Virus record (IMG/VR): IMGVR_UViG_3300045988_099134
Span: 42,922-74,921 of that record
Source of the DNA: a virus
DNA length: 32,000 nucleotides
Reading direction: 5' to 3' (one strand)
Shown: in pieces, positions 1 through 32,000 of the stretch
How the letters are laid out: each line of letters opens with the position of its first letter
Position numbering within the stretch: position 1 is the first letter of the stretch
The notes under the pieces: model-generated
What the model saw: only the letters and a program-made list of their open reading frames with translations
Databases searched by the model: none
What the model was told of the DNA's origin: nothing
Program-made: the position numbers and the translations under genes

Positions 1-31
1 TCCAACCATGGAAATATAAAAGGGGTTGTCT

Positions 32-187
32 ATGATGATTAGTAGGCAACAATTAGACAAGATGAGCACGTGCAAAGTGCTCATACTTGCATTACTTAAG
101 TTTTACTTCTATATATGTTTTGATCTATTAATTATGGGACTTTTTCTAGGCCTATCGAATATAGTTATGCCATTAATATATAAATAA
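32..187 (+). CDS. hypothetical small membrane protein, 51 aa (below ORF-track cutoff)
   Basis: ATG at 32 lies 6 nt after AAAAGGGG (18-25). The product MMISRQQLDKMSTCKVLILALLKFYFYICFDLLIMGLFLGLSNIVMPLIYK is hydrophobic over its C-terminal two thirds. It is the first of three micro-ORFs that end at a strong terminator. Confidence 0.35.
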   Translation: MMISRQQLDKMSTCKVLILALLKFYFYICFDLLIMGLFLGLSNIVMPLIYK

Positions 188-201
188 AGGGGGTGCATAG
201 A

Positions 202-279
202 ATGACTAAAAAAGAAAAAAATAGAATGAATTATTACATTAATAAATTAAATGAATTTGAAAGGCTGCTAAATGATTGA
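202..279 (+). CDS. hypothetical 25-aa peptide
   Basis: ATG at 202 lies 6 nt after GGGGGTG (189-195). Product MTKKEKNRMNYYINKLNEFERLLND. Its stop overlaps the next micro-ORF start. Confidence 0.25.
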   Translation: MTKKEKNRMNYYINKLNEFERLLND

Positions 280-394
280 TCAATTAACAACTATACTTGT
301 ATTTATATTACTTCTTGCATTCTTATATAAATACTTGTTATGGATTATATTATTATTTATTGTATTATTTATTATCATTTATTTGTTATGCTAG
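272..394 (+). CDS. hypothetical 40-aa hydrophobic peptide
   Basis: The start at 272 overlaps the preceding ORF end (ATGATTGA). Product MIDQLTTILVFILLLAFLYKYLLWIILLFIVLFIIIYLLC is almost entirely transmembrane-like. The stop sits inside the left arm of the terminator. Confidence 0.3.
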   Translation: MIDQLTTILVFILLLAFLYKYLLWIILLFIVLFIIIYLLC

Positions 395-425
395 TTTGAA
401 CTAAAATGTTTGAACTAGCTTTTTT
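390..425 (+). terminator. intrinsic terminator closing the upstream small-gene unit
   Basis: Left arm GCTAGTTTGAAC (390-401) pairs with GTTTGAACTAGC (408-419) over 12 bp, two of them G-U. The loop is TAAAAT and a T6 run follows (420-425). Confidence 0.75.
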
Positions 426-445
426 ATTGTCTTTTTTCTTCTCTT

Positions 446-537
446 TGCTGCTTAAAGTCTTTATAACTCTTTGCTTGATCTTGATTAAATTGTCTTTGAA
501 TTGCATACATTCCATAAAGTTTGGGTTGCTGCTTAAA
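446..537. repeat. 12-bp perfect direct repeat TTGCTGCTTAAA, two copies
   Basis: Copies are at 446-457 and 526-537, 80 bp apart, in the non-coding region upstream of terS. Confidence 0.6.
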
Positions 538-733
538 TTTGAAAAACGCAACAGGAATTGACGACCCTACACACCCCATGCCTTCCCTCTCGACCAAACC
601 ACATTTTTTACACCTAGCACTTAACATAACAGAGTGCTAATACGAATAATAGCAAACCACCCCCTTTTTTAGATAAAATTTTTAGGAAAACGAAAATTCG
701 AGTTTTGAAAAAAATGAGTTCAAGTATTTTTGC

Positions 734-788
734 GAGGGGTAAGCGAGTAGTAAGAGAGTAGTAAGTGATGGGTAAACGAGGGGTAAAA
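734..788 (+). repeat. five tandem 11-bp repeats, consensus GAG(G/T)(G/A)GTAA; candidate protein-binding array
   Basis: Units are gaggggtaagc (734), gagtagtaaga (745), gagtagtaagt (756), gatgggtaaac (767) and gaggggtaaaa (778). The period is exactly 11 bp, and the array ends 58 bp upstream of the terS start. Confidence 0.7.
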
Positions 789-845
789 ACGTCCACATAG
801 AAATCATTTATAATGTAGGGAGGTAGAGAAAGAGAGGATGAGAGT

Positions 846-1355
846 ATGCCAAGGGCAAAGAGTGTTTCAGAATTAAAGCGTGAGGATGAAGCTAAAAGGT
901 TCTTTGACGAGTATTCAAAGAGTGGGAATATTACGAAGTCCATGCAAAAGATTCGTCCTGATTTAAGCGATAAGAGTGCTTATAACAAGGGATATAAGAT
1001 ATTAAACAGTCCTTTATTTAGGAATGTCATACATGAGAGGGTAAAAAAGAGAGATCAAAGGAGTGTTATGACAGTAGAGCAACGTAGACAATGGCTTAGT
1101 GATAACATTCAAGACGAAGAAAAGGACATGAAGGATAGATTAGGATGTTTAAAAGAGCTAAATAGAATGGATGGCATAGGAAAGAGCAATATTTTAAATG
1201 TTGGAAGTGTAAATAATATTACTGTTGAACAGAAAAGAGCGATTGCGGAGGAAAGAATCAACGATATATTAGGAATCAACATGGGAAGTGAGTTTTTAGA
1301 TGCCGAGGTAATAGAACACGAGGAGGACGATAACAGTGAAGAAACAGACTCTTAG
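846..1355 (+). CDS. terS: terminase small subunit
   Basis: 169 aa. The N-terminal segment GNITKSMQKIRPDLSDKSAYNKGYKILNSPLFRNVIHERV looks like the helix-turn-helix of Terminase_2-type small subunits. The C-tail is acidic and the 3' end overlaps the large terminase start. Confidence 0.8.
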   Translation: MPRAKSVSELKREDEAKRFFDEYSKSGNITKSMQKIRPDLSDKSAYNKGYKILNSPLFRNVIHERVKKRDQRSVMTVEQRRQWLSDNIQDEEKDMKDRLGCLKELNRMDGIGKSNILNVGSVNNITVEQKRAIAEERINDILGINMGSEFLDAEVIEHEEDDNSEETDS

Positions 1356-2979
1356 TGTTACGGAACAGTATTTTAAGGATGTAGAGGACTTAAAAGAAGC
1401 TAAAGCTATTAATAAGAGCCAAGAAGAAGTTGTTAGGTTGTTGAAGGGAGCTACCCCGAAGTATAAATTGAAGAATTGGACGAGAGGATATATCCCCGAA
1501 CATTACAAACGACTAAATATTTCTAAACAAGAAGCTTTTAGACTTGCGGTTATCGGTGCAAGAGAGGCTTTGACATATTTTCAAGTCAATCTTCACTTCA
1601 CACAAGCTATGTTGTTCGGTGCGGTTGTAGAGGGTTACGATACAATCTATGCAATTACTACTTCTCAGTATGGCAAAAGCTGGACTTTAGGAATGATTGC
1701 TATTTATCGTGCTTATAAAGGACATCAAGTACGAATTGCGGCCGCAACAGGAGAAACTGCTACTATCATCATGTCCAAAGTTATCGGACATTTACAAAAT
1801 GCAGACGAGTCTATTCAGAGTTCTGTATTAGATTCAGGAAACAAGATTGAAAAATTACAGACTTCTACTTCCAAGACTAAAATTTCCTTCAAGGGTGGAG
1901 GATGTGTAGAAATCGTTACGTTAGGTGGAAACAGTGTAGACCCGAAGAAAAACAACAACGCTATCGGTAAGGGTGGAGACTATATTATTGACGAAGCGGC
2001 CCAAGTAAGTGAAGATGCGTATGCCGAGATAGGACGAAGGGAATTTTCAAGTGTTGACGGTTCAAAAGAGCTTGAGATTGCTATTTCCAACCCCCACAAA
2101 CGAGGAGAGTTTTACGATTGTATGACAAACGAGAAATATCCCGAAGGAACATTAGTTGTTTGGATGGATGTACGTACTGCATACGAAGAAGATCGTATGA
2201 AAAGTGCATCTCAGATTCTAAATTCTCATTTTTACAAGAATAGAAGTACTTGCCAACGCTATTTAGTGTGCGAATTAGAGGAATTTTCAGACGAAAGTAT
2301 GTTCAAAACCATGACTCTAGACGACGATAAAGCAGATAATTCTTATAAAAAGCGTTTTTTCCTAGGTATTGACTCAGCTTATACAGGAAAAGACGGTATA
2401 GATGTTGCTTTATGCTCTCAAAACAGATACGGAAACTGTAAAATCGAGACAATTTACAATCTTAAAGAGGGTGTTTGGGTACAAGGAGTCACATCCGAGA
2501 AGATTATTGCCAAGATTGTTAAGATTATCGAGACATTAAACGTAAAATATGTTTGTGTTGACGTTGGATTCGGTACTTGGTTAACAGAAGGATTGTCAAA
2601 ATACTCGGATAAGCTAGGATTTATCCTTGAGGGTGTCAATTTCCAAGGAGGGCCAACAAAAACACGTATCAAGGCAAGACATTACAGTGCGGTATATGCA
2701 TTTAATCTAAGAGCGGAAATGTATTTAGACTTTCAGCAGCTAATGGACAGTAAGAAATTGACTTTCACAACGGAAGTCGCAAAAAGATTGAAGCCTGAAT
2801 TGCTTGCTACAAGGACTGTATCGAAGAACAATAAGAAGATAGCCATTATTCCTAAAGAGGAGATAAAACAACGCTTAGGACACTCTCCTGATGCCCTAGA
2901 TTCCTCAGTACTTTCTGTCCGCAGTTGTTTAATGTATAATCTAAGCAGTGAAATACTTGCGTATGCAGAGAACGATTAG
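1336..2979 (+). CDS. terL: terminase large subunit
   Basis: 547 aa. Walker A-like TSQYGKSWT, Walker B GGDYIIDEAAQV, and C-terminal nuclease-type acidic motifs LGIDSAYTGKDG and VCVDVGFG. The GTG start lies 9 nt after AGGAGG (1321-1326). Confidence 0.9.
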   Translation: MKKQTLSVTEQYFKDVEDLKEAKAINKSQEEVVRLLKGATPKYKLKNWTRGYIPEHYKRLNISKQEAFRLAVIGAREALTYFQVNLHFTQAMLFGAVVEGYDTIYAITTSQYGKSWTLGMIAIYRAYKGHQVRIAAATGETATIIMSKVIGHLQNADESIQSSVLDSGNKIEKLQTSTSKTKISFKGGGCVEIVTLGGNSVDPKKNNNAIGKGGDYIIDEAAQVSEDAYAEIGRREFSSVDGSKELEIAISNPHKRGEFYDCMTNEKYPEGTLVVWMDVRTAYEEDRMKSASQILNSHFYKNRSTCQRYLVCELEEFSDESMFKTMTLDDDKADNSYKKRFFLGIDSAYTGKDGIDVALCSQNRYGNCKIETIYNLKEGVWVQGVTSEKIIAKIVKIIETLNVKYVCVDVGFGTWLTEGLSKYSDKLGFILEGVNFQGGPTKTRIKARHYSAVYAFNLRAEMYLDFQQLMDSKKLTFTTEVAKRLKPELLATRTVSKNNKKIAIIPKEEIKQRLGHSPDALDSSVLSVRSCLMYNLSSEILAYAEND

Positions 2980-2990
2980 GAGGTGCTAAT

Positions 2991-4412
2991 TTGAGTCGAA
3001 GAACAAAGAAAAGACAAAAGGATAGAGTTAAACTAGCATCCAATACCTATGTGTCACCTAACATTTCGCACAATATTCACAGTTCTAATGCAGAAACCGA
3101 AGCCGAAAAGGTAATGGAAGCTATGTTAAACTGCAATTCAGAGTGCATCAACGGATTTATAAAGACAAACTTTAAGAATCAGTTTGATGAGATTGATTGG
3201 ATGATAGACAATCTACCAACGCTACCATATGTTATCGGTAAGGTTATTGACTTTATATTCTCAAACGGCATCACAACGGGTGATGAGAATTTAGACAAGA
3301 ATGTTCTTATGCCATTCCTTTACAGACACAATGTGCAAGGTGTTACAAACTATTCTGTACTTCAAAATGCTATTATGCAGTCCTTGTTGTACGGAAAATG
3401 CGGTATTCGTTGGCTAGACGAAGATAAAGGAATTGTTACAGAGAATTATCGTAATTATGTTTCCATTATGCGTGAAGATGATGAATATAAAGGCTTTAGA
3501 GTTCCTATCTGTTATGCTATGTCGGCAGACGATAAAGAACCTATCTCATTAGGAACAAAGGAAATCGACTTTGATGAAGTGTTATTCCTTAAAACAGGCA
3601 AATTAATGTCAAAAGACGGAACAATCATTGTAGAGATTCCTGATAATTTCTGCAATCTTAGAAATGGAACAGACAATGAGAACGGATTATCTTGTTTATT
3701 ACGTGATAAACAACGTCTAAAGCTATTAGGTGCGGTTTACGAGCGTTTGAACTACGATATTCAGTATGATGGGCCAGGACGTTTGATTTTTTGGCTAAAA
3801 GACGGATTTGCCAAGGGAGATACGATTGATTTATCGGCTTCCCAAGTTCTAGACGAATCATCAAGTTCTAAAGCAGACAGAGCCGACAAAGCAAGAATTG
3901 AAGCTAAACGTTTAGGCCAGGAAATCAGAAATTCAAAATCAGACAATGTAATCCTTGCAAGTTCTATTTTTGATAAGATGGATCACTTGCCTCGTGTTAC
4001 AAAAGGTACAGAGTTCTTAGAATACCTTCAAATGAAGGAAGGTTCTATTATTTGTCAGTGTTTCGGGCTTACTCCTGAATTAATTGGTTTAGGGGATGTA
4101 TCAGGAAACGTATCTATGGAAAGAATCATAGATAATGCCATGACAAATACAATCGTACCAATGCGAGAAAGGTTCGCCACTCAGATTTCTCCTATGTTAA
4201 GTGAGAAATTAGGTGTGCCAAAGGTTTATTTTGATAAATACGAATTGAAAGAACAACAAGACAAGTCTGCAAAGACATATAAATTGGCCTTGTCAGTTAC
4301 TCAAATCGTAGGTGCTATTGTCAACGGAGCAGAAGCGTTAGACAAGAGCACAAAGAATTACATGATGGAATCAGTTACTAGAATGATGGATTCTATCGAG
4401 AAAACGCTATAG
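2991..4412 (+). CDS. portal protein (by position and size)
   Basis: 473-aa ORF immediately after terL, with a TTG start after GGAGGTG. Size and order are typical of a portal, but I have no motif-level proof. Confidence 0.7.
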   Translation: MSRRTKKRQKDRVKLASNTYVSPNISHNIHSSNAETEAEKVMEAMLNCNSECINGFIKTNFKNQFDEIDWMIDNLPTLPYVIGKVIDFIFSNGITTGDENLDKNVLMPFLYRHNVQGVTNYSVLQNAIMQSLLYGKCGIRWLDEDKGIVTENYRNYVSIMREDDEYKGFRVPICYAMSADDKEPISLGTKEIDFDEVLFLKTGKLMSKDGTIIVEIPDNFCNLRNGTDNENGLSCLLRDKQRLKLLGAVYERLNYDIQYDGPGRLIFWLKDGFAKGDTIDLSASQVLDESSSSKADRADKARIEAKRLGQEIRNSKSDNVILASSIFDKMDHLPRVTKGTEFLEYLQMKEGSIICQCFGLTPELIGLGDVSGNVSMERIIDNAMTNTIVPMRERFATQISPMLSEKLGVPKVYFDKYELKEQQDKSAKTYKLALSVTQIVGAIVNGAEALDKSTKNYMMESVTRMMDSIEKTL

Positions 4413-4429
4413 CGAGAGGAGAAAATAAA

Positions 4430-5014
4430 ATGGAAATGGATATTTTAAAAAGTATCTTATCTGAAAATGAGGTAACACCCCTAGGAAGTTTGAATGGGAC
4501 TCCGTTATATTCATTTGAAGATGCACAGAGAATCAACAAAATTGGATTGGTAAAAGAGAAAATCCAAGGCAAAGAGGTTGAATTTGGTGAAAGACCTATG
4601 CGACCTGATGGATTAGGGTATTTGGAAACAAAAGCCAATGCAATTGCAGTTCCAACTTCTTTCTTTGAGAACAGATACAGAAAAGTAGAAATCGTAAAAA
4701 CTGTTGCCAATGAAAAAACAAAGAAGGAAGAAACTGTTAAAGATGTATATTACGAAGTCGTAACAGACTACAGAGCTTGCAAAGAACAGGCTAGTGGACG
4801 TGTATATACAACTACAATTCCTGTATATCAGATTGGAGCTAAGAAAGATTCAAAAGGAAATGCCGATTTATTCTTAATTGGCCGAAGAAATATTTCAGAT
4901 ACAGACTTTATCAACGAGTTCAAAGGTAAATTGAACAAAGAATCAATGGTCAAGATTCTTAAATTGATTGGTAATAACCCAACAGAACAAGTAGAAGATA
5001 AATTAGAGTTTTAA
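4430..5014 (+). CDS. hypothetical head-module protein
   Basis: 194 aa with RBS GAGAGGAG upstream and protein-like composition. Family not recognised. Confidence 0.6.
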   Translation: MEMDILKSILSENEVTPLGSLNGTPLYSFEDAQRINKIGLVKEKIQGKEVEFGERPMRPDGLGYLETKANAIAVPTSFFENRYRKVEIVKTVANEKTKKEETVKDVYYEVVTDYRACKEQASGRVYTTTIPVYQIGAKKDSKGNADLFLIGRRNISDTDFINEFKGKLNKESMVKILKLIGNNPTEQVEDKLEF

Positions 5015-5153
5015 TTAGAAGTAAAAAGTAGAAAAACAAGGCAATATTTGGAAATAAACAAAAGGTATAAACAGTTTTCACTGTCTATATAGATTTTTGC
5101 ATATTTCGAGGTATTGCCTTTTTATATGCAAATTAACGAAAGGAGATACATAA

Positions 5154-5447
5154 ATGTCAATTAAACGTAGTTTCACTGTAAAAATCACTTTTAAAGAAGG
5201 GTACGGAGGCCCTATCACTTTAACAGGGAAAGATGCAACTGCTTTTAACACTGCTTGGCATAACAAATTGAATGACCAAGACGGAGCTATTGGATTTGAA
5301 TGGCCAGTTATTACGACAACAGGTGAAGAACCTAATCAAACAACAGTAACAACTTATACTTCATTCTTATTCTGCAATGTAGCAAAAGTAGAACGCTCAG
5401 AACAAACAGAAACAAAGTATACAGACGATCAATGCCATGATGCTTAG
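5154..5447 (+). CDS. hypothetical protein
   Basis: 97 aa with AAAGGAGA 6 nt upstream. It follows a 139-bp structured intergenic gap. Family not recognised. Confidence 0.55.
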   Translation: MSIKRSFTVKITFKEGYGGPITLTGKDATAFNTAWHNKLNDQDGAIGFEWPVITTTGEEPNQTTVTTYTSFLFCNVAKVERSEQTETKYTDDQCHDA

Positions 5448-5458
5448 AAGGAGAGACC

Positions 5459-5899
5459 ATGCAAAACAACGTACAAACTATTAACGGTGTTACTTGGTTC
5501 GATTCCCTAGAAGAAAGAAATGCTTTCTTAAAGCAAAATGGTAGACATGAGTTCGCATTGGAAGAAGCAGCAAAGAACGCAAAACAGTATTTGAAACTTC
5601 TTGATGTAATTGAAGAAAAAACGCAAATTGACGTTTATTCAAAATTAGATAGCGGTACTTTGCTATACGGATATGTAGTTCTTGAACCTAAGAAGAAATA
5701 CAAGATTCCCGAAGATAAAGTTTTGTTAGAAGCACTTAGAAACAAAACTATTCAAAAAAGATATGATTCTACAATGGAAGAAATCTTAAAAGGAGCAAAG
5801 ATTCCATACGAAGTCAAGAAGTGTAATTCATGTGGTGGAAGGATTCAGAAATTGTTCTATAAACCCGTAATCGTAGTAGAAACGGAGACTAAGAAATAA
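5459..5899 (+). CDS. hypothetical protein with C-terminal CxxC
   Basis: 146 aa with AGAAGGAGAG upstream. It contains KKCNSCGG near the C-terminus, and its stop overlaps the next start (TAATG). Confidence 0.55.
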   Translation: MQNNVQTINGVTWFDSLEERNAFLKQNGRHEFALEEAAKNAKQYLKLLDVIEEKTQIDVYSKLDSGTLLYGYVVLEPKKKYKIPEDKVLLEALRNKTIQKRYDSTMEEILKGAKIPYEVKKCNSCGGRIQKLFYKPVIVVETETKK

Positions 5900-6990
5900 T
5901 GCCACAAAAGAAAAGAGTTCCAACATATGTAGAAAGCATTAAAGATAGCCTTGATCGCAGAAAAAAAGGAAAAGCATTTTATGACAATGCAATCACTTTA
6001 TCTAGCGTAGATAAAGAAAACCATTATGTCAGTGTGAACCTATCATCAGGGTACGTAGAAAACAAACCTACACGTCTTATTGACGAGGGGGCAATAACAT
6101 ATGAGGGTGGAGATGATATTCGTCTATACATCAAAAAAGGGGCAGTACAAGCGTTCTACGATAGCTTGAGTTCTGATTATGTAGGATATATCAACTTAGC
6201 TCACATTGACATTACATCACTCCCTTTAAACTTAGGTACATGGACTAAAGATGATTTAACAGTTGTCGATATTGGGGATGGAAGAAAAGGTCTTGATGTA
6301 AACGTCAAACTAAATAGGGAATTGCACATAGTGCAAGATTTATTGAAACAAGAAATACCATTGAGTATTAGTGCAGAACTGAGAGGGACACTCGATTTTG
6401 AATCGTCATTTAAATTTAATGCACCATTCTACAACGAAATCGAGATTTCTGGTTTCTCAGTTGTTGCAAATCCAGCCAATGTAAACAGTACAGGCGAAAA
6501 TTTAAACAGTAAAGGAGACTCAGAAATGAACCTATGGGAAAAGATTTTAAAGTTGAGTTCTGAAAATAAAGAAGAAAAGAAGAATGAAGCTTTAGAAAAC
6601 AAAGAGGAAGAAAAAGAAGAAAAAGAACCTTCTAAAGAAGAAAAAGCACCTGAAAGTAAAGAAGAAGGAACAGAAAACAAAGAAGAAGCTAAAAAAGGCG
6701 AAGAAACATTAGAAACTGTTGAAATGTCTAAGGACGATATGGAAAAAATCAACAAATTCATGGATGCTTTTGAAGCTTTAAGTGCAAAAGTTGAAGCATT
6801 AGAACAAGAAAATGCTGAATTAAAAGAAAAATTAAAAAATTCTAAGAAAGAAAAAACAGAATTTGAAAAGAAAGCAGAAAGCACATTAGACAGATTGTCT
6901 AGTTTGATCTCAGGACAAGCTAACGATAAAGAAAAGAAAGAAGAAAAATTAGCTTCAACTTCTAAAGTTAGCGGAGATATGTGGGGATAG
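5899..6990 (+). CDS. capsid scaffolding protein with N-terminal prohead protease-like domain (P2 gpO-like architecture)
   Basis: 363 aa. The N-terminal about 200 aa carry INLAHI, LSISAEL and ISGFSVVANPANVNSTGENL, spaced like INLEHL, YTSMEI and LVGLAVTDDPASLGTEYL of P2 gpO as I recall it. The C-terminal half is an E/K-rich coiled coil. It lies directly upstream of the capsid gene. Confidence 0.65.
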   Translation: MPQKKRVPTYVESIKDSLDRRKKGKAFYDNAITLSSVDKENHYVSVNLSSGYVENKPTRLIDEGAITYEGGDDIRLYIKKGAVQAFYDSLSSDYVGYINLAHIDITSLPLNLGTWTKDDLTVVDIGDGRKGLDVNVKLNRELHIVQDLLKQEIPLSISAELRGTLDFESSFKFNAPFYNEIEISGFSVVANPANVNSTGENLNSKGDSEMNLWEKILKLSSENKEEKKNEALENKEEEKEEKEPSKEEKAPESKEEGTENKEEAKKGEETLETVEMSKDDMEKINKFMDAFEALSAKVEALEQENAELKEKLKNSKKEKTEFEKKAESTLDRLSSLISGQANDKEKKEEKLASTSKVSGDMWG

Positions 6991-7000
6991 GAGGTAAACC

Positions 7001-8263
7001 ATGTTAGATTTATTATTTACAAATCCTGATAACACATTATTAGAGAAAATGGCAGTTACACCAGGAATGGTAGAACGTCTAAGTTCTAATATCGAGGATT
7101 TAACATCATTCTCAAGAGCTTATATTGATTATGAAAAAGCAAGACAGAATTTAGCAGTAAATGCTTCTAAATCAAATGTAGGAACAGTTGGTATCGGTAC
7201 TGATTATTCAGATAACTCACCAGCCAATCCATTCCAAAACGTGTTCCCATTAGTTTCTTGGTTAATGAACACACCAGCTTCACGTAAGATGCAAGGTGCT
7301 ATGAACCGAGGAGCATGGAGCGTTACAAAAAAAGAAGATGGCAAATTCTATATTCAGTTGCCATTCACATACGGAACAACAGAACCTAAATCAACACAAG
7401 GTGAATGTTGCTGGGTTCCATTAGATTTAGCTAAATGCGGTAGCGATGCACCATTAGCATTATTGTGTTTAAAGAGCTGCGAACCTATTATGGATAGCTT
7501 AGTAAATGAAACACGTAAAATCAAAGCTAATGACATGGTTTGCTACTTCCAACGTGAAGGAGAAACTATTAAAGAAGCTCAGAAACGTATGGATTTAATT
7601 TCAATGGCATACTTCACTGCTATTAACGTAATCTTAGGGACAATGTCTACAGGTACTCCTACATTGAAACCATTCCATGGATTATTGGAAGTAATGGAAA
7701 ATAAAGCGGTTATCAAAATCGTAGGTACAAACGTATTATCTGCGTTTGATTCAGTTGGTTTACGTTTGGCAGCTTTAGGAGATGGCGATTACAAATTCGC
7801 TTGTCACCCATTGGTACTTGAAGGTATCAAATCTGTTATTGTTCCAGGTAAATTCAACGGAGAATACCCTGATGGATGGACTCGCAATAAAGAAACAGGC
7901 GAAGTTGCGTATAAAGGGCATGGATTTATCGCAGATAAATTAGTTCCATGCGACATCACAAAAGGCACAGGTGATGTATGGGTATTAGAAGGAAATACAG
8001 TAGGTTTGGTAATGGGAACTACTTTCCAACCATCTGAAAAATTCCAACGTCATACATTCGGTGCTACAGATACACCATCTGAAGGATGCGGTACTCAATG
8101 TGATTACTACTACAACTTTGGATGTGCATTTGGAACTGATGCAAACCGATTAATGGTAATCCAAGGTATCCCAATGTCAGCAGCTACATTAGGAGATACA
8201 TTAAACGGATTAGACCTTGTATTGAAACCAACAACTATCGTACCAATCAACATTGGTGAATAA
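7001..8263 (+). CDS. major capsid protein (by position and size)
   Basis: 420 aa with a strong RBS TAGGAGGTA, directly after the scaffold gene. It is unusually Cys-rich for a capsid protein (11 Cys, for example GECCW, LLCLKSCEP and EGCGTQCDYYYNFGC). Confidence 0.75.
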   Translation: MLDLLFTNPDNTLLEKMAVTPGMVERLSSNIEDLTSFSRAYIDYEKARQNLAVNASKSNVGTVGIGTDYSDNSPANPFQNVFPLVSWLMNTPASRKMQGAMNRGAWSVTKKEDGKFYIQLPFTYGTTEPKSTQGECCWVPLDLAKCGSDAPLALLCLKSCEPIMDSLVNETRKIKANDMVCYFQREGETIKEAQKRMDLISMAYFTAINVILGTMSTGTPTLKPFHGLLEVMENKAVIKIVGTNVLSAFDSVGLRLAALGDGDYKFACHPLVLEGIKSVIVPGKFNGEYPDGWTRNKETGEVAYKGHGFIADKLVPCDITKGTGDVWVLEGNTVGLVMGTTFQPSEKFQRHTFGATDTPSEGCGTQCDYYYNFGCAFGTDANRLMVIQGIPMSAATLGDTLNGLDLVLKPTTIVPINIGE

Positions 8264-8976
8264 TGTACGAAAAAATTGTCGAACAATTGAAAAACTATTG
8301 TTCGTGCATAAAGGAAAGCGATTTAGAAGCAGATAAGCTTGAAAAGAATGTTGGAGAACTAATTGATTTAATTAGTACCATCACTTGTTGGAAAAACCAT
8401 CCTTGTGAGACTTTCCTCTCATCTCAAAGAGAGGAAGTCTTTGATGTTGGTGAATTTAAGAAATGTGGTTGCGATTCAGGAATTGTACGCATACCGCTAT
8501 TCTATCCAATGATTGACCCAACAACGATTGAAGTATCTGTTATCACTAGAGAAAGAATTACATTTACTACTCACAAATTAGAAGTCGATAAAGATTTTTC
8601 TTATAACCCATACGACAGTATCGTGTACGTTGATTTATCTAATATCGACTACAAAGATGTGTGCAATTGTGGATGTGATGAATTATCTAAGATCGTTGTC
8701 AGTTATGTAGCTGGATATGAAACGATACCTGAATGTCTATTGCCTGTATTCTGCGACTTTCTACAATTTGTTATCGCAATGAATAGATGCGAATGTGGTT
8801 GTAGCACTTGTGAAGAAACAGATGGTAGTGATGTTCTTATCTCAGAAGAAAATTCTGATGCTCAGATTTCAATTAGTGTGTATGTTCGTGAACATATTAC
8901 AAAAGCGTATTCAGAGCAGTTAGGTATCTTGTCAGTATGTAATTCAAAAGACACATGGGTTGGTGCAGTAGTATGA
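8263..8976 (+). CDS. cysteine-rich head-completion/connector-position protein
   Basis: 237 aa with a TAATG overlap to the capsid stop. It has 16 Cys, mostly in CxC/CxxC clusters (CSC, CGCDSG, CNCGCDE, CECGCSTCEE). Family not recognised. Confidence 0.6.
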   Translation: MYEKIVEQLKNYCSCIKESDLEADKLEKNVGELIDLISTITCWKNHPCETFLSSQREEVFDVGEFKKCGCDSGIVRIPLFYPMIDPTTIEVSVITRERITFTTHKLEVDKDFSYNPYDSIVYVDLSNIDYKDVCNCGCDELSKIVVSYVAGYETIPECLLPVFCDFLQFVIAMNRCECGCSTCEETDGSDVLISEENSDAQISISVYVREHITKAYSEQLGILSVCNSKDTWVGAVV

Positions 8977-9215
8977 GAATTAAATATATTGGAATGAAAA
9001 GTTCCACAAAGAAAAACGGATGCCCTGTATGCGGTGCGAAAGCCAAATCAAACACATCTTATGATTATTCAAAACGTATGTGTTTGCCTAGTGGCCTAGT
9101 AAAAATATTCCTTATGAACAAAGTTGAGGAAGTATCGTATGAAGACGGTGTATTCCTAAAAGGCTTTAAATACGTCTATGGAGGCAAACTTTATTACCCC
9201 TTTATCGAGGTGTAG
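8973..9215 (+). CDS. small hypothetical protein with CPVCG motif
   Basis: The ORF track starts it at 8955. The ATG at 8973 forms an ATGA overlap with the preceding stop and is the more likely start (80 aa). Confidence 0.5.
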   Translation: MRIKYIGMKSSTKKNGCPVCGAKAKSNTSYDYSKRMCLPSGLVKIFLMNKVEEVSYEDGVFLKGFKYVYGGKLYYPFIEV

Positions 9216-9218
9216 GAA

Positions 9219-9674
9219 ATGCTAAAAGGCCTCTTAGAAGATGTTATAGAAGCGTGTGAAGAAGATTTTGAAGGATTGGCTAGTGAATTAGAAGAAACCA
9301 TGCGAGAAGAAGCTCCAAGAGGGAGTAGATTCTATGCTCAAGAAATGACAAGTATGCCATGGAATGAATATAGGCCAGGTGCTTTAAAGGATTCAATCAC
9401 GAAGGAAAAAGTATCTAATACCGAATATCTAATCGGTGTAGATGCAGACAAACTAGAAAAAGATTCTAGAAACCCTTCTCACGTTGATTACTCCCCAATG
9501 GTACAGAATGGAACGAAACGAGTTTATACGTTAGTGCGTAAAAACGGAAGGCCATTCGTTTGGGTAGATGAAATGGGAAAGAAACACTTTGCACACAAAA
9601 TTAAGATGCCACCTAGAAAGGCAAATGATTTTGTTGCTAGAGCGGTATCTAGATTTGATGCAAAAGTTAAATAA
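9219..9674 (+). CDS. HK97 gp10-like head-tail joining protein
   Basis: 151 aa. EEAPRGS...GALKDSITKEKV...VDYSPMVQNGTKR matches the pattern I associate with the HK97 gp10 family (GALRDSI ... Y...VE.GT). Position is between the head and tail genes. Confidence 0.6.
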   Translation: MLKGLLEDVIEACEEDFEGLASELEETMREEAPRGSRFYAQEMTSMPWNEYRPGALKDSITKEKVSNTEYLIGVDADKLEKDSRNPSHVDYSPMVQNGTKRVYTLVRKNGRPFVWVDEMGKKHFAHKIKMPPRKANDFVARAVSRFDAKVK

Positions 9675-9686
9675 AGGAGATTAAAA

Positions 9687-9848
9687 ATGGAAGAAAAAGT
9701 TTCAAAAGCTAAAAAGACTCCTGAACAGAAAGTAGATGTTCAAGCATTTGTTTCACGCAAACTAAACGCTTTAAATCAATTAGGCGGTGCTAAAGCAGAG
9801 CGTGCTATGGAGCGTGTACTAAAAGCTACAATGGGAGGGCAAAAATAA
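9687..9848 (+). CDS. hypothetical 53-aa protein (below ORF-track cutoff)
   Basis: AAGGAGA (9674-9680) lies 6 nt before the ATG at 9687. Product MEEKVSKAKKTPEQKVDVQAFVSRKLNALNQLGGAKAERAMERVLKATMGGQK. Its stop overlaps the major tail gene start (TAATG), and it exactly fills the gap between flanking genes. Confidence 0.5.
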   Translation: MEEKVSKAKKTPEQKVDVQAFVSRKLNALNQLGGAKAERAMERVLKATMGGQK

Positions 9849-11254
9849 TGTCTAACTGCAACATTAACAAAATTATTAGTGACAAATTAAGTGTCTCTAA
9901 ATTAACTAAAACTCAAGAAATTGATATTACTATCATGAGTGATATTGATTCTTGTTTAAAAATCAATACTCGTAAATTTGAAAAGATTACAGGTACTGCT
10001 AGTGCTTATACATCACGTACTATTGCACCTGATTTAATCAACGTTTGCGAATCATTTGGATGTAAAAATACAGGTACATTGTTCATTACTTCTAAAGAAA
10101 CAGATGCATTAGAAGGAGAAGGAAACAAAGTACACACAAGTGGTGCGGTATTTAAAGCGTTGAAAAATGCATTAGACTTTGCGGCAGGTGTTGTTTACTA
10201 CTACGTGAATGTTCCTCAAGCAGGTACTTACACAATCACAACAAAGATTTCAGATGTTTTAGATCATGAAATGGCAAATGCAGATGAGTATACAAGCACT
10301 TTAAAAGCAGATAAAGAAGGGCTCTACCCTGTACAGATTGACCTATCTACTGTTCCTACAAATGTAGTAGGAAAAGGATGGGAAGCAAGTACATCAGGTG
10401 TCCGTTTAAGCATTGAAGTAGCATTAACAGATAAATCAACAGATAGTATCTTGATTGGTCTTTCTTCAATTTCTTTCTTTGAAGAATTTGCAGACTTAGA
10501 TTCTAACAACGACATTAAAGTAAGCTGCTTATCAGGATTTGATGGTGACGACACTGTAGACCCTGTAGATACAAGTTGCTTTGACGATTCTTATGATGAT
10601 GATTCTGCTTCTATTGAGCGTTCATTTACAGGTACTCAATTAACATCTAACTACTTAACTATGAACCCATTCATTGGCAAGGGAGATAAATCTCAAGGCT
10701 TTATGATGCGTACTCAGGAAGTAGTTATTGAAGCAGATAAAGAACATCCTGAATATGGTTCAATCCATATTGCAGACCACTTTGTTGAAGAATGTGGATT
10801 TATCTATGCAGCATTGAGTGACCAATGCAATATTACAGATTCTACATTGAACCGAATCAACACTCCATTGTTGGCTAACTTAGATGAGTCTCAATACCAA
10901 GTATTGAACAGTAAAATCAATCCAAGCTTAGATATTGAAGGTTCAAAGATTTACTTCAACAAAAATTTAGTAGGTAAAACATTAAAGATTTCTTATCCAA
11001 TGACTGTTGATGTATTGCAACACTATGTAGCAAACAACGATAGCTTAAAGAATAAGAGAGCAAAAGTTACAATCACTCGTTATAGAAGTGATGGAACTGC
11101 GGAAGTATTTACTTACCACAATGCAAAAATCACTTCATTCCCAATGGGTATCCCTGATGACGGAGCGTTTGAATTTAGCTTAGCGTTCAAGAAAGATACT
11201 CGTGGAAACTGGTATGAAGTTTATGTAGTAAACAAAGCTAACGCTAATTTATAG
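9848..11254 (+). CDS. major tail protein, large form (by position)
   Basis: 468 aa, immediately upstream of the chaperone pair and the tape measure. No separate tube-sized gene follows, which argues against a sheath/tube (contractile) arrangement. Confidence 0.55.
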   Translation: MSNCNINKIISDKLSVSKLTKTQEIDITIMSDIDSCLKINTRKFEKITGTASAYTSRTIAPDLINVCESFGCKNTGTLFITSKETDALEGEGNKVHTSGAVFKALKNALDFAAGVVYYYVNVPQAGTYTITTKISDVLDHEMANADEYTSTLKADKEGLYPVQIDLSTVPTNVVGKGWEASTSGVRLSIEVALTDKSTDSILIGLSSISFFEEFADLDSNNDIKVSCLSGFDGDDTVDPVDTSCFDDSYDDDSASIERSFTGTQLTSNYLTMNPFIGKGDKSQGFMMRTQEVVIEADKEHPEYGSIHIADHFVEECGFIYAALSDQCNITDSTLNRINTPLLANLDESQYQVLNSKINPSLDIEGSKIYFNKNLVGKTLKISYPMTVDVLQHYVANNDSLKNKRAKVTITRYRSDGTAEVFTYHNAKITSFPMGIPDDGAFEFSLAFKKDTRGNWYEVYVVNKANANL

Positions 11255-11273
11255 AAATTGAGAGGCAAATGAG

Positions 11274-11984
11274 ATGGAAGAACAAAAGATTTTAGAACCA
11301 ACACAGTTAAATGCCATGATTGAAAAGTTAAAAGTAGCTCGTGAGGATGATACTCCTCACGCAGTCTATGGCAATGGTGGTGAAATTGCGGTTGTTGGTG
11401 ATGCAAATAAGACAGATGTTAAAACAATTGATATTGAAGTGAGTTTTAGATTCACTGAAAAAGAAATCGAAGAACATAAAATTGATGTTCCTGATAACGC
11501 TAAAAGGGTAGGGCAATATGTTATGTTCGATAAGAAGTTTGAAAATCTAACATTATCTCCTAGACAAGATATGAAGATGGTAGAAGCTTTAATCGAAGTA
11601 AAACCATTGCTATTGGATGCAGAACAAATCCTAGACCCATATAAAGAAAAATTCCAAGAAATCGAGGAATACTATGGTCACAAATTCATTGAAGGAAAAG
11701 ATGGAATCGTTACAACAGACACAGATGATGAAGAAGTGAGCAAAACTATGGTTCAGATTTATGAAGCGTATATGAATGAAGCAAACGAACAGATTTTCCA
11801 TTTATACGCTCAATCCTCTACAAATTTAGTTGATGGACTTTATAAAGTTGTTGCAATTTTCTTAGGATTAGATGAATTTTATGAAGATCACATGATGCAA
11901 TATTCAGTTTTAACTTGCATGATTAGCCTAATTATCAAATATCCTGAATTATTTAATGAGGTAGAAACAGTTTTTATCAAATAA
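11274..11984 (+). CDS. tail assembly chaperone (G-type product)
   Basis: 236 aa, acidic. It occupies the conserved slot between the major tail protein and the tape measure, and its 3' end is overlapped by an open -1 frame. Confidence 0.6.
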   Translation: MEEQKILEPTQLNAMIEKLKVAREDDTPHAVYGNGGEIAVVGDANKTDVKTIDIEVSFRFTEKEIEEHKIDVPDNAKRVGQYVMFDKKFENLTLSPRQDMKMVEALIEVKPLLLDAEQILDPYKEKFQEIEEYYGHKFIEGKDGIVTTDTDDEEVSKTMVQIYEAYMNEANEQIFHLYAQSSTNLVDGLYKVVAIFLGLDEFYEDHMMQYSVLTCMISLIIKYPELFNEVETVFIK

Positions 11985-12304
11985 TTGATAAGGGGGATGA
12001 TAAAAAGGATTCAGTAAAAAAAGCAAAGTCTTATGTTGCAGAACTAAATCTTTATTCAACCATGGCTCATTATGTCGGTAAAATTCTAAAAATACGCCCC
12101 AATGAGATATTAGACCATTGGGGTGTTTCTGAATTAGTTGTAGCCTTTGGGTACTACGCAAATCTACAAAGCGATAAAACATGGAATGAAATTAACGAGG
12201 CAAATAAAAATTCTAAAAAGAAAATACCTCAGATTGACAGATATGCGGTTCATTTCATGCAGAAAACAGATTTAGCGAAGGAGTCCGAAGATGTCAGTAC
12301 GTGA
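11975..12304 (+). CDS. -1 frame extension of the tail chaperone (GT-type frameshift product, joined to 11274..11975)
   Basis: The -1 frame is open from 11960 to 12304. The ATG at 12062 used by the ORF track has no RBS. A T5 tract (GTTTTTA, 11970-11976) lies in the 25-nt overlap, and the extension ends inside the tape measure start. Confidence 0.5.
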   Translation, partial: YQIIDKGDDKKDSVKKAKSYVAELNLYSTMAHYVGKILKIRPNEILDHWGVSELVVAFGYYANLQSDKTWNEINEANKNSKKKIPQIDRYAVHFMQKTDLAKESEDVST

Positions 12305-15300
12305 AGTCGGTGCTAGGTTAGTCCTTGACATTAAGGATGCCGAAGCAAGAATAAAACAACTCGAAAAAGAGTTAAAAGAAATTGAAAAGGTAAAACTCAA
12401 ATTTGATGCTAACACCCAAGAATTAGAAAGAATTAAGGCAAGATTAGAAGAAATCAAAAAAGAAAAGGAAGCTTTAGAAAGACAAAAGCTTGCTCTGAAA
12501 GTAGATTTGGATAATCTAGCTAATTTCAAGAATCAATTATTGGATATTAAAGATGATATTAGTGAGCTTAAAAAAGAGTTATTAGCCTTGAGTAATAAAA
12601 AGCTTTCTATTGATATTGATTTAAAAGCTAATGCCAACGAAATTCATGATGTCATTAATGACATGACACTAGGTGAAAACGATAAAAGCGACAAGCTTAA
12701 AGACCTATACAGTGCACGTGAAGCTCTCAAATATGATATGCGAGAGGTTGGCATTGAAATTGATGAAGTACAAAAGAAAATTAACAATCTTAACAAAGAG
12801 AAGATAAAGATTGAAGCTAACATCAGTGAATTAAATGATGCTCAAAAATTGGTTGATGAGATTGATGATTCAATCGCAGATTTAGATAAAGAAAAAATAA
12901 AATTAGAAGCTGATTCTTCTAAGTTAGAAGATACAAATAAAAAGCTAGATGAAACAATCAAAAAAGAGAATGATGTAAGAAACACAAAGGCTGATATTGA
13001 GTCACAAGTTATCGGCTATCAAGATAGTTTGAATAAACTAAACAATCTTCAACAAGCTGCTAAAGCATTAAAATCAGCTAGTAAGATTACATTTGATGTT
13101 GGAAATAAGATGTCAAATCTAGGCTCTAGTATGTTGAACATTGCTAAGAATTTCCAAAACAATCCAATAGGAGATATTGGACGATTCTTAGTACAAGGTG
13201 TTGGATATTCTAGTTTGTATAGATTGGTTTCAGGTGCACAAAACGCAATGGGCGAAGCATTTTCAAACGGTGTTAAAAGATACGATACAATCAAAGTTGC
13301 GAAAAGAACATTGTCCACTGTAGTAGGTGATGTAGACGATTCTACAACGAAAATCCAAAAGATGATTGATAACCTAGATGAAAGCATTTTGGGCCTACCA
13401 ACCACTTTAGATGACGCTCTAAGCCATGTCACGAGATTTACTTCAATCAATCATGATTTAGATAGGTCTCAAAAGCTATTCTCGGCAATTAATGATTCCA
13501 TTTTGACATTCGGTGGTGATTCTGAGGGGGTAAACAATGCGGTTACTCAGTATTCTCAAATCATGGGTTCTAAAATGGATGCTCGTACATTGAGATCAAT
13601 GGAAGATGCAGGTATGACACCAGCCTTAACTGCTATTGCAAAGAAATTTAATATGTCATTTGCAGAGTTTAGAGAAGCATTTACAGGTTCAAATCCAACT
13701 ATTTCATTACAACAATTTGAAGATGCTCTGATTGAATTGGATGAAAAAGGTGGTGGTGGCCTAAATTCGTTGGCAACTATGGTTAAATCATCTGTAGCCA
13801 CAATCTCAAACGGTCTTGACTTAATCCCTAAGAGATTTAGTAAAGCCGAAGAAAAGTGGTTAGGTGCATTAGATGAGGTTTCAACGGAATTAACAGGAGC
13901 TACAATTTACGGAAATATCTATAAACTTTCTCAAAAAGTTGAAGGCTTAGGAGATATAGGAGCAAACTTCATTAGAAGCCATAAAAAAGAAATTGGCGAA
14001 GGCATAGACTTCATTAAAACGAAGTTCTCTGAATTATTGAGCGTTTTAAAAACGTTTAGTTTCAAAGATTTTGTTGGTGGATTTAAACAAGGATTAGATG
14101 ATTTCAAAGGAGCAATTGATTTCTTCAAGCCTCTTGTTAGCGGTCTATATAATTTTGCAAAAGATAAAATCACCGAAATGGGAGACGGAAGCTTTTCTAA
14201 AGGATTAGGACGTTTCGTATCAGACTACATCCAAATTGGTATTGGATTAAAGTATGCTGGTAAGTTAATGAAACTTGGAAGCGGTGGAATCAGTCTTTTA
14301 GGAGATTTATTAAACATTTCTTCAAAATTCAAAGGAAAAAGTTTCAATATTCCATTCCTAGGAAAATTAGGAAGTAAATTTAGTTCTATTAAAAATGTAT
14401 TCAAAAGTTCAGATGAGATTACTACTGCGACAAGTACTCCAAAAACTTTTGATGTAGAAGGATTTAAAAATAAATTATCTTCATTAGCTATCATAGCTGG
14501 TGGGGCAGGAACAATTATTCTTTATTGCAAAGCGATAAAGGAAATTGAAAAGAATGTTCCAAATGACATTACAACATTGCCTATGCGATTAACAAATTTG
14601 TTCTCTGTAATGGGATTGATGATGGGAGCTAACACACTTAATACAGCAGTTTCAAAAGCATTAGAGATGAACAATGCATTAACAGGATTAGCAATGATGA
14701 TTGGTCAAGGCGGAGCTTTATGGCTATTTGCAAAAGCTATGCAAGAGCTAGATAAAACTATGCCTGATGGATTCGATACATTCAATGATAAGTTATTAGG
14801 CTTATTTGAGTGCATTGGCTCTATGACACTTATTACAGGTATTCAAGGTGGTGCTGGTGTCCTAACGGGTGGAATCACTACATTGGCCCAAGTGCTAGGA
14901 ATGGTAACAACAACAGGACTAGCTGGTACGTTGATTGCTTGTGCTAAAGCTATGCAAGAAGTCGATAAGAATGTTCCTTCAAACACAAAAGGATTGAAAA
15001 AGAAAATCCAAGGAATTATGGATGTCATTGATATGTTTGAAGGTGAAGGAACACTTTCTTCTTGGTGGAGTCAAGTTATTAAAAGTTCTGAGTCTTTATG
15101 GAAGGACATGGAGACTTGGAATATCACTAGGATTTTAAAGAAACTTGTCACTATTGGAGAATCAATTTCAAAAGTACAAGGAATGAGTATTGATAGTAGT
15201 TCTTTCAACGATCAATTCAAAGATATTCAAGATGTAATCAAGAATATTAATGATTTTGAGTTTCCTACAGTTAGCACATCAAGTGCAACAAACATTGCGG

Positions 15301-16874
15301 ATGCAAACAGTATCGTTAAGAACTATACAACAATGGCTTCTAGCCTTTCTAAAATGTCTAGTATCAACGGAAGTTCAATTAACGTTGAGAATTGTACAAG
15401 CATTTTAAAGAATGTAGCTAGTGTTGTTCAAGAAATGAAAAAGATTGTATTCCCTGATGTTACAAAGAGTATTAAATCTAATTTAAACTCTACAAATGCT
15501 CAAGAGTTCCTAGATACATTGAAGATTTTGGAACAGATTGTTCCTGAATTTGGAAACTTGCAAGCAACAATCACAAACAATCATTTACCAAATGCAGAGG
15601 ATATTCAAAAGACAATCACTAGTATTTCTCAAGCGATTGGATATATTTCTGTAGCTGGTGTTGGAACAGGAAAAGACAAGAATATGTTGTCTTACAACTT
15701 GAGACAAATGCCTGATTCTAAGCTATTTAATAACGCACTAAAGGCGATTACAACTTTAGGCGATATAATCCTCAAGTTTGGAACTTTGAACGTCTATTCA
15801 ACTGATTTCGACTTTGAATCATTACGAGCAAATATTAAAAGTATTGGAAATGCAGTGAATGAAATGGCAACCAACAAAGGATTAACTGAAAACCTAGAGA
15901 ACATGGACACAGTTAATAAGACTGTTTCTAAGTTAAAGAAAACGTGTGAAAACTTAAATTCTATCGTTGGATTAAATCTAGACTTTGTTAAGGTTGGAGA
16001 AGTCACAACAGGTATTCAAACATTCCTAAACAATGTTAAAGGATTGAAAGTTGGAGAAGCTACTACAGATGTTGTTACAGAAGTAAACTCAATCGTAACT
16101 TCCTTCCACAATATGGCAACAACTTTATCAAACATGAAGTCTGAATTTAATACCTCTGGTACAGATATGGCAAATGGAATTATTGAAGGTTTCAAAAGTA
16201 TTGATATTGAAGGTTCATTTGGAACTAAGATTGATAATGCTAAAGCTTCATTGAAGAAGAAAAGCTTCAAATCCGTAGGTAAGAAGTTTGGAAAAGATGT
16301 TGTAAGTGGATTTAGTGAAGGCATCTCTAATATGTCTAGTTCAATCTCTAATCAGATTACTATGATGTATGGATATTCAACACGATTCACAGATTTAGGG
16401 CAGTACTTAGGAAGTGCATTTAAAAATGCGTTCAACAATCAATCAGGAAGCATTAATACAGGCGGTACAACTACTCCTACAGTAAACAGAGGAAATGAAT
16501 CACAAGGAAAAAACTTTAAGTTTGCTAAAGGTGGCCCAGTTTACTTGAAAAAAGGCGGACAACCTATCGTTATGAAGCCTAGTGGAACAGATACAGTGCC
16601 TGCTATGTTGACTCCTGGTGAGTATGTAATGAAACGTAGTGCAGTTAAGAACGCAGGCCAAAGCTTCATGGATAAAGTAAATAACATGGATTTAAAAGGT
16701 GCGTTCAAAGAATTGTCTACTAGATATGGTTCTCATGTTGGAAATGTTGTTAATAAGAACGTGACTATCAACAATAACGATAATCGTGTTACGAATAACA
16801 GTATCGCTTTCAACGAAGGAAACGAAAGAAGGCAGGCTATCAAAGTAGGTAGATGCTTGAGAGGTTTGGCATAA
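12291..16874 (+). CDS. tail tape measure protein
   Basis: 1527 aa. It has an N-terminal coiled coil, a central Gly-rich hydrophobic triplicated segment, and a C-terminal GTDTVPAMLTPGEYVMKRSAV motif of the kind common at tape-measure C-termini. RBS AAGGAG. Confidence 0.9.
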   Translation: MSVREVGARLVLDIKDAEARIKQLEKELKEIEKVKLKFDANTQELERIKARLEEIKKEKEALERQKLALKVDLDNLANFKNQLLDIKDDISELKKELLALSNKKLSIDIDLKANANEIHDVINDMTLGENDKSDKLKDLYSAREALKYDMREVGIEIDEVQKKINNLNKEKIKIEANISELNDAQKLVDEIDDSIADLDKEKIKLEADSSKLEDTNKKLDETIKKENDVRNTKADIESQVIGYQDSLNKLNNLQQAAKALKSASKITFDVGNKMSNLGSSMLNIAKNFQNNPIGDIGRFLVQGVGYSSLYRLVSGAQNAMGEAFSNGVKRYDTIKVAKRTLSTVVGDVDDSTTKIQKMIDNLDESILGLPTTLDDALSHVTRFTSINHDLDRSQKLFSAINDSILTFGGDSEGVNNAVTQYSQIMGSKMDARTLRSMEDAGMTPALTAIAKKFNMSFAEFREAFTGSNPTISLQQFEDALIELDEKGGGGLNSLATMVKSSVATISNGLDLIPKRFSKAEEKWLGALDEVSTELTGATIYGNIYKLSQKVEGLGDIGANFIRSHKKEIGEGIDFIKTKFSELLSVLKTFSFKDFVGGFKQGLDDFKGAIDFFKPLVSGLYNFAKDKITEMGDGSFSKGLGRFVSDYIQIGIGLKYAGKLMKLGSGGISLLGDLLNISSKFKGKSFNIPFLGKLGSKFSSIKNVFKSSDEITTATSTPKTFDVEGFKNKLSSLAIIAGGAGTIILYCKAIKEIEKNVPNDITTLPMRLTNLFSVMGLMMGANTLNTAVSKALEMNNALTGLAMMIGQGGALWLFAKAMQELDKTMPDGFDTFNDKLLGLFECIGSMTLITGIQGGAGVLTGGITTLAQVLGMVTTTGLAGTLIACAKAMQEVDKNVPSNTKGLKKKIQGIMDVIDMFEGEGTLSSWWSQVIKSSESLWKDMETWNITRILKKLVTIGESISKVQGMSIDSSSFNDQFKDIQDVIKNINDFEFPTVSTSSATNIADANSIVKNYTTMASSLSKMSSINGSSINVENCTSILKNVASVVQEMKKIVFPDVTKSIKSNLNSTNAQEFLDTLKILEQIVPEFGNLQATITNNHLPNAEDIQKTITSISQAIGYISVAGVGTGKDKNMLSYNLRQMPDSKLFNNALKAITTLGDIILKFGTLNVYSTDFDFESLRANIKSIGNAVNEMATNKGLTENLENMDTVNKTVSKLKKTCENLNSIVGLNLDFVKVGEVTTGIQTFLNNVKGLKVGEATTDVVTEVNSIVTSFHNMATTLSNMKSEFNTSGTDMANGIIEGFKSIDIEGSFGTKIDNAKASLKKKSFKSVGKKFGKDVVSGFSEGISNMSSSISNQITMMYGYSTRFTDLGQYLGSAFKNAFNNQSGSINTGGTTTPTVNRGNESQGKNFKFAKGGPVYLKKGGQPIVMKPSGTDTVPAMLTPGEYVMKRSAVKNAGQSFMDKVNNMDLKGAFKELSTRYGSHVGNVVNKNVTINNNDNRVTNNSIAFNEGNERRQAIKVGRCLRGLA

Positions 16875-17950
16875 TGACTTGTTATAACTTAAACCCATTA
16901 AAAACATACGTTCAGTTCAATGATCTTGTAATAGACAGTGCGGAGGAGATTTCCTCTGCCTCTCTAAAGCAAGATACAAAGACTGCAACACAAGAATATA
17001 GTTACGGACATGGTAGTTATGTTGCTTTCCAAAAGAATCAACAGTTTCTTACGGAAGGTGATTTGTCCTTAACATTGAATTTTAATTATGAACATTTTCA
17101 TGATGAAGATAGAAGATTCCTACGTGACTATTTCAATTTGAATTTGCTTAAACCTGGAAGATTATGGGCTATTCAAGATAACAAATTGATTTGGGCATGG
17201 GCCTATGTCACAGGATTTAGTGAAGATTACAAAAAATACCAAGGTTATCTATCAATGGATATTGATTTTAAACTTTGGGAAGGTGTATGGCATATTGCAG
17301 ATACAAAGAAAACATTCTTAGTTCCTTACTCTGTATGTAATATCCTTGATTGTGAGGATTTCAGAGATGCTCAAGAGTGCTTATCGTGTTGTGTTACTTG
17401 CCCCCCTGATATGGAAACTTGCAATTCGTGTTTATGTGATTGTGGAGACATTACAGAGGAAACATCTTTATGTGTGATGGGAACTAAAGCGTTGGAAGAT
17501 TTTATGAATTGTGGCAATTCATACAAGATTGTCTATGATTGCATCAAAGGTGAACAAATTTTCGGTGATGATTTGATTAAGAACAAAATCTGTAAAAAAG
17601 ATTATTGTGTTGAGTCAATTGCTGGAAGATTCTACAGTGGAACAGTATTAGATACCGATAAGGTCAAATTGATTCTAGATGGTAAATTCCAAAACCCTGA
17701 AATTGAAATCAACGGAAACAAAATGATGATTTTAGGTGAATATGATGGAATTTTAACACTTGATTCAAGTTGGAACTTATACTTTACTGCGGATGGATGT
17801 TGTGCATCAGAGGAAGTAGATTTAGATAATCTAGTGATCGAAGATGAATTTGGGTTCACAGTACATCATGGAATGAATAGATTAGTGGTCACAGGCTCAT
17901 GTTGTAAGATGGCTTGTGTATATATAGATGTTGATGAACTTACAAATTAA
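16874..17950 (+). CDS. distal tail protein-position, cysteine-rich
   Basis: The ATG at 16874 overlaps the tape measure stop (TAATG); the ORF track alternative is 16853. It is the first gene after the tape measure, and it has 21 Cys including CNILDCEDFRDAQECLSCCVTCPPDMETCNSCLCDCGD. Confidence 0.6.
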   Translation: MTCYNLNPLKTYVQFNDLVIDSAEEISSASLKQDTKTATQEYSYGHGSYVAFQKNQQFLTEGDLSLTLNFNYEHFHDEDRRFLRDYFNLNLLKPGRLWAIQDNKLIWAWAYVTGFSEDYKKYQGYLSMDIDFKLWEGVWHIADTKKTFLVPYSVCNILDCEDFRDAQECLSCCVTCPPDMETCNSCLCDCGDITEETSLCVMGTKALEDFMNCGNSYKIVYDCIKGEQIFGDDLIKNKICKKDYCVESIAGRFYSGTVLDTDKVKLILDGKFQNPEIEINGNKMMILGEYDGILTLDSSWNLYFTADGCCASEEVDLDNLVIEDEFGFTVHHGMNRLVVTGSCCKMACVYIDVDELTN

Positions 17951-17961
17951 GGAGGCTTGCA

Positions 17962-18807
17962 GTGGCGAATGTAAAAAGTTATTGCACTGCTTGTGGAAAG
18001 TTAAAAGATAGCAGTGCAGAGTTTATCCAAAATGGTGTTACAGATTCAATCTGTACGTCTTTAGGAAACGATACAGGCTTAAATCCTGATAATGGTAATA
18101 ATACGTGTACAGACATGGAAAATGCCAATGATTGTCTTACAAAAGGCTTGTATGACATCATAGATGGATTTGATTTGTGTGATTGGAAATTATTCATGAG
18201 TCAATATGCCAACAATGATTACAACATGAAAGCAGCTATGATTTGTTGGATGTGTGGATTGCAAGACCAGTTGTATAATCTTCAACTTCAAAATTTGGCA
18301 ATCGAAACGCAATATACTATTGAACAGTCTACACCTGGATTGAGCGTTGAAATTGACAGACAAGGTAATTTCACATTCAGATATTCAGATTGGATTCACA
18401 CTAGTGATTACGAGAAAGTAGCTGACGGAGTTATTACAGGAAAAGTAGATTTCTGTATGAAGCCTAACAAAGATAAGAGTGCTACATACAAATTCAACAG
18501 TGTTACATTGAAACACTACTCTTATAAAATGACAGGAGTTCAATCTGGTTCAGCTCCTACTGTTTCGATTCGTGTTCCTAATAAGAGTGGGTCGTTGGTA
18601 TATCAAAAAACAACAAACGCTTCATTTGAAGAAGATATTAACAAAACAGTGGAATTAAGCATGAGTGGAACAGTAAAAGCTGGAGAAACAACGAATTGGT
18701 TGCAGTTCCTTTCTATTTATGTTGATTGGATAGAAGATGATGAAATATCTCTACACACTCGTTTTGTAAATGATAACAAGGTAAACTTCGTTATCTGTAG
18801 AGATTAG
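17962..18807 (+). CDS. tail/baseplate protein with N-terminal 8-Cys module (paralog A)
   Basis: 281 aa, with a GTG start 6 nt after AAGGAGG. The N-terminal about 100 aa align with the next gene product. Confidence 0.6.
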   Translation: MANVKSYCTACGKLKDSSAEFIQNGVTDSICTSLGNDTGLNPDNGNNTCTDMENANDCLTKGLYDIIDGFDLCDWKLFMSQYANNDYNMKAAMICWMCGLQDQLYNLQLQNLAIETQYTIEQSTPGLSVEIDRQGNFTFRYSDWIHTSDYEKVADGVITGKVDFCMKPNKDKSATYKFNSVTLKHYSYKMTGVQSGSAPTVSIRVPNKSGSLVYQKTTNASFEEDINKTVELSMSGTVKAGETTNWLQFLSIYVDWIEDDEISLHTRFVNDNKVNFVICRD

Positions 18808-18820
18808 GAGGTACACATAA

Positions 18821-19423
18821 ATGAATAAAGATGTTTGTTCTGCTTGCGATTCTTTAAAAGCTACAAGCAGTAATTTCATTCAAAAAGGTGTAACAGATGC
18901 TATTTGTGCAAATCTTAAAGCAAATCAAGGGTTTGAAAATAAGGGCCATAACAACTGTACAGATATGCACGATATGAACGATTGCTTATTAGGTGGGTTG
19001 TTAGAAAAGATTGATACATATGATGTTTGTGATGTAAAAGAAGCTATCAAAGATTTGGAAAAGAATTTAATCAGTATCATGGATGTAATGATTTGTTCTG
19101 ATTGTGGTCAATGGGAAGAAATCGAAAAGCTATGGGCAGAAATCCAAAAGATTTGGAATGCTATCAGAGATTTACAAAATAAGGTTGGTGGTATCGAAGG
19201 CAGCATTGGAGATATGTACAGTGCGGTTGAAAAGATTCTTACAAATCTTAAAAACAGTGGAGCATGGAAACAAACAGGAGATACTGTATTTGAAGGAAAA
19301 TTCAATGACGGAAGAAGCATTGCTACAGGTAATATCAATATCTTTGGTGGTACTCCTGATGGAAATTCATACATCCGTACTAATAACGGAAGTTCTGAGA
19401 ATGATTTGGCTGGTGGTGTTTAA
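18821..19423 (+). CDS. tail/baseplate protein with N-terminal 8-Cys module (paralog B)
   Basis: 200 aa with RBS TAGGAGGTA. It shares C-x2-C ... FIQxGVTDxIC ... NNCTDMxxxNDCL ... D-CD-K ... MIC-x2-CG with the preceding protein, and the C-terminal half is a coiled coil. Confidence 0.6.
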   Translation: MNKDVCSACDSLKATSSNFIQKGVTDAICANLKANQGFENKGHNNCTDMHDMNDCLLGGLLEKIDTYDVCDVKEAIKDLEKNLISIMDVMICSDCGQWEEIEKLWAEIQKIWNAIRDLQNKVGGIEGSIGDMYSAVEKILTNLKNSGAWKQTGDTVFEGKFNDGRSIATGNINIFGGTPDGNSYIRTNNGSSENDLAGGV

Positions 19424-20139
19424 TGGCATGGCAAAACTTTCATGGAGCTTACGATAACACGGGGCCATACGCAAACGTAGTATTAGGTGGAAATCCAGGT
19501 GATACCGCAGACTTTGGATTCCCACTTGCTGCTGCCCATGCTAAAGGGTATGGAAAAGGTATCAATTTTTCAGATGATGGAAACTATGGTGTTACGTTCA
19601 CATTAGATTTAGTTGGATATGGTGTAACGGATGCTGGTCAATATACAGGAAACGGAAAGTATGTACAGTATGGTGGAAGATATAACTATATTTTGATCAT
19701 AAGCGTTTCTAACAACAATAAAGCCTCATGGAGAGAGATTTACAATCAAGTAATATTCTCTCATGCCGATACATGGGCATTAGCTTATTCATCAGGATGG
19801 GAAACAGTGGCACAAAATAGTCAATGGAGTGGTAAGTTACAACTTCCGACAGATACAACACACGTTAAAGTTGAATTAAGAGGTGAAGATGCTACATTAC
19901 CTTACGAGAATATATATTCTATTCAACAAGTTATCCCTGATTTTAGACCATGGGCAGTAAGAAAAGGTAAAGTGTTCTATTCTTTGGATAGAGCTACAGG
20001 ATGGCTTAAAAAGAGAGTTAAAGGCTCTTGGGCCACTATTGGCAAATATAGTGCTGATAAAGCGAATAAAGAAAACCAAGGGTCAAGTAGAATCAGAAAA
20101 AATGGTAAATGGGTAGGACAAGGCAAAATTGGTAGTTAG
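19423..20139 (+). CDS. hypothetical tail/baseplate protein
   Basis: 238 aa, with a TAATG overlap to the preceding gene. Gly/Tyr-rich beta-type composition. Family not recognised. Confidence 0.55.
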   Translation: MAWQNFHGAYDNTGPYANVVLGGNPGDTADFGFPLAAAHAKGYGKGINFSDDGNYGVTFTLDLVGYGVTDAGQYTGNGKYVQYGGRYNYILIISVSNNNKASWREIYNQVIFSHADTWALAYSSGWETVAQNSQWSGKLQLPTDTTHVKVELRGEDATLPYENIYSIQQVIPDFRPWAVRKGKVFYSLDRATGWLKKRVKGSWATIGKYSADKANKENQGSSRIRKNGKWVGQGKIGS

Positions 20140-20147
20140 GAGTAAAT

Positions 20148-22439
20148 ATGATTCCTTACTTTGAAATATTAGAATTTGGAAAAGTTAAGAAAAGATTCAG
20201 AGAGGCTTTAAGCACAATCAGTTTTTCAAACGAGTTAATGACAGTACCTGAAATGCAAATCACAATTCCTAACGAATACTACGATTTAATCTCAGGAAGA
20301 AAAGAAATGAGGGTAATCATGGATTGTGGAGTTTTCTACGGAATGATTACCAACTATAAACCCTCTGTAAGTGGTTTAAACATATCTCTAACGCACGTAA
20401 TCAACGAATGGGAATACAGACAAGTCCCAACAAATTATGCGGTTAAAAACGCTCTTATAAAGAACGTATACGAAAGCGAAGATATGTATTATTCGACTCA
20501 GTGGAAGATGAATTTTGAAACTGAGATTGATAACGAAAAGATTGACTATGTTTATTCTAGACAATCTAAATTGGATGCACTTACTAAAACTTGTGAATTG
20601 ACACAATCTGTTTATTGGAGAGTTCCATTTACAAATGATAAGCAAGTTGAAGTTGGATATTTTGGAAAGAAACAACCTGTTATGCTTTCTAATAAACCAA
20701 CGTTAGGAAGAAACTACAGAATCATTGGTGAGCCAACAATGGAAACCAATTTTTCGGATGTTATTAACTTAGCTACAGTTTATGCTAATAAATCTGATAG
20801 TGGTATGTCCTCTTTGTCATTAAGAGAAGTATATAACGATAAAAGCTTACAGAACCCTAAGTTTCCTGTAGTTATTTTGAGATCAAACATAAATAACGAG
20901 CGTGATTATGAATATGTAGACTTTCCTAAATTAGCTCCTAACAATCAATTGGAGTATTCGATTATTGATACGGAATCAGTTGGATATGAAAGCGGTGTAT
21001 TCATTGAAGGAACATTTGCTTTTGATGATTTATCGCCATTTAGTCTAGAGGACATGACAAAAGACTCTAAGGGCTATAAATGGGTAATTCCTAAAGAGCA
21101 AAGATTTTTAACAGATACAGAGGAAATAAACAACGCTAAAGCTTTATGGCACTCTTTAAAAGACATTTGGAGTAAATCTGCTATTGCTGCTTTATGTGGT
21201 TCGTGTCACGTAGAATCAACCTTAAACCCTAACTTGTATCAAATGGGTGATGTTCCTGATTCTCAAAAAGGATTTGGATTGGTTCAATGGACTCCGTACA
21301 CACGAATCACCAATTGGCTTGGTTCTCATGGATATTCAAGCTACACAATGTACGGAAAAGGGGAAGTAGCTAAGTTAGTTGAAGAATGGTCAACAAACGC
21401 TACAAATGGGCCTTGGATTCCTACTCCTTCATATAACATAACATTCCAACAATGGTCACACATGGAAGCCGATATGAATTACATGGTAATGGCTTTTATG
21501 GCAGATTATGAACGTGGTGATACATCTATTGATTTACAGTATCAAAAACGTATTGAATTTGCTCAACGTATTTATGGTTTGATTCCTGAGTGGGAACAAG
21601 ACGATAACGGAACTACAACCGATACGGATAAAACACAATCTCGTCCTTGGAACGCTCAGAATTTTATCAACACATGGAATGGTCAATCTATCGACATGGA
21701 TGGTGTACCTCCTGAGCAACCATATCAATGTGTAGATGCTTGGAAAAAAGCATTGCAGACATTAAATTATCCTGACCCAACGAGAGCTATTGGCGGTGAT
21801 GGATATGCAGATTACATTTGGTATAACAGAGATGAATTAGGCTATTCTCAATTCTTTGATTATGTTGATACACCTCAATTTGGCGATTGGTGCATATTCG
21901 GTAGAGGTGGTGACACACCTGCATCACACGTTGCAATGTACGTTTCAGATGCTGGTAATGGTAGAGCTAATTTCTTTGGCCAAAACCAACCTTATCCGTA
22001 TTGCAATACCACAACAATAAGTACATCAAATATCATTGGTATTTTCAGAGTAAAGAGTGTTTATGTACAACAGAGTATTGACCCTGAGTCTACAAACGGA
22101 ACAACTATCATTACTGATAACGATAGAATTTATGCGGCCAAGGTTGTATATGATTGTGCCTGTAGAAAACTAATTAATGCAAGAAGAAAGTTTTCTATCA
22201 ACACTTCTTGTGAAGCATTGCCTAAAGAAGTAAATGTAGGTGATAGAATCAGATTTATTTATGATCTCAATTTATTACAATTAGGAAGTTGCAATAGATA
22301 CATGAAACGTATTTTAAAGCAAGATGATTGGTTCTATATCACAAACCTACAAAGAGAAATAGATAAAACAGGAGTTGAAATAGACACATTGACTCTAGAG
22401 AAATTCCTAAGAACAGATAGAGACGGAAAGAGTGGTTAG
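20148..22439 (+). CDS. tail-associated peptidoglycan hydrolase (tail-tip-position protein with lysozyme-like and CHAP domains)
   Basis: 763 aa. The central segment CGSCHVESTLNPN...GFGLVQWTPYTR (Glu356) resembles the phage tail lysozyme fold. The CHAP domain has YQCVDAWKK (Cys528) and ASHVAMYV (His594). N- and C-terminal structural parts flank the enzymatic insert. Confidence 0.8.
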   Translation: MIPYFEILEFGKVKKRFREALSTISFSNELMTVPEMQITIPNEYYDLISGRKEMRVIMDCGVFYGMITNYKPSVSGLNISLTHVINEWEYRQVPTNYAVKNALIKNVYESEDMYYSTQWKMNFETEIDNEKIDYVYSRQSKLDALTKTCELTQSVYWRVPFTNDKQVEVGYFGKKQPVMLSNKPTLGRNYRIIGEPTMETNFSDVINLATVYANKSDSGMSSLSLREVYNDKSLQNPKFPVVILRSNINNERDYEYVDFPKLAPNNQLEYSIIDTESVGYESGVFIEGTFAFDDLSPFSLEDMTKDSKGYKWVIPKEQRFLTDTEEINNAKALWHSLKDIWSKSAIAALCGSCHVESTLNPNLYQMGDVPDSQKGFGLVQWTPYTRITNWLGSHGYSSYTMYGKGEVAKLVEEWSTNATNGPWIPTPSYNITFQQWSHMEADMNYMVMAFMADYERGDTSIDLQYQKRIEFAQRIYGLIPEWEQDDNGTTTDTDKTQSRPWNAQNFINTWNGQSIDMDGVPPEQPYQCVDAWKKALQTLNYPDPTRAIGGDGYADYIWYNRDELGYSQFFDYVDTPQFGDWCIFGRGGDTPASHVAMYVSDAGNGRANFFGQNQPYPYCNTTTISTSNIIGIFRVKSVYVQQSIDPESTNGTTIITDNDRIYAAKVVYDCACRKLINARRKFSINTSCEALPKEVNVGDRIRFIYDLNLLQLGSCNRYMKRILKQDDWFYITNLQREIDKTGVEIDTLTLEKFLRTDRDGKSG

Positions 22440-22441
22440 TT

Positions 22442-22936
22442 ATGGATATTAGTAAGGCGATAAATATATTAGCTGATAGTGTCTATGATTTGAAAGAAAA
22501 AGGAAGATACAATTCCATTCAACGTAGAAACCATATAGTTGATTTTTATGGGTACGAGTTCCCTAGATGGGGATGTTCAAGTTCTAAACCAGCGGTAATA
22601 GGAATGTCAATTTCTCAGGATTTGATTTATTATGAGCGTTTTGAGTTTAAACTAGTAATAGATAATTCTACTGCTACAAACTTTAATGTTGAGATTGAAG
22701 GAATAGACATGACACCATATTTCAAGCAGCAATTCAACGGAGCGTGGATTACAGGCAATGGACTATGGCCTGGGCAATACTCGAATTTTGATGTTCTTAA
22801 AGCTTGTGGGTATCTTTCAGAGGATGAGAGAAATAGAATATTAGATCCAGGATATAAAACAATCAAAGTAACAGGAAACGGAAATTTTGATTGTACGTTG
22901 GTAAATTATCTTAAATATAGTCATGTAAACAGATAA
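22442..22936 (+). CDS. hypothetical tail-module protein
   Basis: 164 aa, tightly packed after the tail lysin. Family not recognised. Confidence 0.5.
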   Translation: MDISKAINILADSVYDLKEKGRYNSIQRRNHIVDFYGYEFPRWGCSSSKPAVIGMSISQDLIYYERFEFKLVIDNSTATNFNVEIEGIDMTPYFKQQFNGAWITGNGLWPGQYSNFDVLKACGYLSEDERNRILDPGYKTIKVTGNGNFDCTLVNYLKYSHVNR

Positions 22937-22945
22937 GAGGTATCT

Positions 22946-23125
22946 ATGAATAGATATGAACAAAGGATTGAAAACCTATCAAATCATGTAAAACAAAATC
23001 CTAGAGATTGGCAGTCTGCCATATCGCTATTGAAATTGAACAGTCAACAAATTGACTTTAAAAGAAAACAAAAACAACAGTCTGCTAGATTGTCTATCAA
23101 AGCATACAAAAAGGAGGTTGTGTAG
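22946..23125 (+). CDS. hypothetical 59-aa protein (just below ORF-track cutoff)
   Basis: AAGAGG (22935-22940) lies 5 nt before the ATG at 22946. Product MNRYEQRIENLSNHVKQNPRDWQSAISLLKLNSQQIDFKRKQKQQSARLSIKAYKKEVV. Its stop abuts the next ATG (TAGATG), and it fills the gap exactly. Confidence 0.45.
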   Translation: MNRYEQRIENLSNHVKQNPRDWQSAISLLKLNSQQIDFKRKQKQQSARLSIKAYKKEVV

Positions 23126-23593
23126 ATGGAAAACAAATATAGCACTTCGGGAATTGGAGAAGATATTATCCGTAGTTTTACACAAATTGCAAGTGCAGAA
23201 CTACATGCTAAAACCTTATTAGAAAAACGTATTTCAGAGGTTGAGAACGGATTAATTAGTGAAGAAGAAATTCCTGATAATTTAGAAAAGATTGAAGCAT
23301 TAAAGGATGAAATTGATGATTATGCCAATATCAGACGTTCTCAAATGCTTTATCTATACAATTCTTTTGGCGGCAAAGGGGATAGAGAACAATGGTGTTT
23401 AGTTAAACATTTAAGTATGGCTATGTACACTGCATTTGAAGCATATCAAGCTTCGAATAGAGACCCTGAATTATTGAATATTGCTTTGGAGATTAACAAG
23501 AAGTTTATTGAAGCTTGTACAAAATTCTTAGGTGTAGAAATTACTTCTTGTGCATCTTGTTTTGCAGACATTATGAAAGCTGGAGGAAAATAA
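23126..23593 (+). CDS. hypothetical protein
   Basis: 155 aa with AAGGAGG upstream, helical, with a C-terminal CASC. Family not recognised. Confidence 0.55.
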   Translation: MENKYSTSGIGEDIIRSFTQIASAELHAKTLLEKRISEVENGLISEEEIPDNLEKIEALKDEIDDYANIRRSQMLYLYNSFGGKGDREQWCLVKHLSMAMYTAFEAYQASNRDPELLNIALEINKKFIEACTKFLGVEITSCASCFADIMKAGGK

Positions 23594-23594
23594 T

Positions 23595-24257
23595 ATGCAA
23601 CCTGTAGTATGTAACAAAGATATGGCAGTAGTATTTCCTTTAAAAGATGGTGATTGTCAATTTTGGCTAGAAATCGTTGATTCAGTAAATGATATTACTA
23701 ATCCAAGTAGAGACCATGCGTATGTTGATTCAAAAGGATTATTCTATATCTACAACGGAAAAGAAATTCAAGTAATCAATGACCATGCGAATTTAAAAAT
23801 CAAATGGGGAAATATGATTGGCGATATTTCTAATCAATTGGATTTAATGGAAATTCTAAATCAATTCGTAAAGACAATTTCTGTAAACGGAACAAACATT
23901 GCCAAAGACAACGAAAAAAATATTGCTATTCAAGTGCCTATCACAACTATTAAATTAGATGGAAATACAATTAGTCCTGTTGATTATATTGTCAATCTAG
24001 ATTTAGCTAGTGTTTATGCAAAGAAAACTGAAATCCCTAAAAATGTATCTGAACTTCAAAATGATGCTGGATATATTAAACAAGAAGTTGTAGATCAATT
24101 AGTGCCTATCAAAACAATCAAGGTTAATGACGTAACGATACCACCTGATGAAAACCATGCAGTAAATATCGAAGCAATTCGTTACAAAGTTGGAACTGCC
24201 GACCCTACTACAACAAATTGTCCTAACGGATATTTCTACTTTCAGATAGGAGACTAA
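23595..24257 (+). CDS. tail fibre protein with short V-N-G type repeats
   Basis: 220 aa. It has three copies of a TI(S/K)(V/L)(N/D)G..I..D....(V/I).I-like unit (TISVNGTNIAKDNEKNIAIQV, TIKLDGNTISPVDYIVNLDL, TIKVNDVTIPPDENHAVNIE), as seen in Gram-positive phage fibres. Confidence 0.55.
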   Translation: MQPVVCNKDMAVVFPLKDGDCQFWLEIVDSVNDITNPSRDHAYVDSKGLFYIYNGKEIQVINDHANLKIKWGNMIGDISNQLDLMEILNQFVKTISVNGTNIAKDNEKNIAIQVPITTIKLDGNTISPVDYIVNLDLASVYAKKTEIPKNVSELQNDAGYIKQEVVDQLVPIKTIKVNDVTIPPDENHAVNIEAIRYKVGTADPTTTNCPNGYFYFQIGD

Positions 24258-24260
24258 TCT

Positions 24261-25751
24261 ATGACTTATGTAGGTGGAGGATGGGCATTACTTGGAAATC
24301 ATCAAATTTGGTCATATAGTGGCATATGTAATATGTATTTCCAAGTATACGCATGGAGCGAACAAGATGCTATAAATAATAGGTCTACAGTCCATACAAG
24401 AACTAGGATTTTAGTTGAAAATAAAAACCCAAACTATTCAGGTTATCGTGTTGAACAAGATTGGTCAGCTGGTGTTACAGGAGCGCCGGATTACAGTAGC
24501 CATGCTACATTAACAGATGGTGGTGCTGGTACGAACAAGGAATATGTTCTACAAAATGGTTCATTTACTGTTGACCATGATTCTAATGGTAATGCATCAA
24601 GCAAAGTGCATTATTGGTTTAATGGAACATATACAGGAGCTATAGGTAGCCCTACAAGCACAAATATAGTAGACATCTCGCTTCCTAATATTGATAGAAC
24701 CGCAGACAAGGCAACAATAAGCAATGTTGGAAGTACATACAAAACAATGTATTGTACAATTTCTGTTCCGTTTTATTCTGAGGAAAACCAATGGAGTCGT
24801 GATGGGAAAACATGGACGGATTGGAATAAAGTAATAAAAGCAGATACGCCTTTTGTAGATACATGGACAGGATTAAAGCCGAATACAAAATACACAGGAT
24901 ATTATCGCTTTAAAAGGAAATACAATGGAGTTTGGAGTGAAGCAGTTGATTTTACCACAACAACTAAATATCCTAATGCGCCTTCAAAAGGAAGTGTTTC
25001 TTTAAGCTCGGTAACGTCCAATTCTGCAAAAGTTAGTTGGAGTGGATTCTCATTAGGAGACATGGCTACTGATTATTCTTATCAAACATCTAATGATGAA
25101 AAAAAATGGACAGACCAAGGTAAAGCAACAAGCTTAACTCTTAGTGATTTGAAACCTAATACAAACTATAAATTCTATGTAAGAATGGTCGATAACTATG
25201 GTCAACCTTCGTTAGCAGCTAGTACATCATTTACAACATTGAACCCTGAAAAACCAAACGTAGGTGGTATTGAATGTACACGGTTAACACCGTATGGCGG
25301 TATGTTTGCTTGGTATGGATTCTCTGTAAATGAAGGAGCAACAATAGATCACTATGAATATTCACTAGACAATTCAAATTGGATTAATGTGGGAACTGAT
25401 ACGCAAATTCATTTAGACAATTTAAGCCCTGAAACAAGTTATACATTATACGTTCGTGTAGTTGATAACTTCGGTTCTAAATCAGATAGTGCTACATGCG
25501 ATTTTAAAACATTGGTTGACCAATTTAAACTTGCGTACAATACAAATTTGTATCAAACAGAAATTCTAACTAAAGACGGAGTAGACATCTTGGCTAAGAA
25601 TGGAGTTAACTTGATTGTTGATACAATTGGAAAAGAGCGATTAAGGACTGCCAAGGTTTTCTGCAACGACAATGGAGTTATAAAGAAAATAAAAGCAGTT
25701 TACTACAACAAAAAAGGTAATATTCAACACTATAAAAGCTATGAAAATTAA
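24261..25751 (+). CDS. tail fibre/receptor-binding accessory protein with three fibronectin type III domains
   Basis: 496 aa. There are three units of about 90 aa each, ending in L.PNT.Y.....(V/F).....G..S......F.T (about aa 147-235, 238-327 and 329-418). Confidence 0.7.
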   Translation: MTYVGGGWALLGNHQIWSYSGICNMYFQVYAWSEQDAINNRSTVHTRTRILVENKNPNYSGYRVEQDWSAGVTGAPDYSSHATLTDGGAGTNKEYVLQNGSFTVDHDSNGNASSKVHYWFNGTYTGAIGSPTSTNIVDISLPNIDRTADKATISNVGSTYKTMYCTISVPFYSEENQWSRDGKTWTDWNKVIKADTPFVDTWTGLKPNTKYTGYYRFKRKYNGVWSEAVDFTTTTKYPNAPSKGSVSLSSVTSNSAKVSWSGFSLGDMATDYSYQTSNDEKKWTDQGKATSLTLSDLKPNTNYKFYVRMVDNYGQPSLAASTSFTTLNPEKPNVGGIECTRLTPYGGMFAWYGFSVNEGATIDHYEYSLDNSNWINVGTDTQIHLDNLSPETSYTLYVRVVDNFGSKSDSATCDFKTLVDQFKLAYNTNLYQTEILTKDGVDILAKNGVNLIVDTIGKERLRTAKVFCNDNGVIKKIKAVYYNKKGNIQHYKSYEN

Positions 25752-25767
25752 ATAGGAGGTACATATA

Positions 25768-27480
25768 ATGGGAGTTAGAATACAAGAATTGCCTGAAACA
25801 ACAGGTATTAACAAGGAAGATTTATTGATCGTTGAAGATGGACAAGGAACTAAAAAAGGTACTGTTCAACAGTTAGATGAAGCACTAGGAGTTAGTCAAC
25901 TAAAGGAAGATTTAATTAAACAACTTGAATTACAAGAATTTTATAATCAAAAAACAGTTAGAAGTGTGCAAGGCTATTATGATGCCGATTTAAAAGGTAT
26001 TGGAACGTTAGTATCAAAATTACCACTAATTATCACAAGCGTTGAAATTAATACAGTAATCAAAGGAACGGGAAGTGCTAAACTTGAATTACTTGATGAG
26101 AATAAAAATATTATTGCAACTTCAACAAGCACTTACACTAATAAATTAGTGTTTAACTTTAATGATTTGTATGTTGGAAATTATGATAAATTATGGATTC
26201 GAGTATCATCTGAAACATTATTATTTGCACGTGCTGAGTGCGATATTAATCGCATAATTATTGATACAAATGAAAATTATGCAACATACAATGTTAATGA
26301 TAATTGGAATTATAATAATCTATATAACTATCCATTACTATTTACATTAAACGGAAAAATTGGTAATAACAGTGTAATTGTTGGAACTAATGAAAAGTTT
26401 AACCGTATTATTGATGCAGTGCAGTATTGTAACACTAGACCTAATTATGTATGGAATATCTATATCAAAGAAGGAACTTATGATATTTACAATGAATTAG
26501 GCGGTTCAAGTTGGTATAGTGGTATCACAAGCGCCAAAGGAAATATGCAAGGTATATCACTAGCAGACAATGTGAATTTGATTGGATTAGGTAAAGTGAC
26601 ATTACAATTCAATCCATCAGATGATTTAGCCACAGAAAGTAATGTTCCTAATGTGTCAGTACTTGAATTAAGTGATGTCAATAACAAGATTGAAAATATT
26701 AAAATTGAATGTAGAAACTGTAGATATGGTATCCATGATGAAACAGATGGTGGAAAACCTAATTCAACTCGATATTTTAAAAATGTTGAAATTACGCACA
26801 ATGGTGTAGTTAGTGGCACATGGAACGCACCAGTTTCTTATGGCTGTGGAAGTTCAGATAATTCAAAATTTGAATATGTGGATTGCAAATTTAATAGCTG
26901 TTGGTTGGCGCACCAAAGCAATCAACAAACTACACCGCCTAACTTTATCGCAACTAATTGTACGTTTAATGGTGGTTCATATGCAATATCACTAAATACA
27001 AGTGGAACTTGTAAAGCTAATATTACGTTTAATAATTGTGAAATTAATTATATGGTTAGAGTGCTTGAAGATGCAGATATTTGGAGTATTTATGGTGGTG
27101 GTAATAATCTATTTAATTATGTTGTTATTGGTAATAATAAACTTAGTTCACAACCTTTTAAATTATATGATTTAACTAGAACATTTAAAAATGTTGGCAC
27201 TAGTAAAATTGTAAAAGGTAATGCAGTGCAAATTCACAATGAAGGTATCGCAAATGCTAATGATAGTAAACAAGTAATTGGAATTGCATTGAATGATGCA
27301 GAACAAAATACAGATGTTAGAGTTCAGCTAAAAGGATACTATGACTGTTATAGTGTTGCACCTTTTGGAAGCAATAATACATTATTAGGAGTTTCAAATG
27401 GAGCAATCGTAGCAAACAATGAAAATTACTTTGCTATTGGCGTTTATGTTGATGATATGCAAATGATTTACATTTACTAG
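25768..27480 (+). CDS. tailspike/receptor-binding protein with right-handed beta-helix (pectate-lyase-like) body
   Basis: 570 aa. The N-terminus MGVRIQELPETTGINKEDLLIVEDGQGTKKGTVQQL is a typical spike anchor. The body has NIYIKEGTYDI, GISLADNVNLIGLGKVTLQF and NIKIECRNCRYGIHDE, plus N-rich repeated rungs. Confidence 0.7.
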   Translation: MGVRIQELPETTGINKEDLLIVEDGQGTKKGTVQQLDEALGVSQLKEDLIKQLELQEFYNQKTVRSVQGYYDADLKGIGTLVSKLPLIITSVEINTVIKGTGSAKLELLDENKNIIATSTSTYTNKLVFNFNDLYVGNYDKLWIRVSSETLLFARAECDINRIIIDTNENYATYNVNDNWNYNNLYNYPLLFTLNGKIGNNSVIVGTNEKFNRIIDAVQYCNTRPNYVWNIYIKEGTYDIYNELGGSSWYSGITSAKGNMQGISLADNVNLIGLGKVTLQFNPSDDLATESNVPNVSVLELSDVNNKIENIKIECRNCRYGIHDETDGGKPNSTRYFKNVEITHNGVVSGTWNAPVSYGCGSSDNSKFEYVDCKFNSCWLAHQSNQQTTPPNFIATNCTFNGGSYAISLNTSGTCKANITFNNCEINYMVRVLEDADIWSIYGGGNNLFNYVVIGNNKLSSQPFKLYDLTRTFKNVGTSKIVKGNAVQIHNEGIANANDSKQVIGIALNDAEQNTDVRVQLKGYYDCYSVAPFGSNNTLLGVSNGAIVANNENYFAIGVYVDDMQMIYIY

Positions 27481-27573
27481 TTAACTAAATAAGAATTTAT
27501 TTAATTTGTTACTTGTGCTTGATTATTTTAAGCACGTGTAGTAAGTTTAACTTAGGAAAAATGCATAAAAAAA

Positions 27574-27610
27574 GAAGTTGGAATTGTCCGCTAAAACATC
27601 ATCCAACTTC
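27574..27610 (-). terminator. hairpin oriented as a minus-strand intrinsic terminator (or a recombinase/regulator site)
   Basis: GAAGTTGGA (27574-27582) and TCCAACTTC (27602-27610) form a perfect 9-bp inverted repeat with a 19-nt spacer. An A7 run (27567-27573) precedes it on the plus strand, which is a T7 tail on the minus strand. Confidence 0.4.
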
Positions 27611-27614
27611 AACC

Positions 27615-27644
27615 TTGATTAGGTCGTTTTTATTATACCATAAT
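27615..27644 (+). promoter_or_regulatory. candidate promoter for the recombinase gene
   Basis: TTGATT (27615-27620), an 18-nt spacer, then CATAAT (27639-27644), about 40 nt upstream of the ATG at 27686. Confidence 0.3.
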
Positions 27645-27685
27645 TTCGACCGTTGACTATATTTTTTATGCCAGGAGGAGAAATT

Positions 27686-28681
27686 ATGAAAGAACAATTT
27701 GTGAATGAATTTATTTCGTCTTTATCAGATGATTTTGATAAAGATATTTTAAGTGTATTGTTTAAGAAGTTAACTGTATTTGTTAACGGTTATGAAATAA
27801 AGCCTATTGAAACATCTGTAGCACTTTATACAAATTATATGCCTGAGTGCTATCAAACATACTTCGTAACAAGAAAGATTGAAGGAATGAGTATGAAGTC
27901 TTTGGAGATGTACGATCTTTACTTAAAAGATTTTTTTAGACAAGTACATAAGCCTATTAAAATGATTACTACAAACGATATTAGAGTTTATCTGTATAAA
28001 GTTCAGACTCAAAGAGGAATAAGCAACAGAAGTCTAGATGCTAGAAGAACTGTTATCAACGCTTTCTTTGAATGGTGTTGCAATGAAGAATATATAAATC
28101 GTAACCCATGTAGAAATATTAAGAAAATCAAGTATGAAGAAAAAGAACGCAAGCCATTATCATCCATAGAACTGGAAGAATTAAGAAATGCTTGTGTAAC
28201 ACTAAGAGATAAAGCTCTTTTTGAATTGTTGTATTCGACAGGGTGTCGTGTTTCAGAAGTTGTAAACTTAAATAAAGCAGATGTTAATTTTGAAACTAAA
28301 GAAGTTGTATTATTTGGTAAAGGCAATAAACATAGAATATCATACATAAATGCAAGAGCAGAGATTGCTTTAAAGAATTATCTTAATTCTAGAAATGATG
28401 ATAATAAAGCGTTGTTTGTTTCAGACAGAAAACCACATAAGAGATTATCAAAATTTGGAATCGAGAAAAGAATAGGACAACTTGGAGAATTAGCTGGAAT
28501 TGAACGTAGGATATTCCCTCACTTGATTAGACATACAACTGCTACAGATGGTTTGAATCGTGGCATGGGTGTTGAGGAAGTCCAAGCTATTTTAGGGCAT
28601 GAAAACATTGCTACAACAATGATTTATGCTAAAGTATCTAAGAACAATGTAAAATTACATCACACAAAATGTATTGTATAA
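27686..28681 (+). CDS. tyrosine site-specific recombinase (XerC/XerD-like phage integrase family)
   Basis: The ATG at 27686 lies 6 nt after AGGAGGAG; the ORF track start at 27653 is a TTG without an RBS. Catalytic signature residues are all visible: STGCRVSE (Arg), GKGNKHR (Lys), PHLIRHT (His-x-x-Arg), LGHENI (His) and TTMIYAKV (Tyr). There is an N-terminal SAM-like core-binding domain. Confidence 0.9.
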   Translation: MKEQFVNEFISSLSDDFDKDILSVLFKKLTVFVNGYEIKPIETSVALYTNYMPECYQTYFVTRKIEGMSMKSLEMYDLYLKDFFRQVHKPIKMITTNDIRVYLYKVQTQRGISNRSLDARRTVINAFFEWCCNEEYINRNPCRNIKKIKYEEKERKPLSSIELEELRNACVTLRDKALFELLYSTGCRVSEVVNLNKADVNFETKEVVLFGKGNKHRISYINARAEIALKNYLNSRNDDNKALFVSDRKPHKRLSKFGIEKRIGQLGELAGIERRIFPHLIRHTTATDGLNRGMGVEEVQAILGHENIATTMIYAKVSKNNVKLHHTKCIV

Positions 28682-28686
28682 GTTAT

Positions 28687-28723
28687 AGGACGTACTACAT
28701 AAAATGTACGTCCTTTTCTTTTC
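28687..28723 (+). terminator. intrinsic terminator after the recombinase gene
   Basis: AGGACGTAC (28687-28695) pairs with GTACGTCCT (28706-28714), the loop is 10 nt, and TTTCTTTTC follows. Confidence 0.75.
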
Positions 28724-28800
28724 ATTATATAATTGAGATGCCATAAAACAGTACCTTGGAAAATATGAGAGAGATGAAATATTTTTGGAGGTGTAAATTT

Positions 28801-29181
28801 ATGAATGTACAAGATTTTTTAACTTTATTACAGACTGCTGCTACTTTAGTTTGTGGTGGATTAGCTTTATATTTTAAATTCAGTACCAAAGCTAAAACTA
28901 AAGCAAAAGAAGTTCAAGAAGTGATTGCTAAAATTACTGCCCAAGCAGTTGTTTACATTAAAGAAGCTGAGGACAACTACAAAGATACAACTAATGCTGG
29001 TGGTAAAAAATTTGAAGAAGTTGTCGGCAAGCTTTATGATCTAGTGCCTGATGCATTGCATGGCATCATTACAAAAGAAATGATTAGTGAAATCGTTCAA
29101 AGTACTTTTGATGAAATTGAAGAATACGTTAAGATTCAATTAGATAATGGAATTGATAAAATCAACGTCAAAGGTGACTAA
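28801..29181 (+). CDS. holin, LL-H-like (N-terminal transmembrane helix plus helical cytoplasmic domain)
   Basis: The ATG at 28801 follows GGAGGTG (28787-28793); the ORF track start at 28756 is a TTG codon with no RBS. It has one transmembrane segment (LLQTAATLVCGGLALYF) followed by AQAVVYIKEAE...GGKKFEEVVGKLYDLVP...IITKEMISEIVQSTFDEI, the pattern I associate with Holin_LLH proteins. It lies upstream of the endolysin. Confidence 0.6.
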   Translation: MNVQDFLTLLQTAATLVCGGLALYFKFSTKAKTKAKEVQEVIAKITAQAVVYIKEAEDNYKDTTNAGGKKFEEVVGKLYDLVPDALHGIITKEMISEIVQSTFDEIEEYVKIQLDNGIDKINVKGD

Positions 29182-29582
29182 TGGGAAAAGTTATCACTAT
29201 TGATTTAGAATATGTTTTATGGCTTCTAGGTTTCATTGCTTCCGCTTGGGGAGTAGTAAAGATTATTAAAGAGCTAAAGAAACCTAATGACGATTTAAAA
29301 GAAACTGTTAGAAAACACGAAGAATGGTTAGCAAGAGACAATGAGAGAATAAAATCAATCGAAAGCTTAGTTATCACACAAGAAGGGATTAAGAAAGAAT
29401 TGAATGAACATTCTAGAATGTTAGGGGAACATGAGGAAAGATTAGAAGAAGATAAGCAACGTGGTAATTTGACATTAAAAGCAAATATCGCAATTATCAA
29501 CAATATGCTTTCTGAAAACGACAAAGATAAGCTCCAAGAAACTAGAGACGAGATTCAAGACTTTCTGCTAGATAAAAACTAA
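29181..29582 (+). CDS. membrane-anchored coiled-coil protein, lysis-cassette accessory
   Basis: 133 aa, with a TAATG overlap to the holin. It has an N-terminal transmembrane helix (YVLWLLGFIASAWGVV) followed by a charged coiled coil. Architecture only; family not recognised. Confidence 0.55.
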   Translation: MGKVITIDLEYVLWLLGFIASAWGVVKIIKELKKPNDDLKETVRKHEEWLARDNERIKSIESLVITQEGIKKELNEHSRMLGEHEERLEEDKQRGNLTLKANIAIINNMLSENDKDKLQETRDEIQDFLLDKN

Positions 29583-29595
29583 GGAGGAAAGAAAT

Positions 29596-29700
29596 ATGGA
29601 AGAAAAAGAAGTAAAATTTGAAGATTTATCAGAAGAAGCTCAATCAGAGTTATCAAATGGAAAAGAAGAAGGTGAAGAAGAATGTCATATTCAAGCTTAA
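29596..29700 (+). CDS. possible 34-aa acidic micro-ORF overlapping the endolysin start
   Basis: AAGGAGG (29581-29587) lies 8 nt before the ATG at 29596. Product MEEKEVKFEDLSEEAQSELSNGKEEGEEECHIQA. It overlaps the amidase start by 19 nt in another frame. Confidence 0.3.
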   Translation: MEEKEVKFEDLSEEAQSELSNGKEEGEEECHIQA

Positions 29701-30779
29701 CAAATAAATATATTCCCGCTAGCGCAGACAACTATATGCGAGGACGTGGTGGCTATAAAGTATGTAAAATTACACCACACCACATGGCGTGTCAGTGGAG
29801 TGCCGAAAGATGCGCTCAATCATTCCAAGTAAGCGGAAGAATGGCTAGTGCAAACTATTGCATTGGTTCAGACGGTACGATTGTTTCGAATGTAGACGAA
29901 GAAAACAGAGCGTGGACAAGTTCGAACTATTACAACGATTGCCAAGCTATCACAATTGAAGTTGCAAATGAAACGTGTGCGCCTAATTGGACTATCTCAA
30001 CTAAAGCATGGAATGCATTAGTAAATTTATGTGTTGATATTTGTAAGAGATACGGATTTAGATTAAATTATACAGGAAATGCGAATGGAAGTTTGACAGA
30101 GCATAGAATGTTTGCAAGTACAAGTTGCCCAGGCCCTTTCCTACACGATAGAATGCCTCAATTAGCACAAGAAGTAAATGCTAGATTAGATGGTCAGACT
30201 GTAGCACCAAGCGCTCCTAGCACTCCAAGCGCTCCAAGTGGTGAAAAGTATTCAGTCGGTACACCTATCTGCACAAATACATTAAGCGTAAACTGTTACG
30301 GAACTTCTAAAATCTTAAAAGGGGATTGGAACGGTTCAATTGGTAGAGTAATCAAAGGTGCTAAATATCCATATCGTGTTGATCGTAATGGAGTAGCTAT
30401 TGGATGGACAAATGATGCAGGTATCGATACAGACCCTCATACACCAGTAGGAACGACGCAATCAAGTAGTGAAGCTATCGACCAAATCTTGCATGAAGGC
30501 AGCTATGTTACATCTGTACATATGAAAATCGGCAATCAAGGCTTAAAGAAGATTGGTGATGATTTATGCTGCTACTTATCTCAATTAGGCGGTTGGTTTC
30601 CAATTCGTATGGTAGACAAAGTGCCAAATTCAGATGGATATAATGACAATGTATTGCACACCACAAATGCAGTTGTCTATGTAACTAGAATCAGAGTTGA
30701 TGCGGTTAATGTTCAAAAGAATATTGTTAAAATTGGCGGTATTTGGGTTGACCCAACACCATTAACAGAAATTGCGTAA
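29682..30779 (+). CDS. endolysin, N-acetylmuramoyl-L-alanine amidase (Amidase_2/PGRP type) with C-terminal wall-binding region
   Basis: 365 aa. Zn-ligand pattern: KITPHHMA (His), then TEHRMFASTSCPG (His-x7-Cys), plus ASANYCIGSDG and NRAWTSS. A Pro/Ser linker (APSAPSTPSAPSGE) is followed by about 180 aa whose family I did not recognise. RBS GAAGGTGA. Confidence 0.9.
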   Translation: MSYSSLTNKYIPASADNYMRGRGGYKVCKITPHHMACQWSAERCAQSFQVSGRMASANYCIGSDGTIVSNVDEENRAWTSSNYYNDCQAITIEVANETCAPNWTISTKAWNALVNLCVDICKRYGFRLNYTGNANGSLTEHRMFASTSCPGPFLHDRMPQLAQEVNARLDGQTVAPSAPSTPSAPSGEKYSVGTPICTNTLSVNCYGTSKILKGDWNGSIGRVIKGAKYPYRVDRNGVAIGWTNDAGIDTDPHTPVGTTQSSSEAIDQILHEGSYVTSVHMKIGNQGLKKIGDDLCCYLSQLGGWFPIRMVDKVPNSDGYNDNVLHTTNAVVYVTRIRVDAVNVQKNIVKIGGIWVDPTPLTEIA

Positions 30780-30904
30780 AGCACAAAAATAACACATATA
30801 AGTGTCAAAATTGTACAAAATGCGCAAAAATTACAATTAAATATCTATAAAAGCGTCATAATTAAAAAAATGACACAAATCCTTCAACTATTTTTTGTAT
30901 ACTT

Positions 30905-30937
30905 AGCCTATGATTAAGTTCATAGGCTCTTTTTTTA
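30905..30937 (+). terminator. intrinsic terminator of the lysis cassette
   Basis: AGCCTATGA (30905-30913) pairs with TCATAGGCT (30920-30928), the loop is 6 nt, and CTTTTTTT follows. Confidence 0.8.
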
Positions 30938-30983
30938 TGCTATTATTTTCATAGCTCATCTACTAGTGTAGAAAGAGTACCTT

Positions 30984-31017
30984 AGACCGTATGATGTTTG
31001 TACGGTCTTTGTTTTTT
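30984..31017 (+). terminator. second intrinsic terminator
   Basis: AGACCGTA (30984-30991) pairs with TACGGTCT (31001-31008), followed by TTGTTTTTT. Confidence 0.65.
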
Positions 31018-31027
31018 GTGTTATAAT
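30998..31027 (+). promoter_or_regulatory. promoter P1, extended -10
   Basis: TTGTAC (30998-31003), an 18-nt spacer, then TGtTATAAT (31019-27). It overlaps the 3' arm of the preceding terminator. Confidence 0.5.
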
Positions 31028-31095
31028 ATATGCACATAGATTAGCAGAGTGCACAATGCAACCAATATCATTCTATATTATTCTTATCTATACTA

Positions 31096-31104
31096 TGGTA
31101 TAAT
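31096..31104 (+). promoter_or_regulatory. promoter P2, extended -10
   Basis: TGgTATAAT. No good -35 element. Confidence 0.4.
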
Positions 31105-31110
31105 ATCTAT

Positions 31111-31208
31111 GCTTAGGGGAATACAATCGTATTCTATTTATCTCGTGTACCAATTATAGGAACAAGGAGAAACGAAACTGCTATGCATTTAGTTGTGTGG
31201 CAGTTTTT
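31111..31208 (+). ncRNA. candidate small RNA A (start approximate)
   Basis: P2 (or P1, giving about 175 nt) is followed by the hairpin GAATAC-aatc-GTATTC. The unit ends at the terminator CTGCTATGCA/TGTGTGGCAG (31178-31203) plus T5. There is no ORF with a credible RBS. Confidence 0.25.
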
Positions 31209-31212
31209 GCTA

Positions 31213-31221
31213 TGTTATAAT
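31213..31221 (+). promoter_or_regulatory. promoter P3, extended -10
   Basis: TGtTATAAT, immediately after terminator A. Confidence 0.4.
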
Positions 31222-31227
31222 AGCAAA

Positions 31228-31433
31228 GGCCAAAACATGAGAAATTCTAAGTGAACCATGTTAGCTTGATGCACAAATCCAAGTTAGGCATATGGATTTA
31301 TTAGTATTGATCTATAGTCATACCAAGCGTGGCTGATTGATATTATTTTTATGCAAGTCGACTACAAAGAAATATTATTTTCTTACCACTGAATAGAGTA
31401 CATTCTAGAAGTACTTGAAAGGTGGTTCTTTTT
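31228..31433 (+). ncRNA. candidate small RNA B (start approximate)
   Basis: P3 is followed by hairpins AACATG/CATGTT (31238-31262) and AAATCCA/TGGATTT. The unit ends at the composite hairpin ACCAC...AGTAC-attctagaa-GTACT...GTGGT (31385-31426) followed by TCTTTTT. Confidence 0.25.
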
Positions 31434-31453
31434 ATATAAAATTCATACTGATA

Positions 31454-31462
31454 TGATATAAT
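31454..31462 (+). promoter_or_regulatory. promoter P4, extended -10
   Basis: TGaTATAAT. Confidence 0.4.
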
Positions 31463-31468
31463 CATGTT

Positions 31469-31674
31469 GCTAGGAAAAGTAGAGTGATAAAGGCCCAAGC
31501 TCTCTTTGGTGTAGTGCAGATTGCAGACGTGCAATTGAATCTTAACATTTCTCTTTGTGGCACTAGCATAAACAACAACAAAATGTGACAATTGCTAAAA
31601 GCTCCCCTTTTTAGATACTGTCACCAAAACGATTCCATACCTCATCCACATCAGGTATGGTTTTTGTTTTTTTT
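31469..31674 (+). ncRNA. candidate small RNA C, about 200 nt (start approximate)
   Basis: It runs from P4 to a strong terminator: CCATACCT (31635-42) pairs with AGGTATGG (31653-60), followed by T5GT8. Internal helices are TGCTAG/CTAGCA (31467/31562), TTGCA-gacg-TGCAA (31521-34) and GTGACA/TGTCAC (31585/31619). The last helix encloses a CUCCCC loop. No plus-strand ORF is present. Confidence 0.35.
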
Positions 31675-31694
31675 AACAAATCTTAAAATTTATG

Positions 31695-31703
31695 TGCTAT
31701 ATT
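31695..31703 (+). promoter_or_regulatory. promoter P5, extended -10
   Basis: TGcTATATT. Confidence 0.35.
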
Positions 31704-31709
31704 ATTGAT

Positions 31710-31793
31710 GTGTTCTTCGTGGATGAACACACCCTTTCTAAGATAACTAAAACTTATGCAAAAGAGTCTCCTTACCAAGCGGGAGACTTTTTT
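31710..31793 (+). ncRNA. candidate small RNA D, about 85 nt (start approximate)
   Basis: A 5' hairpin GTGTTC/GAACAC (31710-31730) is followed by a single-stranded CACCCUUUCU-containing stretch. The terminator is AGTCTCC (31765-71) pairing with GGAGACT (31782-88) plus T6. Confidence 0.35.
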
Positions 31794-31832
31794 GTTTATA
31801 TATTATAAGGAAAGGAAACAATAATATGTTTT

Positions 31833-31862
31833 TGGCATAATGGCATAAAGTGCGTGGCATAA
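31833..31862 (+). repeat. three copies of TGGCATAA (two abutting, third 6 nt later)
   Basis: Copies are at 31833-40, 31841-48 and 31855-62. This is a candidate operator or iteron. Confidence 0.55.
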
Positions 31863-32000
31863 AACATGGAATATTTTTTTAGGTTCAATTAAATAAAATG
31901 TGGTCAAAAACGAGAAAATATGAGAACATAAAGTAAACTAGATGAATAAAAAATAAAGGAAAATAAAGAGCTAGAAACTTATAAATATCATTCAACAAAA

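Follow-up and report, generated by a model that had tools for sequence, protein, structure and literature searches.

A Xer-like tyrosine recombinase beside an exchangeable tailspike cassette in a Holdemanella prophage, and its candidate role in cassette exchange

The window analysed here, 32,000 nucleotides of IMG/VR record IMGVR_UViG_3300045988_099134 (positions 42,922 to 74,921), comes from a phage that is a prophage of the gut bacterium Holdemanella (Erysipelotrichaceae). On balance, and with some confidence rather than certainty, we favour the interpretation that the gene at 27686-28681 encodes an arm-less, Xer-like tyrosine recombinase whose dedicated target is the receptor-binding protein (RBP) locus, where it would swap tailspike cassettes at 20-bp sites. 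Its proposed substrates are one site at the end of the spike anchor (25898-25917) and another past the spike stop codon (27483-27502). The best reading of the locus is as a single-cassette, direct-site variant of a Rin-like system, the recombinase being, to judge from locus anatomy, an equivalent in Firmicutes of Rin, the 'RBP locus invertase' of Bifidobacterium prophages. The argument turns on the following features:

25768-27480, plus strand: last tail gene (ORF call), encoding a 570-aa receptor-binding protein (tailspike) whose N-terminal anchor is constant and whose body varies
25768-25897, plus strand: segment of the spike gene that encodes the constant anchor (aa 1-43); whichever the cassette, every window-family locus matches here at 97-98% identity
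25898-25917, plus strand: 5' core-type site AACTAAA/GGAAGA/TTTAATT, dyad-symmetric and in frame (codons Q-L-K-E-D-L-I), at the constant/variable junction
25918-27482, plus strand: exchangeable spike-body cassette, running from the 5' site's right arm up to, but not into, the 3' site's left arm
27483-27502, plus strand: 3' core-type site AACTAAA/TAAGAA/TTTATTT, non-coding, beginning 3 nt past the spike stop codon
27483-29599, plus strand: constant backbone block (3' site, leader, recombinase, terminator, two small membrane-protein ORFs), 97-98% identical to loci L004-L013
27505-27545, plus strand: hairpin 3' of the spike gene, without a T-run (-14.2 kcal/mol, z = -2.5)
27574-27610, plus strand: conserved leader hairpin of the recombinase (GAAGTTGGA ... 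TCCAACTTC, 19-nt loop)
27686-28681, plus strand: arm-less Xer-like tyrosine recombinase of 331 aa (RBP-locus, Rin-like), from Pfam, NCBIfam and PDB matches
28687-28723, plus strand: terminator-like hairpin with T-run, 3' of the recombinase (-14.1 kcal/mol, z = -3.8)
28801-29181, plus strand: small membrane-protein ORF, holin-like, 126 aa, with one TM; its sole match is a PHROG of unknown function
29181-29582, plus strand: second small membrane-protein ORF, part of the constant block
29682-30779, plus strand: Amidase_2 endolysin (Pfam, 1.6e-18)

An initial annotation had described the product of 27686-28681 as a complete tyrosine recombinase with all catalytic residues, and this is borne out. 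Pfam identifies PF00589 (7.7e-38) and PF13495 (1e-08) and no other domain, the nearest solved structure is Pyrococcus abyssi XerA (4a8e, E = 1e-39), and the catalytic motifs align (GCR188, GKGNKHR 211-217, H279-x-x-R282, H305 and Y314). The protein exceeds the cutoff of NF040815, a model that names XerA and 'integron integrase' proteins (232.8 bits, cutoff 220), and lies below those of the XerC (190.8 vs 335) and XerD (179.2 vs 330) equivalogs and of the IntI-specific model TIGR02249 (79.5 vs 265 bits). The gene is under strong purifying selection (dN/dS 0.04-0.12 against homologues 87-92% identical), its product is found amino acid for amino acid in 117 indexed blocks of the contig collection, and five other phage lineages have it in the same place, between RBP and lysis genes. 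The ORF starts 205 nt past the spike stop codon. As regards the signals of its own with which the gene had been credited, the ribosome-binding site (AGGAGGAG, 27673-27680, 5 nt upstream of the ATG) and the terminator (a 9-bp stem, 28687-28695/28706-28714, followed by the T-run) stand, whereas the candidate promoter (TTGATT-18-CATAAT, 27615-27644) matches at only 9 of 12 positions and belongs to a class present in this region at chance frequency (35 found, 36.5 expected). The leader hairpin is conserved ahead of homologues whose amino acid identity to the recombinase is as low as 55%, with compensatory changes in 6 of its 10 consensus pairs, and has no match in Rfam.

The two 20-bp sites have common arms (AACTAAA and TTTAKTT), different 6-bp centres and direct orientation. 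With up to one mismatch allowed, AACTAAA-N6-TTTAKTT matches the 32 kb at 25898 and 27483 only; counted by strand, the core-site pattern gives four matches in the window against 0.23 expected, a number reached in none of 100 shuffles, the patterns having been defined in part on the same data as were then counted. A third conserved site is absent from both strands of the window and from the rest of the 50.8-kb phage genome (L076 and L004), the one extra single-mismatch match in L076 being missing from L077 and L078. The 5' centre GGAAGA (GGAGGA-type) is unvarying in 20 loci. Conservation of the 5' site may lie partly at the protein level, as it encodes a semi-conserved hinge peptide, S-x-L-K/N-x-x-L; coding constraint cannot, however, account for the likeness of the 3' site to the 5' site, because the 3' site is non-coding. 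In four of six independent lineages the left arm has CTA, a codon of 14% usage, as its first Leu codon (P = 0.005). Locus L025, whose backbone is unrelated to that of the window phage, encodes a recombinase 92% identical to the window protein and again has both site types, the 5' one within its RBP and the other where the RBP reading frame stops. Comparable sites were not found in TPELB_ph1 or in phiCp-D, despite shared synteny.

Variability among relatives is restricted to 25918-27482, with breakpoints that agree within a few nucleotides across 20 related loci, which hold 14 unrelated cassettes between the two sites. In place of the window cassette stand 13 unrelated ones (GDSL esterase, GH43 and others) or minimal or empty states, all with near-identical flanks. 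Beside 10 different cassettes these flanks diverge by 0.4-1.5%, against 3-6% at distances of at least 1 kb, and no donor 'halo' surrounds the cassettes, which are therefore replaced quickly compared with the rate of point mutation. Over most of the leader and recombinase gene, pairwise divergence is 0.2-0.9%, lower than elsewhere in the region. The endolysin gene is part of another module (29599-30951), swapped independently of the first, the Amidase_2 enzyme being replaced by one of GH25+SH3_5+CHAP type in L004, L006, L008-L010 and L013. The spike protein itself has no sequence match in Pfam, PHROG or PDB; an AlphaFold model (pLDDT 71.5) predicts a beta-sandwich followed by a parallel beta-helix, for which Foldseek returns phage tailspikes and pectin-lyase-fold enzymes (4ru5, 8iqe, 6k0v, 5c1e) at low TM-scores, and on this basis we propose that the body is a beta-helix cassette of tailspike type. 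One locus, L031, is an exact empty junction, i.e. the 5' left arm, GGAAGA, the 3' right arm and the 3' flank, and was found again in an independent assembly at 150x coverage; it is a single evolutionary event and could have arisen by microhomology deletion. Among some 30 window-family loci there are no inversion isomers, tandem cassette arrays or minus-strand site matches.

The window cassette recurs, at 84-92% nucleotide identity, in three otherwise unrelated phages, as blocks (window 25890-27498, 25892-27506 and 25890-27497) that start at the 5' site, end in the 3' site and have unrelated flanks. No Xer-like recombinase was found near the cassette in these three backbones, which possess the same kind of sites, and exchange at the junction therefore needs no enzyme in cis; their 5' centres (TGAGGC, TAATGA) differ from that of the window phage, which would hinder site-specific exchange with it. 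These occurrences fit an alternative that we consider unlikely, whilst granting it an appreciable share of probability: ordinary swapping of modules at a conserved tail-fibre hinge, by homologous or short-homology recombination, with the recombinase as a bystander (a shufflon relic, or a protein with another role). Phages commonly swap RBPs downstream of a conserved N-terminal part, the junction peptide is semi-conserved in many RBPs, and the window family is without inversion isomers or arrays, all of which accord with this explanation. It is nevertheless hard to reconcile with dyad arms that are shared by the coding 5' boundary and the non-coding 3' one, with homology between unrelated backbones that amounts to the block between the sites and leaves almost no flanking homology for recombination, or with cassettes that lack an adjoining donor halo. 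Against it stand also the strong purifying selection on the recombinase, its constant position in six lineages and a sister enzyme which, as its inversion isomers indicate, works at homologous sites.

That sister recombinase (P0076, in L018 and L020), 58% identical to the window protein and equal in length, belongs to a four-cassette shufflon in loci L018-L021 of a Lachnospiraceae-type prophage. L018 and L020 represent isomers produced by natural inversion at four 22-bp sites (ATGAACTAAATAGCAAAT), by which four in-frame C-terminal cassettes are shuffled onto a single 57-aa N-terminus. As in the window, the recombinase follows the last tail gene and precedes the endolysin, the site core AACTAAAT is common to both, and the junction falls about 50 aa into the RBP, past a G-V-x-x-L motif. 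Unlike those of the window, however, the four sites are identical and alternate in orientation, the cassettes are small head domains of 95-117 aa that lie to either side of the genes for recombinase and endolysin, and inversion isomers are seen between samples. The L018/L020 crossover consensus, which was derived independently of the window sites, matches the window once (up to 5 mismatches allowed), at 27478, the 3' edge of the cassette, 0.75 matches being expected per window.

The described system closest in anatomy is the Rin shufflon of Bifidobacterium and Eggerthella lenta prophages, in which an arm-less XerD-like tyrosine recombinase lies by the RBP locus, apart from the lambda-type prophage integrase; the constant N-terminal and variable C-terminal parts of the RBP meet at a short repeated site, the expressed gene having one site internally and a second, direct one just 3' of it, and several Rv cassettes are present in both orientations, with inversions observed (Mavrich et al. 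2018, PMC6109161; PMC8778435). The window resembles Rin in having an arm-less recombinase (PF13495 and PF00589 only) beside the RBP and distinct from the integrase, and an RBP split at a repeated site with a second direct copy past the gene (25898-25917 and 27483-27502). It differs in possessing one cassette and two direct sites with no inversion partner anywhere in the genome, and in lacking inversion isomers in its family, which in this analysis are confined to the sister lineage L018-L021. The Rin site is moreover an 11-bp asymmetric sequence, TTCCCTAACCC, whereas the window sites are 20-bp dyads with different centres; Rin hosts are Actinobacteria rather than Erysipelotrichaceae; and the window-family cassettes are enzyme-bearing spike bodies of 1.3-2 kb, unlike those of Rin.

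The initial annotation had also offered the recombinase as the integrase of the phage, with attP adjoining it, and this is refuted by the wider context. Phage-form contigs encode a separate 366-aa integrase (Arm-DNA-bind_4, Phage_int_M and PF00589), carrying the arm-binding domain that 27686-28681 lacks, next to a cI/cro/antirepressor module some 1.3 kb past the endolysin. In prophage-form contigs phage homology stops at L005 14321, i.e. at window position ~32006 (attR), about 6 nt past the window end, and Holdemanella genes (ComGF-like, LeuRS, FemAB, TyrRS) lie beyond. This junction is 3.3 kb downstream of the recombinase, beside the other integrase, and in every contig carrying the recombinase phage DNA flanks it on both sides. 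A lambda Int-type identity was accordingly rejected, the protein having no arm-binding domain and no place at attP or the prophage end. The same observations render scarcely credible the possibility of a second integrase, whether one that inserts the phage at a different bacterial site or one belonging to a small element lodged within it. Membership of the tyrosine recombinase family, proteins such as this being labelled 'integrase' in PHROG, is in keeping with that idea, as is the presence or absence of the gene between otherwise similar backbones, L025 having it and L073 lacking it. No site repeat of the kind an inserted element would leave is, however, present downstream of the recombinase. 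As the equivalent terminator in L073 follows the spike gene directly, in this backbone it marks the end of the tail operon and is not a property of the recombinase.

A further suggestion, that of a Xer-like dimer resolvase of a plasmid-type prophage, goes unsupported, for the phage integrates, by its own integrase, and the only recombinase-type sites found bracket the spike cassette; no partition (par) genes were seen in the window phage family. In the broader form of a resolvase for dimers or multimers of a replicating or circular phage genome, to which the spike neighbourhood would be incidental, we regard it as improbable. The best family model and structure are both of XerA type, and ParM is encoded by phiCp-D, which is distantly related, shares the synteny and is perhaps a plasmid prophage; for phiCp-D the resolvase reading may hold. 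Yet the XerC and XerD cutoffs are missed widely, no single dif-like site was identified, and the 58% identical homologue belongs to a shufflon. Dimer resolution of the XerC/XerD/XerA kind at a single dif-like site was rejected for an integrated phage with two sites around a variable segment.

The recombinase and its surroundings had been noticed as an AT-rich island, and these observations are confirmed. In a windowed profile GC is 0.303 in 25900-29180, compared with 0.351 +/- 0.010 (minimum 0.332) in windows of equal size across the structural genes (846-25751), a genuine but modest drop of about 5 points. The spike cassette (GC 0.300, GC3 0.172), the recombinase gene (0.305) and the holin-like ORF (0.318) lie below the backbone level, at which the anchor-coding part (25768-25912, 0.352) stands; the amidase gene is at 0.397. 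The island is, however, one compositional stretch and not one evolutionary unit, because the spike body alone is exchanged and 27483-29599 stays 97-98% identical across relatives. Of the breakpoints proposed at about 25900 and 29180, the first does fall just past the conserved anchor, whereas the 3' one is at the spike stop codon (27480-27483). The idea of a horizontally acquired host-range cassette travelling with its own recombinase thus holds for the spike body but not for the recombinase, which remains part of the backbone as cassettes come and go; the window cassette occurs also in phages without such a recombinase. Overall, the interpretations first attached to the island are partly supported and most fail.

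Other exchange systems share some of these properties. In Mu, P1 and p15B the recombinase gene (Gin, Cin, Min) is likewise directly downstream of the tail-fibre genes and the C-terminal parts of the fibres are exchanged, altering host range, but these are serine invertases, dependent on an enhancer and on Fis, that perform inversion only; enzyme family and site architecture are unrelated, and with membership rejected the resemblance is functional only. The R64 shufflon also combines a tyrosine recombinase (Rci) with C-terminal cassettes of an adhesin (PilV) on a constant N-terminus, although it is plasmid-borne, serves a pilus and has asymmetric sfx sites that enforce inversion only. Integrons too encode a tyrosine recombinase beside a site at which unrelated cassettes succeed one another; an integron was rejected in view of the IntI score given above, the absence of attC hairpin sites and of a cassette array, and the 20-bp dyad sites, and the window cassette is an in-frame fusion rather than promoter-driven. 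Reasoning by analogy alone, the sites may be compared with recombinase-mediated cassette exchange (RMCE; Cre with heterospecific lox), where the same arms with different centres permit exchange but not excision.

Within the favoured interpretation, the recombinase would bind and cut both sites and probably mediates exchange or deletion of the cassette. Inversion is impossible in the window genome, because it has two sites only, in direct orientation, and one cassette; we infer that exchange is intermolecular. With two phage genomes in one cell, like would join like (5' pairing with 5' and 3' with 3'), replacing the spike body and leaving the anchor, the recombinase and the other virion genes in place, whilst the unlike centres would keep 5' and 3' sites from recombining together; a rare 5' with 3' joining would delete the cassette.

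More tentatively, and as a possibility rather than a probability, the locus may represent a naturally occurring form of recombinase-mediated cassette exchange that serves phage host range, drawing on a cassette pool across temperate phages of gut Firmicutes. A core site would flank each pooled cassette on either side, the two alike in their arms and unlike in their centres, the centre mismatch would guard it against excision, and an RBP-locus tyrosine recombinase, in cis or from a co-resident prophage, would swap in-frame spike bodies between unrelated phages. The anatomy of the spike locus looks like a system for host-range change and, if this view is true, it would do between genomes, in an integron-like manner, what the Rin, Gin and Min inversion switches do within one.

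The window spans a temperate siphophage's late region, with every gene on the + strand; its relevant features are as follows.

846-2979, + strand: small and large terminase
between terminase and tape measure, + strand: portal and capsid
12291-16874, + strand: tape measure
20148-22439, + strand: tail lysozyme
24261-25751, + strand: FN3 tail protein
25768-27480, + strand: last tail gene (spike), 570 aa
25898-25917, + strand: 5' site, AACTAAA GGAAGA TTTAATT, in-frame, codons Q-L-K-E-D-L-I
27483-27502, + strand: 3' site, AACTAAA TAAGAA TTTATTT, beginning 3 nt after the spike stop codon
27686-28681, + strand: tyrosine recombinase, 331 aa
between recombinase and endolysin, + strand: two small membrane-protein ORFs
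29682-30779, + strand: Amidase_2 endolysin

The first 500 nt, which have the lowest GC of the whole window (0.258) and no convincing gene, probably represent the pac region or an intergenic stretch ahead of the small terminase gene. The window has 100% identity to L005, a 73-kb metagenome contig carrying the phage as a prophage, flanked by LeuRS and FemAB genes that are members of clusters named Holdemanella (Erysipelotrichaceae); the host is named here from these flanking genes because a scan of species-representative genomes did not detect the prophage in any of them. Samples containing the prophage include ERZ1310307 and SRR24139271. The initial annotation had described positions 25900-29180 as an AT-rich island joining the spike body, a complete recombinase and the holin, and windowed GC bears this out (0.303, against a mean of 0.351 for same-size windows over structural genes, all at least 0.332). 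Within the spike, the N-terminal anchor is at backbone level (GC 0.352) and the body is at 0.300, with a GC3 of 0.172. The recombinase is indeed intact, with PF00589 and PF13495 domains and all catalytic motifs, its best solved relative being XerA (4a8e, 1e-39); its RBS and terminator hairpin are as originally described, whilst the candidate promoter, though a consensus match is present, is unremarkable. Comparison of the island with 50,697 GenBank phage records (megablast and blastn) gave zero matches, and PADLOC returned no match for the recombinase or spike and just a weak partial pAgo match for the holin-like ORF (E = 1.6e-4). A search for inverted repeats bounding an invertible segment round the spike, recombinase or holin genes found only chance-level AT-rich matches. 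No tRNA, tmRNA or Rfam family occurs in the window, which therefore holds no tRNA-type att site.

The island is not a single unit. Relatives (ten contigs, then IMG/VR loci) are 97-98% identical to the window up to ~25912 and again from ~27480 to 29599, and between ~25912 and ~27480 carry either next to nothing or unrelated sequence that encodes GDSL esterases, a GH43 domain or proteins whose fold is unknown, amounting to 14 unrelated cassettes and three minimal states across 20 loci. The suggestion that a host-range cassette travels with its own recombinase is thus half right: the spike body is an exchanged cassette, but it does not travel with the recombinase, because the latter and the holin-like genes are part of the constant backbone. 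The cassette of the window itself recurs in three other backbones at 84-92% nucleotide identity between unrelated flanks, as a block starting at window 25890-25892 and ending at 27497-27506. Flanks touching ten different cassettes are 0.4-1.5% divergent, compared with 3-6% a kilobase off, and no halo of donor sequence lies beside the cassettes; cassettes turn over quickly in comparison with point mutation. At the sequence level, nothing of known function is related to the spike body. In its AlphaFold model (pLDDT 71.5) a parallel beta-helix comes after a beta-sandwich; the model gives Foldseek matches of low TM-score to phage tailspikes and pectin-lyase-fold enzymes, and is consistent with a depolymerase-type receptor-binding protein (RBP). 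A second module with sharp breakpoints, that of the endolysin (29599-30951), is swapped separately; the enzyme is of Amidase_2 type here (365 aa) and of GH25+SH3_5+CHAP type in sister phages (575-594 aa), and the module edges showed no dyad sites.

An amino-acid-identical recombinase occurs in 117 blocks of the indexed contig collection, and these contigs allow the integrase to be placed. Phage-form contigs carry, ~1.3 kb past the endolysin, a 366-aa integrase with an arm-binding domain that adjoins a cI/cro/antirepressor module; in prophage-form contigs host genes occupy its position. Homology between the two forms stops at position 14321 of the 73-kb contig, equivalent by extrapolation to window ~32006, and attR therefore lies ~6 nt past the window end, 3.3 kb from the recombinase; on the host side follow a competence-pilin (ComGF-like) gene region and then LeuRS, FemAB and TyrRS of Holdemanella. 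The proposal that the recombinase is the phage integrase is accordingly refuted, and that of a dimer resolvase is without support, since no feature of this phage indicates that it lives as a plasmid. The AT-rich 1.2 kb between endolysin and attR (30780-32000) is ORF-free, with three terminator-like hairpins (at 30905, 30984 and 31758) and indel polymorphisms among relatives (31004-31211, 31070-31258 and 31135-31453), and may hold small RNAs or attP arm sites.

Core sites of tyrosine recombinases usually consist of inverted arms about a centre, and both boundary sites have a 6-bp centre between 7-bp inverted arms. With one mismatch allowed, the arm pattern is absent elsewhere in the window (chance expectation 0.23 matches), and the remainder of the 50.8-kb genome has no match at a conserved position. 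Cassette-specific DNA runs from the 5' site's right arm to the left arm of its 3' counterpart; the centre of each site is invariant across loci, and the two centres are unlike at 3/6 positions. Three sister phages (L031, L008 and L010) are without a spike body. In L031 (9789-9815, = L075) a precise site-to-site junction leaves a 52-aa anchor peptide; this junction is exactly the one expected from 5' site x 3' site recombination, and it was re-assembled independently at 150x coverage. L008 (9745-9816) and L010 (9662-9756), which encode 59-65-aa stubs, were rejected as precise empty sites because 46-69 nt of other sequence remain. A search of viral and metagenome collections for more independent precise-deletion junctions recovered only the L031 genotype.

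More than 2,600 homologues of the recombinase were found at E <= 1e-20, and the analysis assigns to RBP loci a large family of genes that lie between tail and lysis modules in Firmicutes prophages and are annotated as 'integrase'. Judged by its dN/dS (0.04-0.12) the enzyme is under strong purifying selection, and six phage lineages conserve its place, after the last tail gene and before the lysis genes; among them are C. perfringens phage phiCp-D and Terrisporobacter phage TPELB_ph1, the latter with a second, putative integrase of 527 aa as well. In a Lachnospiraceae-type sister prophage lineage (L018-L021) a 58%-identical recombinase of equal length occupies the same position. This locus has four 22-bp sites in alternating orientation (consensus ATGAACTAAATAGCAAAT; in L018 at 7144-7165, 7879-7900, 10205-10226 and 10899-10920), and two cassette segments, which flank the recombinase and endolysin genes on either side, have traded places and been inverted, giving inversion isomers in different samples and placing four alternative in-frame C-termini on one 57-aa N-terminus. 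It is a true four-cassette RBP shufflon, of a type apparently undescribed for Firmicutes phages. Its consensus, defined without reference to the window, has a single match there (at most 5 mismatches), at 27478; because ~0.75 chance matches are expected per window, the chance of a match on a cassette edge is ~5e-4.

L025, an unrelated phage backbone that has only the recombinase region in common with the window (85% nucleotide, 92% amino-acid identity), carries both site types, one within its 921-aa RBP and one at the RBP stop codon. With L073 it forms a pair in which one phage backbone occurs with and without the recombinase gene. L073, which is without it, has a decayed 3'-site right arm and the same terminator directly 3' of the RBP gene; the decay of arm and flank suggests that a recombinase was once present there and then lost. 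The possibility that the recombinase module is an inserted element was ruled out, as there is no site copy downstream and this pair looks like simple loss. In two 62%-identity lineages (L040, 7200-9900; L041, 6700-9900) 2.5-3 kb of cargo lies between RBP and recombinase, made up of membrane proteins, an ORF of 270 aa on the minus strand and a truncated GDSL-like ORF between two TTAACTAAAG-type sites, suggesting that the site region doubles as a hotspot for silent cassettes or accessory genes.

The recombinase gene is preceded by a structured leader (27574-27610 and 27622-27652) conserved in lineages down to 55% amino-acid identity. In an alignment of 14 loci (A1) its hairpin has a 9-10 bp stem and a semi-conserved 19-20 nt loop, with 10 consensus pairs, 6 of them showing compensatory changes. 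An A-run precedes it, so that the minus strand reads as hairpin plus T-run, and a second inverted repeat follows, bracketing a near-invariant TAtTATAnCATA box. The leader, which has no Rfam match, could be a regulatory RNA, an operator/promoter arrangement or an accessory DNA site. At 27612-27622 a dimorphic loop (CCTTGATTAGG vs CCTGTAACAGG) forms a small hairpin in both versions, and both are seen with the same cassette type.

That site-specific recombination can switch tail fibres is textbook knowledge for the serine invertases of Mu and P1; for tyrosine recombinases the only report known to us is of the Rin shufflon in Actinobacteria prophages. Rin, from prophages of Bifidobacterium and Eggerthella, is an 'RBP locus invertase', XerD-like and arm-less, that is distinct from the integrase (PMC6109161; PMC8778435). 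This is the closest described system. The window has the same anatomy but, because Rin's defining multi-cassette and inversion features are absent, is classed as a single-cassette, direct-site variant and not as a shufflon. An integron is excluded by the IntI model, whose score is far under cutoff, and the window's recombinase belongs to an enzyme family unrelated to that of Gin, Cin and Min. The searchable literature describes no such recombinase system in Firmicutes phages.

On balance we favour a Rin-like tyrosine recombinase that serves the RBP locus and has two core sites as the borders of the exchangeable spike cassette. The enzyme would exchange the cassette between phages at the two 20-bp sites, and joining of the two sites to each other would give an excised-circle junction ...TAGTTAACTAAA + centre + TTTAATTAAACAACTT... 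and an empty-site junction GTCAACTAAA + centre + TTTATTTAATTTG. Several points weaken this mechanism: neither inversion isomers nor cassette arrays were seen in the window family; the three backbones sharing the cassette have no such recombinase and different 5' centres; the 5' site additionally specifies a semi-conserved hinge peptide in the protein; the precise deletion represents a single event; some site patterns were defined on the same data on which they were counted; a search for repeated sites round the RBP genes of TPELB_ph1, phiCp-D and a further locus (L014) gave nothing convincing, with no recognisable sites in the two named phages; and L073 appears to have lost the gene. The main rival, in which modules are exchanged by homology alone and the recombinase is a bystander, is in our view rather unlikely. 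That the favoured recombinase locus forms a natural cassette-exchange system for phage host range is a tentative proposal, to which we give somewhat less than even weight.

Host range is the main barrier to predicting and engineering gut phage-bacterium interactions. The locus extends what is known by a variant with a single cassette, which also appears in unrelated phages, two direct sites of different centres and very fast turnover between near-identical genomes, and it warns annotators that a tyrosine recombinase within a prophage need not be its integrase. If the enzyme does catalyse inter-phage cassette exchange, its defined 20-bp sites with in-frame junctions would offer a ready-made tool for retargeting phages, and the exchange itself would constitute a new route of modular phage evolution.

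Follow-up and report, generated by a model that had tools for sequence, protein, structure and literature searches.

The window analysed here is a stretch of 32,000 nucleotides that ends in an endolysin gene with its terminator, a run of promoter boxes alternating with hairpin/U-run terminators, and a phage attachment site (attP). The carrier would be a temperate phage infecting a Firmicute of the human gut, possibly a Solobacterium-like organism, and belongs to a group that is known from metagenomes only; 63 human-gut metagenome contigs match, and the prophage group is common in the human gut. The array was compared with over 200 contigs from related phages and prophages. It lies between the endolysin gene and attP or attR, at the right end of the prophage, in agreement with a first-pass annotation of the sequence, which had located it downstream of the lysis cassette. 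The features of the region are as follows:

30905..30936, plus strand: T0, intrinsic terminator of the endolysin gene (terminator scan; 9-bp stem, then T-run)
30950-31016, plus strand: mini-segment X0, ending in T1
30984..31017, plus strand: T1, second terminator, the end of X0 (terminator scan)
31019..31027, plus strand: P1, extended -10 box TGTTATAAT, putative distal promoter of unit A (motif scan)
31034..31110, plus strand: A1, 5' segment of the predicted long unit A transcript, without a terminator of its own
31096..31104, plus strand: P2, extended -10 box TGGTATAAT, putative proximal promoter of unit A (motif scan)
31111..31212, plus strand: predicted unit A2 RNA, about 100 nt, two hairpins and a terminator
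31175-31209, plus strand: unit A terminator (fold and scan)
31213..31221, plus strand: P3, extended -10 box TGTTATAAT, putative promoter of unit B (motif scan)
31228..31435, plus strand: predicted unit B RNA, about 205 nt
31385-31433, plus strand: unit B terminator, an interrupted hairpin (fold and scan)
31454..31462, plus strand: P4, extended -10 box TGATATAAT, putative promoter of unit C (motif scan)
31469..31676, plus strand: predicted unit C RNA, about 205 nt (promoter, fold and alignment)
31635-31674, plus strand: unit C terminator (fold and scan)
31695..31703, plus strand: P5, extended -10 box TGCTATATT, putative promoter of unit D (sequence)
31710..31800, plus strand: predicted unit D RNA, about 89 nt, with a 5' hairpin at 31710-31730
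31760-31797, plus strand: unit D terminator (fold and scan)
31833..31862, plus strand: three direct TGGCATAA repeats, likely integrase arm-type sites (P arm)
31990..32000, plus strand: start of the attP core (ATTCAACAAAA...)

The boxes are of the sigma-A extended -10 type, without a recognisable -35 element. Of the motif TGNTATAAT there are five copies in the 32-kb window, and the four on the plus strand (31019, 31096, 31213 and 31454), together with a fifth plus-strand box of the form TGCTATATT (31695-31703), span about 700 bp; the four perfect TGnTATAAT elements and the one TGcTATATT listed in the first-pass annotation were recovered at the same positions. That annotation had also estimated that perfect boxes should arise here by chance well under once, and 5000 dinucleotide-preserving shuffles of 30780-32000 put the expectation for the plus strand at 0.12, with at least three boxes in none of them. 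The full motif is enriched about 30-fold on one strand only, the minus strand of 30780-32000 having no extended -10 box at all. Among unique variants from the relatives the -10 boxes of A2, B, C and D are retained despite variation in the free base and in the sequence context upstream. P2 reads TGGTATAAT in 28 of 30 variants and TGGTACAAT in the remaining two; P3 is kept as TGnTATAAT or TGnTATACT (n = C, T or A) in 40 of 49, the other nine being fusions that import the unit A promoter; P4 is TGnTATAAT in 84 of 86 (n = A in 66, G in 8, C in 7 and T in 3) and is accompanied by 17 different 12-mers in the -35 region; and in P5 the TG and TATATT are invariant across a 43-variant alignment (n = C, T or A), TGCTATATT itself being found in 29/31 of a later variant set. 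P1 reads TGCTATAAT, TGTTAAAAT or TGCTATAGT in relatives. The excess of boxes over chance and their conservation suggest that each unit has its own promoter.

Folding and scans locate the terminators that alternate with these boxes, and they place all four unit terminators near the sites proposed at first reading. A consensus scan of 29500-32000 recovers six terminator-like sites where 1.0 is expected; T0 is conserved at many lysin loci, and in the relatives generally the stems of the terminators are kept while their loops vary. Each unit accordingly has at its end a predicted intrinsic terminator of its own, a hairpin with a U-run and a conserved stem. The first-pass annotation had counted five promoters heading separate units. 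Four units are well supported, but one of them has two nested promoters: since no terminator belonging to P1 precedes P2, we read P1 and P2 as nested starts of unit A. The pairing of promoters with terminators, whose lack of conservation had been named as grounds for abandoning the idea of separate RNA genes, is kept in the relatives, and a repeat comparison recovered short junction repeats only, so that the units with their boxes are, as had been held, not copies of one repeat.

The predicted products would be about 178 nt (from P1) or 100 nt (from P2) long for A, about 205 nt for both B and C, and about 89 nt for D. A1 has a conserved sequence and a structure no stronger than that of shuffles (z = +0.35). 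A2 folds stably (z = -4.6), and in one class of relatives (L015, L046 and L004) its terminator stem has another sequence with the pairing retained. It also carries a conserved purine-rich stretch, AAGGAGAAACGAAAC, at 31164-31178; a Shine-Dalgarno-like AAGGAG lies at 31164-31169, and 13 nt further on the window has an ATG. The fold of unit B is weak relative to shuffles (z = -2.05), with 99.4% of its stem cells paired across 49 variants. Unit C likewise has a weak z-score (-1.6); RNAalifold predicts six helices for it, and its structure comprises a closing stem, hairpins at 31481-31503 and 31519-31536, an A/C-rich linker, and then the hairpin 31585-31624 and the terminator. In this unit 98.9% of stem cells are paired as against 35-46% in controls with slid 3' partners, and its covariation score exceeds that of all 500 shuffles. 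A resemblance of unit C to a CRISPR repeat (TTTTAGA...CCAAAAC) is not conserved in relatives and lends no support to mimicry. Unit D has a stable fold (z = -4.8), as does X0 (z = -4.6); X0 is probably not a separate gene, because the box upstream of it, TGCTATTAT (30938-30946), a possible sixth promoter that we rejected, survives in just about 13 of 48 variants. The check for compensatory changes proposed in the first-pass annotation uncovered pairs changed on both sides in X0 (four), A2 (two, with pair 45-62 being G-C in 17 variants and A-U in 13) and C (three across 87 variants), and none in B or D; at a mean identity of 88-89% the relatives are too alike for more than modest covariation.

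The units are 89-98% identical (unit B 91-98%) in genomes in which the third codon positions of the adjacent endolysin gene are 73-89% identical, and the unit bodies, unpaired stretches included, are conserved as strongly as the first and second codon positions of the lysin. The signals, which are far above chance, and the bodies are apparently under purifying selection, though part of this strong conservation could stem from recent horizontal spread of the block rather than from selection. The relatives display many combinations of presence and absence, with units gained, lost and fused as cassettes. The block 31007-31210, which corresponds to unit A and lies between 17-nt direct repeats, is present or absent as a whole and is missing as an exact block from L003, L018, L009 and L007. 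In the fusions, the unit A promoter and A1 are joined to the unit B body (L002) or the 5' end of A, again A1, to the unit C body (L105). We attribute such gain and loss to recombination between the short repeats, each a terminator tail followed by TGnTATAAT, that flank the units. The array is not tied to a particular neighborhood either: there are two lysin types overall, that of L161 being a different, GH25-like lysin, and two different att/int modules.

The last stretch of about 170 nt (31826-32000) is an attP with integrase arm repeats and a core, rather than a further RNA unit. Here, the phage-form contigs L058 and L008 are colinear with the prophage-form L006, L161, L177, L158, L188 and L179 up to the core and then diverge, the former running into the integrase gene and the latter into host comGC/GD/GE/GF-like genes; the crossover point falls about 5-12 nt beyond the window end. 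The arm-type repeats comprise three copies of TGGCATAA to the left of the core and two of TTGGCATnA to the right, and the TTGGCATGA and TTGGCATAA repeats match on the other side of the core in L058 and L008. The integrase gene lies 300-400 nt downstream in L058, L002 and L008. This combination of divergence point, arm repeats and nearby integrase gene is that expected of a tyrosine-integrase attP. The insertion site of the prophage is a comGC-like gene, so that in the lysogen the array sits just inside attR. An alternative attP at about 31931, where five contigs lose homology, was rejected as a mosaic junction with the second att/int module; L087 carries the flank of that module in phage form, and L196 shows its own host junction.

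Taken together, these features lead us to consider it fairly probable that most of the units are functional non-coding RNA genes. The interval 31019-31800 would then be an array of four independently transcribed genes of this kind, probably expressed in the lysogen; the four units would most likely be new regulatory RNAs, which as a class are familiar phage cargo.

Among the alternatives, the one with most to be said for it, though we hold it to be unlikely, is a cis-acting control region, in which the terminators insulate attP and the integrase gene (or the comG genes of the lysogen) from late-operon read-through, while the promoters give low-level outward transcription with the short RNAs as by-products. 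All promoters and terminators do face attP and the integrase gene, whose start in relatives lies about 130 nt past the end of the window; in the lysogen they face the truncated comGC and the comGD-F genes; and two terminators already stand upstream of the array. However, an insulator needs no conservation of the bodies, unpaired parts included, at the level of lysin codon positions 1 and 2, and the cassettes are common to two att/int modules that are unrelated and vary freely in number. Moreover, insulation does not require the array, because some relatives make do with a 320-bp spacer and a single terminator.

It is improbable that the units are instead cis-regulatory leaders, namely conditional attenuators of a riboswitch-like or antitermination type that control whether transcription reads through into the integrase gene while the phage genome is circular. 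The geometry would allow it, as about 30 nt separate the end of unit D from the attP arm repeats and the integrase gene follows attP in relatives, and B and C, at about 200 nt, have the typical length of leader RNAs. The best match in a permissive Rfam scan of the region is also to a leader model, but it scores 27.9 bits against a gathering threshold of 55 and is aligned over the terminator hairpin only, the scan yielding nothing beyond sub-threshold, terminator-driven matches. Furthermore, no alternative antiterminator pairing came to notice, and the units are separated from the integrase gene by about 40 kb in the lysogen, are found with different integrases, and would make an unprecedented succession of four leaders without a gene between them. 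At gathering thresholds Rfam 15 gave no match in the whole window, which bears out the earlier impression, formed by eye, that no unit belongs to a known RNA family; a tRNA/tmRNA scan was likewise negative, and BLAST of the region against 50,697 GenBank phage records, in near and distant modes, returned no match.

A third possibility is that the region is non-functional mosaic debris, composed of recombination scars and decayed genes that look promoter-like through their AT-richness. The region is indeed AT-rich (29-35% GC) and highly mosaic, and TATAAT by itself is not significantly enriched (4 observed versus 1.9 expected). The single-strand excess of the full extended motif, the retention of the boxes while adjoining bases change, the better conservation of the units than of synonymous-like positions in the neighbouring gene and the stem substitutions that keep pairing all speak against debris, which is already disfavoured and which we regard as quite improbable.

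As for coding potential, the longest ORF on the plus strand of 30780-32000 has at most 38 aa, in line with the first-pass statement that the units hold no ORF with a usable RBS and that none of at least 60 aa exists on this strand. The minus strand has one 80-aa ORF (31349-31591), whose unit C part (31462-31581) is intact in none of 46 relatives, and a hydrophobic 16-aa ORF that is intact in one of 34. No ORF of at least 20 aa survives across the relatives of units A, C and D: a 23-aa ORF has lost its start codon in three of three relatives, the ATG of A2 is ACA or ACG in the three closest relatives, and a 34-aa ORF has an early stop in L015. Several unit B ORFs of 12-19 aa, lacking a Shine-Dalgarno sequence, are intact in most relatives only because B itself is 90-98% identical. 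None of the small ORFs matched Pfam or PHROG, and with the ORFs not conserved the possibility of a decayed protein gene, against which the regulatory-RNA reading was to be checked, is not borne out. Very small proteins or type I toxin-antitoxin pairs, which the strong AAGGAG of A2 with its ATG and the intact ORFs of B might have suggested, are already largely refuted and very improbable, since no ORF of at least 20 aa is conserved and the minus strand, lacking an extended -10 box, offers no obvious antisense partner.

The conserved signals, the non-coding bodies and the absence of a known family thus support the cluster of regulatory RNAs envisaged in the first-pass annotation, and the motifs within the units hint at how such RNAs might act. 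The C/U-rich stretches that it had thought exposed are so in the predicted folds: CUCCCC (31602-31607) lies in the loop of the unit C hairpin 31585-31624 and is nearly invariant, and the likewise nearly invariant CACCCUUUCU (31730-31739) of unit D is unpaired in the minimum-energy fold. Of 34 variants, 32 retain its core, CCCUUUC, and two classes can be told apart by hairpin sequence and spacer. The near-invariance of the unpaired UCCCC loop and of CACCCUUUCU tentatively points to anti-Shine-Dalgarno pairing, a mechanism that we consider less likely than not, whereby C and D would act in trans on host or phage mRNAs, pairing with G-rich ribosome-binding sites and blocking translation. The invariant AAGGAGAAACGAAAC exposed by A2 resembles a Shine-Dalgarno sequence, so that this RNA may serve as a decoy or use a purine-rich seed. 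Between the units themselves no complementarity of the kind that a sponge needs stood out except that of X0 with A1 (z = -4), probably an effect of AU-richness.

For unit D there is a candidate target. A small early gene directly after the antirepressor gene in relatives has its ribosome-binding site within the perfect 10-nt complement of the seed, AGAAAGGGUG. This complement is present in L058, L002 and eight other relatives, and is the sole match of at least 9 nt among the start regions scanned. Being Shine-Dalgarno-like, the match is less surprising than that of a random 10-mer, and seed and target do not co-vary: L002 has CAUCCUUUCU with the target unchanged, and the two still pair through G-U. 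This short in-silico match is accordingly only a lead. A pairing of unit D with the integrase ribosome-binding site AGAAAGAGGG, about 15 interrupted bp by eye, was discarded, as it is not among the best duplexes in a sliding scan. Searching 71 further lysin-linked loci with a covariance model of unit D brought up no distant homologues; the families are therefore narrow.

Several known systems offer parallels. Spr RNAs sit near the lysis/conversion end of staphylococcal prophages. One of them, SprY, is a trans-acting RNA of about 125 nt from the Staphylococcus aureus prophage phi12 that titrates RNAIII (PMC12197685). The units resemble SprY and the Spr RNAs, which act by base pairing, in being, by prediction, short temperate-phage RNAs with their own promoter and intrinsic terminator. 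They differ from these S. aureus RNAs in lacking any sequence or covariance-model similarity to them, in belonging to an array known from sequence alone, in being arranged as four genes head-to-tail, with no protein gene between them, that are shuffled as cassettes, and in having a gut Erysipelotrichaceae-like organism as host. In RsaE/RoxS, the UCCC loops of RNAIII and the pneumococcal csRNAs, C-rich motifs bind G-rich ribosome-binding sites. Units C and D are comparable to RsaE/RoxS and the csRNAs (mentioned in PMC8637289) in exposing conserved C/U-rich motifs, in unit C within a loop and in unit D within the linker between hairpin and terminator. Yet the RsaE and csRNA models of Rfam gave no match even in the permissive scan, and RsaE/RoxS and the csRNAs are chromosomal core-genome genes with dedicated regulators whereas the units are phage cargo with plain extended -10 promoters. 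By their predicted folds, then, the units share the exposed C-rich motif of the anti-Shine-Dalgarno sRNAs of Firmicutes and lack homology to them; they may work in a similar way without being members of that group.

In terms of genome organization the closest counterpart is the moron, which Hendrix, Juhala and colleagues reportedly defined in lambdoid phages: a unit with its own promoter and terminator that lies between two genes, is absent from close relatives and is often expressed from the prophage. Unit A, which is precisely missing from close relatives, behaves as such an autonomous promoter-terminator block. Classical morons, however, carry a protein-coding gene, and the lack of a conserved ORF and of any family match leads us to speak of the units as 'non-coding morons' instead. 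Finally, in P22 and P1/P7 the small RNAs sar and c4, respectively, occlude the ribosome-binding site of an early, antirepressor-region gene, and the seed of unit D, similarly, complements the ribosome-binding site of a small gene after an antirepressor gene. The parallel extends to P22 sas, an immunity-region RNA (PMC12197685), but sar, sas and c4 are encoded within or beside their target in the immunity region, and unit D lies at the opposite end of the prophage.

A bolder version, which we think rather unlikely, is that the array is a toolbox of exchangeable RNA cassettes, swapped among prophages of this group by recombination at shared junctions, whose anti-Shine-Dalgarno RNAs provide immunity or control of the host by RNA alone. 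For instance, the early gene by the antirepressor gene, in the resident or an incoming related phage, would be silenced by unit D, and the other units would retune host genes, a candidate being the comG competence operon that the prophage splits. Were this so, the array would be a protein-free and combinatorially evolving module of lysogenic conversion. If the units are transcribed, they would in any case amount to four additional sRNA families in a prophage group that is common in the human gut and imply that lysogenic-conversion cargo can be RNA alone, its cassettes recombining at promoter/terminator borders. To our knowledge, the regulatory RNAs of gut-Firmicute phages are almost unexplored. 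Because a comGC-like competence gene is split by the insertion, a lysogen would also be useful for studying the effects of prophage RNAs, and of the insertion itself, on host physiology. Standard annotation leaves the 900-bp stretch of the array blank.

The window covers the late part of a temperate phage genome: every long ORF lies on the plus strand, and the late gene row ends in two holin-sized ORFs and an Amidase_2 endolysin gene (the lysin). No GenBank phage is similar at the DNA level to the region downstream of the lysin; the lysin, or sequence found after it, recurs in 79 IMG/VR contigs, one 'uncultured Solobacterium sp.' MAG and 63 human-gut metagenome contigs. In three contigs of the phage form (attP joined to the integrase gene; L058, L002 and L008), an ORF-poor stretch separates the lysin from a plus-strand tyrosine integrase gene, beyond which come a cI-like repressor gene on the minus strand and cro-like and antirepressor genes; this places the array described here in the lysin-to-integrase spacer.

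28756-29582, plus strand: two holin-sized ORFs, near the end of the late gene row
29682-30779, plus strand: Amidase_2 endolysin gene, the last long ORF of the window
30905-30936, plus strand: terminator closing the lysin transcript
30984-31017, plus strand: further terminator closing the lysin transcript
31175-31209, plus strand: hairpin/U-run terminator of unit A
31385-31433, plus strand: hairpin/U-run terminator of unit B
31635-31674, plus strand: hairpin/U-run terminator of unit C
31695, plus strand: TGCTATATT box of unit D
31760-31797, plus strand: hairpin/U-run terminator of unit D
31833-31862: three TGGCATAA repeats, forming the matching left arm of attP

The best-supported reading of the array is that of four independently transcribed non-coding RNA genes (non-coding morons), here units A to D, of which C and D may act in trans through anti-Shine-Dalgarno pairing. 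The signals, their conservation, the lack of coding capacity and the cassette behaviour are observed; transcription and mode of action are inferred. There are five copies of TGNTATAAT in the 32 kb, four of them clustered within 444 bp, all on the plus strand (31019, 31096, 31213 and 31454). Dinucleotide-preserving shuffles of 30780-32000 predict 0.12 such boxes on the plus strand, three being reached in 0 of 5000, and the minus strand of this interval has no such extended -10 box. The first-pass annotation had described the array accurately overall: its four perfect boxes and one TGcTATATT are far above chance, the terminators it saw alternating with them are confirmed as hairpin/U-run sites, and the units are indeed not copies of one repeat.

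These signals are conserved. Among unique variants, the box of the unit A body (A2) is TGGTATAAT in 28 of 30, that of unit C is TGnTATAAT in 84 of 86, with n taking all four bases and 17 different sequences in the -35 region, and that of unit D is TGCTATATT in 29 of 31, a divergent class having TGT and TGA forms. In 40 of 49 variants unit B has TGnTATAAT or TGnTATACT; promoter-swap fusions make up the remaining nine. Terminator stems are invariant or compatibly changed and loops are free to vary, as in unit C (CAUCCACAUC, AACACAUCC, UUCACAUCC and AUCACAUCC). We rejected the mini-segment upstream of unit A (X0, 30950-31016) as a separate gene: just some 13 of 48 variants retain its upstream box (TGCTATTAT, 30938), and the segment's own conservation is not above that of neutral positions, and the hairpin at 30984-31017 is therefore treated as a second lysin-side terminator.

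The units also behave as cassettes, as BLAST of the region against relatives yields blocks whose borders coincide with promoter/terminator junctions.

30780-30946: block
30952-31006: block
31007-31210: block, unit A
31211-31437: block, unit B
31451-31931: block, units C and D with the left attP arm

Four contigs lack unit A as an exact block, 31006 being joined straight to 31211. This unit is bracketed by 17-nt direct repeats (31012-31028 and 31206-31222; terminator tail plus TGTTATAATA; 82% identical), which offer a simple recombination route and are a plausible substrate for cassette gain and loss. Fusions combine the unit A promoter with the unit B body (L002) or the unit A 5' end with the unit C body (L105), and the 5' segment of unit A (A1), A2, B, C and D appear in many presence/absence combinations across loci, some apparent absences being truncated loci. 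In L015 and other relatives unrelated mini-units occupy the array position, each made up of TGCTATAAT, a brief intervening sequence and a hairpin/T-run. A 130-kb gut metagenome contig (L161, 34-894) carries the array (window 30951-32000) downstream of a different lysin, GH25 muramidase-like by eye; hence, the array moves independently of the lysis cassette. Likewise, two distinct integration modules are found next to it.

Identity in A2, B, C and D is 89-98% among relatives whose neighbouring lysin genes agree at only 73-89% of third codon positions.

Identity of array units and of adjacent lysin third codon positions in three related contigs
L018: lysin third positions 74%; B 98%, C 90%
L015: lysin third positions 74%; C 93%
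L008: lysin third positions 78%; A2 93%, B 94%, C 92%, D 89%

As recent horizontal spread of the block could add to this excess, we count it as supportive rather than decisive. From 45 unit C sequences with a mean identity of 89%, RNAalifold predicts six helices. Of their stem cells 98.9% pair, and sliding the 3' partners by 1-3 columns lowers this to 35-46%; both sides are changed in two pairs, and none of 500 shuffles reaches the covariation score. With metagenome sequences added, such both-side changes number three in unit C (87 variants), four in X0, two in A2 and zero in B and D, where over 99% of stem cells pair. In single-sequence folds A2 (z = -4.6) and D (z = -4.8) fall far below shuffles, and B (z = -2.05) and C (z = -1.6) do so only weakly. 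Because the relatives are close, this structural evidence is real but modest. A predicted duplex between X0 (30954-31016) and A1 (31034-31110) is stronger than shuffled (z about -4), which may be a mere effect of AU-richness.

A purely cis-acting array of insulators and promoters accounts neither for the conserved unit bodies nor for the persistence of the cassettes with different lysins and integrases; the same objections apply to the proposal that the units are conditional leaders of the integrase gene. That they encode micro-proteins or type I toxins is contradicted by the ORF analysis. The plus strand of the array has no ORF above 38 aa, bearing out the earlier remark on the absence of ORFs, and on both strands units A, C and D hold no ORF of at least 20 aa that is intact among relatives. 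None of the three close relatives preserves the ATG of a 23-aa ORF behind the A2 AAGGAG, a stop interrupts the 34-aa unit C ORF at codon 5 in L015, and an 80-aa minus-strand ORF spans a cassette border, its unit C part being intact in 0 of 46 relatives. The only ORFs intact among relatives are of 12-22 aa, lack a Shine-Dalgarno sequence and lie mostly in unit B (90-98% identical); eight small ORFs had no Pfam or PHROG family match. At 31808-31840 a Shine-Dalgarno-like AAGGAAAGGAAA precedes an ATG that opens merely a 4-codon ORF (MFLA*) overlapping the integrase arm repeats; many relatives lack this segment, the ORF that it opens in the other att class is an unrelated one of 18 codons, and a gene here is improbable. 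The pattern of conservation contradicts a reading as neutral debris.

As to how the non-coding RNAs might act, the unit D core CCCUUUC (within CACCCUUUCU, 31730-31739) is unpaired in the predicted fold and retained in 32 of 34 variants, two having single substitutions, while the 5' hairpin and spacer differ between two classes of variants. In unit C a nearly invariant UCCCC lies in the loop of hairpin 31585-31624, and in A2 the purine-rich AAGGAGAAACGAAAC is invariant even in an otherwise ~80% identical class. A scan of every start region in the window, L058 and L002 gave only one complement of at least 9 nt to the unit D motif, a perfect 10-nt AGAAAGGGUG that lies at -17 to -8 relative to a 62-67-aa gene directly following the antirepressor gene (L058 11239-11443; L002 10866-11085), and the site recurs in eight further relatives (L082, L090, L100, L106, L107, L113, L114 and L134; ten in total). 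This ribosome-binding site is a candidate target that remains a lead, because it is Shine-Dalgarno-like and does not co-vary with the unit D seed. Unit D CACCCUUUCUAAGAUA (31730-31745) may also resemble the Firmicute 16S rRNA 3' end (anti-Shine-Dalgarno) and spacer start (CACCUCCUUUCUAAGGAUA), in which case the unit could serve as a general mimic of the anti-Shine-Dalgarno sequence.

Firmicute RNAs are known to use C-rich seeds of the anti-Shine-Dalgarno type. Prophage-borne base-pairing sRNAs are likewise established, as with SprY of the S. aureus phage phi12 and StxS (PMC12197685). By analogy, the units may work in these ways, but we found no membership in any described RNA family. What is unusual is the dense head-to-tail packing without any protein gene, together with combinatorial reshuffling.

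Phage-form (L058, L008) and prophage-form contigs (attR joined to host DNA; L006, L161, L177, L158, L188 and L179) are colinear through ATTCAACAAAA (31990-32000) and some 5-12 further bases. Beyond this the phage form has TTGGCATGA/TTGGCATAA repeats and the integrase gene, and the prophage form the 3' part of a comGC-like pseudopilin gene (...NKGCEALLEIV...CPDHSKVVIVDGQAVSQ*) and comGD/E/F-like genes (host side seen at L161 2080-3510 and in L188, L179, L158 and L177). Judged by this comparison, the right-hand window end is attP. With the divergence just past 32000, the array lies immediately inside attR, the classical cargo position; the first-pass annotation had supposed a cargo site downstream of the lysis cassette. 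The prophage sits inside the competence gene; the host DNA after attR encodes only the C-terminal part of ComGC and the phage supplies no start codon, and in the lysogen comGC is probably split, a state also reported for PPH100 prophages of pneumococci (PMC8637289).

An attP at 31931 was rejected, this point being the junction with a second att/int module, used by relatives with the same C and D units (L015 8055-8842; L196 147-935, minus strand; L035, L018 and L087), where homology to the window ends at ~31931. Its host junction lies just upstream of a gene for a 236-aa BI-1/YccA-like membrane protein, and in L087 the same segment of ~85 nt occurs in phage form with TTGGCATGA behind it. In L003 (8090-8203; equal to L112 14205-14318) the BI-1-type flank is immediately followed by an ORF starting MEKAFKYRIYPNREQRILLAKTFGCTRFVYNHYL, possibly the N-terminus of an IS200/IS605-family TnpB, in which case an insertion sequence landed beside this attachment site. 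Finally, between the tail genes and the holin the window encodes a XerC/D-like tyrosine recombinase (27653-28681, plus strand; Pfam Phage_integrase, E = 8e-38, with a SAM-like N-terminal domain), a second recombinase beside the attP-linked integrase. It falls in a variable block (25897-28702 replaced in L002 and L058; 25918-27477 replaced in L008) and could belong to an inserted element or control a tail-fibre switch.
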